Below, piece by piece: positions 1-64,000 of a stretch of 64,000 bases of DNA; position 1 is the stretch's first letter; every line of letters starts with the position of its first letter. Both the position numbers and the translations under genes were made by a program. Origin of the DNA: a virus; IMG/VR virus record IMGVR_UViG_3300047508_000198, positions 20,945-84,944 of that record. The stretch is one strand, 5' to 3'. Below the pieces are notes generated by a model. It had not been told where the DNA came from, ran no database searches, and was given only the letters and a program-made list of their open reading frames with translations.

Positions 1-421
1 GGACCATCGGCTTGACGATCGGCGCGGACAGCGGGTCGGCGTAGATGATCATGCCGCCGGCGTTGGTCAGCGTCGTGCCCGCCACCGAGAGCGGGTTCGT
101 CCAGCTGTACTGGATGCCGTACGGCGAGGAGCCGAACAGCGTAACCGTGGGCGTGACCGACGTCGAGCCGGTGGCCGCGGCTGACAGCAGCACGCCGGTC
201 GTCACCCAGCCGGTGCCGGTGTTCTCGAACGTGTTAACCCAGGCCTGGGTCACGGTCTGGAACTGCACCGGGGATGCGCCGTCGGTGACGGACGCGTAGG
301 TGAGCAGCGAGACCTTCCACGTGGCCAGCGAGTAGTTCAGGCCGCCGGTACCGGTCTGCGCGGTGGCCAGCAGCGCAGCCAGCATCGTGTTGGTGTACCA
401 GCCGCTTTTGGTCATCGCCAT
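1..421 (-). CDS. Probable virion structural protein, truncated by window edge
   Basis: Open frame MAMTKSGWYTNTMLAALLATAQTGTGGLNYSLATWKVSLL... runs off base 1; Thr/Gly/Ser-rich composition; follows 423..674 in the same orientation. Confidence 0.6.
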   Translation of the reverse strand, partial: MAMTKSGWYTNTMLAALLATAQTGTGGLNYSLATWKVSLLTYASVTDGASPVQFQTVTQAWVNTFENTGTGWVTTGVLLSAAATGSTSVTPTVTLFGSSPYGIQYSWTNPLSVAGTTLTNAGGMIIYADPLSAPIVKPMV

Positions 422-422
422 G

Positions 423-674
423 TCAGAGTCCAACCTCTAGATGCGTGACGTGCGTCTCCGGGTGGATGTTGACGTCCTGGCGGTTCTCCGACTCGGTGAT
501 GACCGTGCCCAGCTCGTCGGTGGTCTCCTTGGCCTTGCGGCCGGCGTCGATCATGCCGGGGTCGTCGACCGGGCGCCTGACCGTGCGCACCTTGTCCTTG
601 GTCTGGCCCTTCGACAGGAAGCCGACCGAGGCCATGCGCCTGCGGAACTCCTCCGGCGTCTCCAGCTCCGGCAT
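423..674 (-). CDS. Hypothetical protein (83 aa)
   Basis: ATG preceded by AGGAGG; tightly packed with neighbours. Confidence 0.7.
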   Translation of the reverse strand: MPELETPEEFRRRMASVGFLSKGQTKDKVRTVRRPVDDPGMIDAGRKAKETTDELGTVITESENRQDVNIHPETHVTHLEVGL

Positions 675-682
675 CGGCCCTC

Positions 683-994
683 CTAGGTGCTCGCGTCACC
701 TCTTCCGGGGCCAAGCCAGGCCGCCCACCGGGCGCGCAGGTCCTCCGCGATGGCCGGGGAGGCGGCCGAGGTCCGGGTGTCGGCCCAGGCGGTGCCGGAG
801 CTGAACAGCACGACGTGCCCCAGCCCGGTGACGGCCTGGACATCGGAGATCGAGACCTCGCGGTCAGCCGGGAAATCCAGCCGGACACCGCGGCCCTCGA
901 ACGGGTCGGCGGCGGCGATCTCCTCCGGCGTCAGGGCCCGGCCGGACAGGCCCCAGGCGGCAGCCGGGATCGCGGAGACGGGGACCTCAGGCAT
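683..994 (-). CDS. Hypothetical protein
   Basis: ORF 683..1018; likely start MPEVPVS at 994 overlapping the stop of the upstream gene. Confidence 0.55.
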   Translation of the reverse strand: MPEVPVSAIPAAAWGLSGRALTPEEIAAADPFEGRGVRLDFPADREVSISDVQAVTGLGHVVLFSSGTAWADTRTSAASPAIAEDLRARWAAWLGPGRGDAST

Positions 995-3900
995 ACAGCA
1001 CGTCGTCCTCGTGGTCATCCAGGCGGGGATCGTCGGTGTAGTGCGTGCCCTTCAGGTCGAGCAGGTCCAGGTTCCGGGCCCGGGTGCCGCGACCCTCGCG
1101 GATCAGCTCGTCGGCTTCCTCTTGCGGCAGCACGTCAGCGGTCTTGGCCAGGAAGTCACGAGCTGCCGCGGCGATGTCGCTGTTGCCGAGCTGGACGGCG
1201 CCGTCGCCCGCGTACTGCCGGGCCGCGGCCGAGTGCTGGAACTGCTGCACGATATCGGCGTTGGGCCCCTCTACCGGGTTCTCCTGGCCGGCGTTGGCGA
1301 AGGTCGTGTCGCCAAGGTCGTCCCCGGCGCCGCTCCACTGCTGCTGGCCCATGGTCTGGATGGAGGGGTCGTCCGGGCTGTAGGGATCGTCCATGCTGCC
1401 GGGCCCGGGATTCTGGGTCACCTGGCTGGGATGCTGGGCCCGGCCGGTATCGGTAGTACTACTGGTGTCGGTGTAGTCCGGTAGAGTCCGCGCCAGGTTG
1501 TAGGCCTTCGCGTCCTCATAGGTCGCCTGGTGCGGCTTACCCCACGCGGTCAGGCCATCTTCTTCCAGCGCACCCTCGGGCTCGTCCTTCAGCTCGGCCA
1601 GGGCGCCGTCCAGCTGGGGCTCGGCGATCAGGGCCTGCTTGTGGACCGGATCACCATGGTCCAGGCCGCACTCGTCGCAGCCGCGGTGGCCGTTGTCCTG
1701 GAAGGCATGCGCCGCAGCCTCAGCCGAGCGGCTCATCGAGGCGGTGAACGCGAGCCGGGCCGCGGCCAGGGCCTCCTCCATCCGGAGCCCCTGCGGATCG
1801 CGCGGCGTGATCGCTGTTGATGATCCTGCCGTGGCCGCGCGATCCGCGTAGCCGAATGACTCCTGCCCTTCGGGGACGGTGGCCGGCCCGGTGCTGGTAT
1901 TCATCGACGCGATATCCATGACCGGGCCAGCCGCTTGCCGCGCCGTGCCGTTCCTGCCAGAGGTGCTCGCGACGGGAGCAACCGGGGCCAGCACCCCTGT
2001 ATCAATAATGCTAGCAGACCTCGGGTCCTCGTACGCAAACGTCTGGCCCTCCTCGGCCCAGTCGTCGACCGAGGGGTGGTCCGGGATCAGCGGATCGCTG
2101 TGCTTCACCGCATCGGACGTCAGCGGCATCTGGATCGCGGAGTTGTCCTGGATCTCGCCCCAGTTGTCCGGGTCCGGGCCCGCCAGCGGGCCGTAGGAGC
2201 CCGGGTCCCGGTCCTTCTCCGGCGGGCTGGTCGCGCCGTAGGGCTTGGGCGGCGGGTCGTCGATGACGTTCTGGGAGCCCCACGGGGCGTTCGCCTGGTC
2301 GGCGGTCAGGACCATGCCCGCGCACGACATCAGGACGGCGATCGCCGCCGGGTCCTCTCCCGCATCGAAAAGAACCCGGGCGGCAACCACAGCCGGCGGC
2401 CCGTACTGCGCCGCACCTACTGAACTCAGGATAGGACGCCGGGTCATCGGGGCCTCGTACTGCGTGGCCCACTGCTTGTCAGACGGGTGCCAGGGCGGCC
2501 AGGACTTGGTGACGACCTCCTCGGGCCAGCCGGCCACCTCGGGGAACATCGTCTTGCGCACCGCGCCGCGCTGGCGGGCCTCCAGGCTCAGCGCATAGGC
2601 GTGCGAGCACATCCGCCCGGCGAACCGGGACGGGTAGTCAGGGTCCTGGTGGAAGCTCGCCCACGGGCAGCCGCAGCTGTAGGCCATCACCGAGAACCCG
2701 CGGCCCGGGTAGTACTGGAGCCCGGTCTCGTATGTGGCGTGATCGCCTTTGACCTCGCCGACCGTCAGGCTACCGGCCAGCGCAGTGATCCGTACGCCGT
2801 TCTCGCGGACGATCCGCTCGGCCTTGGCCACGACGTCGCGCCAGGCGGCGGTGAACTCGAACCGGAACGGAGCGCTGCCCGCGGCCTTCTCGAAGGCGTC
2901 CAGGGCGTCCTTATCCGGCCCGGCGTCCTTGCCGGGCTTGGCGGGCTTGACCGTAGTCACCGGCTGGATCGGGGCGAGGTTCTTGGTCCGCGGGCCGGGC
3001 GTGCCGCTCTGCGACAGCGGCGGCAGGCCGGTGACGACGGGCGGGTTCATGCCGGGCTCGGCGCCGGGATCCCCGGCCGAGGAATGGCCCGGCTCGAACG
3101 GGGCAGGATCCTCCTCGGCTGCCCCCGAGGGCTCCTGGCCAGGGTCCTCCAGGGGCGGCACCAGCTCGTCCTCGGTGCCCTCGATCGGCGGTTCCGGCTC
3201 CTCGCCTTCCTCGTGCTGGCTGGAGTGCATCGTGTCCCAGGGGCCCTCGACGTCATCGACGTGCGCGGTCCAGGCGTGCAGGCCCTCGCGGCTGTCATCG
3301 TCCTCGGCCAGCTGCTCCTCGGCCAGCGCCCGGTGATGGCCGTCGGCGATCATCTTGGTGTCCTTGCCGGGCCGGTCGACCAGGATGGCAGCCTTGGGGT
3401 CCTTGCCCTTCTTCTCCTTCTTCAGGATCTTCTTGCGGGCCTTCTTGACCTTCTTCGGGTCGCTGCTGGCCGCCCAGCTGTCCCGGTTGGTGAAGTCGAT
3501 CTGGTCGAGCGGAACGCGCCCGGGGCCCTCCCACTTCGCGTCGTGCACCCAGGACGTGGCCTCCGGCGGGAACTTCTTGCTCAGCAGCTTGTAGACCTCA
3601 TCGGCTACCGGGTCGTGCACATCATGCAGGGCCAGCCTCGCCGTCATCTCGGTGAAGGCGCGCGGCCCGACCGCCTCGGCGAACTCGGTCTCCGGGTCGG
3701 GCTCCGGCACGTACTCCGGGAGCTTGTTGGTAAACGACTGGCTGTTCACGAAGTCGCCCTCGGTCGCGGTCGGGGCCGCCTGCCAGCTGTGCAGGTGCTC
3801 GCGCTGCTCGGGCGTCCAGGGCACCCGGGCATGTTTCACGGGAATCATTCCGGCCGTGTGCCGAATCGGCTTGCCGAAGTCGTGGTGCTCGAAGGGCTCG

Positions 3901-5843
3901 TTCGGGTACTCCGGCTCGTGCGGCTTCCAGCTGATCCCCTGCAGCCGCAGCGGTGAACCCGGCTTTACCGGCCACTCGTCCTCGTCCTTGGAGTGGGCCC
4001 AGCCGATCCCGCGCCGGTCCAGCTCGTCACGATTGCGCAGGCGGTTGCGGTCACCAGGCCGCTTGACATGGAACATGACGTCGGTGTGGGTGGGCCGGTC
4101 CTCGTGCTCCTCGCCCTCGTCCTCCTCGCCGTAGCCGTGGTCCTCCATGTAGTCGTCGATGTTGTACTCGGGGTCCTCGTCGTCCTCGTGGCCGCCCTGA
4201 TCGGCCGCGTTCCAGATCGCGCGGTGGGCGATCTGGGTGTGCGGGGTCCAGTGCATGCCCAGGCCGCCCTGGCTGAAGTGATCCGACAGCGCCTCGGCCC
4301 GGTGCTCGCGCGGCACGCTCTCGTCGTGCACGTAGTCATGCAAGTCGGCCGGCAGCCGGACGTGGATGCCGCGGTGCAGGGTGTCCGGCCGGTAGGCCTG
4401 GTTGTACTCATGCCAGCGGTCGGACTTGTCATCGCGCAGGCTGGACAGGATCGCCCGCGGGTTATCGGACTGGTGCCGCGGCTGGAAGTCTTCCCAGTGC
4501 GGGTGCAGCGGGTGATCTTCGGGGATCTCCCCGCCCCGCCATAGGCCCGTCGGAGTCGGCCGGGGATTCTCGGCCGCGCCGCCCTGCTCCGGCCGGAAAG
4601 CCGGGAGCTTCTTGTGGACCGGGATCATCGGCTGGAAGCGGTCTTCGAGCGGCCAGTCATGATCGTGGTTCTGGCCGCCCTGCTCGTGCAGCGCCCGGTG
4701 GTCGTCCCAGATATTCCCGCCGGCCTCCTGGCTGCGCCTGAAGTTGTACTTGTGCCGGCTCATCATGTGGAAGACCATGTGCTTCTGGCCCTCCGGCGTG
4801 TTCCACGGGAACAGGCCCGCGGCCGTCGCCTCCAGCCCCTCCGGTGGCCCTTCCTCCTCCTCGCCCGGCTCCGGCCCGACCATCTCGACCGGGCCCGGCT
4901 CGGGCTGGCCCAGCTCGTCATCGACGAAGGCCTGCTGGGCCGGGGCGCCCCAGTAGACACCGCCCACCGGGGGCTCGCCGTTGTAGTCCTGCTCGCGCGG
5001 GTCGACGCCATCGGCGTAGCTGGCGGCCTGGTGCCGCTGGGTGAACGGCAGCGGCTCGCCGCGGTACGGGACCTCGCGGACCACCCTGAAGGGAGACTGA
5101 GACATCCGGGTGGCGTGCTCGTTCATCTCGTCGTCGGACTCGAAGTCCTCGGGGAATGCCTCATCGCCCCAGGTGATGTTGCCGGTCGGCTTGACCTCGT
5201 AGACGTGATGGGCGCCGCCGTGCTCGTGCACCGCGTTGTCGGCGTGCTGCCAGGCCTGCTCGGTATGCGGGGTAGCGTGCACGCGGGTGGCGGCCTCCTC
5301 CTCCATCCCGTCGTAGGCGCCCGGGTAGTGGGTCGGGTGGCCGGGCTCGATGTAGTCGCCTGTCCCGAACGCGTGGTTGGTGCCGTGGTACAGGCGCGGC
5401 CTCGGGCCCGGGTGGTACGCCGGGTTGTGCTCGGTGCTGTACGTGTCCTCATACGGCTCGACCAGCTGGCCGATCACCGTGATCTGGCGGCCGGGGTCCG
5501 GGCGGTCGCGCAGGATGTCGCCCATCTCGGGGTAGTCCAGGCTGGCCTCGTGCTCGTCGAGGTCGGCGGTGTGCACGCCCGCGGGCAGGTAGGCCGGGGC
5601 CTGGTGGCCGCCGCCGTAGTCCTCGCCGACCGGGCGCAGCTGGCTGCCCAGGAAGGTGCCGCCGCCCTGGCCGTCATCGAGCACGACCTGGTAGGCGTTG
5701 TTGCCCGGGGCGAAGGACTCGGTGATCACCAGGATCCGGCCGATGAAGCCGTCCAGGGTGCGGACCCGCTGGCCGACGTGGAACCCCTGATCGAGGGCGG
5801 CCTCGGACAGGCGGGACGAGTGCCGGGTGATCCTGCGCTCCAC
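987..5843 (-). CDS. Large modular polyprotein (Arr-like ART, second ART-like module, ParB/Srx-like, SWIM zinc finger)
   Basis: GTG at 5843 with GGAGG RBS. Motifs: RLYHGT..YIEPG..VYEVKPTG..PFRVVREV (Arr-like); LHRG..GMHWT..EDEWPV (ART-like); IADGHHRALA (ParB); CGCPW..GRMCSHAYAL (SWIM). HTA/HQA/KTA linkers. Confidence 0.8.
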   Translation of the reverse strand: MERRITRHSSRLSEAALDQGFHVGQRVRTLDGFIGRILVITESFAPGNNAYQVVLDDGQGGGTFLGSQLRPVGEDYGGGHQAPAYLPAGVHTADLDEHEASLDYPEMGDILRDRPDPGRQITVIGQLVEPYEDTYSTEHNPAYHPGPRPRLYHGTNHAFGTGDYIEPGHPTHYPGAYDGMEEEAATRVHATPHTEQAWQHADNAVHEHGGAHHVYEVKPTGNITWGDEAFPEDFESDDEMNEHATRMSQSPFRVVREVPYRGEPLPFTQRHQAASYADGVDPREQDYNGEPPVGGVYWGAPAQQAFVDDELGQPEPGPVEMVGPEPGEEEEGPPEGLEATAAGLFPWNTPEGQKHMVFHMMSRHKYNFRRSQEAGGNIWDDHRALHEQGGQNHDHDWPLEDRFQPMIPVHKKLPAFRPEQGGAAENPRPTPTGLWRGGEIPEDHPLHPHWEDFQPRHQSDNPRAILSSLRDDKSDRWHEYNQAYRPDTLHRGIHVRLPADLHDYVHDESVPREHRAEALSDHFSQGGLGMHWTPHTQIAHRAIWNAADQGGHEDDEDPEYNIDDYMEDHGYGEEDEGEEHEDRPTHTDVMFHVKRPGDRNRLRNRDELDRRGIGWAHSKDEDEWPVKPGSPLRLQGISWKPHEPEYPNEPFEHHDFGKPIRHTAGMIPVKHARVPWTPEQREHLHSWQAAPTATEGDFVNSQSFTNKLPEYVPEPDPETEFAEAVGPRAFTEMTARLALHDVHDPVADEVYKLLSKKFPPEATSWVHDAKWEGPGRVPLDQIDFTNRDSWAASSDPKKVKKARKKILKKEKKGKDPKAAILVDRPGKDTKMIADGHHRALAEEQLAEDDDSREGLHAWTAHVDDVEGPWDTMHSSQHEEGEEPEPPIEGTEDELVPPLEDPGQEPSGAAEEDPAPFEPGHSSAGDPGAEPGMNPPVVTGLPPLSQSGTPGPRTKNLAPIQPVTTVKPAKPGKDAGPDKDALDAFEKAAGSAPFRFEFTAAWRDVVAKAERIVRENGVRITALAGSLTVGEVKGDHATYETGLQYYPGRGFSVMAYSCGCPWASFHQDPDYPSRFAGRMCSHAYALSLEARQRGAVRKTMFPEVAGWPEEVVTKSWPPWHPSDKQWATQYEAPMTRRPILSSVGAAQYGPPAVVAARVLFDAGEDPAAIAVLMSCAGMVLTADQANAPWGSQNVIDDPPPKPYGATSPPEKDRDPGSYGPLAGPDPDNWGEIQDNSAIQMPLTSDAVKHSDPLIPDHPSVDDWAEEGQTFAYEDPRSASIIDTGVLAPVAPVASTSGRNGTARQAAGPVMDIASMNTSTGPATVPEGQESFGYADRAATAGSSTAITPRDPQGLRMEEALAAARLAFTASMSRSAEAAAHAFQDNGHRGCDECGLDHGDPVHKQALIAEPQLDGALAELKDEPEGALEEDGLTAWGKPHQATYEDAKAYNLARTLPDYTDTSSTTDTGRAQHPSQVTQNPGPGSMDDPYSPDDPSIQTMGQQQWSGAGDDLGDTTFANAGQENPVEGPNADIVQQFQHSAAARQYAGDGAVQLGNSDIAAAARDFLAKTADVLPQEEADELIREGRGTRARNLDLLDLKGTHYTDDPRLDDHEDDVLYA

Positions 5844-6016
5844 GGGACCTCCTCTCCCTTCTTCCCGGGAGGACCAGGCAAACTCTAGATTTTTAGAGCA
5901 CATCCGGGCTACGGTGAATCTTGCAGCGAGTCGTGCCGTGCATTATGACAGTGCGTAGCGGCAGGCCCGGTGTGGTTACCGTCCGTGACAGAGCGTATCA
6001 GATAGGGGAACATCTG

Positions 6017-6148
6017 ATGTTCGGTGAGGAGGGCTGGGCCAACGGCAACAGCTTCAGCCTCGAAAAGCGGCCTCACGCCAAGGTCGTCCCGTGCTGGAGG
6101 TTCGGTATCTCGGTCGAGGCCATGATGGCCGGAGCAGTGAGGGTCTGA
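6017..6148 (+). CDS. Small protein, paralog 1 (43 aa)
   Basis: MFGEEGWANGNSFSLE...PCWRFGISVEAMMAGAVRV; AGGGGA RBS; TGATG-coupled to next ORF. Confidence 0.55.
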   Translation: MFGEEGWANGNSFSLEKRPHAKVVPCWRFGISVEAMMAGAVRV

Positions 6149-6285
6149 TGGCCGACGACGACGGCTGGTCCAACGGCAACAGCTTCAACCTCGAAGCACA
6201 TCCCGGCGCCACGCGCAGCAACTGCATGGAGCCGTTCTACCCATGGGGCTGCACGAGGCAGAACCAGGACAGGGGCAGCATGTGA
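6148..6285 (+). CDS. Small protein, paralog 2 (45 aa)
   Basis: MADDDGWSNGNSFNLE...; N-half similar to paralog 1; TGATG overlaps on both sides. Confidence 0.55.
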   Translation: MADDDGWSNGNSFNLEAHPGATRSNCMEPFYPWGCTRQNQDRGSM

Positions 6286-6422
6286 TGTTCGGCAACACAG
6301 TCCAGCTCGACCGCCCGAACGACTACGGGATCGCGATCAGGGACCTGCCCGGCAAGGTCACGCCGTGCTGGAAATTCGGCGTCTCGGTCGAGGCCATGAT
6401 GGCCGGGGCGCTCCCGGTCTGA
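6285..6422 (+). CDS. Small protein, paralog 3 (45 aa)
   Basis: MFGNTVQLDRPNDYGIAIRDLPGKVTPCWKFGVSVEAMMAGALPV; C-half similar to paralog 1. Confidence 0.55.
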   Translation: MFGNTVQLDRPNDYGIAIRDLPGKVTPCWKFGVSVEAMMAGALPV

Positions 6423-6448
6423 CCCGCGGCACGGCGCGGTCGCCGGGT

Positions 6449-8019
6449 GACGGCCGCGCCATGCCGGGCCCTGCCTTGCCGATCCGAGCTGCGCCCTGAC
6501 ACTCCTAGCCCTGCGTGGACTGCCGAGCTGCGCCGTGCCCTGCCTTAAACGGCCCAGCCGCGCCATAACTGCCGAGCCGAGCCGAGCACGGACTAGCCAA
6601 GATAACCGAGCCGCGACGGCCGGGCCATGCCAAGCTGTGCCCAGTCAAGCCACGCGATGACTGCCGAGCCATAACGCGCCCAGTCGAACCACGCCATGCG
6701 ATGACTGCCTTGCTGTCCCGAGCTGATCCTTGACCAGCCGAGCGACGACGGCCTGGCCATCCCTGCCGAGCCTGGCCGGGCCTGGCCCTGAAGATCCGTG
6801 CCAAGCCGCGACGGCCACGCCCAGCCTCGCCAAGATCAGCCGCGCCCCGACTGCCAAGCACAGCCGCGCCGAACTGCGCTGTCCAAGTGAAGCACTGCCC
6901 TGCCTATCCGGCCATGCCGCGCGATGCCTTGCCTTGCTACCCGCGCTATCCGCGCCGCGCCTATCCAGCCAGGACCGGCGGCGCCATGCTACGCGATGCC
7001 TCACGACAGCACGCGATACCGCGCCAGCCATGCCATGCCGCGCCTCGCTATGCCGCCCGTGCGCTCCCAGGCCTAGCCATGACGGCCTGGCCATATCTGG
7101 CCATGCCACGCCTTGACCAGCCACGCACTGAACAGCCGTGCGCTAACTGCCTCGCCGCGCCGCGCCAAGACCGACCAGGCCTTGCCAAGCCGGGCCTTAA
7201 CGGCCTCGCCATGCCCTGCCGTGCCTCGCCAAGCGATGCCTAGGCTGCCGTGCCGAGACGAGCCTGTCCCTGACGAGCCCGGCCTCACCTTGGCGGCCAA
7301 GCCAAGCCATGCCCAGCCTCGCCAAGCCTCGCGAGCCTGACCCCGCCCTATGCTGCCCTGGCGAACCCAGCCTGGACTGCCACGCCGTACCCAGCCGAGT
7401 CGCGCAGAGCCTTGCACCTCCTGCCACACCTGGCCGAGCGGCCCTCGCTGTCCCAGCCGGGCAACGCCTCGCCATGCGCCGACAGCCTTGCCGAGCCGAG
7501 CCGCACTCAGCGCAGCCCTGCCAACCCGATCCTGGCCCTGACGGCCGAGCCCAGCTGTGCCAAGCCGTGACTCGCCTCGCCAAACCCGGGGGCGCCATGC
7601 CATGACGGCCCTGCCGAGTTGCGCAATGCCGAGCGATCTGTGCCGCCCAAGCCAACCATGCCTTCCGGCCTTGCCCAGCGCTCCATGCCGTACCCTCCAT
7701 GACGGCCTTGCTGCGCACAGCCAGTCCATGCCAAGCCCCGCATCGCCTCGCCATGACTGCGTTGCCCCGCCCGACCTGGACTGGACAGGCCTCGACTGCC
7801 TCGCCCGGCCTCGCCTAGCCTGGCCTTGACCCGCCATGCCTTGCGTCAACGGCCTTACCCCGCCGGGACGGGCTCCGCTCCGCCTGGATCAGCCCCGCCT
7901 TGCCTCGACTGCCTCGCCTGGCCCGGCCTCGCCAAGCCGTCCTTGCCGGGCCTTGACTGCCACGCCTTGCCATGCCGATCCGGAACGCGCCCAGCCTACG
8001 AAGCCGAGCCTTGGCTATC
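6449..8019 (-). repeat. GGY-NN pentamer array 1 (orphan; candidate guide-RNA array)
   Basis: Plus strand shows RCC-NN pentamers punctuated by GACTGCC/GACGGCC/AACTGCC (e.g. 6659, 6703, 6747, 6810, 6849, 7540, 7604, 7794); roughly 25-30 units; no credible CDS. Confidence 0.85.
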
Positions 8020-8024
8020 TAAGT

Positions 8025-10196
8025 TTATAGCACATCCTCGTCCGGCAGCTCGTCGCCCTCCTTGACGCCGAGCTTGCCGCGGACGCCCACCGTCCTCGGC
8101 GCCTTGTACTGAGGCGGGGCATCATGCGTCTCCCACTCGCGCACCTCCTGCAGCTGGCCGTCAGACCGGTAGACCGGGGTCTGGTGCTCCTCGTCCCCGT
8201 GCACCGGGTACGACCGCGCCTTCGCTGCCTCGCGGGTGCGGGCGGTGCGGCGGAACAAGCTGGCCTCAGACGGCATGCCCTCGCGCTCCTCGTCGGACTC
8301 CTCCGGCCGGTCGGACTCCTCGCCGGGGCCGGGCTCCTCCTCGCCGCCCTCCTCCTCGCCCTCGGGCGGGGCCATCGGGTCCTCGCCCTCCATCTCGGCG
8401 TCCTCGGGCCCGGGGGCCAGCGCCAGCAGCGGCGGGCCGGGCTCGGTGCCCAGGCGGGGGATGGGCAGGCCGCCCATGGAAGCGCCTGCGGGCATGCCCT
8501 CGACCTGGGCGTAGGCACCGAAGTCGTCCTGCAGGTCCTGGGGGATCGGGTAGCCGCCGTCCTTCAGCGCGATGTAGGCCCGCTTGCGGGTGTCCTGCTC
8601 GGCGACGATCTGGTCCACCGCCTCGTCCTGGGACCGGGCGACCTCCTCGTCCAGGTCGATCTCCAGGTTCCGGGTCCGGGTGCGCTGGGAGATCGGGATG
8701 CCGGCGGCGCGCAGCGCCTCGATGAACTGGCGGGTCGCGTCCTCGTCCTTCAGGTTCAGCACCTGGAACTTGCGGTCGGGGACCAGCAGCTTGGGCTGCT
8801 CGACGAGATGCTTCTCGCCGGTCTCCTCGTCGGTCTCCAGCACCTCCTCCATGATCACGTAGCGCTTGCCACCGTGCTCGCGGTAGGCGTAGTGCTCCTG
8901 GGCCTCGGCCACCACCAGGGCCCGCTGCCGGAAGTGCCGCGCCTGGAACTTCTGGTACTTGGTCATCAGCATGGTGACCAGTTCCTTGTTCAGCGCGTCG
9001 GCCGCGTAGGTCTGGCCGGACTGGGCACCCATCAGGAACGTCCGGGACAGGCCGAACACCTGCAGGATCGAGTCCTCGATCCGCTCGAAGTCGGGGGTCA
9101 GGTCGGGCATCTGCTCGCGGCCCAGCACCGGCAGCATCTCGACGGCGAAGTTGTAGATCAGCGCGCGGAAGTCGCCGGCCAGGGCCGCGTCCAGGGCCAG
9201 CTCGAAGTTCTCCAGGTCGTCATCGGTGGGGATCCACGGCTGGGAGGTGCCCAGGTCGGTCGCCGAGGCGCCGAGCTTGCACAGGATCAGCGGCGTGTAG
9301 AGCCGGTCGGCGATCGAGTCCAGCGCGGTGTTGAGCATCTCCTTCTGCAGCATCGAGCGCATCGCCCGGGTCAGCAGCGGCACGCCGCGCACGTTGAACG
9401 TGTCGCCCCTGAACTTCAGCTGCTTCAGCAAGATGTTGCTCACCGGCATGAAGGTGTTCTCGGCCGTGTAGGCGGTCAGCTCGGGGTACTCCTGGACCAG
9501 CCGGTTGTACTCCCAGGCGGGCTGGCGGGTCTGCAGGATCTGCCGGATCGTCCAGGGCAGCCGGATGAAGAACCGCGGCTCCTTCAGGAACGGGCTGCGC
9601 TCGACCTTGACGTCATCGGGGTTGAGCAGCTCCTCGTCGTCCCAGATGCCGAGGTCCTCGTTGAACGTGGCGAAGCACCAGGCCTCGCCCGAGGTCCAGT
9701 ACTCCCGGCCGATGTCGACGGTGAACTCCTCGTAGTCCAGGTGCTCCTCGCCGAAGAACAGGTCGCCGTAGAAGTCCTCCAGCCGGGAGTCCATGCACTC
9801 CAGGTGGTCGCCCATGGTCGGGAACTTGGAGAAGATGTCGACACACGAGCCGATGATCGGGTCGGTCTGGTACAGCAGCCGGCAGAACGCCCGGACCTTG
9901 GCCAGCTCCTCGTTCTGGCTGAAGTCGTAGGGCAGGTTGTTCTGCCGCCAGTAGAACAGCGGGTCGCGCGGGCGGCCGGTAGCGAACTGGATATCGCCGA
10001 ACCCGCCGCCCGCTCCGCCCGCGCCCCCGGCACCGTACGCGGCAGTGCGCCGGTTGACCGAGCGGTTCTTGCGGGCCTCGGCCACCTCGGCCGTCATGGA
10101 CCCGTCCGCGGCCCCGTAGGCCAGCATCCGGCTCATCCCCTCGGAGACCCGGCGGTCGCGGTCGAGGGCGGCGGTGGCGCTGAACCTGACCTTCAC
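8025..10196 (-). CDS. Portal protein
   Basis: 723 aa; CRLLYQTDPIIGSCVDIFSKFP, GREYWTSGEA, RGVPLLTRAMRS, ADRLYTPLILCKLG match large-actinophage portal patterns; acidic C-terminal tail. Confidence 0.8.
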   Translation of the reverse strand: MKVRFSATAALDRDRRVSEGMSRMLAYGAADGSMTAEVAEARKNRSVNRRTAAYGAGGAGGAGGGFGDIQFATGRPRDPLFYWRQNNLPYDFSQNEELAKVRAFCRLLYQTDPIIGSCVDIFSKFPTMGDHLECMDSRLEDFYGDLFFGEEHLDYEEFTVDIGREYWTSGEAWCFATFNEDLGIWDDEELLNPDDVKVERSPFLKEPRFFIRLPWTIRQILQTRQPAWEYNRLVQEYPELTAYTAENTFMPVSNILLKQLKFRGDTFNVRGVPLLTRAMRSMLQKEMLNTALDSIADRLYTPLILCKLGASATDLGTSQPWIPTDDDLENFELALDAALAGDFRALIYNFAVEMLPVLGREQMPDLTPDFERIEDSILQVFGLSRTFLMGAQSGQTYAADALNKELVTMLMTKYQKFQARHFRQRALVVAEAQEHYAYREHGGKRYVIMEEVLETDEETGEKHLVEQPKLLVPDRKFQVLNLKDEDATRQFIEALRAAGIPISQRTRTRNLEIDLDEEVARSQDEAVDQIVAEQDTRKRAYIALKDGGYPIPQDLQDDFGAYAQVEGMPAGASMGGLPIPRLGTEPGPPLLALAPGPEDAEMEGEDPMAPPEGEEEGGEEEPGPGEESDRPEESDEEREGMPSEASLFRRTARTREAAKARSYPVHGDEEHQTPVYRSDGQLQEVREWETHDAPPQYKAPRTVGVRGKLGVKEGDELPDEDVL

Positions 10197-10969
10197 CCAG
10201 CCTCATCCCACAGCGTGCAGCCCGGCCCGTTGTGGTCCGCCTTGCAGTCCCGGGAATGGAACTTGGGCCGGTCGGCCGCGTAGTCGTGGTAGCCGTCGTA
10301 CCAGGCGTCCGGCTCGTGGCGGAAGTCGGCGCGGTCCAGGGCCGAGTTGGCGCCGCCACCCTGCGAGGCCTTCCAGCCACGGTTGTAGTGGCCGGTGTAC
10401 TCCGGATCGCCCGCGGCCTCGTGGCGGATCCGGGCTAGCACCGCCGGGTGGCGGCCGGAGACCATGATCGCCAGGTGCCGGACGTAGGCGTCCTCCGGCA
10501 GCTCATCGCCCGCGATGGTGCGGTAGAGGCGGGCTGACTTCTTCTTTGCGAATGGCGGGGCTTCGCCTTCCCCTTCTTCCTCGCCTTCCTCCTCTTCCCC
10601 GGGAGGCGCGCCCTCTTCTTCTTCCCCTGCCTCTTCGTCGCCGAATGGCGGCCCACCCTCGTCCTCCTCGCCCGGCGGCATGCCCTCGTCCTCCATGCCA
10701 GGTGGCAGTCCGCCTTCTTCCATCCCGGGTGGTGGCATAGCGCCCATGTCGGGGCCGACATCGGTGGGCGCGCCCATGCCCGGAGCCTGGGGCATACCCG
10801 GGAACGCGGGCTGGACCCGGACGATGAAGGACTGGCCGCAGAAGGCGCAGTCGATGCCGCCGTCACTGCGCCCGGTGATCTGCCCGCTGCCGCAGAACGG
10901 GCAGTGCGAGCACAGGACCGGATCGCCCGGGTCGTGCGCGACCTTGATGAACCGGGAATCGAGCTGCAT
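10193..10969 (-). CDS. Zinc-ribbon protein with acidic/Pro-rich linker, probable head-associated
   Basis: ATG 10969 with AAGGAGG; CPFCGSGQITGRSDGGIDCAFCG; overlaps portal start by 4 nt. Confidence 0.7.
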   Translation of the reverse strand: MQLDSRFIKVAHDPGDPVLCSHCPFCGSGQITGRSDGGIDCAFCGQSFIVRVQPAFPGMPQAPGMGAPTDVGPDMGAMPPPGMEEGGLPPGMEDEGMPPGEEDEGGPPFGDEEAGEEEEGAPPGEEEEGEEEGEGEAPPFAKKKSARLYRTIAGDELPEDAYVRHLAIMVSGRHPAVLARIRHEAAGDPEYTGHYNRGWKASQGGGANSALDRADFRHEPDAWYDGYHDYAADRPKFHSRDCKADHNGPGCTLWDEAG

Positions 10970-11003
10970 GCGGCTGCGCCTCCTTCCCTCCTTCCCGGGT
11001 CGG

Positions 11004-11033
11004 TTGGCAGATACCAAGGTTCATTGATATTGT
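11004..11033 (+). promoter_or_regulatory. Early promoter with degenerate palindromic operator
   Basis: TTGGCA...TATTGT enclosing TACCAA-GGTTCA-TTGATA; ATG 7 nt after the -10 (leaderless). Confidence 0.65.
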
Positions 11034-11040
11034 CTCCCTC

Positions 11041-11286
11041 ATGATGATGCTCCGCAGGGCCCGCCGGGCCGTGTACCGGATCTGGTGGCGGCACCTGCCG
11101 TGGTCCCTGCCGGTGAGCCGGGCGATGGCCCCGATGCTCCTCGCGTTCGTCCCGATCCTGATCCGGGAGAGCGCGCTGGCCGGGTTCATCGCAGCCATGG
11201 GGTCGATCGCCTGCTCATTCTGGTCGATATGGTCCGGTTTCGCCCGCAACCACGCCAAGACGGGCTGGTTCCCCTGGAAGCCGTAG
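11041..11286 (+). CDS. Small membrane protein
   Basis: Two hydrophobic stretches; directly follows promoter. Confidence 0.55.
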   Translation: MMMLRRARRAVYRIWWRHLPWSLPVSRAMAPMLLAFVPILIRESALAGFIAAMGSIACSFWSIWSGFARNHAKTGWFPWKP

Positions 11287-11296
11287 CCCAGCCGAT

Positions 11297-11325
11297 TTTG
11301 CGTTATCAAGGTTTATTGATATAGT
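11297..11325 (+). promoter_or_regulatory. Early promoter with operator TATCAA-GGTTTA-TTGATA
   Basis: Operator 11304-11321; -10 TATAGT. Confidence 0.75.
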
Positions 11326-11357
11326 GATCCTGTACGCACCGACGAGCAGGAGCACCG

Positions 11358-11735
11358 ATGGACACCAGGACCGAACCCCTCACCCACGCCGAGCTGGCCG
11401 CGGCCTATGCCGAGTTCTACCGCGAGATGTGGATGCGCAGCGCAATGGTCTACGGGGCGCTGGACGTGCGCTATACCCACGCGGCCTTCCTCGTCTACGA
11501 CGAGGCCCGCGCCGAGGCCGAGCTGGAGGAGACCTACGAGATCGCCGACGTGATCGAGCAGGTCGTCTTCGCGAGCAAGCCCGTCGGCCACTGGTGGACG
11601 ATCAGCGCGGTCGCGCGCAAGGGCCACCTCGACCCGCGCAAGACCGCCCGGGTGCTGACCTGGATGGTCGAGAACAAGTTCGCCATCGACAACGGCCGCG
11701 GCGGCTGCTGGATCAACTTCGGGCGGCGGTCATGA
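11358..11735 (+). CDS. Hypothetical protein, possible C-terminal winged helix
   Basis: AGGAG RBS; WTISAVARKGHLDPRKTARVLTWMVE. Confidence 0.7.
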   Translation: MDTRTEPLTHAELAAAYAEFYREMWMRSAMVYGALDVRYTHAAFLVYDEARAEAELEETYEIADVIEQVVFASKPVGHWWTISAVARKGHLDPRKTARVLTWMVENKFAIDNGRGGCWINFGRRS

Positions 11736-12076
11736 CCGAGCAAGTGCGGTTCGTCCCCGACGGCGGGAAGCCCCGCAGGCGGAAGCCCGCCCCGAAGCCC
11801 GCCACCGTCCTGGGCCGGGATATCCAGCCGGGTCAGGTCGTCAAGGTCCACGGCCGCTGGCTGCGCATCGTGAGCTGGGCCGACGACGGGTTCCCGATGC
11901 GGTTCGCCATCGTCGCCCCGCACCAGATCGACCCGCGGCTGACCACCAGCGTCACCGGCCGGTGGCGGCTGATCCACGCCGAAGACGACTACCCGACCCG
12001 CGACGAGCCCGCTCCCGTCTGGGAGCACGTGACCAGGCAGATCGAGCGCGAGCGAGCTGAAGGACTGAGGGACTGA
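11732..12076 (+). CDS. Hypothetical protein
   Basis: MTEQVRF start in ATGA overlap; DIQPGQVVKVHGRWLRIV SH3-like stretch. Confidence 0.6.
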   Translation: MTEQVRFVPDGGKPRRRKPAPKPATVLGRDIQPGQVVKVHGRWLRIVSWADDGFPMRFAIVAPHQIDPRLTTSVTGRWRLIHAEDDYPTRDEPAPVWEHVTRQIERERAEGLRD

Positions 12077-12077
12077 G

Positions 12078-12281
12078 ATGAAGCAGCTGTTCCAGATCAC
12101 CGTGGCCGATGAGCAGGGTGTCGTGATCGACACCGGCTGGGTCTTCATGGAGGTCCCGCTGGTGCCCGCAGGCGCCACCCAGGACCTGCCCCTCGCCGGG
12201 GCGGCGCTGTTCGACGCCGTGATCACCCACGGCATCGACCAGGGCATCGAGGCCGACCCCGAGGAGGCGAGACGCGCATGA
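12078..12281 (+). CDS. Hypothetical protein
   Basis: Operon packing, RBS. Confidence 0.6.
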   Translation: MKQLFQITVADEQGVVIDTGWVFMEVPLVPAGATQDLPLAGAALFDAVITHGIDQGIEADPEEARRA

Positions 12282-12493
12282 GCGACGCCGGGCTGAACGA
12301 CAAGGTGAGCTTCCGCGCCATGCGGGACCCGCTGAACGGCGACGAAACCCTGATCACGGTCGAGGGCATCGTGGTCCGGGAGCGCTGGGGCCACCGGGCC
12401 GACCACTTCACCATCCGCACCCTGGAGCACCCGCCCCGGACCTTCGTGCGGCTGGCCAGTGCCATCGAGGTCATCGCGAAGGCACCGCTATGA
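12278..12493 (+). CDS. Hypothetical protein
   Basis: ATGA overlaps on both sides. Confidence 0.6.
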   Translation: MSDAGLNDKVSFRAMRDPLNGDETLITVEGIVVRERWGHRADHFTIRTLEHPPRTFVRLASAIEVIAKAPL

Positions 12494-12762
12494 GCGGCTC
12501 AGCGACAAAGGCCGAGCGCGGCAAGACGCAGATCGAGGTCACCACCGAGACGCGACGCGACCTGCGGCTGCTGGCCGCGCTGACCGACCAGGGCATGGCC
12601 GAGGCTGCCGCCGACGCCATCAGCGCGGCCCTGGAGAGGGCCCAGGGCGGCCCCGTGGCCGAGTCCATCCTCCTGGTCCTGGCGGCCGTGATCCTGCGCA
12701 AGCACTCGTACGGCCGGTTCGCCGACCAGGTGGACGCCATCGCGGAAGGAATCAAGTCATGA
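12490..12762 (+). CDS. Hypothetical protein, possible ribbon-helix-helix N-terminus
   Basis: KTQIEVTTETRRDLRLLAA; ATGA overlaps. Confidence 0.55.
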   Translation: MSGSATKAERGKTQIEVTTETRRDLRLLAALTDQGMAEAAADAISAALERAQGGPVAESILLVLAAVILRKHSYGRFADQVDAIAEGIKS

Positions 12763-13268
12763 GCAGCACCGCGGCCAAGAACCGGCGGCGTAAAGGCGGG
12801 TTCACGCCGCCGCGCGAGTGGATCCCGATGACCCGGGGCGAGCTGATCGTCGACCCGCAGATGCAGGAGATCGCCGCGCAGAACCCCGACGTCGCCGAAG
12901 TGCTGGATGACGTCAACGAGATCTGGATCAACAACCAGTACGTGGTCACCGTCCGGCGCTTCTCCGAGGGCAAGCCGGACGTCATGTCGCTGTCCATCCG
13001 GCGGATCGACCGCAAGCCCATCGACAACTGGCGGCACAAGCAGCGGATCAAGAACGAGATCGCCGGCGAGGACGTCGATGCCTTCGAGCTGTACCCGATG
13101 AAGAAGCGCACCGTCGACACGGCCAACCAGTACTGGATCTGGTGCATGCGGCCCGGCGTCGAGCTGCCCATGGGCTTCACCGAGCGGGCGGTCAACGGGG
13201 ATAATGACCCGCGATTCCCCATGTCGCGGCAGCAGCCATTCGCCAGGGGTGAGAGGGAGGCCATCTGA
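12759..13268 (+). CDS. Conserved phage hypothetical protein
   Basis: LSIRRIDRKPIDNWRHKQRIKNEIAGE..ELYP..VDTANQYWIW, a motif set I recognise from phage proteins of unknown function. Confidence 0.7.
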   Translation: MSSTAAKNRRRKGGFTPPREWIPMTRGELIVDPQMQEIAAQNPDVAEVLDDVNEIWINNQYVVTVRRFSEGKPDVMSLSIRRIDRKPIDNWRHKQRIKNEIAGEDVDAFELYPMKKRTVDTANQYWIWCMRPGVELPMGFTERAVNGDNDPRFPMSRQQPFARGEREAI

Positions 13269-13756
13269 TGAACGACACCGCGGCACTGGTGTACATGATC
13301 TTGTGGCTGGCCGCCGTCGTCACGCTGGGCTTCGGCTGCCTCCTGCTGATGGTCAGCCTGGTCCTGTTCGATAAGCCCGCCGGGCAGCTGAGCACCCGGG
13401 AGGTCCTCGTGCCGCTGTGGTGCCTGCTGGCCGGGCCCCGGCAGCAGGACCGGCTGCGGGCCATCCTGGCGCGGCGGGCCGCGGGGCAGGCGCTGGCCAG
13501 CGGCACCCTCCGCGACGTCGCCCGGCACCGGGTCAGCGCGCCGCCGCGGCGTGACCGGGCTGAGACGTGCCGGGACTGCGGCGCCACCCGGGTCCGCTTC
13601 ATCCCGCCGTACCACCCGGGGATGGGCCCCGGCTTCTGGGGATTCATGCCGATGGAGGTCGTCACCGAACGAGACGCCGACTGTCGCTGCCCCCGGCACG
13701 CGCACCGCTTCCCCGATTTGCCGTTATCAATAAACCTTGATATCCTGGGGTCATGA
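13268..13756 (+). CDS. Membrane-anchored protein with Cys motifs
   Basis: N-terminal TM segment; CRDC and CRCPRH. Confidence 0.55.
   Translation: MNDTAALVYMILWLAAVVTLGFGCLLLMVSLVLFDKPAGQLSTREVLVPLWCLLAGPRQQDRLRAILARRAAGQALASGTLRDVARHRVSAPPRRDRAETCRDCGATRVRFIPPYHPGMGPGFWGFMPMEVVTERDADCRCPRHAHRFPDLPLSINLDILGS
13718..13746 (+). promoter_or_regulatory. Early promoter with operator in inverted core orientation
   Basis: TTGCCG-17 bp-TATCCT; operator TATCAA-TAAACC-TTGATA; ATG at 13753. Confidence 0.8.
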
Positions 13757-14688
13757 GCACGAGCACCCAGGAGCAGACAGTGAGCACCGAGACGATCAAC
13801 CCCGTCGACTTCGACAACCAGCTGATGGCCCTGCACGAGAAGGCCGGCCAGGTCCAGGCCCGGCTGACCGGCAACCGCGACTTCCAGCACATCGCGGTCG
13901 GCGACCGCAAGAGCTACGTCGGCAAGGCGCACCTGTGGCGCCGCACCGCGGCCGAGGTCCTGGAGAGCCTGCAGATCATGGCCAAGCACGGCCAGGACCT
14001 GCCCGCGAGCATCAGCCGCGGCGGCCAGCTGACCGCCCGCAAGCTGCTCGACCAGGAGAACGACCTGATGGTCGAGCTGTCCGGAATCATGCTGGCCATC
14101 TCGAAGATGGATGCGACCTACGCCCTGCCGGAGAACCGCTGGAACCGCTACTTCCGCTGCATGAACAGCGACGGCCACATCCACAGCTCGCTCCGCGGCT
14201 GCCAGACCGTGAACTACTCCACCGCGATGAGCTGGAACACCCACCTGTCCGGCCAGCCGGTCGAGGCGGCCATCGCCGACATCGGCCCGACGCTGTGCAG
14301 CGTCTGCTACCCGGGCGCGCCGGTCGAGTGGCGGCAGAGGAAGTCCGACGTCGAGCGCGCCGCCCGCGAGGCCGCCAAGGCCGCCCGCGAGGAGGCCAAG
14401 TTCGTCAAGCGGCTGCGCGATGACGAGCTGTTCCGCTGCGACCACAGCTTCGTCGAGACCGTGGCCGCGTGCCTGGAGGTGCTGCGCAAGGAAGTCGAGT
14501 TCCGCGACTACTACGGCCGCGGCGAGCACCCCTTCCACCGCGAGTACTGGGAGGCCGCCCACCTGGCCAAGGCCGTCCTGATCGCCCGCGAGGAGCGCCA
14601 GCCCGGCACCGGCCGCACCGCCGAGCAGATCGACAAGACCATCGACAGCGCCATCAAGAAGAACCGCAAGGAAGGAGCACGGATATGA
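13753..14688 (+). CDS. Hypothetical protein with H/C metal-binding motif
   Basis: 311 aa; GHIHSSLRGCQT...LCSVCYPGAP. Confidence 0.75.
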   Translation: MSTSTQEQTVSTETINPVDFDNQLMALHEKAGQVQARLTGNRDFQHIAVGDRKSYVGKAHLWRRTAAEVLESLQIMAKHGQDLPASISRGGQLTARKLLDQENDLMVELSGIMLAISKMDATYALPENRWNRYFRCMNSDGHIHSSLRGCQTVNYSTAMSWNTHLSGQPVEAAIADIGPTLCSVCYPGAPVEWRQRKSDVERAAREAAKAAREEAKFVKRLRDDELFRCDHSFVETVAACLEVLRKEVEFRDYYGRGEHPFHREYWEAAHLAKAVLIAREERQPGTGRTAEQIDKTIDSAIKKNRKEGARI

Positions 14689-14990
14689 CAGCGACCCTCG
14701 TCGGGCCGAAGGCCACGACCCCCGGGGCGGAGGCCCTGGTGGACCTGACCAGGGGGCAGGGGTCGAGGGGCGAGCGTCTTCCGGTGATGCCGCGGGGAAA
14801 CAGGCCCGTAGCGCTGCCCTCCCTCCCGGAGGGCCACCGGCTGTTCGCCGGCTACGACCAGGGCCTGGGGGAGCAGCTGGTCCTGATCGAGACCCTGGAG
14901 GACGCCCAGGAGCTGTGGGACCGGCAGGACTACATGCTGGAATCGCCCATCTGGTACTCCGCCCCGGTCCTATTCGCCCAGGACAACTGA
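14685..14990 (+). CDS. Hypothetical protein
   Basis: AAGGAG RBS; ATGA overlap. Confidence 0.6.
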   Translation: MTATLVGPKATTPGAEALVDLTRGQGSRGERLPVMPRGNRPVALPSLPEGHRLFAGYDQGLGEQLVLIETLEDAQELWDRQDYMLESPIWYSAPVLFAQDN

Positions 14991-15154
14991 TGCCGTTCAG
15001 GCTGCCCCGGGAGTGCCCGACCTGCGGCCTCTCGATGGCCGTGCAAGGCGACGGGACGCTGTACCCGCACAGCCGCTATGTCACGGGCGGCGGCCCGCTA
15101 CCGGACCAGGACCACACGATGGTGCCCTGCGAGGGCGAGACAGAAGGAGAGTGA
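14990..15154 (+). CDS. Small Zn-finger protein
   Basis: CPTCG..LYPH..C; TGATG coupling. Confidence 0.55.
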   Translation: MPFRLPRECPTCGLSMAVQGDGTLYPHSRYVTGGGPLPDQDHTMVPCEGETEGE

Positions 15155-15158
15155 CCAG

Positions 15159-15476
15159 ATGAGGACGATTACCATCCAGGCCGACGGCGGGCCCGGCGGC
15201 AACGACGAGGTGATGAAGGCCGCGCTGCTGTTCATCGTGACCAGCATCCCGGTCGGCGGGAAGGGGTTCAAGTTCGACGGCGACCTGGACGACGGGACCA
15301 TCGTCAACCACCGCCACCAGGGCGACTGGGTGGTCAGCTTCCGGCCCATCGCGAGAGACCGCACCCGCCGCCATCACTACACCAACCCGTACCTGGTGGT
15401 CGAGGCGATCATCACGCGCCGGCACGTCGTCCGGAGCACGGACCAGGACGAGGCCGCCGAGCCGCTGGCCGGCTGA
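15159..15476 (+). CDS. Hypothetical protein
   Basis: AAGGAG RBS before MRTITIQ. Confidence 0.6.
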   Translation: MRTITIQADGGPGGNDEVMKAALLFIVTSIPVGGKGFKFDGDLDDGTIVNHRHQGDWVVSFRPIARDRTRRHHYTNPYLVVEAIITRRHVVRSTDQDEAAEPLAG

Positions 15477-15485
15477 GCGGAGACC

Positions 15486-15520
15486 GCAGCGGCGGCCCGG
15501 ATCGGGCCGCCGCTGCTGCG
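15486..15520 (+). terminator. GC-rich hairpin, probable terminator
   Basis: GCAGCGGCGGCCCG-GAT-CGGGCCGCCGCTGC between operon end and next promoter. Confidence 0.6.
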
Positions 15521-15553
15521 TATCTGGACTAAGGTACATTGAGCATCCCCGAT

Positions 15554-15582
15554 TTGGCATTATCAAGGTTTATTGATATCCT
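15554..15582 (+). promoter_or_regulatory. Early promoter with operator
   Basis: TTGGCA-17 bp-TATCCT; operator 15561-15578. Confidence 0.8.
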
Positions 15583-15612
15583 GGGGGAAGACACCGACGA
15601 GAGGAAGCACCG

Positions 15613-16227
15613 ATGGACCCCCAGGGCCTTACCCCGCAGACCACGTTCCAGGGCACCTGCCCCGAGTGCGGACGGCCAGCCAGCTACCACCCGCTGCCCG
15701 GCGGCTACGCGCCCCGGTCGGCGTTCCTGAACGTCACCTGCCGCGACTGCGGCAGCACGGTCAGGCTGACCGCCACCGCGTGCACCGTCTGCCATGTGCA
15801 GGCCCTGCTGAAGGGCTCCGAGTTCTTCGCGGCCCGCGGCCTGGACTGGCCGATGACCGCGGTCCTGACCCCGGCTGGCGGCGCCGTCCGGGTGCACAAG
15901 GCCTGCGCGAGCGAAGCTGAGTCAGCCGTCCGGCACGCCGACGACCTGGACATCGACGTGGCCGGCATCGGCCGCTGGACCACCAACGACCAGGTGATCC
16001 CGGACGACAGCGCCGCGATGCTCATCGCGCTCGGCCTGGCCCAGGGCCTGGACCTCGGCGCCACCGCCGCCGCCCGTGACACCGAGACCCGCAAGTTCCT
16101 CGCGGCCTACCGCGAGCGCATGGCCGGTCACGTGCCAGATGACGAGGAGCTGGCCGAGATGCGCGCCGCCTTCGGCCCCGGCGCCACCGTCGTGAACGCC
16201 ATCACCGGACAGGAGACCCAGCTATGA
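15613..16227 (+). CDS. Cys-rich hypothetical protein
   Basis: CPEC, CRDC, CTVC; C-terminal EMRAAFGPGATVVNAITG. Confidence 0.7.
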   Translation: MDPQGLTPQTTFQGTCPECGRPASYHPLPGGYAPRSAFLNVTCRDCGSTVRLTATACTVCHVQALLKGSEFFAARGLDWPMTAVLTPAGGAVRVHKACASEAESAVRHADDLDIDVAGIGRWTTNDQVIPDDSAAMLIALGLAQGLDLGATAAARDTETRKFLAAYRERMAGHVPDDEELAEMRAAFGPGATVVNAITGQETQL

Positions 16228-16601
16228 ACGACCCACACGACAACCGCGAGGCCGACGACGCGATCCTGCGGCGGCTGCAGGCCACCGAGGCCGAGCACGT
16301 CCGGCTGACCGCCGACGGCGAGCCCGACGGGTGCTTCTTCATCCCGGCCAAGCCGTGGAAGGACACCGGCAAGTGGGTGCCCAGCTGGGTCCGGCGTAAC
16401 CAGCCCGGCCACACCCCGTTCGCGGGCAACGGCCCCTGCGCCGAGCCCTGGTACTGGGGCAGAAGCTACCAAGAGGCCCAGGAGACCGCCACCCGGGAGA
16501 ACGCCAAGCTGGGCATCAGCCCGGTGCAGGCTGCCGCGATCATCCTGTCCAGCGTCCGGGCCTCCCGGCACGTCGGTACCGAAGCGGACTTCACCTCATG
16601 A
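16224..16601 (+). CDS. Hypothetical protein
   Basis: ATGA overlaps; AGGAG RBS. Confidence 0.65.
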   Translation: MNDPHDNREADDAILRRLQATEAEHVRLTADGEPDGCFFIPAKPWKDTGKWVPSWVRRNQPGHTPFAGNGPCAEPWYWGRSYQEAQETATRENAKLGISPVQAAAIILSSVRASRHVGTEADFTS

Positions 16602-17254
16602 CCGGCGAGCACCGGCCCGACAGCCCGCTGTGCCGGTACTGCTGGCGGCACATCTTCATCGAGGGCCTGGGCCGGCACTCCGGCCAGTGGATCCTGGTCA
16701 TGAAGGAGTACGACCACACCGAGTGCTGCGACGCCCGCGGCGACGGGGCCGTGCTGTCCACCCTGCCGCACGTGCCTTGCGAGGTGCAGGCCGTCACCAT
16801 CGAGCGGCTGATCGAGCTGGCCGCCCGGGAGATCAGCGTGCCGGGCAGCTTCCGGGACACCGACATGGCCCATGACGCCGCGCTGGTCTGGCTGATCACC
16901 GCGGCGGCCGGACTGAGCCGCGAGGACGAGGACTACGTGTTCGCGGCGATCATGCGGGCCGCCTACGACACCCGCGGCCGGGACTTCCAGAAGGCCGCCT
17001 ACCGGTACCGGGCGCTGGATCCCTGGGACCAGTACTGGCAGGCGCGCAAGCGCCAGCTGGCGCTGGACCGGGACCTCCCGCCGGTCATTACCCGGCAGGA
17101 GTCCGACGCGCGCATGACGGCCTGGGTGGCCGCCGGGCGCCTCGGCCACGAGTTCACCCGGCCGGGCGAGACGCTGTGCCGCATCTGCGGCAGCCGCATA
17201 GACGGCATCCAGCACAATGAGGAAAGGTGGCCCCGCGATGGCCAGCCCCGTTAG
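16598..17254 (+). CDS. Hypothetical protein
   Basis: ATGA overlap; Cys/His motifs at both ends. Confidence 0.6.
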   Translation: MTGEHRPDSPLCRYCWRHIFIEGLGRHSGQWILVMKEYDHTECCDARGDGAVLSTLPHVPCEVQAVTIERLIELAAREISVPGSFRDTDMAHDAALVWLITAAAGLSREDEDYVFAAIMRAAYDTRGRDFQKAAYRYRALDPWDQYWQARKRQLALDRDLPPVITRQESDARMTAWVAAGRLGHEFTRPGETLCRICGSRIDGIQHNEERWPRDGQPR

Positions 17255-17465
17255 CCGCACCCCGCTGACCGGGCAGCCGCTGGAGCAGCCCGACCCGCCG
17301 CCGCTGCGGGTAAACGCGGTTTTCGACAAGGACCAGCCCTGCACCGAGCACCATGCCCCGTTCACCGGGGACATCCCCTGCACGGGCGTGCTGCGGTGCA
17401 CGCTGTGCCTGACCGAGTGGGACCCGGACACCGGGCGCCTGCTGCCGCCCAGGAGGGCCGTGTGA
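17238..17465 (+). CDS. Small Cys-containing protein
   Basis: HHAPFTGDIPCTGVLRCTLC. Confidence 0.55.
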   Translation: MASPVSRTPLTGQPLEQPDPPPLRVNAVFDKDQPCTEHHAPFTGDIPCTGVLRCTLCLTEWDPDTGRLLPPRRAV

Positions 17466-17752
17466 TGCCGACCGGACCCGAGCACTACGCCCTGTCCGAG
17501 GGGCACCTGGCGCAGGCCCGCGAGCACCACGACGTCCGCCCGGAGGAATCAGCCTGGCACCAGCGCCAAGCCGCGGTGCACGCCGAGCTGGCCCTGGTCG
17601 CCTGGCACGCCGCGGGCATCTTCGACCGCTCCGGCTGGATGAAGGCCACCATCACCGTGCCCGCGGATCCCGGGCCAGAGGGACCGCCGAGGGTCCACGA
17701 CATCCACGGCGGGCCCGGGGAAGACTGCTGGTGCGGCTATGTCGGCCACTGA
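17465..17752 (+). CDS. Hypothetical protein
   Basis: AGGAGG RBS; MPTGPEHY start. Confidence 0.6.
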   Translation: MPTGPEHYALSEGHLAQAREHHDVRPEESAWHQRQAAVHAELALVAWHAAGIFDRSGWMKATITVPADPGPEGPPRVHDIHGGPGEDCWCGYVGH

Positions 17753-17761
17753 AGGACGGCC

Positions 17762-18025
17762 ATGAGGCCGGCCCAGCCGCCCTTCCTCGGCGGCGACAAG
17801 GCCGAGGTGGTCGAGCACGACCCGGCCACCCGGCGGCCGGTAGCGGGCGGCAAGGTCATCCCGGTGACCGTCGTCGACCTGACCGACGGCGACTTCACCT
17901 GGCTGTTCATCCGGGTCCGGATGCCGGACGGCGGGCACGCCGTGTTCTGGCGGAACTCGCGCTTCCTGCGCTGGCCGCAGATCGAATGCCGGTGGCGGCT
18001 GGAGGCGGTCAGCGATGCCAGCTGA
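17762..18025 (+). CDS. Hypothetical protein
   Basis: Operon packing. Confidence 0.55.
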   Translation: MRPAQPPFLGGDKAEVVEHDPATRRPVAGGKVIPVTVVDLTDGDFTWLFIRVRMPDGGHAVFWRNSRFLRWPQIECRWRLEAVSDAS

Positions 18026-18302
18026 GCCGGACCTGAGCGCCATCCGGGAGGCGCTGGCCATGGCCGGCTACCACAACGGCCGGGTCCAGTCCTCCGCCAT
18101 GCAGGCCACGATCTTGCTGAGCGCCTACGAGGGGACGATCGCCGACGACGAGGTGCCGCTGTGCCCGCCCGGCGACCCGGCCTGGTTCCAGCAGGCCGTC
18201 ACCGTCCTTGAACAGGCTGACCAGGAATGCGCCCGGCTCAAGGTGCAGCTCCTCACCGCCCAGCTCCGGATCCTCCAGCTGATGCTCGCGGGCAAGCCCG
18301 AT

Positions 18303-18331
18303 TTGGAGTTATCAAGGTTTATTGATATTCT
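18303..18331 (+). promoter_or_regulatory. Early promoter with operator, inside an open frame
   Basis: TTGGAG-17 bp-TATTCT; operator 18310-18327. Confidence 0.8.
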
Positions 18332-18365
18332 GGTGCCAGACACCGAGACACACCAGGAGACACCG

Positions 18366-19097
18366 ATGACCACAGGACCCGCCCCCAAGCTGCTCGACCG
18401 GGTACGCAAGCTGCTCGCCAAGGCCGAGGCCGAGGGCGTCACCCCGCCGGAGGCCGAGGCCCTGACCGCCAAGGCGGCCGAGCTGATGGCCCGCTACGGC
18501 ATCGACCGGGCCCGCCTCGGCGCACACTCGCAGCAGGACCGGCCCGGCAACCGGATCATCGACATCGACAACCCGTGGGCCCAGGTCCGCGCCCACCTGC
18601 TGGCCGGCCTGGCCGGGGCGATGAACTGCCAGTGCGTGCTGCTGAGCACGAGCAAGCCCGGCGCCCGGATCCACGTCTTCGGCTACGCCTCCGACCTGGA
18701 GCGCGCCGACATCATGTACACCTCGCTGCTGCTCCAGATGGCCAGCGCGCTGCGCAAGACGGCCGTCCCGATTGGCGTCCGCAGCGTCCGGGCCTGGCGC
18801 CGGAGCTTCCTGCTCGGCTTCGTCACCGCGGTCATCCTCCGGGTCAAGTCAGCCGAGGAACGCGCCCGCGGCGTGGCCAAGACCGAGGACTACGGCAAGG
18901 ACGGGCCGAGCACCGCGCTGGTGCTGGCCGACCGCGCCGTGGTCATCCGCACCCAGCTGCAGCAGGCCTACCCGACCACCCGGCGAACCCGGATCACCTA
19001 CTCCGGCCGCGGCTACAGCTCCGGCTACGCCCAGGGCCAGCGGGCCGACATCGGCCAGTCCGGGCTGAAGTCCACGCGGGCCCTGGGCCGGGGCTGA
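18366..19097 (+). CDS. DUF2786-like protein (frame also open from 18015)
   Basis: LLDRVRKLLAKAE...EAEALTAKAAELMARYGID, WRRSFLLGF, GYAQGQRADI; own AGGAG RBS and promoter. Confidence 0.8.
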   Translation: MTTGPAPKLLDRVRKLLAKAEAEGVTPPEAEALTAKAAELMARYGIDRARLGAHSQQDRPGNRIIDIDNPWAQVRAHLLAGLAGAMNCQCVLLSTSKPGARIHVFGYASDLERADIMYTSLLLQMASALRKTAVPIGVRSVRAWRRSFLLGFVTAVILRVKSAEERARGVAKTEDYGKDGPSTALVLADRAVVIRTQLQQAYPTTRRTRITYSGRGYSSGYAQGQRADIGQSGLKSTRALGRG

Positions 19098-19098
19098 G

Positions 19099-19395
19099 AT
19101 GGCCGTCCAGGAGCTAAACGCGGCCCAGCTACGCGAGCGCATCGTGCGGGAGAACCCGCACGAGCATGACATCGTGCTGGAGATCATCAACAAGTGGCTG
19201 GGCCGCGGTGACGGCATCGCCGTCTACGTGAACGATCACCCCGGCGCCACGCTGCACGGCGAGAGCATGTACGTCTCGTACGGGTCCGACCAGGCCATCC
19301 TGACGGCCAGCGAGGCGCCCGAGCGGCTCGTCCCCGATTCCCGCTACGAGCTAGTCGCCACCTACCGCGGCGAGCCCCTGAAGGAGGAGCCATGA
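19099..19395 (+). CDS. Hypothetical protein
   Basis: INKWLGRGDGIAVYVN; operon packing. Confidence 0.65.
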   Translation: MAVQELNAAQLRERIVRENPHEHDIVLEIINKWLGRGDGIAVYVNDHPGATLHGESMYVSYGSDQAILTASEAPERLVPDSRYELVATYRGEPLKEEP

Positions 19396-19574
19396 AGCCG
19401 CCCGCCCGGCGCTGGGATCCGGTCCTGGCGATGAGCGGCGCGCCGGACGCGGCCGTCGTGCAGGGACCGTGCCCGGATCACGGCCACGTCCTCGTGCAGT
19501 ACTGCGAGGTCTTCACCCAGGACCTGCAGCCCGGCCTCGTGGGCGTCTTCCAGCTGATCGTCAGCATGAACTGA
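19392..19574 (+). CDS. Hypothetical protein
   Basis: AAGGAGG RBS; ATGA overlap. Confidence 0.5.
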   Translation: MKPPARRWDPVLAMSGAPDAAVVQGPCPDHGHVLVQYCEVFTQDLQPGLVGVFQLIVSMN

Positions 19575-19582
19575 GGGATGAC

Positions 19583-20260
19583 ATGACCACGTACCTGACC
19601 CTGGAGCAGGCCCGCGAGGCCGCCGCCGACGCGTGGGCCCTCGGCGAGCTGATCGGCGTGCCGTACGGGCGCTGGTCGGGCAAGTGCCACGAGGTCTCGT
19701 TCCAGCTGCTGTCCACCGGGCGATTCGGCCCTGGGCGCGTCGCCCGGGGCTGGTCCCCGGCCGTCATCGGGCAGCACAGCTGGATCGTGCTCGGGCCCGA
19801 CGTCTACGCCTCCGACGCGGTAATCGTCGACCCCACCATCACGCCGTACCTGCGCAAGCACGGCATGGCCGGGACCAACCGACCAGGCGGCCTGCCGGAC
19901 ATCCAGGTGGAATACGCCCACGACCTGAGCCACCGGGCGCACGGCCACGGCTCGATCTGGGAGGGCCAGAACAAGCCGTGCCCGGGAGGCGGCCCGATCA
20001 TCGAGCTGACGCCCGGCTTCGAGCTGTCAGAAGCCGCGAAGTTCTTCCTGAGCGAGGACATCCTCGGCCCGCTAGACCGGCGCGGCTGGGGCCAGCTCGC
20101 CAACGGGCCCATGCAAGAGTGGCCGGCCGCGGAGATCATCAGGGCGATGTACGACACGCCTGAGCTGAAGATGCTGGTGCCGGTCGACATCATCGGCATG
20201 CTGACCGATCACAATCCCGGCAAGTGCTACCTGACCGAAGACCTGGAGCTGAGACCATGA
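19583..20260 (+). CDS. Hypothetical protein, possible transglutaminase/papain-like C-H-D triad
   Basis: GKCHEVS...QHSWIV...IVDPT. Confidence 0.6.
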   Translation: MTTYLTLEQAREAAADAWALGELIGVPYGRWSGKCHEVSFQLLSTGRFGPGRVARGWSPAVIGQHSWIVLGPDVYASDAVIVDPTITPYLRKHGMAGTNRPGGLPDIQVEYAHDLSHRAHGHGSIWEGQNKPCPGGGPIIELTPGFELSEAAKFFLSEDILGPLDRRGWGQLANGPMQEWPAAEIIRAMYDTPELKMLVPVDIIGMLTDHNPGKCYLTEDLELRP

Positions 20261-20838
20261 AAGCCGAGCGGCGGATGAAGCCGGAGTGGGGGATCACGCT
20301 CGATGGCGTGTGGATCCCCTACTCCATGCTGGAGGAGCTGGCCGACCAGGGCGAGTGGGATTCCCAGCTCGGGCCCGGCTCCGCCTACATCCGGCCGAAC
20401 CGGGACCAGCAGCGGGTCCTGGTCGCGCACCAGCTGGCCGTCAAGGAGACCCGCGGCGGGCTGCACCGCGGCCCCGGGCTGCAGGCCCTCATCAGCGCCG
20501 TGGAGTTCCCCTCCTTCGCCCAGATGTCCACCGGAGCCTACGTGGCCCGGCCTCCCGCCCCGGAGATCGTCCAGGCCCGCCAGTGGCTCACCGGGACTGA
20601 CCCGGAGGAGCTGGCGGAGTGGTGTGAGGGCTGGACCTACACCGGCACCCAGCACGGGCACACCAGCCCGCCCTGGGCCGAGCACACCTGCCTGAACCTG
20701 GAGGTCCGCGAGAACAGCCCGAAGGGCCACGCCGACCCGGGCGACTGGATCGTCCGGTACGAGGACGGCACCTACACGATCATCCCGCCGGGGGAGTTCA
20801 CCGCGAGCTTCGACCCGTACCCGGGTAACGGTTCGTGA
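20257..20838 (+). CDS. Hypothetical protein
   Basis: C-terminal VQARQW...ADPGDWIVRYEDG..F..FDP, a common phage motif. Confidence 0.65.
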   Translation: MKAERRMKPEWGITLDGVWIPYSMLEELADQGEWDSQLGPGSAYIRPNRDQQRVLVAHQLAVKETRGGLHRGPGLQALISAVEFPSFAQMSTGAYVARPPAPEIVQARQWLTGTDPEELAEWCEGWTYTGTQHGHTSPPWAEHTCLNLEVRENSPKGHADPGDWIVRYEDGTYTIIPPGEFTASFDPYPGNGS

Positions 20839-21224
20839 GTAAACGTGAGTTCACCACCTGCACCCCGGACACGCACGGGGCCACCGGCAACCGGGTCTGG
20901 GACGTCGACTTCCGGAGCTGGCGCTGCCGGGGCTGCGGGCACCGCTGCGCCACCAACGGCCGGAAGCCGAAGCAGACCCGGTACATGTGGCCGTGGAAGT
21001 GGCCGCGCGAGCTGGCCCGGCGCGCGTGGGCCCGGACGGTCACCGACCCGCCGCCGGAGCCTCGCCTCCGCCGCCCGCGGTCATTACCTCAGCTGGGGCT
21101 GGATCGTCCTGCCGGTCGCCTGCGGGATCCTCGGCGCGGTGCTCTGGACCCTGCTGTGATCAGGCGATCGGGCCGCCCGGTCCCCGGCCGTACACCCCGC
21201 CCAGCGCCACCGAAATGCCGATGA
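20835..21224 (+). CDS. Hypothetical Zn-ribbon protein (3' end uncertain)
   Basis: GTGA overlap; WRCRGCGHRC; the tail overlaps a convergent gene. Confidence 0.4.
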   Translation: MSKREFTTCTPDTHGATGNRVWDVDFRSWRCRGCGHRCATNGRKPKQTRYMWPWKWPRELARRAWARTVTDPPPEPRLRRPRSLPQLGLDRPAGRLRDPRRGALDPAVIRRSGRPVPGRTPRPAPPKCR

Positions 21225-21339
21225 AAACGATGATGGACGCCAGGGCGTGGATCACGGTGATGTGACCGAACCACACCACCACGCCCCAGATGACGATGAT
21301 GATGCCGACCAGGATGGACACGACCCAGACGTTCCTCAT
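21160..21339 (-). CDS. Small two-TM membrane protein (59 aa)
   Basis: MRNVWVVSILVGIIIVIWGVVVWFGHITVIHALASIIVFIGISVALGG...; GGAGG RBS; below ORF-track cutoff. Confidence 0.6.
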   Translation of the reverse strand: MRNVWVVSILVGIIIVIWGVVVWFGHITVIHALASIIVFIGISVALGGVYGRGPGGPIA

Positions 21340-21349
21340 GACATGCCTC

Positions 21350-22459
21350 CTACAGCACGGCCAGCTCTGCTGCCTCGCCGAGCATCCCGGCCCCGGCAGC
21401 AGCCCCGCCGCCGGCGCCGGGAATCTTGTTGATCAGGGCCTTGCCCAGGCCGTACTCGCCCAGGCCCATGCCGTGGCCGCCGTCCCCGCCGCTGTCGCCG
21501 GGACTGGCGTTAGTGCCCGCGCTGGGCGCCCAGGGCTCGTCGCTTATCACGCTGCTGGCCATGTCGGCCTGGCGCAGGTAGGAGCCGACCACGCGGCGCG
21601 CCACCCGGCGGCACTCCGACGGCGCCAGGTACGGGTTGGAGGCCTGCACCGTGGCAGCGACCGCCTCGACCTGACGGCGCACCGGGTCCTTGCGCGCGGC
21701 CGTGACGGCCTGGTCGGGCGTCGTGTCGTACCCGGCCGTGCCGGTGCCGCCCTGCAGCCCGGTGCCCGCTGACGTCGCCTGGGTGCCCGACTGCAGGCCG
21801 CCGGGCTTCATGCCGTCCGGGGTCGAGGTCGCGCCGCCCACGCCCGCGGGCAGGCCCGCGCTCATCGGCGCACCGGAAGGCGGCGAGCCCGAGGTCACGT
21901 CCGCGGTCGCGCGCATGCACAGGCAGGCGCCCGGCTTGTCCTTGCAGCTCTTGCACCGGCCGCTCTTCTTGGTGAGCCTGCTGCCGCACCGGCACAGGCC
22001 CGCGGTGGCGCCCATCTCCGGCGCCGGGATCTCGGGAGCCTGCGGGGTGACCACCTGGGGCGCCGGGCCGCCAGGAGCGCCCTGGGGGATCTCGGCGTAG
22101 CCGTGGCTGTAGTCCGGGCCCTCGTCGTGCTCGTAGCCCTCAGCGGGCCCTGAGCCGAAGCTCTGGCCGGCCTGCAGCACCGGGGCCACCGGGTCGACAC
22201 CCTCGGGCAGCGCCTCCTTCAGCAGGGCGTAGCGGCGCCGGGCGGTCTCTTCCAGCTCCTCGGCGGGCAGGCCGCACGCGGCGGCTACCCGCTCGATCCG
22301 CTCGGCCGCAAAGGCCAGCCGGTGCTCCAGCTCGCGAGCCGAGCGGGACTGGAACAGGAACGCGTAGACCGGCAGCATCTCGGCGTCGGCCCGGTCCAGG
22401 CTTGCCTCGCGCGCCTCCAGGTCGTGATCGGCGCTCGCCTCGTGCCACAAATCCGACAT
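21350..22459 (-). CDS. Probable head-associated/scaffold-like protein
   Basis: GGAGG RBS; helical N-terminus, G/P/A linkers, Cys cluster, RQA/xTA motifs. Confidence 0.7.
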   Translation of the reverse strand: MSDLWHEASADHDLEAREASLDRADAEMLPVYAFLFQSRSARELEHRLAFAAERIERVAAACGLPAEELEETARRRYALLKEALPEGVDPVAPVLQAGQSFGSGPAEGYEHDEGPDYSHGYAEIPQGAPGGPAPQVVTPQAPEIPAPEMGATAGLCRCGSRLTKKSGRCKSCKDKPGACLCMRATADVTSGSPPSGAPMSAGLPAGVGGATSTPDGMKPGGLQSGTQATSAGTGLQGGTGTAGYDTTPDQAVTAARKDPVRRQVEAVAATVQASNPYLAPSECRRVARRVVGSYLRQADMASSVISDEPWAPSAGTNASPGDSGGDGGHGMGLGEYGLGKALINKIPGAGGGAAAGAGMLGEAAELAVL

Positions 22460-22499
22460 GCTCTGCCTCCCTGGGCGTCCTACTTCTTCCCAGGGGGCA

Positions 22500-24565
22500 G
22501 AGCCATGCCTGCCGCGCCATGCACTGCCGATCTATGCCGAGAGCCGCCATACGATGCCGAGACGGCCACGCCATGCCGAGCCTTGCCGGTCCTTGCGAGG
22601 CCGCGCCGTGCGATGACTGCCACGCCTCACCCAGCCCCGCTTCGCCTCTCCAGGCAAGGGATGCCATGCGGCGACTGCCGGGCCTGGCCGGGCCGTGCCA
22701 TACCGAGCGATGACTGCCGGGCCTGGCCTAGCCATGCTGCGCCCTGCCTGGACTGGACAGGCCACGCCGAGACTGCCATGCAACGCCGGGCCCAGCTGCG
22801 ACTAGCCGGGCCTAGACAGGACTGCCAGGCCAAGCCCACCGTTGCCACGCCACGCGTGTCCGGCCTGGCCATGCCGAGCCGTACCCTGACACGCCTAGCC
22901 AACCGAGCCCTGCCGTGCCTCGACTGCCCAGCCCGGCCTTGCCCAGACGTCAATGCCAAACCTAGCCAGGCGGGCCGTAGCCTGCCGAGCAAAGCTGTGC
23001 TGCGCCTACGCTAGCCGAGCCGAGCCCTGCCTAGACCGCCCGGCCAGGCCACGCCGTGCCCAGCACTGGCTAGCCGTGCCCGGACAAGCCGCGACCGTCC
23101 ATGCCCCGACTGCCTCGCCGAGTCATGCCTCACCCGGCCGCGCCCTGCGCTGACTGCCCCGCAACGCCTATCCCAGCCATCCCGCGCCGCGACGGCCTCG
23201 CTGAGACGAGCCTCGCTATGCCGCGCCCTGCGCTAACTGCCTCACCTCGATTTGACGCGCCTGGCCCCGCCGAGCCACGCCGTCCCTTGACTGCCAGGCC
23301 ACGCCGTACCCTGACTAGCCCAGACGGGCCTCGCCTTGCCTCGACTGCCGTGCCACGCCCCGCCTAGCAAAGCACACGATGCCCCGCGATGCGCCGACTG
23401 CCCTGCCTTCCGTGCCGGGCCGAGCATCCCGGGCCCAGCCATTCCGAGCCCCGCGTTGCGACGACTGCCCGGCTAAGCCAGGCCTTGCAACGCCGGTCCT
23501 TGCCAGGCCTCTCCCGGCCTGGCCCAGACTGCCTTGCCGAGCCAGGCCCCGCCGAGCTGCGCCTACCCTGGCCTAGCCAATCCAGCCATGCCGAGCCGAG
23601 CCGCGCCAAGCCAAGATTGGCCTAGCCCTGACTGCCGGGCCAAGCCACGCGACGACATACTGCGCCCTGACCTGACTGCCTGGCTGAGCCGTACCGAGCC
23701 AGGCCGGACCATGCCTCGACTGCCGAGCCACGCCATGACCTGGCTGCCGATCCTCGCCTGGACGCGCTGCGCCGTAGGTAGCCCGGCCTGTCCATGGCAG
23801 CCGAACCGGGCTGTGCCGCGCCTAGCCACTCGGTGCCCCGCGCCGCCTCGACTGCCGCGCCTAGCCACGCCTTGCCTAATCACCCATGCCGCGCCGCGCC
23901 ACGACGGCCGGACCATACTGCGCCGTCCATGCTGGGCAACACCGGGCTGTGCCGCACGATGCCCTGACTGCCTGGCCGAGCCGTGAAGCCCCTGCTTCGC
24001 CTTGACGGCCGAGACCGGCCGAGCCATGCACTGACTACAACGCCGCGCCTTGACTGCTGTGCCAAGCCTTGCCCTGCCCGGACAAGCCACCCGATGCCTT
24101 GACTGCCTCACCACACCTTGCCTCGCCCAGCCTTCCCAGACCGCGCCTTGACTGCCGTGCCGGGCGACGCTATCCAAGCCATGCCCTGCTCAGCCAACCC
24201 AGGCCGAGCCTTGACGGCCTCGCCCCGCTGTACGAACAGCACCATGCGCCGACGGCCACGCCGAGCCGGGCTGCTCCGGGCCAAGCAACGACCAGCCCTG
24301 AGCTGCCAAGACTGCCCTGCCTAGCCGCGCAAAGCCACTCCTTGCCCCGCCTCGCCGCGAGACACCACGCGACGCCGAGACTGCCGCGCTAAGCCAAACC
24401 ACGCCCGTCCCAGCGGTCGATGCTTCGCCATGCCTTGACGGCCCTGCACTGCCGCACCCCGACCAGCCCAGACTGGCCTCGCCCAGGCTGGCCGGGCCTG
24501 GACTGCCTGGCCGCGCCAGGCCGCGCCGTGACGCAACCAGCCACGTCACGGCCCGGCCTGACGGC
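22500..24565 (-). repeat. GGY-NN pentamer array 2, directly downstream of the RAMP-like operon (candidate guide-RNA array)
   Basis: About 35 units delimited by GACTGCC/GACGGCC on plus strand; spacings mostly 39/44/49/54/59/64 nt; e.g. 23674 GACT-GCCTG-GCTGA-GCCGT-ACCGA-GCCAG-GCCGG-ACCAT-GCCTC. Confidence 0.9.
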
Positions 24566-25042
24566 TTAGGCCTCGTCGCCAACGGCGAGAGGGCCGTCAT
24601 CTTCCTCGACATCCATGGTCCGGCGGACCATGGCGATGAACTCGCTGAACATGCGGTAGCGGCGCTGCATGTTCCGCCAGTCCACTTCCATCTGGCGCCG
24701 CACCTGGGCGGTCAGCACCTCATCCCGCTGGATCTCGTCCAGCGGCACGTACGAGCGCCCCGGCACGCCAGCGGCGTGCACCGAGTGGAACACCCGGATG
24801 GACTGCACCTCACTGCGCTTGTCGATGTACTGCTCGCGCACCACGCGAACCAGCTGCCGGGCCTGCTGCAGCCGGTACTTGCGCGCGGCGACATCGTTGT
24901 TCCACTCGAACCGGCTGTGCAGCGGGTGACCCTCGGCGGCGGCGGCCGAGACAATGGCCGCCGCCGTCAGGATGCCGCCGTTCTCCTCGCGGATCTGCAG
25001 CAGCTCGGTTTCGAGCTGGCTAGGAGCCTGATCCGGCGCCAT
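24566..25042 (-). CDS. Accessory protein of the RAMP-like/array locus
   Basis: ELLQIREENGGILTAAAIV..HPLHSRFEWNNDVAARKYRLQQARQLVR; overlaps the 3' end of the RAMP-like gene; array starts at its stop. Confidence 0.8.
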   Translation of the reverse strand: MAPDQAPSQLETELLQIREENGGILTAAAIVSAAAAEGHPLHSRFEWNNDVAARKYRLQQARQLVRVVREQYIDKRSEVQSIRVFHSVHAAGVPGRSYVPLDEIQRDEVLTAQVRRQMEVDWRNMQRRYRMFSEFIAMVRRTMDVEEDDGPLAVGDEA

Positions 25043-26012
25043 CGCCGGCCTCAGCAGCCATCGCAGCGCGGTCCTCCGCGGTCAGGCCGCGGTCGGGACC
25101 GGGCTCCTTGTCCTTGACCGGCTTGGCCTCGGGCTCGGGCTCGGGCTCCTCGGCCAGGACCTCCGGCGGGGCGTCCAGCTCGGCGAAGTCGTCCATCGTC
25201 AGATGGTCTTCCTCGCCGTAGACGTCGTAGTCCACCGAGTCCAGCAGGTACATCGGGTCCAGCTCGCGGACCACGGTGACGGCGTTGCGGCCGTCGGCGA
25301 TCCGGAACGTGCCGAATTCCCCGTTCCGCTCGGGCCGCCACTCGCCGACGCCGACATTGCCGCCGCCCGCCTCGATCAGCGAGACCACCGAGTCCCGCTC
25401 CAGCAGGTTGGAGGTGTAGCCCACCATCAAGGTGGCGCTCCACCGGTAGAAGCAGCCGCGGTACCGCAGGTCCGCGGGGTGGTTGACGCCGGCCAGGCGC
25501 ACGTAGTCCTCGCGCATCCGGGGGCGGCCGTCGAGCACGACCATCCGGCCGGCCTCGCTCGGCACGCTGACGCCGTAGAACGTCAGGAACTGGCGAAGCT
25601 CGGTCATCTTCACCTGCTTGCCCCAGAACCGCCCGGCCCCGATAGTCGCCATCTTGAAGGCCATGGCGGGCAGGCCGAACAGCACCTCCTCGGTCGCCGG
25701 GTCGACGCCCGCACGGTAGAGGCTGGCCAGGTACTCGCGGTGCGGGTCACGCTTCTCCGGCTGGCGCTTCTTGCCCTGCTGGGCGGCCAGCATCTGGGCC
25801 TTGGCCTTCTCGGAGAACCGGCTGACGATCAGCGGCGCGGTGCCGATGATCCGGATGGCGAGCAGCTCCTGCCGGATCGGCTTGATGGTCAGCGCCGCGG
25901 CCGGAGCCGGGGCAGATGCCGTCGTGCGCCGCTTGACGGCTGGCTTGGCGTCGGCTCCGTTCGTACCGGTGGCGGTAGCCGCCGGGTCATCCTTAACCTG
26001 TGTTCCAGGCAT
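25020..26012 (-). CDS. Stand-alone RAMP/Cas7-like RNA-binding protein (Vipr-like effector candidate)
   Basis: IRIIGTAPLIV first strand, GLPAMAFKMA helix, ADLRYR..F..WSATL, terminal Gly-rich loop GGGNVGVGEWRPERNGEFGTF; order of motifs parallels RAMP proteins. Confidence 0.7.
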   Translation of the reverse strand: MPGTQVKDDPAATATGTNGADAKPAVKRRTTASAPAPAAALTIKPIRQELLAIRIIGTAPLIVSRFSEKAKAQMLAAQQGKKRQPEKRDPHREYLASLYRAGVDPATEEVLFGLPAMAFKMATIGAGRFWGKQVKMTELRQFLTFYGVSVPSEAGRMVVLDGRPRMREDYVRLAGVNHPADLRYRGCFYRWSATLMVGYTSNLLERDSVVSLIEAGGGNVGVGEWRPERNGEFGTFRIADGRNAVTVVRELDPMYLLDSVDYDVYGEEDHLTMDDFAELDAPPEVLAEEPEPEPEAKPVKDKEPGPDRGLTAEDRAAMAAEAGDGAGSGS

Positions 26013-26090
26013 GGTTCAGTCCCTCCTCGGGGGAGTGAATCGTGTCGCGGCCCCCGCCTCCTTACCAGGTCGGGGGCCGCCTTGGCCTTG

Positions 26091-26131
26091 ACACTATACT
26101 TACGAGCACGCACTGTCAAAGAACCTTGATA
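26091..26131 (-). promoter_or_regulatory. Promoter of RAMP-like operon with overlapping operator
   Basis: Minus strand TTGACA-17 bp-TAGTGT; operator variant TATCAA-GGTTCT-TTGACA (26114-26131) overlaps the -35. Confidence 0.7.
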
Positions 26132-26153
26132 TTTCTGCTACGATGGCTGACGT

Positions 26154-26290
26154 CCCCGCCCGGACACCCGCCCCTAAGGCCACGGGGCGGTTCGCCAGGT
26201 GACGCGCGTAAGCGGCAAGCGTGGTCCGTAGCCGAAACCGGAGCCGTATAGGTAGTTGGGCCAGCCTCAGTCTGGCCCGTCCGGGCGGGG
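26154..26290. ncRNA. Candidate structured non-coding RNA
   Basis: 12-bp closing stem CCCCGCCCGGAC/GTCCGGGCGGGG with internal hairpins at 26168-26190 and 26258-26278; TG-C-TACGAT extended -10 just upstream on plus strand. Confidence 0.4.
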
Positions 26291-26323
26291 CCCAGTCTCT
26301 AGGAACATTGATACTCTAGGCCC

Positions 26324-26614
26324 ATGTGCTGCTGGACTCACGAAGACCTGAGCTACCCGGGCGCGCTCGCCTCCACGGACGTGGACGACCGCTGCCGGTG
26401 CGAATGCCTCCCGCCGTGCCGGCGCCGTGCCACGGCCGAGGACGTGCGCTGCGACGTATGCGGCGGGCGCGCCTCCTCCGACCCGGCCCAGGGAGGAGGG
26501 CGAACGGCCCAGGTGGAGCCGCAATCGTTCGAGCGCTCGGTCACCGAGCGCGAGTACCCGCTCTCCATCACCCTGCCCGGCGCGCTGCCAGCGACGCCTG
26601 GACAACCCTTCTGA
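26324..26614 (+). CDS. Small Cys-rich hypothetical protein
   Basis: Follows AT-rich TACTCT box, possibly leaderless; CRCEC..C..CDVC. Confidence 0.4.
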   Translation: MCCWTHEDLSYPGALASTDVDDRCRCECLPPCRRRATAEDVRCDVCGGRASSDPAQGGGRTAQVEPQSFERSVTEREYPLSITLPGALPATPGQPF

Positions 26615-29600
26615 ACGCCACCGCCTGCGGCTTGTGCATCGGGTCGCCCTGGTAGGCGTCGGTGTTGCTGTAGCCGCTGCTGTCCGCGGTGTTCGGCGCG
26701 ACCGGGGCCAGGTCGGCGTTGCCCGGCTGACGGCCGCTGAAGGTCTGGGTGAACGGGCCGCCCGGCTGCGGCGGCTCCTGCGGCTGGCCGAGCACGTCAT
26801 CAGGCGCCACCGGGCCCGTGCCCTTCGGCTCGGTGCCCTGGTACGGAGGCGGGCCGCCGGAGCGGGCCGGGTCCTCCCCGCCGCCCATCACCGGCGGCGT
26901 GCCGGGACCGTTCAGCGGCGTGCTGCCCATCGGGTCCGGGCTCGCGCCGGGACCGTCGGTGATCAGGTCGACCGAGGTGGCCGCGGTCTTGCCCTGGCGC
27001 TGCGCGTGGTCCTCCAGCCCGTTCCACGTCGCGGATCCCGCCTGAGCCGTCTGCCAGTAATGCGACCCGGCCGCCTCGGCGTTCGCATAGCCCCTGGCCC
27101 TCAGGTGGTCGATCGCATCCTGCCCGGTTTCCGGCCAGCGCTTGTGTCCCATAGCTATAAAGATAGGGTAGGTGCCGGTCGCCGACGGCTGCCAGCGGCC
27201 CCGCTCGGCCAGCAGGAGCTTGCGGGTGAACCCGGCGTGCGCGTCGAGCCGCTGAGCCAGCACCGGGTGCCGGGCCGCCTGGTCCTGGTGCGCCACCACC
27301 CACCGGGCCTGGATGCCGCCCGGCCGGTCGGCGATCGCCGCGTACAGGCCGGCCTCGAAGGCCGGGGAGCCCTGACCGACCAGGCGGCGGCCGGGCTGCC
27401 AGCGGGCCGCGAACCGGTAGCCCTTGGCGAAGCCGGGGTCGTCGACCGCGGAGCGGGTGACGAAGCTGGCCGAGACGGTGAACGCGGCCTTGCCGAACTC
27501 CTTGCGCTTGCGCTCCAGGTAGGCGTGGCGGCGTACGCCCTCGTGGCCGAAGTAGGCGTCGTGGACGCCCTGCCCGTGGGTGCGCCGTACGTAGTCACGG
27601 AACCGGCTGTAGTCCTCGTCGGTCGGCTCGCGCTCGCCGGCGTCCGGGTCCCGCCGCCACAGGTCGTGCATGACATGCTGCGGGATCGCCGACCGCACCG
27701 ACGGGTCCACGTAGTCGTAGGAGTCGTGCTCGTAGGGCCGCTGGTAGTCCCCCTGGCGCTGCAGCGAGGCGTGGCTCACCTGGAAGGCGCGCTGCGCGTC
27801 GGCCGCGTTCCCCGCCTGGCCTGCGTCCCCGCCCATGCTGCGCGGAACATCCATCTGGCCAGGGTCAGGAGGACGGCCACTGTAGCCCACCGAGTAGCCC
27901 TGGACGTACGGGCTGACCCGCGAGCTGTTGTCGCTGAACGTCGGGTGCTCCCCGGCTGCCGCGTCATCCTGGCCGTCCTTGACGCCCTGGCCGTAGTCAC
28001 CGCTGCCCTCGTTCGAGGACCACGGGTCCGGGCTGGTCTGCGCCGAGTTGAACGGCGCGGTTCCGTCGTCGGTGGTCTCGTGCGGCTTGGTCAAGATGTC
28101 GGCCTGGCGCCGCAGCGAGCCCATGTACTGGCCGCCGCCGGGCTCGTTGGAGAAGGCGCGCTCCCCGGGGATGCGGCTGGTGACGTCCAGGTCGTGCTGC
28201 GCCTTCACGGTGGAGTACACGCCGAGGTAATGCGCGTGCAGGTCCGGGCGGCCGGTCATCTCGCCGTAGGCCTTCTTGTCGACCGGCTCGCGGCCGTTGG
28301 TGGCGTCGATCACGCCGCGGGTCTCGTTGTGGCCGCGCAGGTACTGCCCGTGCCCCTTGCGGCCGAAGACGTAGCTGTCCTTGTGCGGCGGCTTCTTGCC
28401 CTCCATGGCGTCCATCCGGCCGAACATCCGCAGCGCCGTGTTGGAAGGCGTCATCGAGCTGCGGGCCGCAGTCGCGCCCTTGGGCCGGGCGCCGTCCGGG
28501 CCGGTCTCCCACTCGCCCTGGAACTCCGGGTTGAGCGGGAACGCGACCTCCTGGTTCAGCTCGTCGGCCTGCGGCGTGGGGACGTCGTGGGAGTCCACCG
28601 TCTGCTGGATCTGGGGCAGCTGCGAGGCAGCCTCGTGCTGACGGTCAGAGGCGGCGCCCTGGTCGGGCATCTCCTGGCGCTGCTGCTCGCTGTACACGTC
28701 CCACTGGTGCCGGGGCTGCTCCTCCTCCGCGTGGGCGGTGCGGTGCTGGCCTTCCACCTGGTGCTTGATCTTCCCGCAGTAGGCCTCGGGGTCGTTCTTG
28801 TCGGAGTTGGCCGCGACGCACGCGGCGAAGTCCTCGTACCCGGCGAACGGGGCGCCCTTCGTCAGCTGCCCCTGGCGGGGCTCAGGAAAATTTGGCGGCC
28901 TGCCGGCCCCGGCCCCGGTCTTGTCCCAGGGCTTGCCCTTGCCCTTCTTCTTGCCCTTGCCCTTCTTCTTCTTCTGGCCGAAGGCGTCCTGCTCCTCATC
29001 GTCCTCGGCAAACGGGTTCTTGCCGCCCGCCAGGACCGGGCGCACCCGGGCCAGGTACCCGTGCAGCCAGGCGATCTCGTCCTCGCTGCGAGCCTCGGCC
29101 CGGAACGCCGCGGCGATCGTCCGGTGATGGGCGGCCACCTTCTTCAGGTCCCCGGTGCGCAGCACGGCGGTGCCCTCGTCCGCGCCCTGGACCTCGAAGT
29201 ACGCCTGGCGGCGGAAGTCCTCGGCGTTCATCAGGTAGCCGACCGCGACCGAGGCGGTGTGCTCATGGCCGTTGCCGCAGGACTGCTCGGGCCAGTGCAG
29301 CGAGCCGCACCGCTCGTGGTAGGGCGCGTCAAACGTGTCGACATCCTGGTCCGAGCCGATGTGCCAGCGGAACCCGTCCTGGTCCGGGCCGGTGTAGGCG
29401 GAGACGCGCAGCGCAGCCTGGCGCTCGGCCGTCGGGCGCGGCGGGGCGCCCTCGTCCATGTCCTGGTCCTGGCCCGGGGCAGGCGTAGAGGACGGCTGGC
29501 TGGGGGCCGCGCCCGGCGGGGTAGTGGGGATCTGGCCGGGCGGGCCGAGCGGGATCTGGGCGTAGGAGTCGGCGGTGTCCATCGACGTGGTGTGCTCGTC

Positions 29601-30263
29601 CGGCCGCTCCGGGCCCGAGCCGAAGCCGGAGCCCGAGCCGTCCATCTGCTGCAGCTGCTGGATGCCCGGGGCCTGCTCCGAGCTGATCTGCGAGCTGTGG
29701 TCCGGCGACTCGACCCCGCCGTTGTACTCGTTCTGCGGCGGCGCGAAGTTGTCGAACACCTCCTCGGGCAGCGGGGTCGGCGCGGGGTTGTCCTGGGGGT
29801 CGCGCTCCTGCTGGATCTGCGGCAGGCCGGAGGCGCCCTGGCGGGTCAGGTAGCCGACGTAGGTCATGAACTCGCGCCGGGCCGCCAGCGCGTGAATGCC
29901 GTACGGGCTGGCCGCGGTGTAGGCGTGGCCGAGAGCCTGCTCCTGGAACTCATCGGGGTCGGCCATCAGGTCCCGCGGGATGCCGCGGTACCACTTGGCG
30001 GCCTCGGCGATCATCGCGGTGCGGTAGTCCGAGGCGATCTCCTCATCGCCCAGCCAGTCGGTGGCCGCGGTGTGCCGCTCGAAGGCGGGCAGCGGCTCCA
30101 GCGTCTGGCGTACCGCCGTCGCGCTCAGGTCGGTCTCGCGCGACTGCGCCGCCGATGCCGTCCGGCGCCGGTCGTGCGCGTCGAGCGCAGCCACGGTGAT
30201 CGCCAGCTGGCCGCCAGTCCGGGCACCCTGGATCGCCCGCAGCAGGTCGTCACGCTCGGCCAT
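26568..30263 (-). CDS. Large probable virion protein/polyprotein (1231 aa)
   Basis: Internal repeat ASxLPQIQQ..D..D.PTP twice; RTA/HTA/RQA/KTA motifs; FAGYEDFAACVAANSDKNDPEAYCGKIKH module. Confidence 0.75.
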   Translation of the reverse strand: MAERDDLLRAIQGARTGGQLAITVAALDAHDRRRTASAAQSRETDLSATAVRQTLEPLPAFERHTAATDWLGDEEIASDYRTAMIAEAAKWYRGIPRDLMADPDEFQEQALGHAYTAASPYGIHALAARREFMTYVGYLTRQGASGLPQIQQERDPQDNPAPTPLPEEVFDNFAPPQNEYNGGVESPDHSSQISSEQAPGIQQLQQMDGSGSGFGSGPERPDEHTTSMDTADSYAQIPLGPPGQIPTTPPGAAPSQPSSTPAPGQDQDMDEGAPPRPTAERQAALRVSAYTGPDQDGFRWHIGSDQDVDTFDAPYHERCGSLHWPEQSCGNGHEHTASVAVGYLMNAEDFRRQAYFEVQGADEGTAVLRTGDLKKVAAHHRTIAAAFRAEARSEDEIAWLHGYLARVRPVLAGGKNPFAEDDEEQDAFGQKKKKGKGKKKGKGKPWDKTGAGAGRPPNFPEPRQGQLTKGAPFAGYEDFAACVAANSDKNDPEAYCGKIKHQVEGQHRTAHAEEEQPRHQWDVYSEQQRQEMPDQGAASDRQHEAASQLPQIQQTVDSHDVPTPQADELNQEVAFPLNPEFQGEWETGPDGARPKGATAARSSMTPSNTALRMFGRMDAMEGKKPPHKDSYVFGRKGHGQYLRGHNETRGVIDATNGREPVDKKAYGEMTGRPDLHAHYLGVYSTVKAQHDLDVTSRIPGERAFSNEPGGGQYMGSLRRQADILTKPHETTDDGTAPFNSAQTSPDPWSSNEGSGDYGQGVKDGQDDAAAGEHPTFSDNSSRVSPYVQGYSVGYSGRPPDPGQMDVPRSMGGDAGQAGNAADAQRAFQVSHASLQRQGDYQRPYEHDSYDYVDPSVRSAIPQHVMHDLWRRDPDAGEREPTDEDYSRFRDYVRRTHGQGVHDAYFGHEGVRRHAYLERKRKEFGKAAFTVSASFVTRSAVDDPGFAKGYRFAARWQPGRRLVGQGSPAFEAGLYAAIADRPGGIQARWVVAHQDQAARHPVLAQRLDAHAGFTRKLLLAERGRWQPSATGTYPIFIAMGHKRWPETGQDAIDHLRARGYANAEAAGSHYWQTAQAGSATWNGLEDHAQRQGKTAATSVDLITDGPGASPDPMGSTPLNGPGTPPVMGGGEDPARSGGPPPYQGTEPKGTGPVAPDDVLGQPQEPPQPGGPFTQTFSGRQPGNADLAPVAPNTADSSGYSNTDAYQGDPMHKPQAVAFRRVVQASLAARRAG

Positions 30264-30721
30264 AAGATCGTCTCCCGGGAAGGCAGCGAAGTCTCTGCTT
30301 CTTCCCGGGCCGCCCCGATCAGCGCCCTGAGATGCTCATGGCTAACCGGGGGCGTCCGGCCGACATCCAAAGCATCCAGGAACATTCCGCTGATCTGCGG
30401 GACATCCAGGCCCGCCTCGACCCGGGCCGCTGACCAGCCGGGGATCCGGGCGTACCAGCGCACCCCGTGCACGCCCCTGTCCGGCCGGCGGACGGGCTCG
30501 GCGCTGGCGAGCAGGCACAGCCCGCGCAGGGCCTTCTTGGAGATGGCTACCCGGCCGCCTGCGTCCAGGGCCGCCTGCGCGGCCTGCACCGGGTCCTCGG
30601 GGCCGCTGGCCGCCTTGCGGGCACAACCCGGGTGCTTGCCGTACAAAATCGGGTCGCCGACCGCGATCTCCAGCTCACACACTGGGCAGGTCAGTCCCGA
30701 TTCCCAGTTCTGTCCGAGCAC
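30125..30721 (-). CDS. Hypothetical protein (Zn motif, HTH-like C-part; 3' end overlaps next gene)
   Basis: GAGGAGG RBS; CPVC..HPGC. Confidence 0.45.
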   Translation of the reverse strand: MLGQNWESGLTCPVCELEIAVGDPILYGKHPGCARKAASGPEDPVQAAQAALDAGGRVAISKKALRGLCLLASAEPVRRPDRGVHGVRWYARIPGWSAARVEAGLDVPQISGMFLDALDVGRTPPVSHEHLRALIGAAREEAETSLPSRETILWPSVTTCCGRSRVPGLAASWRSPWLRSTRTTGAGRHRRRSRARPT

Positions 30722-30761
30722 GGGCCCTCCTCACAGCTTCCGGGGGCAGGCTGGAATCGGT

Positions 30762-30790
30762 TTGGAAATATCAAGGTTTATTGATATTCT
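30762..30790 (+). promoter_or_regulatory. Early promoter with operator
   Basis: TTGGAA-17 bp-TATTCT; operator 30769-30786; ATG at 30797 (leaderless). Confidence 0.8.
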
Positions 30791-30796
30791 GGGGTC

Positions 30797-31246
30797 ATGA
30801 TGACCAAGGTAGAGAAGATCCGCAAGGCAGCCCCCGGCCTCCCCGAGGCCGACGTCACCCGGTACGCCCGGATGACCGTGGCCGAAGTGGACAGCCTCTG
30901 CCGCATCCTGCGCCGGACCCGGCGCGACGCGCTGCAGGCCGAGGCCGCCAAGCGCCGTCAGCGTAGGCTCGACAACCGGAGGCACGGCAACTATGACGAG
31001 TTCCAGCTGACGGAGCGCAACTTGCGGGTGGTCGGCAAGCAGGGCGAGCGGGCCGGCGACGGCAACCTGGATGCGCTGGCCGCGCTCGGCGCGACCGCCC
31101 GGTTCGTTGATGAGCAGATCGCCCAGGCGGTGGCCAAGTGCCGCGCCCGGGGCTACACCGACCCGGAGATCGCCGAGATGCTGGGCGTCACCCGGCAGGC
31201 CCTGGGCCAGCGCTACGGCCGCAAGAAGAACATCGGCCTGGCGTAA
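30797..31246 (+). CDS. Helix-turn-helix DNA-binding protein
   Basis: RARGYTDPEIAEMLGVTRQALGQRYG. Confidence 0.8.
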   Translation: MMTKVEKIRKAAPGLPEADVTRYARMTVAEVDSLCRILRRTRRDALQAEAAKRRQRRLDNRRHGNYDEFQLTERNLRVVGKQGERAGDGNLDALAALGATARFVDEQIAQAVAKCRARGYTDPEIAEMLGVTRQALGQRYGRKKNIGLA

Positions 31247-31400
31247 AGGCGCCTTTACGCGGGCCGCGCTAGGATTATAGAGTCCGGCCCGGCAGGCATC
31301 AGTCCCGGAGTTGACCCGAGTGCAAGGCACATCAGCTTCCCAGGGATCAGCGCGAACTGTGCCGCCCATGGCGCAAAGGGGCCTGGCGGGCCGGGCCGGG

Positions 31401-31811
31401 TCACGTCTTCATGTCCGGCAGCCGCCGGGAGCGATCGGTCGGCGGCTGCCGGTCGGGCATGATGTCACGCCGCTTGCGCACCTCCTCGGCCATGTGCGCC
31501 AGGCCCGAGGACATCCGCTGCTGCGGGGTCTGCAGCGACCCGGGCTCGGGCACCTCGATCCCGTGGTGGGTCAGCACGGTGACGGCCAGCTCCCGGCGGC
31601 GGGCCAGCAGCACGCTGGCCATGAAGTCGGTGAACACCTGGCAGGCCGAGTCATCAGCCGAGCCGGCCATCAGCTGCACCGCCTGCTCGATCGCCTCGAT
31701 GTCCATCATGATCGTCTGGGCCCTGGCCGGCCAGGAGGCCACCGGGTGCCACTCGATCTCCGGCTCCTCCGGCTCGGCCGGCTCCGCCGCGGCCTGCGGG
31801 TCCTCAGCCAT
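31401..31811 (-). CDS. Hypothetical protein
   Basis: GGAGG RBS; operon packing. Confidence 0.6.
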   Translation of the reverse strand: MAEDPQAAAEPAEPEEPEIEWHPVASWPARAQTIMMDIEAIEQAVQLMAGSADDSACQVFTDFMASVLLARRRELAVTVLTHHGIEVPEPGSLQTPQQRMSSGLAHMAEEVRKRRDIMPDRQPPTDRSRRLPDMKT

Positions 31812-32019
31812 GGGTGCGGGCCTCCTCCCAGGCCAGGAACGCCAGCCAGCCGGGGCCGTCCAGCCACTCGCCGAACAGCCCGGCGTGGTCGTCGTCGGTG
31901 AACTTCAGCAGGATCTCATGCTCGCCGAGGGACCGGGTGATCTTCTCCGTGCGCGGCAGGTCCGGGAACGGGATCCGCGGCGGCTCAGCCCGGGGCAGGT
32001 CCTGAAACGGGATCGCCAC
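31804..32019 (-). CDS. Hypothetical protein
   Basis: AAGGAGG RBS; IPFxDLPR duplicated. Confidence 0.55.
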   Translation of the reverse strand: MAIPFQDLPRAEPPRIPFPDLPRTEKITRSLGEHEILLKFTDDDHAGLFGEWLDGPGWLAFLAWEEARTHG

Positions 32020-32578
32020 CGAACGCCTCCTTCCAGTGCGGCAGGACGGCCAGGTCGGCCCTCATCTTTTCCAGGACGCGCGGGTCGCGCAGGCCCGCGC
32101 TCGGGTGGTAGGTCGGCAGCATCATCCGGCCGTCCCGGCGCTCCAGCTGGCCGTGGCACTCGCTGACCGGCGGGCCGTCCGGGACCAGGGCCCGGCGGGC
32201 CACCGCGCCCAGGGTGATCACCAGGGCCGGGTCGATGCCGGTGATCTCAGCCTGCAGCCGCGGGCGCGAGACGTGGATCTCGAACTGCTCCGGCGTGCGG
32301 TTGGCCGGCGGCCGGTAGGCCAGCACGTTAGTCACGTAGCACATCCACCGCGGCAGGCCCCGCTCCGCCAGCAGCTGGTCCAGCAGCTGGCCGGACGGGC
32401 CCACGAACGGCTTGAGCTGGACGACCTCCTGCGCCCCCGGGGCCTCGCCGACCAGGAGCACCGGGGCGTTGAGCGGGCCGTCGCCACGGACCAGCGGGGA
32501 CTGGGCCCGCAGCGGCGCCAGCACGGCGATCTGCTCGTAGTCCTCATAGGCCTGGATGATCAGTGCCGGGTCAATCAT
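31985..32578 (-). CDS. udg: Uracil-DNA glycosylase, family 4-like
   Basis: LVGEAPGAQE..PFVGPSGQLL, YVTNV..YRPPANRTP, PTYHPSA. Confidence 0.9.
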   Translation of the reverse strand: MIDPALIIQAYEDYEQIAVLAPLRAQSPLVRGDGPLNAPVLLVGEAPGAQEVVQLKPFVGPSGQLLDQLLAERGLPRWMCYVTNVLAYRPPANRTPEQFEIHVSRPRLQAEITGIDPALVITLGAVARRALVPDGPPVSECHGQLERRDGRMMLPTYHPSAGLRDPRVLEKMRADLAVLPHWKEAFGGDPVSGPAPG

Positions 32579-32814
32579 CCATGCCTCGCATGTCTCCCGG
32601 CCGGGTTGGCCCGGCCGTCGGTCCAGGCCCGCTGCATGACGTCATGCGCGCCCGCCCGGAAGGCATCCTGCAGGCGCGGCGTCAGCTTCTCCCAGGGCGG
32701 CATGACGGCGCCGTCCTGCTCCCAGCCGAGTGCGCCGGCGTAGGCCTCGTAGCAGATCTGGCCGGCTTCCCGTGGCGGTTCGCTCCACGCCATCAGCTCA
32801 TCGGTCAGGCTCAT
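32575..32814 (-). CDS. Hypothetical protein
   Basis: GQICYEAY...MPPWEKL motif; 4-nt overlaps. Confidence 0.6.
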   Translation of the reverse strand: MSLTDELMAWSEPPREAGQICYEAYAGALGWEQDGAVMPPWEKLTPRLQDAFRAGAHDVMQRAWTDGRANPAGRHARHG

Positions 32815-33482
32815 CGGCGATCAGCATACGGCTCCCTTTCCGGCCGGGGGCTGAGCAGGGCGCTCTGGTCAGCCAGCTGGCTGGTGTTGATCCCGAACCG
32901 CTCCAGCGTGTCCAGGATGATCTCGATGGCCACCCGCGGGTGCGGGCCGTCGCTGTTGGTCCGGGTCGCCGCCATCAGCCTGGGGAAGGCCTCGTCGAAC
33001 AAGCTGGAGGACAGCTCGACGCGGCTGGCGTAGACCCACCGCGGCGGGCCAGGCGGGCCCTCGTGCAGGTCCGGGACCTCGCCGACCCGCCGGAAGATCT
33101 CCACCCGCACCGGGTAGCCGAACTCATCCGGCGGCAGCGGCATGTCAGCCAGCGGGTAGGTGTCGTACCGGGTGAAGTTGACCACGCCGACCCGCCGGGT
33201 CATCTTCACCGGCCAGCGGCGGGTGAACCAGGCCGGGGCGTGCTCGTCCTTCAGGTGCTGCCACCAGCTGGCCGGGTACTCGATGTAAAACTCCTGGTTC
33301 TCGCTGAGCACCTGCGCGCCCAGCAGGCTCGCGCTCAGCTCCATGAGCATGCCCCAGGCGTCCTTCCTGACCGCCTCCAGCTGCATCGAGCTGGTGGTGA
33401 AGCTGCCCAGCCGCTCCGGCGCCTGCCGCTGGATCTTGGTCCTCAGCTGGTGCAGGTAGACATGGTGCGGCTCCGGCATCAT
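32811..33482 (-). CDS. Hypothetical protein
   Basis: YPASWWQHLK..PAWFTRRWPV; overlaps. Confidence 0.65.
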   Translation of the reverse strand: MMPEPHHVYLHQLRTKIQRQAPERLGSFTTSSMQLEAVRKDAWGMLMELSASLLGAQVLSENQEFYIEYPASWWQHLKDEHAPAWFTRRWPVKMTRRVGVVNFTRYDTYPLADMPLPPDEFGYPVRVEIFRRVGEVPDLHEGPPGPPRWVYASRVELSSSLFDEAFPRLMAATRTNSDGPHPRVAIEIILDTLERFGINTSQLADQSALLSPRPEREPYADRR

Positions 33483-33694
33483 GGCGTGATCCCCTTGAAC
33501 GGGTCATCCATGGTGCTCAGTGACTCCCAGCCGGGATTGGCGGCCTCCCAGGTGTCCCGGGCGGTCACGCTGCGCGGCACCGACAGGGACGCACACGGGC
33601 CCGGGTGGTACTCGCGGACCTCGCACGGGTGGTCGATCCAGTCCCCGGGCACCGGGATCCGGCAGCTGCGCTCGGGGTAGGCGGCCTTCTTCAA
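33479..33694 (-). CDS. Small Cys/His protein
   Basis: HPCEVREYHPGPCAS. Confidence 0.55.
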   Translation of the reverse strand: MKKAAYPERSCRIPVPGDWIDHPCEVREYHPGPCASLSVPRSVTARDTWEAANPGWESLSTMDDPFKGITP

Positions 33695-33914
33695 TCATCA
33701 CCTGCTAGCGCGTCGAGGGTGATCTCGCGTTCTAGCATTTCATAGTCGGGGACTGGACTGTAGGCCGTGCGGCACCGCGGGCAGAGCTTGTAGCTGAGGT
33801 TGTCTTCCAGCAGGACCTGGCAGCGCGAGCAGTGCGTCATCAGCTCGAAGCCCTCGCGCGACCGGCGGCACGCCTCCGGAGTCCACCAGGACGGCCACCA
33901 GGCCGGGCGCTCAG

Positions 33915-34166
33915 TCACCACCAGCCCAGGCCCTGGCGGCACTTACCGCACCTGTGGTACCACTCATCCTTCTTCTTGTCGTACTTGACCTTGGTCGGGT
34001 TGTGCGGCGGGCACGGCTGGCCGTAGTTCGTGCCGGGCCGGGGGACCGCGCCGCCGGGGCCCTTGTCCCCGCGCTTGTGCCGGTCCCCCTTCTTCCTGAC
34101 CGGCTTGCCGCCCCGCTCGCAGCCGGGCCAGTGCCCGCGGCCCTTACCGCACTTGTCGCAGGCCAC
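33915..34166 (-). CDS. Small basic Cys-rich protein
   Basis: CDKC..H..C and CPPH..CGKC. Confidence 0.5.
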   Translation of the reverse strand: MACDKCGKGRGHWPGCERGGKPVRKKGDRHKRGDKGPGGAVPRPGTNYGQPCPPHNPTKVKYDKKKDEWYHRCGKCRQGLGWW

Positions 34167-34169
34167 CGG

Positions 34170-34487
34170 TCATCCGGCAGGCTCCTGGTCAGTCGGGACG
34201 TCCGGGACGGGCTCGATTTCAGCGTCGTGCCACACGCACAGGCAGCCGGTGCCCATGCTTTCACCCTGGCACTTGACGTGCTCGGCACGGCGCTGATCGT
34301 AGCTCATCGTCGTGGCGCGGAACTCCAGGTGGCCCCGGCAGCGGGTGCTCAGGTGCGCATCGGCCGCCTGCTGGCGGGCCAGGTCCAGGGCCTTGTCCAG
34401 GATCATGGACCGCAGCTGCTGGCGCTCGGCCAGCGGCATGCCGGGCCGCATCCTCGGGCGGTCCTGCCCCGTCGTCTCGTCCGGCAT
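34170..34487 (-). CDS. Hypothetical protein
   Basis: HLSTRC..EHVKC..CLCVWH. Confidence 0.55.
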   Translation of the reverse strand: MPDETTGQDRPRMRPGMPLAERQQLRSMILDKALDLARQQAADAHLSTRCRGHLEFRATTMSYDQRRAEHVKCQGESMGTGCLCVWHDAEIEPVPDVPTDQEPAG

Positions 34488-34499
34488 GCCGCTGTCCTC

Positions 34500-34808
34500 T
34501 CAGAACTGGTCGGGCGAGGTGATCGCGTCGGTGATCACGACGGTCGGCGGCACGGACATGTCGCCGCCCACCGAGGCGATGAACGTCTGCAGCTCGGGCC
34601 GGCTGAAGAACGACTGGAAGCCGTCCTCGTCCGTCCACTCGTCCACGACCATGATCATGCCGTCGCCGACGCCGAACCGGTGATGCAGCGCGCCGGCCAT
34701 CCGGGCGTCTGCGGCGAATCGCTCGTAGTCATCGGCCCGGTCGGTCAGGGACTTCTGGAATACCTCGGTGTCGCCCTCGATCGCGACGGTGATGAGCTTG
34801 CTACCCAT
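34500..34808 (-). CDS. Small dimeric alpha/beta-barrel (ABM-like) protein
   Basis: GALHHRFG..IMVVDEWTDEDGFQSFF; start MGSKLIT with GAGG RBS. Confidence 0.6.
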   Translation of the reverse strand: MGSKLITVAIEGDTEVFQKSLTDRADDYERFAADARMAGALHHRFGVGDGMIMVVDEWTDEDGFQSFFSRPELQTFIASVGGDMSVPPTVVITDAITSPDQF

Positions 34809-34836
34809 GCGGGAGCCTCTTCCTTGAGGGGGTGTA

Positions 34837-37800
34837 TCAAGGAACCATAGCAGGCTTCGCCTCGCGCTCGATGCCAAGTTCGCTGTAATCGGCCGCGCCG
34901 CGGCCGGAGTGCTTGATCGTGACGTGGTGGCCGAGCGGGTGGTATTCCCAGCTGGGGCTGGTGCGCTCCGGCTTCTGCGGGACCAGGTAGCCGGGGTTGC
35001 CGCTGTGGTCGACGTACGCGCCCTCCAGCTTGACGTGAGCACCCGGCCGGAAACGCACCTCGGCCTCCCAGTCCATGGACCGGTGGATGCCCCGCCACAT
35101 CGGGTGCGACCGCGGGAACGCCTGCTTCTCGTGGTCCTCGACGACGCCCTGCCAGACGACCCGGCGCTTGCCGGGCTCGCCGGTCGGGTGGGTGATCAGC
35201 GCATCAGGGTTGGCCGTCCAGTGCATGCCGACCGACCCGGCATCCTTCGGGTGCTCGGTCTCATCGCGCATCTCGCCGCGCCAGACCCGGGTGCCGGGCG
35301 GCGGGTTCTTCGCCAGGTCGAACATCTCGCGGCGGTGCACGCCCAGGTCCTCGGTGTCGAAGGCGCGCTGCTGCTCCGGGGGCAGGCTGCCCGGGGTGAT
35401 GACCGCGGTCCTGGCCGTGCGGAAGTCCTTCACCAGCACCGGGACCGGCTTGTCGTACCCGGCCTCGTTCAGCGCGAAGGTCCGGTGATGGCCGTTCCAC
35501 AGCCAGGACTGGTCATCATCGTGGACCAGGGTGATCGGATGGCTGGGCGGGTAGCTATGCGTGTCGCCGCTCATCCCGCCGTGCAGGGACGGCTTGTAGC
35601 CCTGCTGGCGGATCTTCTCAGCCAGGTCGCTGATGTGCCGGCGCCCGGCGGGGTCCTGCATGCGCCAGGCCTCCCGCTGCGCGTACGGCAGCAGGTCGCG
35701 CGGGTGGATGCGCTCTACGCGCTGGGTGTAGAGGGCCGCCGCGGTCTTGTCCACCCGCGAGCGGCGCACCGTGTCCCAGGTCTTGGCGAAGCCCGGGTGC
35801 AGCGCGCCGGTCTCCTTCAGGCCGTCCACCTCGTGCTTGTCGAACCAGGCGTGGCCCTCGGCCTCGAAGCTGGTGCTGCCGCCGCCCTTCGGCTCGAACC
35901 GCTTGCCGAGGTCGGCCACGTGGGTGTCCGCGAACCAGCCGCCGTGATCGTCGCGCACGGTGTGATGGTGCTTCATCCGGGGCAGCGGGCCCATCTCCTC
36001 GGCCGCCTCGCGCCGGGCCGCAGCGTAGGAGTCTTCCCCCTCGTGCTGCAGCGCGCCGCCGGGCAGCGCCCAGGTGCCGCCGTGGTCGGTGAAGCCGGAG
36101 GAGGTCCGCTTCTGCAGCAGGTACCGGTGGTGGCCGTCGGGGGCCCGGTGCCGCAGCAGCAGGAATGAGGCCCCGTGCGGGCCCCAGTGCTCATGGCCCT
36201 GGTCGCATTCGACGTAGCCGGTGTCAGGAGTAAAATCGTCACCGGCATTGGCCATATCAATAATCATAGCCTTCTTCGGATACCCCTTGCCGGGCACCTC
36301 TTCCAAAACCCTGACCGGGGCTTTCGTGCGGAATGCTCCCGGGCCGCCATCTTCAGAGTCATCCTCCACCGGCCCGCTGGGCCGGACCCGGTACACGCGC
36401 GGCGTGTCGTCGGAGTATTCGTCATCCGGACTAGGGGCCGCATGAGCATAACCCGCGGCACGCTCCTGGCTCGTGGTGAGGTACACATGCTCCATGACAG
36501 AGCCGCTGACTCCCCCGCGGTGGCCGGGAGTCAGGTCCTGGCCGGGATGGAAGAATTTCCTCGTCCCGTGAAAAAACTCCTGCGGCCCGGCCGAGGCCTG
36601 GCGCGGATACCCCTTGCCGGTACCCGGCTGGTTCCACCAGGGGTTCGGGTCCTCCGGCGAGGCACCGCGCTCGTGGAGGCTGACAACCCGCAGCGGGTGC
36701 TCAGACCGGTGGCCCATGCCGTCCGGGTCCGGCTCGACCGGGCCGGTCGGCTCCACCTGGTAGATGCTGTACGTCTTGGCCTTGTTGCGGACGGCGGCCA
36801 GCCCGCCGAACGTCCGCGCCACTGAGTCAGTAGCCGATAGATATACATGCTTCTTGCTCGACACGTCATGGCCCTTGTGGCCGGGCTCGATCAGGGCGCC
36901 GGGGCTGAGCCGGGCGGCGGTGCCGTGGTAGTAAGGCCCGTCGTAGGCCGGGGCCGCGGCGGTCTTGCCCGGGTGGTGCATGTAGTCCTCGGGCAGGAAC
37001 TCCGACGGCGCGATGTCGGCCGGGATGTGGTTGCCGTGCCGCTCCTTCACCTCGGGGCCCTTAGATGCGCCGGGCAGCTTGTACTTGCGCCGGTTCGGGA
37101 TCCAGCTGTGCCGGTGGCCGATCACCGGCACCGCCTCGTGCCCGGCCTCAGCTGCCCAGGCCAGGCGGCTGTTGCCCTCGGGCACGTAGGCGTAGTTGGA
37201 CTTCGGGTCCCAGTTGACGTGGATCGGCTGGCGGATGCCCTCGTCTCTCACGGACTGGACATTGGCCGCCCACTCCTCGGGCGTGTGCCGCGGCGCCATC
37301 ACCTCGCCCTCGGGGCTGCGCGAGGTACCGGGCCCGTGGTGCCACTCGCGGTGCTTCATCAGCTTGTCGGTGCGCACCCACTCCACCCGGGCCTGCTCGA
37401 ACCGCTTGCTCACCTCGGACAGGTCCCCGCCGGGCAGGATGGCCTGCTTGCGCACGCCGGGGTAGGCGCCGCCGTGCTCGGCGTGGAAGCGGCCCACCCG
37501 GTCGTACATCGGCTTATCCTCGTTCAGCTCCGAGGAGTAGCCACGCTTACCGTGCTGCCAATTCTCGTCCTCGCCCCAGAACCGGGGCTCGACCGGGTGA
37601 TGCTCGACCTCGTGCGGCTCGGGCGCGGTCTTCGGCGGGGCGATGTGCTCGACGTGGGTGGTCTCGATCTGGCTGGGCCGGGTGGCGATCGCCGAGATGT
37701 GCCGGACGTCCTGCCTGGTGTGCTCGGCGAACTCCTTGTCCCACTCGCCGTCGTAGCTGCCCTGGCCGGGCCCCTCGACCTCGTTGCCGTAGGTGATGCC

Positions 37801-40110
37801 GTGATGGCCCTTGCGGATCAGGTCATCGGTGAAGTCGTGCAGGATCCGGGGCAGCTTCGGATGCCACTGCAGCACCTGCTGGGCGTGCCCGGCCACCCGG
37901 TGGAAGTACCGGGCGTGCGACGGGTCCTCCTCGCCCCAGTTGCGCTCGGCCAGCTCGTCATCGGACAGGCCGTGCGGGTTGGGGTGGCCGCCGGGCAGGT
38001 GCTCCTCGTGCCAGTTGCGGCGGGTGCCCTTGCTGTCGGAGTACTGCCACTGCATGCTGGCGTTGAGCTTGTCGTCGTGCCAGTCCGGGTGGTGCTTGTC
38101 GGCCCACTGGGCGATCGCCAGGTTGAGATGGTCCTCGGTCGGGAAGTGCGCCGGGTTCCGCATGTGCAGCCGGGCATGCACCAGGGCCGAACCGACGCCG
38201 GGGCTGCCGCCGCCGATCTTCGACGGGTAGATGCCCTTGGCGAACCCGTGCGCCACCCGGTGCAGCGGGCTGAAGTGCGTGCCGAGCAGCTTGTTCGGCT
38301 GCGGCCAGCCGCGGCCGGACTCGCCGCCGCGCTGGTCCTCCAGCGGGCGGCCGGCCCGCAGGTCCTCCGGCTGGCCCTTGGTGCCGTGGAACCAGGCGTG
38401 GCTGAACTCCGGCCGGCCGCCGAACTGGCTAGTGCCGTGGTAGGGATTCGGGAAGGCCTCGGGCACGGCCGGATCGCCGACCGCGGCCAGGTGCCGGGAG
38501 GGGCGGCCGAAGTCGTGCCGGTGCCAGTGCTCCTGGCCGCCGTGCTTCCAGCTGATGCCGGTCAGGTGCACCGGGGCCCCGTACTTCAGCGGCACCTCGT
38601 GCTCGCTGCGCTCGTGGTCGAAGCCGTACATGTGCCGGGCTTCGAGGTGGTCCGGATCGGTCTCGATGTGGTCCTCGTCCGGGCTGGCGGCGTGCAGCAC
38701 CACGTGGGTCACCGACGGCTTAGGACCCATCCCGACCGGGCCCTCATACGTATCGTCCGAGCCCCAGTGCCGGGCCGCGGTCTCGTTCGGGGTCCAGTGC
38801 ACGCCGAGGTGGCCCTCATGGTCGGCGCCGTACTCCGCCTCCTCCTGGGTGCCGCCGTGGAAGCCCTCGCGGTGCAGGTAGCCGCGCAGGGCATGAGCGC
38901 GCTCGGCGGACGGCCGGGACTCGTCATGCACCGCGTCATGGACCTCGCGCGGCAGCTGCTTGACCAGGCCGCGGTGGATGCCGCCCGCAAATGGCAGGTG
39001 GTAATACCAGTCGGTGTAGGTGTCGCGGTGCTGCTCGGCCACCATCGGGTCATCGTGCTCGCCGTGCACCGGGCACTCGCGCATGGTCTGGCATTCCTCG
39101 TGCGCGCTGTTGTGCCCGGCAACATCCTCGTCGTCGAGCGGCTCACCGCAGTGGAAGCACGGCGGGTTGACGGCCGCGGCGAAGTGCTCCAGCAGGCTGA
39201 CCTTGCGAACCACGCGCAGCGGGTGGCGCGAGCGGTAATCGCCCCCGCCGCCGCCCGGGTCGGGCTCGTGCGGCCCAGTCGGTTCCACCTCATAGACGGC
39301 TGGCGGCAACCGCGGGTCACCGCGGCTGCGGGCCCAGCGCGCGGCCTGGCCCGCCCCTGCGGAGAAAAACGTCCGGCCGATGGTGTCGTCCTGCTGGGTC
39401 GGCGTGATGCCGTGCTCGCGCAGGTACGGGGCGAGGGAAGACTCATGGCCGGGCTCGATCACAGCGCCCGGCTCCAGGTCCGCCCGGGTCCCGTGATACC
39501 AGGCGGCGAAGTGCTCCAGCAGCCCGGCGGTCTTCGGCTCGTCGAGACGCTCCAGGTGCTTCGCCGAGGGAACCACGGCGGAGATGGACCCCTCGTCCTC
39601 GCTGACGTTGCGGTAGAAGTAGCCGCTCTTGGCCCGGCCGCGCTTGATCTGGCCGGCCATCAGGCCGTTGGCCTTGAAGTCCTCGTGCGGGATGGCCGGG
39701 TGATTGGTCATGGGCCCGGTGATCCGCACCGGGAAGATGTGCGGCCGGGCATCGAGCGGGATCTTCGGGCTGTGGCCGGAGGCATCCGGTGAGTAGCTGG
39801 CCGTGCCGTTCGGGTAGGCCGGCTCGTGGTGCTCGACAACCCGCTTCCAGGTCCTATCCGCGGGATTGAACTCGTGCCGGACCTGATCGCGGCTGATCAG
39901 CGTCTTGCCGTACTCCCGGGTACCGTCCCATTCGCCCTCGTGCGGCTTGCCGATCCGGGCCTCCAGCGCCTGCTTAGCCGCCTCGCGGGTCCCGACGTGG
40001 ATGCCGTACCTCGCGCCGGTCTGCCAGGTCCGTACGTCCGGGGTGCCGTGGTAGAAGGTCCACCCGGGATCCGGCTGGTACGTCCCGAAGTGCGCCATCA
40101 GGTCAGGCAT
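34837..40110 (-). CDS. Polyvalent polyprotein: about 7 ART-like, 2 ParB/Srx and 1 Nudix module
   Basis: Three Arr-like Y/FHGT..PG..VYxVxPxG..PLRV; HGT..GIHVGT and HGT..GTHFS types; two RG..HWT..ExEV types; EGNSRL and NGHHRT ParB motifs; Nudix box PGG..EGEDSYAAARREAAEEMG. Confidence 0.85.
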   Translation of the reverse strand: MPDLMAHFGTYQPDPGWTFYHGTPDVRTWQTGARYGIHVGTREAAKQALEARIGKPHEGEWDGTREYGKTLISRDQVRHEFNPADRTWKRVVEHHEPAYPNGTASYSPDASGHSPKIPLDARPHIFPVRITGPMTNHPAIPHEDFKANGLMAGQIKRGRAKSGYFYRNVSEDEGSISAVVPSAKHLERLDEPKTAGLLEHFAAWYHGTRADLEPGAVIEPGHESSLAPYLREHGITPTQQDDTIGRTFFSAGAGQAARWARSRGDPRLPPAVYEVEPTGPHEPDPGGGGGDYRSRHPLRVVRKVSLLEHFAAAVNPPCFHCGEPLDDEDVAGHNSAHEECQTMRECPVHGEHDDPMVAEQHRDTYTDWYYHLPFAGGIHRGLVKQLPREVHDAVHDESRPSAERAHALRGYLHREGFHGGTQEEAEYGADHEGHLGVHWTPNETAARHWGSDDTYEGPVGMGPKPSVTHVVLHAASPDEDHIETDPDHLEARHMYGFDHERSEHEVPLKYGAPVHLTGISWKHGGQEHWHRHDFGRPSRHLAAVGDPAVPEAFPNPYHGTSQFGGRPEFSHAWFHGTKGQPEDLRAGRPLEDQRGGESGRGWPQPNKLLGTHFSPLHRVAHGFAKGIYPSKIGGGSPGVGSALVHARLHMRNPAHFPTEDHLNLAIAQWADKHHPDWHDDKLNASMQWQYSDSKGTRRNWHEEHLPGGHPNPHGLSDDELAERNWGEEDPSHARYFHRVAGHAQQVLQWHPKLPRILHDFTDDLIRKGHHGITYGNEVEGPGQGSYDGEWDKEFAEHTRQDVRHISAIATRPSQIETTHVEHIAPPKTAPEPHEVEHHPVEPRFWGEDENWQHGKRGYSSELNEDKPMYDRVGRFHAEHGGAYPGVRKQAILPGGDLSEVSKRFEQARVEWVRTDKLMKHREWHHGPGTSRSPEGEVMAPRHTPEEWAANVQSVRDEGIRQPIHVNWDPKSNYAYVPEGNSRLAWAAEAGHEAVPVIGHRHSWIPNRRKYKLPGASKGPEVKERHGNHIPADIAPSEFLPEDYMHHPGKTAAAPAYDGPYYHGTAARLSPGALIEPGHKGHDVSSKKHVYLSATDSVARTFGGLAAVRNKAKTYSIYQVEPTGPVEPDPDGMGHRSEHPLRVVSLHERGASPEDPNPWWNQPGTGKGYPRQASAGPQEFFHGTRKFFHPGQDLTPGHRGGVSGSVMEHVYLTTSQERAAGYAHAAPSPDDEYSDDTPRVYRVRPSGPVEDDSEDGGPGAFRTKAPVRVLEEVPGKGYPKKAMIIDMANAGDDFTPDTGYVECDQGHEHWGPHGASFLLLRHRAPDGHHRYLLQKRTSSGFTDHGGTWALPGGALQHEGEDSYAAARREAAEEMGPLPRMKHHHTVRDDHGGWFADTHVADLGKRFEPKGGGSTSFEAEGHAWFDKHEVDGLKETGALHPGFAKTWDTVRRSRVDKTAAALYTQRVERIHPRDLLPYAQREAWRMQDPAGRRHISDLAEKIRQQGYKPSLHGGMSGDTHSYPPSHPITLVHDDDQSWLWNGHHRTFALNEAGYDKPVPVLVKDFRTARTAVITPGSLPPEQQRAFDTEDLGVHRREMFDLAKNPPPGTRVWRGEMRDETEHPKDAGSVGMHWTANPDALITHPTGEPGKRRVVWQGVVEDHEKQAFPRSHPMWRGIHRSMDWEAEVRFRPGAHVKLEGAYVDHSGNPGYLVPQKPERTSPSWEYHPLGHHVTIKHSGRGAADYSELGIEREAKPAMVP

Positions 40111-43100
40111 GGGCGGGCTCCAGGTCAGCGGTCGTCATGCCGTGGCCGAGCGCGACTGGAGCATGGTCCGCTGGACCGTACTTCAGCTGCTTCAGCTTGC
40201 TCACCAGGTCGCCGCTGGCCTGGTCGAGGGCCTTCTCCAGCACGTTGGCGGTGCCCTGCCAGCCCAGCCCGGTCTCGCTGAAGTCCTGCACCCGGCCGCC
40301 GTGGATGTAGTCCCAGATCCGGCCCGCCTCCTGGGTGCGGAACGGCTCGGGCAGCCGCAGGATGGCGCGGACCTGGCTGATCAGCCCGCGGGCCTCCTGG
40401 AAGACCGCGCTGCCCTGCGGGAACTGCTCGGGGGACCAGTCCGGCATGTCCGGCGGCTTCACCGCCCAGTCGTCGCGGGTCAGGTCGTAGGCGGCGTAGG
40501 GCTTGATCACCCGGATGTCCAGCGCGTTGTGGTTGACGTAGCCGGTCAGGTCATACGTGCCGTCCGGGTCGAACGGCGGGTGCCAGCCGGGCGCGTTGAA
40601 GCGCTGCTGCAGGATCGTGTTCAGGTGCCGGTCGATCTCGGTGTCAGTCAGGTCGGCCAGCTGCATGCTCTCCCGGCGGGCGTAGGAGTAGGCCACGCCG
40701 ATCAGCACGTCAAGGTCCCCGTTGCCGACCAGCTCCGGGCTCGTCCACTTGGAGGCCTGAGAGCCCGCCAGGTAGACCCGGGTCACCACGTCCCAGGCCG
40801 GGCCCAGGACGGGCTCCAGGACGCCCTGGAGCCGCCCCAGCAGCGCCTGGCGGACCTCGGGCTTCAGCTGCTCGTCCTTGGTGAACAGCCGGTGATCCAG
40901 GCCGTAGGTCGGGCCGAAGATCCGCTCGGTCGGGACGAAGACCGCGGTATGCCGGCTCTCCCTGCGCTCGCGGCAGGCGTCCTTGTCGGTGCACTCCATC
41001 GCGAGCCCCATGACCGGGGCGTACGGGCTGGCCTTCGTGAACTTCTCTTTACTGTCCCGGACGCCGCACTTCCAGCACTCTTCCTGGTCCGGCTGCAGCG
41101 GCTTGCGGCGGGCCCCAGCGCGCCCGAGCGGCAACGGCTCCTGGCCGTGGCCGGGCATCCGGGCCTGCTGGTGCTCAGCCTCCCCTGGGCTCAGGTGGTC
41201 CTCATACGCGCCGTGGTGCTGGGTGACCTGGATCCGGTGCGGGTCGAAGACGATCGCCGACTTATTGGCCTCCGTGCCGTGCTTGCTGACCTCATACTCG
41301 TTGCCGTAGATGACGCCATCGTGGCCCTGGTCCTGCAGCCGCCTGCGGAACCGGTCGGCGATACCCCACCGGTCGGGGTGCCGGTTCAGCCAGGTGGTCC
41401 GGGCCGGGTGCGGGTTGGCGCCGTAGCCGAACGAACCCTCGATCTTGTCCTTCCAGATCTTGTGGTTACCGAACTGCTGGTGGATCCGGTGCGCCTCGGG
41501 CCACATCTCCTCGACCTCGGCCCGGTCGTCCTCGTCGTCGCTGCCTAGAGGGATGTGGTTGCTGGGGTGATTGCCGGCCGCGTACTCGTGCTCGTAGGCC
41601 TCGTGGTCCATGTCGTGCTCAGAGTCGTAGACCTTCGGGTTGTGCATCCCGAGCCGGGCGTGGATGATGCCGCGGGACTCGCCGCGGTGCTCGTCCCCGT
41701 GCCGCTCGTTGCGGCCGGAGGTATGCTCGCCGAGCGCGAAGTCCTTGGCGATGTCGTGGTCGGCAGTGAAGTGCGTGCCGAGCAGCCCGTTCCAGCTGCC
41801 GTTCGGCTCGGAGTCCGGGTGCTCGAAGTAGCTCTCGTCCGTCGTCATCGGGTCCTGGAAGCCGTGCTGGCTCAGCTCCTCGGGGTAGGCCCGGGTGCCG
41901 TGGAACCACTCGTCGCCCCCGGTGTGCGGGTTGCGCATGCCGGGCATCGGCAGCACGGCCTCGTGCTGTCCGGGGCGCGGCACCTTCCGGACCACCTCCC
42001 ACGGGTCGGATGAGGCCCACTCAATGCCCCGGGCGTCGCGGCGGTGCCCGTACCAGCCGGTCGGCTTGACCTCATACACGTGCTGGCCGTAGCCGCGGGC
42101 GCCCTTGTAGGCATCATCCGGCTCGGCCTGCTCGGTCGCGTAAACGTGCGTCATCCGGCTCACGAAGTTGCCGGGGTGGCCGGGCTCGATGTGCTCACCG
42201 GGCCCGAACTCCTTGCGGCTGCCGTGGTACAGCGGCGCCGGGACATCCTGCGGGTGGCGCAGGTGGGTCAGGCCGGTGCCCGCCGTCCACAGGTCCTCGT
42301 GCTGACCAGCGGGGCCATGCGCCGTCACCCGGCCCTTGATGTTGGTGTCGTAGGACCAGCCGGCCTGGCGGGCACCTTCACGCTCATTCCAGTGGTCCTG
42401 GTTGGTCCAATGACCGGGATCATCGGGACCCCTGCCGAGGTGGTCCGGGTCGTCGGGGTCCATGAACCCCTCGTGCTGGCGGGTCGGCACGTGGGTGATG
42501 CCCGCGCGCTCGGCCGCGAGCAGCCGGGTGTGGCCGTTGCGGACCTGGGGCGGGTCCTGCTCGTAGTCGACCGGGATGGGCCGCTTGACGCCGTTGCGCG
42601 CAACGTCCGCAACGAACGCGCGCACCGAGGGGTGGTCCCAGACGATGTTGTCCCGGGCCTCGGCCCAGGTATCGAAGTCGTACGGCTTGTAGTGCGCGAG
42701 CATGTGCGCCACGGACTCGGTGCGCTCGGCCGCGGGGACCGGACCTGAAGTTTTCTCCCAGGCGCTCGTACGAAACTTAAAATGACTATAAGGTCCAAAG
42801 TTGCCTGCTGAGCCCTCGTGCTGCTGGTGGGGCTCCAGGTGTTCAGTGTGATGGACGTCGAGGGCGTCGCCCGTGCCGGTGCGCCACTCGCTCATGCTGC
42901 TCACCGGATAGCCCTGCGCGCCCGGCTTCGGCCGGACGTGCAGCATGGCGAAGTGCTTCGGGTCCTTGGCGGCGAAGGCCTTGGTGTCGGTGGCGAAGAA
43001 CATCGGGTCCTCGGGCCCGCCCGCGATCTGCCGGTGCACCGCGAAGTGCTTGTAGAAGTCGGCCGCGTTCTCCCGGCGCTCGTCCGGGTCCATGTCCTTT

Positions 43101-44899
43101 TCCCAGTAGGCGTGCATCTTCTGCGGCGGCTTATGGCCGCTCATCCAGCCCTCGTCGTCCTTGGACGGGCGGGTGCCGGGGCCGTTTACCTTGTCCATCA
43201 TCTCCTGGGAGGAGCCCCCGGTGTACCAGCGCTTGGTGCCCTCCAGGGCGCGGCGCAGCCCGTCCGGGTGCGGGTCGCCGTCCTTCCAGTCCTTGTCCCA
43301 GTAGCGCGCGATGTCGGTATGCCAGGGGCGGCTGGCGCCGTGGCCCGCCTTGGCCTGGTCCCACATCTGCCGCGGGGTGAACGTGCCGTTGACCGCGCCG
43401 TGGAACTCGTGCAGCGCGCCCAGGATGCCGTGCGCCAGGTGCTTGTCCGTGGTCAGGGAGATGGTGTCGTCCTCGCCGCCGCCCAGGCCGTGGCCGCCGC
43501 GCTGCTGGTCCAGCTCGGCGCGGGTCTTCAGGCCGTGCTCGCGCACCCCCGGCTCGTCGGTGGTGACGTGGTACATCTCGTGCGGCATCCTGGCCCACTT
43601 GGGCGCGCCCTGGTCGTCGGTCTCATGGCCGCCGAAGTAGTACCCGTGCCCCTTGGCCTGCTCCGCGCTCAGGTGGCCGAGGGACAGGCCGCGCTTGATG
43701 TGCGCCTTCCACCGACGGCGGGTCTCGAACATGGCCTCGTTGTGCGCGTCGCGCTTCTCCGGCGGCCAGTCCTCGGGAGCAAAGTCGTACTTCGGCTCGG
43801 GGCCGTAGGAGGGCATCGGCAGCACGGCCTGGTGCTGCATGGGCTCGGGATCGTCCCAGTCGCCCCGGTGCGCCTGGCTGCCCGGGTCCCAGGAGACCGG
43901 CAGGTGGCTCACGCGGAGCTGGTGCGCGCGGACGATGCGGTGAGCGCCCTCGCTGACCACGGTGTGGCCGCTGGAAGCCTTCGCCAGCAGCACGGGGTCG
44001 ATCGTGCCGGCCCGGATGGGCTCGTCGAGCTGGTGCCACTCCTCCGGGTTCTGGTCCATCTCCTCGGCCTTGGAGTCATACATCGTGCGGACGCGCGTCG
44101 CGTCACTGTGACCGGCATACCGGTTCCCGGTCCAGTTGCGCTCATGGAACAGCGCCTCGTCCGAGTGCAGATCGAGCAGGTCCTCGACGCTCATGTGCCC
44201 GTGCCCGGCTGCCGCCGTCTTGCCGCAGCAGCGGATCGGCGGGCCCCAGTAGCCCTGCTCGCGGTAGCCGCCGGAGCCGGCGTCGCGGACATGCCTCGCG
44301 GGCACCTTGGCATGGTGCACGGTGTACTGGTTCTCCGGCTCGTCGTCGCCGGACTCGGCGTAAGCGTGCTTGGCCGCGTAGCTCTTGGAGAGCGTCACCC
44401 AGTCGCCCGTGTTGATCTCGTGCGGGGCGGAATGGTGACTGGCCCGGTAGATGTCCACCTCGGCATCCGGCTTGCCCTGGACCCGGCGCATCTGGGCCAG
44501 CGCCTCGTGATCGTCGCGGGACGGCGGGCTGGTGTCGGAGAAGTGCTGCGGGTGCGTCAGGTAGTCCGGGCCCCAGTACGAGGTGTGGTCGTAATCGGCG
44601 TCGTGGGCCTCACCGGTGAGGTCGTGCAGCGGAGCGCCGTGCTCCATCGGGCGGTGGTGAATGCCGTAGTCCTCGACGCCGGCCTGGCGCCAGTGGCGGC
44701 GCTTCGGCGGGGCCGGCTGGTCGTTCTCGCGGCCAGGGCACCAGGGGAGGGCGGCGTCATCGCCGCGGTGCATGCGGCCGGAGCCGTCGCAGCGATCGCA
44801 CTCGCTGCGGTCCTCGTGCTCGCCCGTGCTCCGGCAGCAGCTGCACGGCTCCTCACCGCGGCCGGGACGGGCAGCGGCGAAGTGCTCCAGGATGTCCAA
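40103..44899 (-). CDS. Polyvalent polyprotein: Zn fingers, about 4 ART-like, 2 ParB/Srx and a C-terminal Pol-beta-type nucleotidyltransferase
   Basis: IYRA..INTGDWVTLSKSYA; EGAHRI; YHVT..GL..ISLTTD; NGHTRL; LYHGS..IEPG..VYEVKPTG; FHGT..GTHFT..GHDGVIY; LAGSQAS..GDLDVLI. Confidence 0.85.
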   Translation of the reverse strand: MDILEHFAAARPGRGEEPCSCCRSTGEHEDRSECDRCDGSGRMHRGDDAALPWCPGRENDQPAPPKRRHWRQAGVEDYGIHHRPMEHGAPLHDLTGEAHDADYDHTSYWGPDYLTHPQHFSDTSPPSRDDHEALAQMRRVQGKPDAEVDIYRASHHSAPHEINTGDWVTLSKSYAAKHAYAESGDDEPENQYTVHHAKVPARHVRDAGSGGYREQGYWGPPIRCCGKTAAAGHGHMSVEDLLDLHSDEALFHERNWTGNRYAGHSDATRVRTMYDSKAEEMDQNPEEWHQLDEPIRAGTIDPVLLAKASSGHTVVSEGAHRIVRAHQLRVSHLPVSWDPGSQAHRGDWDDPEPMQHQAVLPMPSYGPEPKYDFAPEDWPPEKRDAHNEAMFETRRRWKAHIKRGLSLGHLSAEQAKGHGYYFGGHETDDQGAPKWARMPHEMYHVTTDEPGVREHGLKTRAELDQQRGGHGLGGGEDDTISLTTDKHLAHGILGALHEFHGAVNGTFTPRQMWDQAKAGHGASRPWHTDIARYWDKDWKDGDPHPDGLRRALEGTKRWYTGGSSQEMMDKVNGPGTRPSKDDEGWMSGHKPPQKMHAYWEKDMDPDERRENAADFYKHFAVHRQIAGGPEDPMFFATDTKAFAAKDPKHFAMLHVRPKPGAQGYPVSSMSEWRTGTGDALDVHHTEHLEPHQQHEGSAGNFGPYSHFKFRTSAWEKTSGPVPAAERTESVAHMLAHYKPYDFDTWAEARDNIVWDHPSVRAFVADVARNGVKRPIPVDYEQDPPQVRNGHTRLLAAERAGITHVPTRQHEGFMDPDDPDHLGRGPDDPGHWTNQDHWNEREGARQAGWSYDTNIKGRVTAHGPAGQHEDLWTAGTGLTHLRHPQDVPAPLYHGSRKEFGPGEHIEPGHPGNFVSRMTHVYATEQAEPDDAYKGARGYGQHVYEVKPTGWYGHRRDARGIEWASSDPWEVVRKVPRPGQHEAVLPMPGMRNPHTGGDEWFHGTRAYPEELSQHGFQDPMTTDESYFEHPDSEPNGSWNGLLGTHFTADHDIAKDFALGEHTSGRNERHGDEHRGESRGIIHARLGMHNPKVYDSEHDMDHEAYEHEYAAGNHPSNHIPLGSDDEDDRAEVEEMWPEAHRIHQQFGNHKIWKDKIEGSFGYGANPHPARTTWLNRHPDRWGIADRFRRRLQDQGHDGVIYGNEYEVSKHGTEANKSAIVFDPHRIQVTQHHGAYEDHLSPGEAEHQQARMPGHGQEPLPLGRAGARRKPLQPDQEECWKCGVRDSKEKFTKASPYAPVMGLAMECTDKDACRERRESRHTAVFVPTERIFGPTYGLDHRLFTKDEQLKPEVRQALLGRLQGVLEPVLGPAWDVVTRVYLAGSQASKWTSPELVGNGDLDVLIGVAYSYARRESMQLADLTDTEIDRHLNTILQQRFNAPGWHPPFDPDGTYDLTGYVNHNALDIRVIKPYAAYDLTRDDWAVKPPDMPDWSPEQFPQGSAVFQEARGLISQVRAILRLPEPFRTQEAGRIWDYIHGGRVQDFSETGLGWQGTANVLEKALDQASGDLVSKLKQLKYGPADHAPVALGHGMTTADLEPAHA

Positions 44900-44930
44900 C
44901 GGAAGCCTCCCTCACGGCTTCCGGGGCGTG

Positions 44931-45173
44931 CTACTGCCCGGCGGCTGCGGCCAGGTCGTCGTAGTCGGCCGTCGACCGGAACTGAGGTACCGGGATGCCC
45001 GGCCTGTCCACGGCAGCAGCTGGCACGATGGTCTCCAGGGTGAACTTCGGGCAGGGACCGCCATCAGGACCTGAGTGGCAGCCGCGCGCCAGGCAGCCGG
45101 TCTCGCCGTTGCTGTGCAGCGGGCGCGGGTGCCTGCACCGGCCGCAGATGACGCGCCCCGTCTGCTGTGTCAT
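44931..45173 (-). CDS. Small Cys/His Zn-binding protein
   Basis: AAGGAGG RBS before MTQQTG; CGRCRHPRPLH..C..C..CPKF. Confidence 0.55.
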   Translation of the reverse strand: MTQQTGRVICGRCRHPRPLHSNGETGCLARGCHSGPDGGPCPKFTLETIVPAAAVDRPGIPVPQFRSTADYDDLAAAAGQ

Positions 45174-45276
45174 GCTGCCCTCCTTCCAAAGGCTGGTATG
45201 CAGAATGCACATTCAGTAGATTCCCTAATAATCTTAGCATCACACCAGATCGGAGTATTCCGGCTCATCTGCCGCA

Positions 45277-47412
45277 TCAGGACCGGCGCCGCCGCAATCC
45301 CGCAGCTCCGGGCATGCCCGCGGACTGCTGGCGGGCGCCGGGGAAGCTAACCCGGTTCATTCCCGGGCGGGTGCCCCGGGCCAGGGCCGTGCCGCCCAAT
45401 GAGGCGGCGAACGGATTGGGCACCGTCGTCGCGGGGTCAAAGCGGTTCATGGGGTCGGTGGTGCTAGTGTGCATGCCGGCCCCGGGGCGCTGGGTGCCCA
45501 GGGACTCACCGAGGAAGGCGGCCATCTGCTCGCCGAGCAGGTCGGCGGTGATGATCGCGATGCAGTCGGCGATGTCCTTGGTGACCACCGGGCCGGACTC
45601 CGGCGGCAGCACCTTGGCCTGGCCCTCCGGCTTGCGCAGGAACTTCAGCTCCTGGCTGGCCTCGGCGTGCACCGGGGCGTGCACCCAGCCCATGTTCAGC
45701 GCGCCCTTGAACGTCTCGTAGGTGGCCCAGTTCAGCGGGCCGGTGGCCGGGCGCTCGTACACCTGCACCCGCTTGGGCAGCCGCCCCACGTGCACCAGCT
45801 TCTGCAGCCGCTTGACGGTCGAGGGCACGTTGAACTGGTCGAAGGTCAGCTCGGCCGGGTGGAACATCTTGACCACGTGGCCGAAGATCCACTCGATCAC
45901 CTCGTCGTAGTCGATGAAGTGATCCTCGTAGTCGGCCGGGTCCCAGAACTTGATCAGGTCGAAGACGGCGTGCAGCATCCTGTCCGGGGCCTGCTCGGTG
46001 TGCGCCATGGCGAAGCCGAACCGGGCGTTGACGTCGGACGGGTCGCCGTGCGCCCGGTACAAGGTGGTCAGCGGGCCGCGCACCGCCATGGTCAGCTCGG
46101 GGCGGCCGTAGATCTCCGGGCGGTCCAGCCACGGCCGGAACATCTCGTCGACCTTGCCCGGGTTCAGGTAGGCGTCCATCGCGGTGGCCCAGTGCGAGCG
46201 GCGCTCCACGCCGAACGTGTCGGGGTTGGCGCGCTCCTCGCGGGCCATCTCGTCGTCGTAGACCTGGATGGCGCCCTTCAGCGGGACGAACCGCGGCAGT
46301 TCCGTATCTTGATACTCGCCGAGATCGCCCTCGAAGCCCGCCGGGAACAACGGCAGGTCCGCAGCGATCTCCCAGTCCTTGTACGGGTCCCAGCTGGCCA
46401 GCTGGATCATCAGCTTGTTCGGGTAGATGCCGGTCAGCTCGCCTGTGTCGTCCGGCTCCTGCTCCAGCGAGCGCTCCCACAGCTCGTAGAACTTGCCGGT
46501 CATCTCCCAGGTCGAGGACGGGATGACGATGAAGGCGTCCTTGCCGAACTGGTCCAGAGCCGGGACCGCGCTGCCGTACACGTCGCCGAACTGGCGGGTC
46601 GTGCCCGCGTTCTTGACGTGCGCCGCCTCGTCGAAGCCCAGGATGCAGGCCGCGGGCCCGCGGGCGGACAGCAGCGTGGACTCCTTCGGGAAGACCCCGA
46701 AGCTGGCCATGTCCCGGGTGGTATGGATGCCCTTGGCGACGAGCTTGGCGGCCCGGATGGTGTCGTGCGGGGCGAACAGGGTCAGGCTCTCGCCCTGGGC
46801 CTCGGAGATGTACGGCGCGAAGCAGCCGGACCCGGTGATCGCGTTGTACAGGTCGCCCCACAGGTTGGCCTTGGCCTGCTCCTTCTTGCCCGCGAAGATC
46901 ATCACCGCGAGCTGCTTGTCCCGGTCGACGCCGTAGAAGTCCTGCGGGTCGCCGCGGGCCATGTAGGCCCACAGCACGTAGGCCATCGCGAGTGAGCAGA
47001 CGTAGCCCTTGGAGCCGCGGCGGCCGACCGCCATCAGGACTTCCTTGAACCACCGGTAGCCGCGCCGCTTCAGCCAGGCGATCCGCTCGTAGATGTCGGG
47101 CTGGATGCCGTTGGTCTTGGCCTCGAACTTATTCTCCGGCCCGGCGTTGGGGTTGGTCGCGCGGAACTCGGCGATCCACTCGGCGATCACCTGGTGGTCG
47201 TAGTCGGTGAACAGGTCATCGCGCAGGAAGATGATCTTCAGCAGCGTCGCCTGGCGCGGGTACAGGTTGGGCCGGTCCAGCCAGTCGCTGCCGATGACGA
47301 AGGTGATCGGGTCGGGCAGCTGCGGCCCGTCGACCTCATCGACGATCTCGTTGACCGTCTCCCAGATGCTGCCAGCCGGGACAGCGAGGGCGACGTCAGT
47401 GATGGCCGTCAT
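45277..47412 (-). CDS. terL: Terminase large subunit
   Basis: LYPRQATLLK Q-motif, Walker A GRRGSKG, Walker B GFDEAAH, nuclease HGDPS..FGFA, TFDQFN, TKDIADC. Confidence 0.9.
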   Translation of the reverse strand: MTAITDVALAVPAGSIWETVNEIVDEVDGPQLPDPITFVIGSDWLDRPNLYPRQATLLKIIFLRDDLFTDYDHQVIAEWIAEFRATNPNAGPENKFEAKTNGIQPDIYERIAWLKRRGYRWFKEVLMAVGRRGSKGYVCSLAMAYVLWAYMARGDPQDFYGVDRDKQLAVMIFAGKKEQAKANLWGDLYNAITGSGCFAPYISEAQGESLTLFAPHDTIRAAKLVAKGIHTTRDMASFGVFPKESTLLSARGPAACILGFDEAAHVKNAGTTRQFGDVYGSAVPALDQFGKDAFIVIPSSTWEMTGKFYELWERSLEQEPDDTGELTGIYPNKLMIQLASWDPYKDWEIAADLPLFPAGFEGDLGEYQDTELPRFVPLKGAIQVYDDEMAREERANPDTFGVERRSHWATAMDAYLNPGKVDEMFRPWLDRPEIYGRPELTMAVRGPLTTLYRAHGDPSDVNARFGFAMAHTEQAPDRMLHAVFDLIKFWDPADYEDHFIDYDEVIEWIFGHVVKMFHPAELTFDQFNVPSTVKRLQKLVHVGRLPKRVQVYERPATGPLNWATYETFKGALNMGWVHAPVHAEASQELKFLRKPEGQAKVLPPESGPVVTKDIADCIAIITADLLGEQMAAFLGESLGTQRPGAGMHTSTTDPMNRFDPATTVPNPFAASLGGTALARGTRPGMNRVSFPGARQQSAGMPGAAGLRRRRS

Positions 47413-47504
47413 GTGCTATATTCCCTAGTACCTTCGGGTAAAAGTCGATGTAGTCGACATCATCGCGTGGCGTATGCGACGAAGCGCCCTGACGGCCTCG
47501 GGTA

Positions 47505-47909
47505 TCAGTGATGGTGCCCGTGGCCGTCTCCGTGCCCGGCGCGGAAGTCCTTGAAGGCACCGCCCTGGTCGGTCTTGATCACGCCGTCGGCGCCGGGGAT
47601 CTCCAGGATGTTGCGCGTCACCTCGTGCACCTGCTGATCATGGTCGAACTGGTGTTTGGGATCGCAGCGGCCGACGATCGTGATCTCGGGCATGGCGGCA
47701 TCGCTCTGGGGCACGCCGTCGATCTCGTAGCGGAACCAGTTCACGTGCACGATGAAGCCCTCGTCGGCGAACCGGCTGACGATCTCGCGCTCGACCGCAT
47801 CGAAGTTGCGGAGGCCCTTCTGGTGCCGGTCGCGCAGCGTGTCCCAGACCTTCTGGATCCGGTCGACCTCGCTGTCGTACAGCTCAATCGGCGGTCGCGG
47901 CACTGTCAC
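47505..47909 (-). CDS. Conserved hypothetical protein next to terminase
   Basis: PEITIVGR..FDHDQQVHEVTRNIL. Confidence 0.7.
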   Translation of the reverse strand: MTVPRPPIELYDSEVDRIQKVWDTLRDRHQKGLRNFDAVEREIVSRFADEGFIVHVNWFRYEIDGVPQSDAAMPEITIVGRCDPKHQFDHDQQVHEVTRNILEIPGADGVIKTDQGGAFKDFRAGHGDGHGHHH

Positions 47910-48516
47910 CGGCTGGCTCCTCCCGGGGCGGCGGCATGATGGAGCGCAGGGCCTCGGAGCCGCGCACGTCGGCGGCGAAGTCGGCCCAGTGCACGCCGAG
48001 GTGCTTGCGGGCGATCCACAGCAGCTCGCGGACGGCCGCCTGCCACTGCTCGACCGTACCGGCCAGCTCGCGGCCCGCCTCGTCCCGCTCGATGTCGCGC
48101 TGCAGCTTCAGGATCGTCACGGCATCGCGGACGGAGGTCTCGCCGCCGCCGTCGGCCAGGGTCTCGTATGCCCGCTGCAGGGCCAGGGTGGCCAGGTCGG
48201 CCGGGGTGACCGGCGGGCTGCCGTCGAGTGCCGACGCGCCGCGGGCGGCCACCGCCTCCTCCAGCTGGACCCGGGCCTGCGCGTGCGGGGCGGCCAGGTG
48301 GGCCACATGGCCGCGCAGCGCGCCGACCGAGACCTGCCGGACCCCGGCCGGGCGCATCGACCGCATGTACTCCTGCACCCGCTTGTAGGTCCAGCCGTAG
48401 GACAGCAGCGTGTCCACCTGGAGCAGGACCGGCGAGGTGCAGACCGGGCACGCCGGGTCGTAGGGCTTGTCGTGCTCGCGGGCCCCGATCCGGATCCGGA
48501 TGGTGCCCTCAGTCAT
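47884..48516 (-). CDS. Possible terminase small subunit
   Basis: CPVC followed by HTH-like segment and helical C-terminus; position upstream of terL. Confidence 0.5.
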   Translation of the reverse strand: MTEGTIRIRIGAREHDKPYDPACPVCTSPVLLQVDTLLSYGWTYKRVQEYMRSMRPAGVRQVSVGALRGHVAHLAAPHAQARVQLEEAVAARGASALDGSPPVTPADLATLALQRAYETLADGGGETSVRDAVTILKLQRDIERDEAGRELAGTVEQWQAAVRELLWIARKHLGVHWADFAADVRGSEALRSIMPPPREEPAGDSAATAD

Positions 48517-48706
48517 ATGTGACCTCGACCGGCTCGGAGTAGGTCACCGGGTACTGATTCGGGTAGTGCTCAGGATCGCCGCAGACGCGGAACTCCCCGT
48601 CCTCGGGCGGCAGCAGGCCCGCGGGGCGCGTCTCGGTCCAGCTGTGCCCGCACGCCGACGCCACGCCGATCTTGATGGCCGGGACCTCAGTCATCGCAGT
48701 AGTCAC
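48509..48706 (-). CDS. Small hypothetical protein
   Basis: CGH..C..H; packing. Confidence 0.45.
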   Translation of the reverse strand: MTTAMTEVPAIKIGVASACGHSWTETRPAGLLPPEDGEFRVCGDPEHYPNQYPVTYSEPVEVTYD

Positions 48707-49049
48707 CGTCCGCCGAGGCGAAGTCGGGCGAGTCCGGGATCCGCCGGGAGGGATAGAACCCCTCGCGCGAGTTCAGGTGCGAGTGGCGGGAGTTCCAGGC
48801 CTTGCGGAACATGCCGCGGCGCACCGCCGGGTCGGCGAAGCCGGTGGAGGTGAGGATCTCCCGGCGGGAGCGGTCCTCCTCCTTCCACTTGGTCAGGATG
48901 TCAGACTTGGCAGTACGCGAGGTGACGCCCCGCAGCGAGTCCGCTATCAGGGCATCGGCCAGGTCCTCCAGCGGGCGGCAGACCCCGTTCCGCAGCCGCA
49001 GCTTCACGGCCGGCATACTCAGGCCAGCGGGCAGCGTGTTCTCCGTCAT
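48687..49049 (-). CDS. Hypothetical protein
   Basis: GGAGG RBS; basic protein. Confidence 0.6.
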   Translation of the reverse strand: MTENTLPAGLSMPAVKLRLRNGVCRPLEDLADALIADSLRGVTSRTAKSDILTKWKEEDRSRREILTSTGFADPAVRRGMFRKAWNSRHSHLNSREGFYPSRRIPDSPDFASADGDYCDD

Positions 49050-49371
49050 GGTCCCCTCCGGGCGCGGTGTGCTCGTAGACCGCGCAGAGCTGGCGGAGGC
49101 CGTCCTGGGCGTACTCGGCCACCGGCCGGGTCCCGTCGGTCTTCATCAGCTTGGCGGCCTCGGCATCGGGCATGTCCATGTACAGGCACTGGATGGCCAT
49201 CGCCTGCACGGGGTCCAGGTGCCGGCTCAGCTCGTGCAACCGGAGCAGGTCGGCCAGGCAGTAGACGTCGCCGTCGGGACCGGTCAGTGAGTCGATGCCC
49301 TCGGCCTCATGCAGAGACTGCCAGGCTTGCAGGTGCCGGATCAGCTCACCGAGCACTGACGGTTCAAGCAA
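48901..49371 (-). CDS. Sigma-70 region 4-like HTH protein (candidate late regulator)
   Basis: LDPVQAMAIQCLYMDMPDAEAAKLM..VAEYAQDGLRQL; GGAGG RBS before TTG. Confidence 0.55.
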   Translation of the reverse strand: MLEPSVLGELIRHLQAWQSLHEAEGIDSLTGPDGDVYCLADLLRLHELSRHLDPVQAMAIQCLYMDMPDAEAAKLMKTDGTRPVAEYAQDGLRQLCAVYEHTAPGGDHDGEHAARWPEYAGREAAAAERGLPPAGGPGRCPDSGLAAGRHLAYCQV

Positions 49372-49502
49372 CGTCCCTCCGCGCGGCCGGAAACACCCGG
49401 TTATCAGGCTTTATTGCGCACAGTTAAGCACGCCACAGAAGGGTAGGTACACCCGAGCGCGGAATGGCGCCAGCGCCTATCAAGAAACCATAAACAGGAT
49501 TC

Positions 49503-50219
49503 CTAGATACGCGCGGCCCTGTTCAGCATGTCCTCCAGTCGCTCCAGGCTGCGGATCAGCGCATCGGCCCGGCGCGACAGCACCGCCTGGAAGATGGCGA
49601 AGTACCGGTCCTCGATGCCCGCCAGGTGCCCGGCCTGGGTCCGGTCGTCGATAGTCAGCCGGCGGCCCTCCTCGGCCGCGGTGGTGTAGCCCCAGGCGAA
49701 GGCCTGCTCCCAGATGCCCTTGGCGAACATCGCCGAGCCCCACATCTGCGCGGCCTGCTGGCGCCACTCGATCATGTGGGTGGCCAGCTCGAACAGGAAG
49801 TCGTCGCGCTCGGCGTCGCCGAGCCGGTCCCAGTGCTCGATGAGGAACCCGTGCTCGTTGCGCTTCCACTTGATGTGCCCGGCCATGTCCTTCATGACCT
49901 CGCCGGAGCTGGTGATGATCATCGGCTCGCGGACCACCCGGTACAGCCGCTCCACCAGCCACCAGGCGTCGGCGAAGACGGTGGCCAGCACGTCATCGGC
50001 CAGCCGGGTGATCTCAGCCAGCTTGATCTTGTCGGCCGGCTTCCAGTCCGTCCGTATCCGGCTGAAGTTGACGTGGCTGAACTGCCGGGTCCGGTCGGGC
50101 GGGATGTCGGGGGCCAGCGGCAGCTCGTCGGTGCCCTGCGGCAGCTGGTCGGACTCGGCGCGGATCCGCTCCAGCTGGCGCTGCTGCTGCCCGTCGTCGG
50201 GGCTATTGCCGTCGGCCAC
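49503..50219 (-). CDS. Conserved helical hypothetical protein
   Basis: 238 aa; GGAGG-like RBS; typical codon usage. Confidence 0.7.
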   Translation of the reverse strand: MADGNSPDDGQQQRQLERIRAESDQLPQGTDELPLAPDIPPDRTRQFSHVNFSRIRTDWKPADKIKLAEITRLADDVLATVFADAWWLVERLYRVVREPMIITSSGEVMKDMAGHIKWKRNEHGFLIEHWDRLGDAERDDFLFELATHMIEWRQQAAQMWGSAMFAKGIWEQAFAWGYTTAAEEGRRLTIDDRTQAGHLAGIEDRYFAIFQAVLSRRADALIRSLERLEDMLNRAARI

Positions 50220-50222
50220 GGG

Positions 50223-50459
50223 TCACGACACCTCGTCCAGGATCACGGTGACGGCGGTGAACACGTTGACGATGCCGATCTCGGGCTCCAGGCGGCCGAT
50301 GATGTTCCGCGCCCGGTCCCGGTAGTACTTCTGGTGGCCGGACGCCGGGCTGCCCCAGCGCCCGCACGTAGATACCTCGCCGCACAGGTCCTCGTGCAGC
50401 AGGCCCGCCAGGCGCTGCTCCTCATCATCCCCGGGCTGGCTCATCGGACCCAAGCTCAT
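50223..50459 (-). CDS. Hypothetical protein
   Basis: LHEDLC..C..YYRDRA. Confidence 0.55.
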   Translation of the reverse strand: MSLGPMSQPGDDEEQRLAGLLHEDLCGEVSTCGRWGSPASGHQKYYRDRARNIIGRLEPEIGIVNVFTAVTVILDEVS

Positions 50460-50760
50460 AGCCCCGCTCAGCCTCCTCTGCCAGCTTCTCGATGTCGGCT
50501 TCGGTCAGCAGCTTGCCGGTCCTGGTCCGGTACCGCGGGCGGCAGCCGCAGAACGGCACGACGTAGGGATCGTCATCGGCCGAGGGCTCGGCGCTAATCC
50601 ACAGCGAGCCTTCCCGGCCGGGCCGCTCGCAGGTGTGCTCGACCAGCGGGATGCCGCTGACCGAGCCTGCGGGGCGGAACTCGACCTGGGGCATCAGGAG
50701 ATCAAACTTGACCAGGCCTTCCCCGGTGAACACCGGGTCCGTGAAGTCCCAGCTGCTCAT
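50425..50760 (-). CDS. Hypothetical protein
   Basis: GGAGGA RBS before MSSWDF; TRTGKLLTEADIEKLAEEAERGY tail. Confidence 0.55.
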   Translation of the reverse strand: MSSWDFTDPVFTGEGLVKFDLLMPQVEFRPAGSVSGIPLVEHTCERPGREGSLWISAEPSADDDPYVVPFCGCRPRYRTRTGKLLTEADIEKLAEEAERGYELGSDEPARG

Positions 50761-51254
50761 CGCCGTCCTCCTCCGAACTCGCCGTGCCACCGGACCTGCG
50801 CGGCCGGAACATCGTCATCGAGCGACCAGCACCCGATGCTCACCAGGTCGTGGCGCCACGGGATGGCCCGCCGCTCGACCTCCCACACGTCCCAGCGGGG
50901 CCAGTGCGCGTGCAAGCCGATCACGTCCGGCTTCTTGTCGACGTACACCCCGGGCTGCTGGCAGGCCCGCAGCATCTTGCAGATCTCCGCATACGGTGCC
51001 CACGCACCGCCCTGGCCGGGCTGGCAGGCTCTCAGGCCCCCGGCCGCGATCACGTCCCGGCGAAATGCCGGTGCCGTGTGGTAGAGGACCGGCGGCGGGT
51101 CCCGGAACACCGCAGCGCGGTGCAGCACGGCGTAGTCCGCCGCCGGGTCGGCGTCGAGCCCGGCGAGCATCAGCGCGGCGATGTCCTCGTCCAGCTCGCG
51201 CACGTCGCGCTTGTAGCAGATGTGGCGGCGGACGTCAGCTTCCGTCAGGAGCAT
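50757..51254 (-). CDS. Single-domain ART-like (Tpt1/KptA-like) protein
   Basis: LYHTAP..IAAGGLR..GVYV..DVWEV..W..DDVPAAQV. Confidence 0.5.
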   Translation of the reverse strand: MLLTEADVRRHICYKRDVRELDEDIAALMLAGLDADPAADYAVLHRAAVFRDPPPVLYHTAPAFRRDVIAAGGLRACQPGQGGAWAPYAEICKMLRACQQPGVYVDKKPDVIGLHAHWPRWDVWEVERRAIPWRHDLVSIGCWSLDDDVPAAQVRWHGEFGGGRR

Positions 51255-51579
51255 GATCCTCCTCCGGCGGGTCGATCTCGGTAAAGCCGAGCAGCCGCCT
51301 GAACACGCGGATGCCGTTGGCCAGGTCGCCGTAGTGATCGTAGAACCAGCGGCAGTACGCGGGGCCGAAGTCCGGGTGATCCCCGTACGGCAGGGTCTGG
51401 TGGCAGATCAGGCCCAGGTGGTGGTCCCCGGTGTTCCCTGCGACCAGCTCCTTCAGCTTGCCCTCGCGCAGGTGCATCAGGTTGCCGGGGCGGCCGACGC
51501 AGGTCGAGCACTGCCGGGTCAGCAGCCGCGCCCGGCCGGTCCCCGGGTCCAGGATCGAGGCACCGTCCAGCTCGCTCAT
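51235..51579 (-). CDS. Cys-rich hypothetical protein
   Basis: QCSTCVGRPGNLMHL..ICHQTL..CRWFY. Confidence 0.6.
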   Translation of the reverse strand: MSELDGASILDPGTGRARLLTRQCSTCVGRPGNLMHLREGKLKELVAGNTGDHHLGLICHQTLPYGDHPDFGPAYCRWFYDHYGDLANGIRVFRRLLGFTEIDPPEEDHAPDGS

Positions 51580-51583
51580 GGCA

Positions 51584-51782
51584 TCAGAACGCCTGGTCGA
51601 ACAGGTTCCCGCTGCGCTGCTCGCCGCCGAATGCGTCACCGGCCCACTCATGCTGCGTGCGGGCGTCGTAGTGCGGCAGCCGGTGGCGCGGATTCTCGGT
51701 GCACACCGAGAATCCGTCCGTGTCATTGCACAGGCCGTCTCGCGGCTCGCTGGGCTGCAGCTCGGGGTCGTTGCTCGGCATG
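51584..51782 (-). CDS. Small Cys/His protein (coordinates approximate)
   Basis: GGAGG RBS before MPSNDP; own promoter upstream. Confidence 0.5.
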
Positions 51783-51797
51783 ATTCCTCCCGCCCTC

Positions 51798-51819
51798 AGT
51801 ATATCAAGGTTAATAGATA
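51798..51819 (-). promoter_or_regulatory. Promoter with degenerate operator
   Basis: Minus strand TATCTA-TTAACC-TTGATA running into -10 TATACT. Confidence 0.65.
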
Positions 51820-52349
51820 CCTTCGTCCTCTTCGGACAAAGGATCCGGTTCCGGCGCGTCCAGCGAGCAGGCCAGGGCGATGGCCAGCGCGTCGCGCTCG
51901 TTGTGGTTCCAGGTCCGCGCCGTGGTGCCGCCCACGTAGCGGGCCACCGCGGCAGCGATCTCATCCTTGTCGTGGTTCGGGCTGCCGGTCAGCAGGCGCG
52001 AGGCGTGGTTGGCCGAGACCGTCACGCTAGTCCCGCCGCTGACCTCGTACACGCACCACCCGGCGATCAGCGATGACTCCAGCCGGTGGCCGTGCACGGC
52101 CGGGGCCTCATGAGCGATCAGTGACGGGAACCGAAGGTCCTGCTCGCGCCAGATCGTCTCCTCGATCAGGTGCTTCATCCGGGAGGCCTTGTCGTAGGTG
52201 CCCAGGTAGCCACGCTCGGCGGTGCGCACCCGCAGCGTGCCCTTGTCGAACAGGCGGATGCGGACCAGGGGCTCGGCGGAGATGTACACCCAGCTCACCT
52301 TCAGGTGCGCCCAGCCGGTCGCCGACAGCGACGGGTCGAAGGCCAGCAC
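51810..52349 (-). CDS. ruvC: RuvC-like Holliday junction resolvase (true start probably about 110 nt upstream)
   Basis: LAFDPSLSATGWA, IAHEAP, HNERDALAIA. Confidence 0.8.
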   Translation of the reverse strand: MLAFDPSLSATGWAHLKVSWVYISAEPLVRIRLFDKGTLRVRTAERGYLGTYDKASRMKHLIEETIWREQDLRFPSLIAHEAPAVHGHRLESSLIAGWCVYEVSGGTSVTVSANHASRLLTGSPNHDKDEIAAAVARYVGGTTARTWNHNERDALAIALACSLDAPEPDPLSEEDEGIY

Positions 52350-52456
52350 CTTGACCGGCTTGAAGTCGGTGCCCTCCGGCGGCTTCCACTGCTCCGCGGC
52401 CGGGAGCTTGCCGTTCGCGGTGATCTGGGCACGCAGGTCCTCCCAGAGCGAGGCCT

Positions 52457-52735
52457 TCAGAACGCCAGCCCGCCCTGGAAGTGCACCCGGGTATCGTGCG
52501 GTGCAATCGTGAGCAGCCCGTTGATCGAGTGCTGGTGCCGCGGGTAGCCGTCATGCTCTCCCCAGCGGTGCCGGCCCTTGTGCCACACCAGCTTGCCGGG
52601 GGCGGGCTCCGGGGGCGGCAGCAGCCGGGCCTCCGGCGCGCCGAAGCTGATCGAGGCCTGGACCTCCCGGCAGGTCTGCTCCGGGGTCATCCCCGGCGGG
52701 GACGTGACCCAGACCATCACGCCGACGCGGGCCAT
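52457..52735 (-). CDS. Hypothetical protein
   Basis: RBS; packing. Confidence 0.5.
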   Translation of the reverse strand: MARVGVMVWVTSPPGMTPEQTCREVQASISFGAPEARLLPPPEPAPGKLVWHKGRHRWGEHDGYPRHQHSINGLLTIAPHDTRVHFQGGLAF

Positions 52736-53001
52736 CCGGTCCCCTCCCTCTTCGCGGGCGGGTGCGAGTGATGCCGGTCGGCCTTCCAGCAGTCGATACT
52801 GCGCAGCCGGCGATCCACGTCCTCGGCCAGGTCGCCGATCAGCTCGATGTTCGGCAGGTCATCGTCGGTCAGGTAGTCGCCGTGCCCGTGGCCGTCCAGG
52901 CTTGTGCGCAGGTCCCGGACCTCGGCCTCCAGCTCCGTGACGCGCTCCTTCAGGCTCCTGTAATCCTTGCGGTCCTTGCCCGTCCGGATGGTGATCATCA
53001 T
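52717..53001 (-). CDS. Coiled-coil hypothetical protein
   Basis: MMITIRTG..LKERVTELEAEVRDL; 4-nt overlap with upstream gene. Confidence 0.55.
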   Translation of the reverse strand: MMITIRTGKDRKDYRSLKERVTELEAEVRDLRTSLDGHGHGDYLTDDDLPNIELIGDLAEDVDRRLRSIDCWKADRHHSHPPAKREGTGWPASA

Positions 53002-53768
53002 GCGAGCCCCACCCGGGCCAGCACGCTGCGGTACTTTGCCTCGATCTGGTAGGCCGCCACCGGATCGGCCATCACGTGGTACTCGCGCAGGTCCCACGGG
53101 TTGCCGATGCCCTGGAAGAGCACGATGTACCGGCGCAGGCCGGTCAGCCGCATGTACTCCTGCACCTGCCACCAGTACTCCGGCCAGCGCTCCTTGAAGA
53201 ACGCCTCGTCCATGTCCGGTGCCTTGGCCAGCAGCACGTTCTTGATCGTCTTGAGGTCGAAGCCCCAGATGTGCTCGGGGTCCAGGTCCCGGCGGTGCCC
53301 CGGCGGCAGCTGGCCGTAGATGCGCGGCTCGAAGCAGAGGATGCCGTCCAGGTGGCCGCGGGAGCGGGTCTCGGGCTGGCTGGCGCCGTGCTCGCGGCAG
53401 TGCCGGGGCTGCGGGAAGCCGCACGCCGGGCAGGTGCCCTCGCGCACCGGCACCATGAGCCCGAGCTGGTACAGCGCCTGCCGGGTCACCTCGTGCATGA
53501 TCGTGCCGTACAGCACGCTCATCCGGCCCAGGTAGCCGAAGTCCTCGGGATCCTCCTTCTTGGGCATGGTCAGGTAGGTAATCAGCTGGCCCTCGGTCAG
53601 CCCCGGGTGAGTGCTGGCGTGGAACCACCCGTCCGGCGCCCGCGGCTGCGGCTTGGCCGTATGGATGGTCAGCTTGAACGCCTCGCCCGAGGTGAAGAAG
53701 TTGACCAGCAGCGGCTTGACCAGGCAGCCCGCGGCAACGTACTTCGCGATCGTCTCGAACGTGGGCAT
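52998..53768 (-). CDS. PD-(D/E)xK (Cas4/RecB-like) exonuclease
   Basis: FHAS, GTIMHE, GHLDGIL, FDLKT, QVQEYM. Confidence 0.8.
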   Translation of the reverse strand: MPTFETIAKYVAAGCLVKPLLVNFFTSGEAFKLTIHTAKPQPRAPDGWFHASTHPGLTEGQLITYLTMPKKEDPEDFGYLGRMSVLYGTIMHEVTRQALYQLGLMVPVREGTCPACGFPQPRHCREHGASQPETRSRGHLDGILCFEPRIYGQLPPGHRRDLDPEHIWGFDLKTIKNVLLAKAPDMDEAFFKERWPEYWWQVQEYMRLTGLRRYIVLFQGIGNPWDLREYHVMADPVAAYQIEAKYRSVLARVGLA

Positions 53769-54562
53769 CAGGAGACGGTCAGCTGGGGCCCGCCCACCCG
53801 CACCCGCAGCGTCCCGTCGATGTACAGCTCACCGCGGATCACCCGGACGTCATCGACGTACAGCCGCAGCTCGCCCATGCCGCGGTCGTAGCGCACCGAG
53901 CTGACGCTGCGATCGGTGACGGTGCCGTCGTCGGCAATCCAGTAGCCGCGCGACGTGATCGACCCGGCGTCGCCCTCGTCGTGCCGGCCGTCCACCACCA
54001 GGCACGGCCACAGCTCGTGCGGCGGCACCGGCAGCAGCTGCACCGGGTACGGGCCGCTCAGCACGGGCACGGGAGATGACGGCGGCTGCACCGGCACCGG
54101 CCCCGGCCGCGGCGGGTCCGGGAACCAGCTGTCCGGGCCCACCTGCGTGCCGACCTGCTCCTGCTCCCAGGACTGCCGGGCCGCAGCTATCGCCTGGCCG
54201 ACCTCGGCGACGCTCCAGCGGGCGGCCTCCAGCAGCTCGGCGAGATCGGCGGCCGTGATCGCCACCCAGTCCTCGTCAACCTGCTTCAGGTCCTCGGTGC
54301 CGTAGAAGCGCAGGCCGATGGCCGGGCGCTCGCCGCCCGCCTGCTCGCGGATCTTCTCCAGCATCGCCCGGTCGACGGTGATGCCCTTGCCGAGGGTGGA
54401 CTTGCCGTCCCAGCCGAAGGCGAACTCGGTGGTGAGGCGGTTGTTGTGCCCGTCGCCCTGGTCCTGCCACTGCGAGCCCGAGCCCCGGGTCTTCCGGCCG
54501 CCGAACACCTCCGCGAGGTACTCCTCGTGCAGTTCGGCCATGCGTGTTCTGTCAGGTGCCAT
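53768..54562 (-). CDS. PD-(D/E)xK endonuclease-like protein (Hjc-like N-terminus)
   Basis: HEEYLA..GGRKTRGSG..GDG..DGKST. Confidence 0.65.
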   Translation of the reverse strand: MAPDRTRMAELHEEYLAEVFGGRKTRGSGSQWQDQGDGHNNRLTTEFAFGWDGKSTLGKGITVDRAMLEKIREQAGGERPAIGLRFYGTEDLKQVDEDWVAITAADLAELLEAARWSVAEVGQAIAAARQSWEQEQVGTQVGPDSWFPDPPRPGPVPVQPPSSPVPVLSGPYPVQLLPVPPHELWPCLVVDGRHDEGDAGSITSRGYWIADDGTVTDRSVSSVRYDRGMGELRLYVDDVRVIRGELYIDGTLRVRVGGPQLTVS

Positions 54563-54571
54563 GGTCCAGTC

Positions 54572-55402
54572 TCACTTCTTGGTCTTCTTGACGTCAGCCT
54601 GCCCCTCGTCCTCAGCTGCCGGGAGGGTCTCGGTCTCCTCGGTGTCGGCGGCCGGCAGGACGGCCGTCTCCTCCTCGCCGGGTACGTCGATGGCGGCCGT
54701 CGGCTCGTCGGCCGCGATCAGCATCCCGGCGGTCGCGGCCAGGTCCAGGGCCTCCGGTGCCTCCAGGGCGGCGGTCGGCTCCGTGCTCTCCAGGACCCCG
54801 CCGTCCGGGCCGACGGTGACCGTGGACCCGCCCGGGAAGGTGAACTTGACCGTCTCGACGGGCTCGTCCTGCGGCAGGTACTCCTCGATCTCCGCGTCGG
54901 TCAGGCTGCGGATCATCACGCCCTCGTCGGTGATGTCCTCGCAGAGGACCGGCCGGGGCTCCCCGGCCCACTCGATCATCAGGACGTCGCCCTTGCGCAG
55001 GGTGAAGCTGACGTCGTGCGGGCCCAGCCGCCGGTAGCCGTTGATGGAGAACTGGGCGTCGGGCAGCTGCACGATCCGGGGCAGCAGGTGCAGGGCGTTG
55101 ATGTTCTGCCGGTACAGCCAGGTCAGGAACATCTCGAACAGCGGGCAGACCCAGATCCGGTGCTTCTCCAGGTCGGCGCGGGCCATGCCGTTCGGATTGA
55201 AGATAGCGGCCTCGCCGGTCTGCAGGTCGAAGACCCAGATGTGCTCCGGCGTCCAGCCGATCTGCTGGAGCAGCGGGTACGGCGTCCCCGGGTCGATCTC
55301 CGAGCGGGCCGACCATTCCAGGTCCGGCACGCCGACCATGAACTTGCCCCAGTTCAGCGGGATGCCGATGTCCTGGACTCCCTCGAACAGGAATGTTCTC
55401 AC
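54572..55402 (-). CDS. Hypothetical protein with acidic tail
   Basis: NWGKFMV..WVFDLQTGE..HRIWVCPLFE. Confidence 0.65.
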   Translation of the reverse strand: MRTFLFEGVQDIGIPLNWGKFMVGVPDLEWSARSEIDPGTPYPLLQQIGWTPEHIWVFDLQTGEAAIFNPNGMARADLEKHRIWVCPLFEMFLTWLYRQNINALHLLPRIVQLPDAQFSINGYRRLGPHDVSFTLRKGDVLMIEWAGEPRPVLCEDITDEGVMIRSLTDAEIEEYLPQDEPVETVKFTFPGGSTVTVGPDGGVLESTEPTAALEAPEALDLAATAGMLIAADEPTAAIDVPGEEETAVLPAADTEETETLPAAEDEGQADVKKTKK

Positions 55403-56427
55403 GTGACCTCCGTAAAGATGCGTTTACGTACGATCTCGCACAGCTCGGGCTGCGACCGCAGCAGCTGGACGGCCGCGCCGCGGCCCTTTACCTTGGGCTG
55501 GCCGGGCAGCGTGTAGTTGCCCGCCCCGTCCCGCTCGATGGCGCCTGTGCGCACGCCGACCGAGATGTACTCGTCGATCGCGTTGATGCCCGCCGGGCCG
55601 TACTCGGCGGTGTCCCGGTTGTTCACCCAGAACTCGGCGATCCGGCCGGGCGGCCCGACCTTCATGCGGGTCACCTTGGCCTTGAACTGCAGGCAGACCA
55701 TCTCCGGCGGCTGGCCCTCCTCGAAGATCATGCTCACCGGGTCCTCACGCCCGCCGGACATGGCGATGCGCGTGGTCGTGGCGTGCTTCATCTCCTTGGG
55801 CCCGGCGCTGACGTCGCCGCCCATCCCGCCGATGTTAGCCCGCAGCTGGTTGACCAGGATCACGGTCGTGCCGGTGTTGCGGGTCAGCGAGCCCAGGTGC
55901 TTGCACATCCGGGTGATCACCTGGGCGTTGCGGCCGGGCAGCTCGTCCTTGGCGTCCTTGGCCAGCGCCTTGCGCGACTCCATGGCGCCGATCGAGTCGA
56001 GCACGACCATCGAGTACAGCCCGGAGCGGACCAGGCTGCGCACCTGGTCCGAGGCGTCCTCGCTGTCATCGGCGTACAGGTGGGTCCACTGCTCGCCGCC
56101 GATGACCAGGCCGTTGCGGGTGGCCCACTCATCATCGAACGTGCCCTCCATGTCGACGTAGCCGACGCCCTTGCGGGGGAACTGCCGCTGGGCCCGCGCC
56201 ATGGCGCAGATGACGAGCGTGGTCTTGGCCGAGTCGGGCGCGCCGACGATCTCGTGCTCCCGGCCGCGGACCAGGCCGCCCCGGCGCAGCGCCCAGTCCA
56301 GTGTCAGGCTGCCGCTGGAAATCACCTCGTACGGGGCAGGCTTCTCCCGGGGCGGCGCCACCCGGTCGCCGTACGTCTTGACCAGGCCGTCGCGGAACTT
56401 GGCCAGCTCGGTCTGCCTAGGTGGCAC
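55399..56427 (-). CDS. recA: RecA-like recombinase
   Basis: ISSGSLTLDWAL..GG, Walker A GAPDSAKTT, YVDMEG, VVLDSIGAM, VNQLR. Confidence 0.92.
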   Translation of the reverse strand: MPPRQTELAKFRDGLVKTYGDRVAPPREKPAPYEVISSGSLTLDWALRRGGLVRGREHEIVGAPDSAKTTLVICAMARAQRQFPRKGVGYVDMEGTFDDEWATRNGLVIGGEQWTHLYADDSEDASDQVRSLVRSGLYSMVVLDSIGAMESRKALAKDAKDELPGRNAQVITRMCKHLGSLTRNTGTTVILVNQLRANIGGMGGDVSAGPKEMKHATTTRIAMSGGREDPVSMIFEEGQPPEMVCLQFKAKVTRMKVGPPGRIAEFWVNNRDTAEYGPAGINAIDEYISVGVRTGAIERDGAGNYTLPGQPKVKGRGAAVQLLRSQPELCEIVRKRIFTEVT

Positions 56428-56749
56428 TGGCGTCCTCCGGCTCCTTGGGGGTGACCAGGTACCCGTTACTCTCCAGCAGCTCGCGCATCTTAGCCAGGCG
56501 GCGCTCGCGGATCAGGGCAGCCTCTTCCTCGGTGATGAACGACTCCTTCAGCTCCAGGTCACCGACCTCGATGCCGTCACGCCAGTCGACGATCTCGACG
56601 GTGCGTTCAATCACCGGCTCCCGGAAGGCGGTGGCGGCCACTGTCACCACGAGCTTGACTGGGATTTCCCCGCGCTTCAGCTGCGGCAGGCTCTTGGTCA
56701 TCCGCTCGACCTTGTGCGGGCTCACCACCAGGAAGATCGTCTCCTGCAC
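56417..56749 (-). CDS. Hypothetical protein
   Basis: GGAGG RBS; packing. Confidence 0.65.
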   Translation of the reverse strand: MQETIFLVVSPHKVERMTKSLPQLKRGEIPVKLVVTVAATAFREPVIERTVEIVDWRDGIEVGDLELKESFITEEEAALIRERRLAKMRELLESNGYLVTPKEPEDASAT

Positions 56750-56947
56750 CGCCGGTCACCTCCTCGCCTATCGTGCGCAGCGCCAGGTCGGCCGTCTTGC
56801 GGGTCCTGCACGGCCAGATCCGGGCGCAGGGAATGCAGATCACGTAGTTCCGGCCCGGTGGCGGCACCGGGGTCCGCGGGCTGTGCTCGTCCCGGATGGT
56901 CACCAGGGCATCGCGCAGGATCCGGACCTGCTCCTGCAGGGGGAACG

Positions 56948-57142
56948 TCATACGCCCTCCCGCTCCAGCCCGGTCAGCGGGCCGAGCAGCGCCCGCCACT
57001 GGCCGCCGGTCAGCGGCGCCCACGGATCGGGGCCCTTGCAGCCGTTGTAGCGGGGGTGCTCCAGCCGCGTCCGGCGGCTGAAGCACAGGCCGCACTCGAT
57101 GCCGGAGCGGCACTCCTCGCCGGGCGCCATGAACAGCGGCAT
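56948..57142 (-). CDS. Small Cys-containing protein
   Basis: C..ECGLC..H..C; packing. Confidence 0.45.
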   Translation of the reverse strand: MPLFMAPGEECRSGIECGLCFSRRTRLEHPRYNGCKGPDPWAPLTGGQWRALLGPLTGLEREGV

Positions 57143-57317
57143 CAGGCCACCCTCGTCCCGGCCTGGGCCTGATGCCGGAACAGCGCGTTAGCCGCGCCGT
57201 CAGCAGTCAGGCACGGCCGGGTCACGTGCCCGCAGTTGCACGCGGCCCGGATCAGGATCAGCCAGGCCCGGCGCAGCTCGTTGAACCCGCAATCCGGTGA
57301 GACCTCGTACAGCCCCA

Positions 57318-57521
57318 TCAGCCAGCCTTCTCCTCGGGCGGGCCAGGCTCGGCCACGCCCTTCAGCGGGCCGCGCAGGATCCGGCGCAGTCGGCCCAGGT
57401 CGTAGTCCGGCAACGCGGCCAGGGCCAGCGCGATCTCGCCGTCAGCGCAGGCGAGCACGAAGCGCAGGTGCGTGCCGCAGAAGTCGCCGTGAAGCTGCGG
57501 CCCCTTCTGGTGACCACTCAT
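57318..57521 (-). CDS. Hypothetical protein
   Basis: AGGAGG RBS; ATGA overlap with dnaE. Confidence 0.5.
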   Translation of the reverse strand: MSGHQKGPQLHGDFCGTHLRFVLACADGEIALALAALPDYDLGRLRRILRGPLKGVAEPGPPEEKAG

Positions 57522-60500
57522 CCGAGCCTCCTGATCGCCTGCAGCCGGTTGGACGTCCGCTTCACCCCGCCCTTGACGTAGTACGACCGCTCGACGGTGA
57601 CCAGGACCAGCGCTCCTTCCTGCAGGAAGCGCATGACCGTGATCAGGTCGGGGTCATCCTCGCTGCGGGCGGAGAAGACGGCAATATCAATATAGCTTGA
57701 TTCCGTCGCCAGTGTCAGCCAGACCATCACCGAGCCCGTCCGGGTGTGGGCGAAGCTGCGCCGGGCGACCACCCCGGGCAGCAGGTGGGTGCCCGGCGGC
57801 AGCGCCGGCCACTTGACGGCCATCTCACGGGCCAGGGCGCGGCCCGCCGGGGTGATCTTGTCCAGCAGCTCGAACAGGTCCGGCGACAGCCAGGTGCCGT
57901 AGATCTCGGTCTCCAGGTGCCACAGCTGAGCCGGGGTGTATTCCCCGCCCACCGCCAGCGAGGCCGGGTCCGGCGGCGAGTAGTGACGGCAGGCCCGGGT
58001 GCACCTGGCCGGCAGCCGCAGCGGGATGGGCTTCAGCTCCTTGCCGGTGCGCTCGCTGATCCGGATCGGCACCGGCTCCGAGGACCAGTCGTAGTGGCAG
58101 GGCAGCCCGCCGGGCCCGGAGAACTCCTCGTCCTTGAACACGCACTTGGTCAGGTCCCCGCTGCGCTCGACGTCCAGGGACTGCACCAGGCCGTGCCGGG
58201 ACGGCACCAGGCTGTCCAGGGCGCCCGCCCGCGCCAGCGCGTAGACGATGCCGTTGTTGACCCCCGAGCGGGACAGGAAGTCCGTGTAGGAGTTATACGG
58301 GTGACTGCCCATGATCTGGGTCAGGGCGTGCGGGCCGACGCTGGTGATGGCGTCCAGGCCGTACCGGATGGAGATCTGCTCAGCCGCGAAGCCCTGCACG
58401 TTCCGGTTGATGTCCGGCGGCAGCACGGTCACGCCAAGCCGCCGGGCCTCGGTCACATACCCCGCGATGCGGTCCTTCTCCTCGACCGTCGAGCAGATCG
58501 CGGCCAGCGTCTCGACCGGGTAGTGCGCCTTCAGCCATGCTGTCCAGTAGGCAAGCAGCCCGTAGGAGTAGGCATGCGCGAGGTTGAACGCATACTTGCC
58601 GAATTCAGCCATCTTGGCCCAGAGCTGGCTGGCTTCGGCGCGGGGAATCCCGTTAGCCTCGCAGCGATCAGCGAACTCCAGGCCCGCCTGGTCGATCTTC
58701 TCGGTGAGCTTCTTGCCCAGTATTTTCCGGACGGCATCGGCTTCGGCGCCGTCATAGCCCGCGAGAAGTGTGCAGGCCAGGAGAATGTCCTCCTGGTAGA
58801 GCAGGATCCCGTAGCGGCCCTGGAGCGCCTCTGCGAGCAGTGGGTGCGGGTATTTCACCTCCTCACGGCCACTACGTCGCGCGAAATAGTCCTCGGTCAT
58901 TCCCGAGTTGCGGGGACCGGGCCGGACCAGGGCGTTGATGTCGGCCAGCTCGGCCAGTGAGCTGGGCTTCATCCGGCGGGACAGCTGGCTGCCCAGGCTG
59001 GTCTCGATCTGGAACATGCCCAGGGTGTGGCCGGTGCTGATCTCCTCCCAGACCTGCGGGTCGTTATACTCCGTGCGCCAGCGAGCCGGGTCCGGGCGGG
59101 TCCCGGTGCGCTGCTCGATCAGGGTCAGCGCTTCCTGGATCGAATCCAGTGTGCGCAGGGTGAGAAAATCCAGCTTCAGCAGTCCCTGGGCCTCCATGTC
59201 GCGGAAGTCCCACTGGCTGACCATGGACCGGTCCTCGGCCGAAGCGATGCGCATCGGCAGCAGGCCCTCCAGCGGGGCCGAGGTAGAGATGACCAGCCCC
59301 GCCGGGTGCTTGCCGTAGGCGTGGACCCGGCCGACCAGCTTGCCCGCGGTGGCGAACACCGCGGCGTACTTGGCGATGAACGGCTCCAGCTCGGCGCTGG
59401 ACTCGATCAGGTCGGTCCAGGGCAGGCCGAGCCCGGCGGTGTGCGACTCGGCCTCGTCGATGATCGCGGCGATCTGGCGCGAGTCCGGGAAGCAGTCGTC
59501 CGGCAGCTGATCGGCGTTCAGCGCGAAGAGCTTGTTCAGGATCGACTTGGCCCGGTAGCGCATGTTGGTGCCGACCCGGACCACGTTGGCCGCGCCGTAC
59601 TTGCGGGTCATGTACCCCTGCACCTGGTCCCGCTTGGAGCTGGGGAAGTCCATGTCGAAGTCGGGCAGCGCGGTGCGGCCCGGGGTCAGGAACCGGCTGA
59701 ACAGCAGCCCGGTCTCCAGCGGGTCGGCCACGGTGATGCCGAGCAGGTAGCTCATCAGCGAGCCCGCGGCGCTGCCGCGGCCGGGGCCGACCAGGATGCG
59801 CTCGCCGCGGGCCCACCGGCACACGTCGTCGACCACCAGGTAGCAGCCTGCCAGGTTCTTATCTGCTACCAGGCGGTGCTCCTCCTGAAGCCGGTTCAGG
59901 TAGTCCCACTCGGTGCCGCCGCGGAACTCGATCCGAGTCATCGCCTCCGAGCAGCGCTCCAGCAACACCTGGGCGTCCTCGCGCGGGCTGCCGTGGAAGA
60001 CCGGCGGCTCGGCCGACGGCTCGACCCGGGCGGTGCACTGCTCGGCGATCAGCGCGGCGTTGCCCACCGCGGCGTCCACCACCCGGGGATCGAGGTAGCC
60101 GAGCCCGGCCCGCGTCTCGGCCTCGGTCCACATCGGGTCGATCATCCAGTAGTCTTCCTGCGACTTCGAGGTCCGCAGGGCCATCCAGGTCTTGTGCAGC
60201 GCCCAGTCAGACGGCGTGGAGTAGTGCGAGTCGGCGGCGGCCACCAGCGGGATGCCGGACTGCTCGGACAGCAGCACCAGCAGCTTGTTCAGCTTGATCT
60301 GCTCGGGGATGGCGTTGGGCTGGATCTCCAGGTACAGGCGGCCATGGAACAGGCCGTCCAGGCGGCGCATGAGCCCGGCCACGGCGGTGTAGTCCCCGGC
60401 CAGCATCGGCTTGGAGATGATGCCGCCCAGGCAGGCGGTGGTGACGATCAGCTCCGAGCCGTACTTCTCCAGCAGCTCCCAGTCGCACCGGGGCTTGTGG

Positions 60501-60859
60501 TAGAAGCCAGTGGCGAATGCCTCAGTCGACAGCGCCCACAGGTCCCGCAATCCTTTGCTGCTCTGCGCCAGCAGGACGAGGTGCCGGTTGGCGCGCAGCC
60601 GCTTCTGCATCTCCTTATCGCCGGGCGTCGGCTGCTCGGTGCGATACGGCACGAAGTAGGTCTCCATGCCGAACAGCGCCTTGACGCCCGCGGCGTCGCA
60701 GGCGCGCTGGTGGTCCGGGTGCCCGGCGCAGGTGCCGTGGTCGGTGACGGCCGCCGCCAGGTTGCCATCCAGAGTGGCGCGGGCGGCGATCTCCTCGCAG
60801 TTCTGGAGACCATCCAGTTGCGAGAACTCGCTGTGCGTATGCACATGGGCGAACGTCAT
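57518..60859 (-). CDS. dnaE: DNA polymerase III alpha subunit (family C)
   Basis: PHP HVHTHSEFSQLDG/TDHG, GPGRGSAAGSL, PDFDMDF, HPAG, LKLDFL, FQIE, RPGP, YAFNLAHA. Confidence 0.97.
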   Translation of the reverse strand: MTFAHVHTHSEFSQLDGLQNCEEIAARATLDGNLAAAVTDHGTCAGHPDHQRACDAAGVKALFGMETYFVPYRTEQPTPGDKEMQKRLRANRHLVLLAQSSKGLRDLWALSTEAFATGFYHKPRCDWELLEKYGSELIVTTACLGGIISKPMLAGDYTAVAGLMRRLDGLFHGRLYLEIQPNAIPEQIKLNKLLVLLSEQSGIPLVAAADSHYSTPSDWALHKTWMALRTSKSQEDYWMIDPMWTEAETRAGLGYLDPRVVDAAVGNAALIAEQCTARVEPSAEPPVFHGSPREDAQVLLERCSEAMTRIEFRGGTEWDYLNRLQEEHRLVADKNLAGCYLVVDDVCRWARGERILVGPGRGSAAGSLMSYLLGITVADPLETGLLFSRFLTPGRTALPDFDMDFPSSKRDQVQGYMTRKYGAANVVRVGTNMRYRAKSILNKLFALNADQLPDDCFPDSRQIAAIIDEAESHTAGLGLPWTDLIESSAELEPFIAKYAAVFATAGKLVGRVHAYGKHPAGLVISTSAPLEGLLPMRIASAEDRSMVSQWDFRDMEAQGLLKLDFLTLRTLDSIQEALTLIEQRTGTRPDPARWRTEYNDPQVWEEISTGHTLGMFQIETSLGSQLSRRMKPSSLAELADINALVRPGPRNSGMTEDYFARRSGREEVKYPHPLLAEALQGRYGILLYQEDILLACTLLAGYDGAEADAVRKILGKKLTEKIDQAGLEFADRCEANGIPRAEASQLWAKMAEFGKYAFNLAHAYSYGLLAYWTAWLKAHYPVETLAAICSTVEEKDRIAGYVTEARRLGVTVLPPDINRNVQGFAAEQISIRYGLDAITSVGPHALTQIMGSHPYNSYTDFLSRSGVNNGIVYALARAGALDSLVPSRHGLVQSLDVERSGDLTKCVFKDEEFSGPGGLPCHYDWSSEPVPIRISERTGKELKPIPLRLPARCTRACRHYSPPDPASLAVGGEYTPAQLWHLETEIYGTWLSPDLFELLDKITPAGRALAREMAVKWPALPPGTHLLPGVVARRSFAHTRTGSVMVWLTLATESSYIDIAVFSARSEDDPDLITVMRFLQEGALVLVTVERSYYVKGGVKRTSNRLQAIRRLG

Positions 60860-60920
60860 GGCCGGTCCCGCATACTACAAATCGTAATCAGAGCCGGTCC
60901 AGGAGGCTCCATCCGGCGCG

Positions 60921-60953
60921 GGTGAAGGGGCCGGGAGGCCCGGCCCCTTCGCC
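60921..60953 (-). terminator. Hairpin downstream of SSB-like gene
   Basis: GAAGGGGCCGGG-AGG-CCCGGCCCCTTC. Confidence 0.5.
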
Positions 60954-61037
60954 GCGCTCCGCCCGCTGTGAGGGGGTGGCGGAGATCCTGATCACTGGGC
61001 TCCGTGTCTGCGGCACGCAAGAACCCGGGCGCTCAGG

Positions 61038-62021
61038 TCAGGTCGGTTCGGTCCCGGAGAAGGCCTTGGCCATCTCGGTGCGCATCCGGTCGGCTTCGGC
61101 GTCGTCGAGCACGGTCTCGCCGGCCGTGGCATCGGCCGCGGTCCCGTTGCCGGACGCGGCGGCGGTGCCGCCTTCCTCGTCCTCGCTCGGGTCCTTCCAC
61201 TCCGGGTCGAAGAACCGGCCGTAGTAGTCCGGGCTGGACTGGTACGTGATGACGCCCTCGACCGACAGGTCACGCAGTGCCAGCGCATCGGTGTACCGCT
61301 GCCAGGCCGGGGTGCCGGGCTTGAGGTCGGGGGTCGCGGGGCCGGGGGAGACGGTGTAGTCGTTGTCGACGCGCTCGATGCCGAAGTCCTTGTCGCAGAT
61401 CGTGTCGGTCATGAACGCCGAGGCGGCGAACTGGGCCCAGAAGTTGGACCAGGACTGGCTGGCGATGACGATCTTGGGGATCTTGTGGGTCTTGCCGTCC
61501 GAGTCGGTGAAGTCCTCCAGCACATCCTTGAAGCCGGTGATCTTGCCGTTGTCGTAAATGGCCTCGCGCAGCACGAACAGGCCCCAGATCTGCGTCTTGG
61601 GGACAGCGACCGAGACCTTGAACCGGCCCATGACGTTCTGCATGTGCTCGTGGATGTAGCAGTGCCCGTAGCCCTCTTCGTAGACGGGCTCGCCCTCCTG
61701 CGGGTTATCGCCGCCGCCCTCGTAGTGGTCGATGAACGCCGGGGCGTTCTGGCAGACCGCGGACATCTGGCCGGGCCAGTTGTCTTCCTTGACGTTCTTG
61801 GGGTGCGGCTTGGTCGGCACGCCCATGTGCACGTCGATGGTGATGATGGCGTCCAGGTCGGTCAGGGGCCGCAGGATCTTGCGCTCCCCCGACTTGATGC
61901 TCAGGAAGGAGGCCCGCTGGCCCCCGGCGGCCTTGGACTGGGCCTCGGCGACCTCAGTGCCCCTGTTGAAGTTCGGCAACTCTCGGCTCCTCGTCTTCAG
62001 TTCTCCGCGACGAGCCCCCAT
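61038..62021 (-). CDS. Probable single-stranded DNA-binding protein (gp32-like); start possibly TTG near 61979
   Basis: FLSIKSGERKILRPLTD; OB-like beta segments; acidic C-terminus; location beside dnaE. Confidence 0.6.
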   Translation of the reverse strand: MGARRGELKTRSRELPNFNRGTEVAEAQSKAAGGQRASFLSIKSGERKILRPLTDLDAIITIDVHMGVPTKPHPKNVKEDNWPGQMSAVCQNAPAFIDHYEGGGDNPQEGEPVYEEGYGHCYIHEHMQNVMGRFKVSVAVPKTQIWGLFVLREAIYDNGKITGFKDVLEDFTDSDGKTHKIPKIVIASQSWSNFWAQFAASAFMTDTICDKDFGIERVDNDYTVSPGPATPDLKPGTPAWQRYTDALALRDLSVEGVITYQSSPDYYGRFFDPEWKDPSEDEEGGTAAASGNGTAADATAGETVLDDAEADRMRTEMAKAFSGTEPT

Positions 62022-62977
62022 GCCACTACGGCGTCTGCTGCCTTCTCCGGCGAGGGCCCGCCCTTGCCGAGCAAGATTACTACGATTTTTGGATCAGGGG
62101 CAGGCCTGATCTCGAACGTCTCGCTGCTGCACCGGCCGACCGCGAACCGGGCCCGGATGCCCTGGGCGGCGAAGGCGCGGACCAGCATCAGCTGCCAGGC
62201 CTCCAGCTCCTCGATCTCGCAGGCACGCCACGTCGGCGCCGGGCCCGGCTCGGCGTACCAGGACCAGAGCAGCTCCCAGAACGCGGCCATGCGGCCCGTC
62301 AGGGGAGCGGGCCGAGGCGCTGGCGCCTGGCGCTCGTGCCCCTCCCCCTGGGGCCCGCCGCGAGGGCCGACGGAGAAGCCCCAGTCACCCAGCACGTCCT
62401 CCGGGGTGACTTCGGGGCGCCCCCGCGCGGCCATCGCCGACGCGGCTGCGTGCGCGGCCCGCTTCAGCATCTCCTCGGTGTCCTTGTCCTTCAGGAACAG
62501 GGAGCCGAGCGGAACGCGATCGTACTCGTGCCGGATGGCGTCGTTGAGCAGCTGGTGGGCCGCGTAGACCATGCGGGCGTTCCCGCGGCCCCGGATCATC
62601 ACGGTGCGCCTGACCAGCGCCGCGCGGATCTGCCTCTTGGTCGCCCGCCAGTCCAGGCCGAGGCGGCGGTAGTAGCCGCAGACGTCCCAGCACCAGGACG
62701 GGCTCGGCGCCAGCTCCTGGCACGAGCTGGCCTCATCCGGGCCCCACCCGTGCTTGACCAGCATGTCATCGCGGGTGGGCCGGTGGGTGATCTCGGCGAG
62801 CTGGCCGCGCCGGTCGGGAGCCGGCTGGTCGGCCGGGACCTGAGTCGCCGACCACTTCCACGGCTGCTCGGCATCCGGGTGGATGAAGGTGATGATCCGG
62901 GCACTGCCGCCGAGAAACTTCTGGTAGTGCCTGACCTCATCGTCAGTCAGGTAGTCACCCAGGTTCAGGTCGTCCAC
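61997..62977 (-). CDS. Protein with degenerate J-domain-like segment
   Basis: YYRRLGLDWRATKRQIRAA...AAHQLLNDAIRHEYD; lacks HPD within the J-like segment. Confidence 0.55.
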   Translation of the reverse strand: MDDLNLGDYLTDDEVRHYQKFLGGSARIITFIHPDAEQPWKWSATQVPADQPAPDRRGQLAEITHRPTRDDMLVKHGWGPDEASSCQELAPSPSWCWDVCGYYRRLGLDWRATKRQIRAALVRRTVMIRGRGNARMVYAAHQLLNDAIRHEYDRVPLGSLFLKDKDTEEMLKRAAHAAASAMAARGRPEVTPEDVLGDWGFSVGPRGGPQGEGHERQAPAPRPAPLTGRMAAFWELLWSWYAEPGPAPTWRACEIEELEAWQLMLVRAFAAQGIRARFAVGRCSSETFEIRPAPDPKIVVILLGKGGPSPEKAADAVVAWGLVAEN

Positions 62978-63243
62978 GGCTCACCCCCTTCACCGCCAGG
63001 GCGGTCACCGTCTCATGCGCACAGTCGCACAGGCGGCTGCCCGCCTTGTCGGTGTCGCTCAGCTCAGGATCGAGCTGGCGGGCCAGCTCCGGGCAGCCCT
63101 CATGGTCACGGTTGCGGCAGGGAGGGCAGATCACGCCTAGTCCTGGTCGCTCTCCTGGGACAGCTCCTGCTCATCCTTCTCGTCCCAGGGCGGGTCGGCT
63201 GCAGCCGTCTTGCGGAGCACGGCATCGTCCTCGACGCCGATGA

Positions 63244-63540
63244 TCATGCCGGCAGTCGCCTGCTTGCGGATGGACATAAGGCCTCCTCGGGTTGCCTCTC
63301 CTGGTCAGCGTACGCATCGGCTACCTGCTCTGCCCAGGCGTAGCCGCACGCCGAGCACCGACGGCACAGGTGCTCACCAGGCACGCGCGAGGCCGGGTCG
63401 AAGCCGCCGCAAGGCCATCTGGCATCGGCGTCCAGGACAGCGCCCGGATGCCAGACGACGGAGATCGCCTCGCCGCTGCATTTGCCGCAAATGCTTGACG
63501 GATCAAAAGGAGGGAGCGGGATGCCCTGGACTGCTGACAT
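63244..63540 (-). CDS. Zn-ribbon protein
   Basis: AAGGAGG RBS before MSAVQG; CGKC..GEHLCRRCSACGYAW. Confidence 0.6.
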   Translation of the reverse strand: MSAVQGIPLPPFDPSSICGKCSGEAISVVWHPGAVLDADARWPCGGFDPASRVPGEHLCRRCSACGYAWAEQVADAYADQERQPEEALCPSASRRLPA

Positions 63541-63547
63541 CCCGCCT

Positions 63548-63733
63548 CCTTGCCTGCCTTGCCGACCAAGCCTGAACGCACCGGGCTGAGCCGCTCCGTG
63601 ATAGACCACACCACGCCTGGACTGCCGAGCCTGGCCCCGCCGTGCACTGACCCGCCTGGACGAGCCGAGCCTTGACTGCCTCGCCTCACTACGCCAAACT
63701 GCCGATGCCCTGCCCAGCCTCGCCTCGGCTATC
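63548..63733 (-). repeat. GGY-NN pentamer mini-array 3
   Basis: GACTGCC at 63620 and 63674 (54 nt apart); RCC-NN phase; same GATAGCCRAGGC 5' end as array 1. Confidence 0.75.
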
Positions 63734-63767
63734 AATGATCTTAGTCCTTGTAGGGTTCCTCCAAACC

Positions 63768-63971
63768 GTCCCCAGGTCCCCAGGTCCCCAGGCAGTTCCC
63801 GGCTTTCTGAATAAGCTGCAAGCACGAGGCGGCATCGCCTCTGACGAACCAGACAGCCGGGAGCAAACCTGGCGCCGAAGCGCCTCAATCTCAAACACCC
63901 CCGGAAGTGCCTGGGGACATGGGGACATGGGGACAATCGCAGATCAGACCGGTCCCCAGGCATGTCCCCGG
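63768..63971. repeat. GTCCCCA direct and inverted repeats (possible replication-origin iterons)
   Basis: GTCCCCAG x3 at 63768-63791, TGGGGACA x3 at about 63912-63935, two more at about 63952-63970. Confidence 0.5.
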
Positions 63972-64000
63972 CAACCACCGTTACCAAATCTCAACCTGGG

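What the first reader, a model, noticed from the sequence alone, without database searches (positions are those of the whole stretch)
22561..24565. Array grammar: units of 5n+4 nt, each with a unique dinucleotide string
Plus-strand punctuation motifs GACTGCC/GACGGCC lie at 22561, 22615, 22673, 22712, 22771, 22820, 23108, 23152, 23191, 23235, 23289, 23343, 23630, 23674, 23718, 24052, 24101, 24150, 24251, 24310, 24379, 24501 and 24560, among others. Most spacings are 39, 44, 49, 54, 59, 64 or 69 nt, a few one base shorter. That gives 7-13 pentamers plus a 4-nt spacer per unit. I saw no two identical units, which is unlike a slippage microsatellite. Inference: GGCAGUC marks a processing or unit boundary, and each unit encodes 14-26 specified bases. 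If one target base is skipped per dinucleotide, the skipped base could fall on codon wobble positions.
Basis: partly seen in the sequence, partly recalled or inferred. Interest (0 to 1): 0.85.

Follow-up and report, generated by a model that had tools for sequence, protein, structure and literature searches.

The report
Phage VIPR guide-RNA array (GGC-NN pentamers)
The odd five-base repeat tract is real and is the guide-RNA array of a phage VIPR system, a CRISPR-like RNA-guided DNA-silencing device first described in 2026, so it is a large new example of a known kind rather than a new kind.

Summary
Window 22497-24565 is a 2.07-kb non-coding tract of degenerate NNGCC pentamers (GGCNN on the minus, gene-sense strand), punctuated by GAC[T/G]GCC. 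Unit lengths are 5n+4, and every NN string is unique.

It is one of four such arrays in this 84.9-kb soil phage genome: about 90 units, 5.6% of the DNA. It lies directly behind two genes. The first (25020-26012) is a homologue of the SUSP1 Vipr protein (PDB 36pp), with the RNA-contacting Arg and Glu/Trp/Arg residues invariant. The second (24566-25042) is a conserved accessory gene of unknown fold.

This is a VIPR system (bioRxiv 10.64898/2026.04.26.720920). In VIPR, the Vipr protein coats GGY/NN repeats and the NN pairs read double-stranded DNA while skipping every third base. The 5n+4 grammar fits the paper's "staggered arrays" with 1-nt overlaps, of which I saw only the figure legend.

Target tests here were mostly blank. 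One guide matches motif II of UvrD/RecB/AddA helicase genes in frame: 95 places in 73 of 101 Actinomycetota genomes, against 9 for the control.

This scan has already found VIPR arrays on other DNA. Verdict: new member of a known kind.

The parts
22497..24565 (-). Array B, the finding. About 36 vrRNA-like units of GGC-NN pentamers, separated by GGC[A/C]GTC-NN. It fills the whole gap between the stop codon of the accessory gene and the ribosome-binding site of the next ORF.
25020..26012 (-). vipr homologue (330 aa, phrog_4652). The conserved core is residues about 46-240, with N- and C-terminal extensions specific to this clade.
   Evidence: The family profile hits PDB 36pp_D (SUSP1 Vipr) at E=6.5e-7. 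The single sequence hits it at E=0.0055 and this is its only PDB hit. R185, E224, W225 and R226 are invariant. PHROG assignment.
24566..25042 (-). Conserved accessory gene (158 aa, phrog_15946). It is a candidate vap; its fold and function are unknown.
   Evidence: Homologues lie next to the array or vipr in 21 of 46 loci. No hit in Pfam, NCBIfam or the PDB.
6440..8015 (-). Array A, about 28 units, directly downstream of the portal gene and 17 kb from vipr. About 9 of its guides are shared with close relatives L019 and L032.
6705..6749 (-). Guide A:1281 (9 repeats). Read on the opposite strand as NNx codons, it spells L-[F/L]-V-D-E-F-Q-D-T, which is motif II of UvrD/RecB/AddA-type helicases.
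63530..63740 (-). Array C, a short array of about 3 units near the end of the genome.
21350..22459 (-). ORF of 369 aa immediately downstream of array B. It has no known family, and it is not shown to belong to the system.

Best explanation
Array B is the main guide-RNA (vrRNA) array of a VIPR system carried by an uncultured soil actinobacterial phage. Arrays A, C and the one upstream of the window belong to the same system.

Inferred by homology to the published SUSP1 system:
- The minus strand is transcribed.
- One Vipr protomer (the product of 25020-26012) binds each GGC-NN repeat. It hides GGC and presents the two N bases.
- The 7-15 NN pairs of one unit read a double-stranded DNA target as NN-x-NN-x, skipping every third base, usually the codon wobble base.
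- Binding silences the target.

Shown here:
- The Vipr homologue, with its RNA-contacting residues conserved.
- The obligatory pairing of protein and array across many phages and prophages.
- The repeat grammar.
- Fast turnover of units between close relatives.
- Stronger conservation of NN than of the GGC scaffold in units that are retained.

Unit boundaries are not marked by a tail or pseudoknot as in SUSP1. They are marked by a one-base overlap: the last repeat GGCAG shares its G with the first repeat GUCNN of the next unit. This gives the 5n+4 lengths.

The targets of nearly all guides are unknown. One guide fits the conserved motif II of host UvrD/RecB/AddA-type helicase-nuclease genes.
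For: 1. Protein. A profile of 36 family members has one significant PDB hit, SUSP1 Vipr 36pp_D, at E=6.5e-7. The window protein alone gives E=0.0055, its only hit. The alignment puts R185 on SUSP1 R138 and E224/W225/R226 on D177/W178/R179. These are the residues the cryo-EM paper says hold G1, G2 and Y3. All four are invariant in the 36 sequences.

2. Co-occurrence. Of 44 IMG/VR loci fetched by an array pattern alone, 43 carry arrays, and 22 of them encode a homologue of the protein. Counting also the two phage loci L001 and L002, it is 24 of 46 loci. Of 27 genome loci fetched by the protein alone, 26 have a same-strand period-5 GG block within about 1 kb of the gene. Gene order varies between phages: array-vipr-accessory in DRBy19, vipr-array-accessory in UmaThurman, and vipr-accessory-array here.

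3. Grammar. Units mostly hold 8-13 repeats, against 9-16 in print. Across the related loci, 534 of 925 register breaks are 4 nt long.

4. Evolution. The portal gene of L032 is 92.7% identical in DNA, but the adjoining array is only 68-72% identical. In the 9 units retained at 80% or more overall identity, 16 of 170 NN bases differ against 47 of 255 scaffold bases. NN make up 16 of the 63 changes where 40% would be expected (one-sided binomial p=0.011).

5. Self-targeting. No hit in the phage's own genome exceeded what shuffled guides gave.

6. One guide. A:1281 under the 1-nt skip, with up to 2 mismatches, hits 95 places in 73 of 101 Actinomycetota genomes, against 9 places for the reversed-pattern control. 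One hit is exact and 13 have one mismatch. Of 13 fetched loci, 9 held a stricter version of the pattern in frame in ORFs of 668-1188 aa. The 6 of these sent to NCBIfam match the PcrA, UvrD, RecB and AddA families.
Against: - No RNA evidence. No RNA run holds this DNA, so transcription, strand and processing at GGCAG|UC are all inferred.
Sequence similarity to SUSP1 Vipr covers only the C-terminal third (about 60 residues).
- Pooled target tests were blank. In 0.5 Mb of the phage's own and related phage DNA, skips 0, 1, 2 and 3 did not differ from shuffles. In a whole 2.3-Mb Actinomycetota genome, 11 of 69 guides reached 2 or fewer mismatches under skip 1, against 60 of 414 shuffled guides.
- Single-guide target tests were mostly blank. 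Seven guide cores scanned exactly against IMG/VR gave one hit. It lies in a 50%-GC contig, has the skip base on codon position 2, and matches only 2 of 4 flanking bases. One metagenome scan gave a single 50%-GC sequence seen in two records, not in a clear ORF. Guide A:488 gave 4 hits against 4 for the control in 401 genomes. Guide B:268 gave 0 of 101.
- The A:1281 match was found after I inspected 138 translated readings by eye. Its scaffold is poor, with 4 of 9 canonical triplets, and its copy in L019/L032 is broken.
- About a quarter of all repeats have non-canonical triplets.
Confidence: 0.9

Rival explanations
1. The arrays far from vipr (A, C and the one upstream of the window) are not this phage's own weapons. 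They would be decoy or 'solo' vrRNAs that soak up or redirect the Vipr of competing phages, as reported for satellite-encoded solo vrRNAs.
For: They lie 17-38 kb from the only vipr gene in the genome. The 2026 competition preprint describes solo vrRNAs, defined as lying more than 20 kb from any vipr, that redirect a viral VIPR (passages seen). Arrays A and the upstream one have their own GTGCTAT box upstream, and the upstream array ends in a hairpin plus T-run.
Against: They use the same grammar, strand logic and punctuation as array B, and they sit in a genome that encodes Vipr. So the simplest reading is that they serve that Vipr. Array A shares guides with relatives, with NN conserved, as expected of working guides.
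Confidence: 0.06
2. The tract acts as DNA, not RNA. It would be a phased array of GCC sites bound by a phage protein for packaging, partition or replication, and the neighbouring proteins would be DNA-binding factors.
For: Period 5 is half a helical turn. One array follows the portal gene. No consensus promoter or terminator was found around arrays A and B.
Against: The neighbouring protein is a homologue of an RNA-binding RAMP-type protein with its RNA-contacting residues kept. The strong G/C strand asymmetry always puts GGC on the strand of the vipr gene in 26 of 27 protein-found loci. NN bases are conserved better than the GCC 'site' in retained units, the opposite of what a binding-site array predicts.
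Confidence: 0.02
3. The tract is protein-coding (a pentapeptide-like repeat, since 5 nt x 3 = 15 nt = 5 codons) or a slippage microsatellite.
For: Long ORFs can be drawn through it in this 70%-GC DNA. In isolated phages the equivalent arrays carry small annotated ORFs: DRBy19 gene 51 and UmaThurman gene 40.
Against: Each 5n+4 boundary breaks the frame. No frame in 6000-8000 or 22531-24566 shows the GC3 signature that every real gene here has. No two units are identical, and Tandem Repeats Finder sees almost nothing, so it is not a slippage product.
Confidence: 0.01

Closest known systems
VIPR systems (Vipr + vap + vrRNA). Reference: type II of Escherichia phage SUSP1, PDB 36pp/36pk. Sources: bioRxiv 10.64898/2026.04.26.720920, 10.64898/2026.04.26.720927 and 10.64898/2026.10.15.759431.
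   Same: - A small RAMP-like protein with a conserved G-loop (GxGxWRP) and thumb arginine.
- A second small conserved gene next to it.
- Tandem GGY/NN pentamers, 8-13 per unit, with hypervariable NN.
- Carried by a phage.
- No self-targets.
- One guide matches a coding sequence with the skip base at wobble.
   Different: - No invariable 3' tail or pseudoknot. Units abut with a 1-nt overlap (GGCAG/GUCNN).
- About 90 units in four arrays, against four vrRNAs in SUSP1.
- The protein here is 330 aa, with added N- and C-terminal low-complexity extensions.
- Sequence similarity to SUSP1 Vipr is limited to about 60 C-terminal residues.
- The host is an actinobacterium (70% GC).
'Staggered vrRNA arrays' of the same preprint (fig. 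S18). I read only the legend; the figure and data tables were not visible.
   Same: [quoted passage not shown] That is what a 5n+4 unit length means.
   Different: I could not see which VIPR type, taxa, boundary motif or array sizes the figure shows. So I could not verify that it is the same as the GGCAG/GUC boundary and the same Vipr clade.
Class 1 CRISPR-Cas backbone (Cas7 on crRNA)
   Same: A RAMP protein polymerises on a guide RNA, and a thumb periodically breaks the guide-target duplex. This is as stated in the papers.
   Different: There are no 23-50-nt repeats alternating with spacers, and no cas1, cas2 or other cas genes. The guide is read in 2-base pieces with 3 guide bases hidden per repeat.
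Bacillus TRAP binding to (G/U)AG-NN repeats in the trp leader. This is recalled from memory and was not tested.
   Same: One protein subunit per triplet, with 2-nt spacers, giving a 5-nt period on RNA.
   Different: In TRAP the spacers carry no information, there is one regulatory site, and the protein fold is unrelated. This is an analogy only.

Membership tests
VIPR system | A Vipr (minimal RAMP) protein is encoded next to the repeats. | tested here: met
   Sequence level only. The family profile against the PDB gives SUSP1 Vipr at E=6.5e-7. The single protein gives E=0.0055.
VIPR system | The residues that hold the GGY bases are present (SUSP1 R138, D177, W178, R179). | tested here: met
   They align to R185, E224, W225 and R226, all invariant in the 36 family members. 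The SUSP1 H17 position is H in most members but S in this phage's clade.
VIPR system | vrRNAs are made of tandem GGY/NN pentamers, 9-16 per RNA, with a conserved scaffold and hypervariable NN. | tested here: met
   90 units, with modal lengths of 8-13 repeats. 505 of the roughly 840 triplets are GGC or GGT, and another 94 are GTC. All NN strings are unique.
VIPR system | An accessory vap gene lies in the locus. | tested here: inconclusive
   A conserved 158-aa neighbour (phrog_15946) recurs in 21 of 46 loci. It has no detectable domain. The sequences of vap1-6 were not available for comparison.
VIPR system | The array is transcribed and processed into short RNAs that bind Vipr. | not testable with these tools
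   No RNA run holds this DNA. The consensus promoter and terminator scans were empty.
VIPR system | Guides match natural DNA targets under the 1-nt skip rule better than under other rules or than shuffled guides do. | tested here: inconclusive
   One guide (A:1281) gives 95 places against 9 for the control, in frame in helicase genes. The pooled tests show no enrichment. Nine other guides tested singly gave nothing credible.
VIPR system | There is no self-targeting. | tested here: met
   In a pooled database of the phage's own genome and the related loci, the best matches did not exceed those of shuffled guides.
VIPR type II (SUSP1-like) | Each vrRNA has an invariable 3' tail with a pseudoknot. 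| tested here: not met
   Units abut directly. The only constant element is the 7-nt GGC[A/C]GTC. So this is not type II. Which of types I or III-VII it belongs to could not be decided, because the type tables and figures were not visible.
CRISPR array | Direct repeats of 23-50 nt alternate with spacers of similar size, with cas genes nearby. | tested here: not met
   The period is 5 nt. Pfam searches of 16 large ORFs of the window, including both genes upstream of the array, gave no Cas family; the whole window was not scanned. Rfam found nothing.
Slippage microsatellite | Identical short units in tandem. | tested here: not met
   NN differs in nearly every repeat. Tandem Repeats Finder reports only a 47-nt piece.

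The most novel reading that the evidence does not exclude
This phage clade runs VIPR as a massively multiplexed counter-defence weapon. About 90 tail-less guides would be cut from four arrays at a one-base-overlap boundary (GGCAG|UC) by an unknown measuring or processing step. At least some guides would be aimed not at rival phages but at conserved catalytic motifs of host genes, such as the RecB/AddA/AdnB-UvrD helicase-nucleases that destroy linear phage DNA.
Probability: 0.15. Interest if true: 0.7.

Novelty: new member of a known kind. Interest (0 to 1): 0.4.

Why it matters
VIPR was reported only in 2026, and its experimental work is on E. coli and Pseudomonas systems.

This locus shows the same machinery in high-GC actinobacterial phages, in a much larger form: four arrays, about 90 guides and no tail. 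The same protein-plus-array module also sits unannotated in well-studied isolated phages, namely Mycobacterium Cheoctovirus phages such as DRBy19 and Brocalys, Gordonia phages UmaThurman and ODay, and Pseudomonas LESphi2. In some of them the array is annotated as a small hypothetical ORF. Those culturable phage-host pairs would let three things be tested at the bench: the staggered-array processing, the skip rule, and the idea that some guides hit host repair or defence genes.

For the scan itself, this is a correct re-derivation of a published code from raw sequence, not a new class.

Tried and rejected
Readings I considered before the PDB hit and then dropped:
- A Rho or RNA-binding-protein sponge.
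- Two-tier G-quadruplex DNA or RNA.
- A replication origin with iterons.
- A Chi-like array.
- A primase-site array.

None of these explains the invariant link with a Vipr homologue.

Searches that gave nothing:
- Rfam gathering search: 0 hits.
- Literature searches for pentanucleotide or 5-bp repeats in actinophages: nothing relevant.
- The accessory 158-aa protein: no Pfam, NCBIfam or PDB relative.
- ESM Atlas for a family member: only unnamed viral clusters, and no model held.
- RNA evidence: 'no RNA holder listed'.
- Consensus promoter and terminator scans around arrays A and B: 0 promoters, and one weak terminator-like site inside array A.
- The listing of cluster members gave no organism names, so the host stays unknown. 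The source is a soil metagenome.

Target hunting:
- Pooled local search in 0.5 Mb: no enrichment.
- Pooled search in one complete 2.3-Mb Actinomycetota genome: no enrichment.
- Seven exact IMG/VR scans: one hit, judged to be chance.
- One metagenome scan: two records of one sequence, judged to be chance. My rough expectation is about 0.1 chance hits, which is an inference from an assumed collection size.
- Guide A:488 in 401 genomes: 4 against 4 for the control.
- Guide B:268, which I read as a Walker-A 'GxGKTHLL' motif from memory: 0 of 101 genomes at 3 or fewer mismatches. That reading is unsupported.
- Other motif-like translations (DEAH-like readings of guides 0:616, A:488 and B:948) were not tested and should be treated as pareidolia until tested.

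An experiment I began and abandoned: testing guides of the mycobacteriophage arrays against other mycobacteriophages. I fetched Brocalys and listed guides of DRBy19, Brocalys and UmaThurman. I stopped because the phage collection cannot be scanned with gapped patterns.

What I could not see: supplementary tables and figures of the VIPR papers (type classification, taxonomic distribution, fig. S16-S18). They may already list this clade, its boundary motif or its targets.
Full report
**What is there.** The window is 70%-GC phage DNA. It carries a portal gene, a DnaE-like polymerase, a RecA-like gene and giant ORFs with Arr-like ADP-ribosyltransferase and NUDIX domains. It belongs to a single 84,944-bp contig from a soil metagenome.

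Between 22497 and 24565 the plus strand reads as degenerate NNGCC pentamers, which is GGCNN on the minus strand. Both flanking genes lie on the minus strand. GCC recurs at lag 5 between 14 and 33 times per 500 nt in the tract, against a background median of zero. The same construction occurs at three other places: window 6440-8015, window 63530-63740, and genome 7040-7860 on the opposite strand, before the window. Together the arrays cover 4,794 nt, 5.6% of the genome.

**Check of the observation.** Twenty of the 23 listed positions are exact GAC[T/G]GCC, and three are one-mismatch variants. The array holds 30 exact motifs. Of the 29 spacings, 14 equal 4 mod 5 (39-69 nt), 10 equal 3, 4 equal 2 and 1 equals 1. 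A dynamic-programming parse shows that the shorter classes contain extra, weaker register breaks, nearly all of them also a 4-nt element such as GGAC or GGAT. So every boundary shifts the pentamer lattice by -1.

GGCAGTC is almost confined to the arrays: 41 of its 48 genome-wide occurrences lie there. The parse yields 90 units of 5 or more repeats, mostly 8-13 repeats long, and all have different NN strings. No frame in the tract shows the GC3 signature of the real genes. Tandem Repeats Finder and Rfam see essentially nothing.

**What it is.** A blastn search of 20001-28000 against isolated phages hit short tracts in Mycobacterium Cheoctovirus phages and in Gordonia phage UmaThurman. In DRBy19 the hit is a 270-nt NNGCC array annotated as a 54-aa hypothetical gene.

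A pattern of the punctuation plus four pentamers found 44 IMG/VR contigs, and 43 of them carry arrays of 200-1,700 nt at 53-70% GC. tblastn then showed that the two genes upstream of array B have homologues beside these arrays. The 330-aa ORF has homologues in 24 of 46 loci, and the 158-aa ORF in 21. Their order relative to the array varies. Both are PHROG families of unknown function, with no Pfam or NCBIfam hit.

The 330-aa family is large: at least 1,374 proteins, all labelled 'hypothetical'. It has a highly conserved core of about 190 aa. A profile of 36 members has one significant match among PDB sequences, 'SUSP1 Vipr protein' 36pp_D, at E=6.5e-7. The window protein alone finds the same chain as its only hit, at E=0.0055.

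That name led to three 2026 preprints on VIPR, Viral Interference Programmable Repeat. What I read of each:
- 10.64898/2026.04.26.720920: the Results, the Discussion and parts of the Methods.
- 10.64898/2026.04.26.720927: two Results sections.
- 10.64898/2026.10.15.759431 and 10.64898/2026.10.21.760802: passages only.

**Fit to the published system.** The papers describe the following.
- A Vipr protein of about 20 kDa, RAMP-like.
- An accessory vap gene.
- vrRNAs of 9-16 GGY/NN repeats.
- One Vipr protomer binds per repeat, hides GGY and presents NN.
- The NN pairs read double-stranded DNA while skipping every third base, usually the wobble base.
- Binding silences rival phages, satellites or prophage regulators.

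The locus here has each sequence-level component. In the HMM alignment, SUSP1 R138 (thumb) and D177/W178/R179 (G-loop) fall on R185 and E224/W225/R226, all invariant in the family.

As an independent check I fetched loci by the protein alone. Twenty-six of 27 carry a same-strand period-5 GG block within about 1 kb of the gene. The loci come from Microbacterium, Streptomyces, Nocardia, Micromonosporaceae, sphingomonads and various MAGs. The genome has only one vipr and one accessory gene.

**The 5n+4 grammar.** Unlike SUSP1 vrRNAs, these units have no tail or pseudoknot. They abut at GGC[A/C]GTC-NN. This can be read as a last repeat GGCAG and a first repeat GTCNN sharing one G.

In the Cheoctovirus arrays the corresponding element is GGCA followed directly by GGCNN, again GGCAG overlapping the next repeat. 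Across all related loci, 534 of 925 register breaks are 4 nt long, and run lengths peak at 8-13 pentamers.

The first VIPR preprint mentions 'staggered arrays with overlapping vrRNAs'. Its legend says that vrRNAs derive from 1-nt overlapping positions. That is the same arithmetic. I could not see the figure, so identity of the motif and clade is an inference.

**Evolutionary evidence that NN carries the information.** Contigs L019 and L032 are close relatives: the portal is 95% identical in protein and 92.7% in DNA. The array behind the portal gene is only 68-72% identical, about what the shared scaffold alone would give. Yet some units persist. Twelve of 69 guides find a match of 80% or more NN in other arrays, against 9 of 345 shuffled guides. 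One unit has 20 of 20 NN identical while its scaffold triplets differ. In the 9 units retained at 80% or more overall identity, 16 of 170 NN bases and 47 of 255 scaffold bases differ (binomial p=0.011). This fits guide turnover with selection on NN.

**Targets.** This is the weak part.
- Pooled searches with skips of 0-3 nt against shuffled guides showed no enrichment, either in 0.5 Mb of the phage's own and related phage DNA or in a complete 2.3-Mb Actinomycetota genome.
- Exact 1-nt-skip patterns of seven guide cores against IMG/VR gave one hit. I judge it to be chance: the contig is 50% GC, the skip base falls on codon position 2, and the flanks match 2 of 4.
- One metagenome scan gave one sequence present in two records, also unconvincing.

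Following a lead from earlier notes of this scan, I translated all guides as NNx codons. Guide A:1281 (window 6705-6749), read on the opposite strand, spells L-[F/L]-V-D-E-F-Q-D-T. I recognised this from memory as motif II of UvrD/Rep/RecB helicases.

With up to 2 mismatches, the pattern hits 95 places in 73 of 101 sampled Actinomycetota genomes, against 9 places for the reversed-pattern control. One hit is exact and 13 have one mismatch. Nine of 13 fetched loci held a stricter version of the pattern in frame in ORFs of 668-1188 aa. The exact hit and two of the one-mismatch hits I fetched lie in proteins of about 1,150-1,190 aa that match the AddA and RecB models; other hits are in PcrA/UvrD-like or RecB-like proteins. 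These are 6 proteins scanned.

Because I found it by inspecting 138 readings, I put the chance of such a coincidence at roughly one in a hundred. That figure is my estimate, not a computed value. Two other motif-guided guesses failed: A:488 gave 4 against 4 for the control, and B:268 gave 0 of 101. So one guide plausibly points at host helicase-nuclease genes, and the rest have no known target.

**What could not be done.** No RNA run holds this DNA, so transcription and cutting at the punctuation remain inferred. The VIPR type cannot be assigned without the papers' figures and tables.

**Verdict.** This scan has already met VIPR arrays in other genomes. This is a new and unusually large member of a known kind, with staggered arrays and no tail. 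Its practical interest is that the same module sits unrecognised in culturable Mycobacterium, Gordonia and Pseudomonas phages.

Noticed in passing
L001 3042-3206 (Mycobacterium phage DRBy19 gene 51); L002 2626-2949 (Gordonia phage UmaThurman gene 40): Small 'hypothetical protein' genes annotated in isolated phages lie inside GGC-NN arrays next to a Vipr homologue. They are probably vrRNA arrays rather than coding genes.
   Followed up: partly
phage records (27 Mycobacterium, 5 Gordonia, 3 Pseudomonas including Medea1 and LESphi2, 1 cyanophage): 36 isolated-phage records encode homologues of the 330-aa Vipr-like protein, all annotated as hypothetical. In ODay and Ecliptus the gene sits at about 10 kb rather than in the early region.
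   Followed up: no
window 34837-40134, 40103-44911 and 987-5942 (minus strand): Three giant ORFs of 1,600-1,770 aa with Arr-like rifampin ADP-ribosyltransferase domains. One also has NUDIX and a weak ParB-N match.
   Followed up: no
window 63768-63792 and about 63918-63940: Short exact tandem 8-mers (GTCCCCAG x3, and GGGGACAT repeats on the other strand) close to the end of the contig. They could be a terminal or regulatory repeat.
   Followed up: no
window 8015-8035 (minus), 63735-63765 (minus); genome 7016-7030 (plus): GTGCTAT, an extended -10-like box, precedes array A and the upstream array. GATAGCC[A/G]AGG precedes arrays A and C. The upstream array ends in a GC hairpin plus T-run at genome about 7862-7895. 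Array B has no such box and abuts the accessory gene's stop codon.
   Followed up: partly
window 25020-25300 (C-terminal 90 aa of the 330-aa protein): This phage's clade of Vipr homologues has an acidic C-terminal extension with a conserved LT-x-DDFAELD-x-PPE segment. Members of about 210 aa lack it.
   Followed up: no
window 18015-19097 (plus): A 360-aa ORF with DUF2786 and DUF7168 domains.
   Followed up: no
arrays of all four loci in the genome: GTC is the second commonest scaffold triplet. It occurs 94 times against about 60 unit starts, so it also occurs inside units. About a quarter of repeats have non-GGY triplets (AGC, CGC, GGA, TGC).
   Followed up: no
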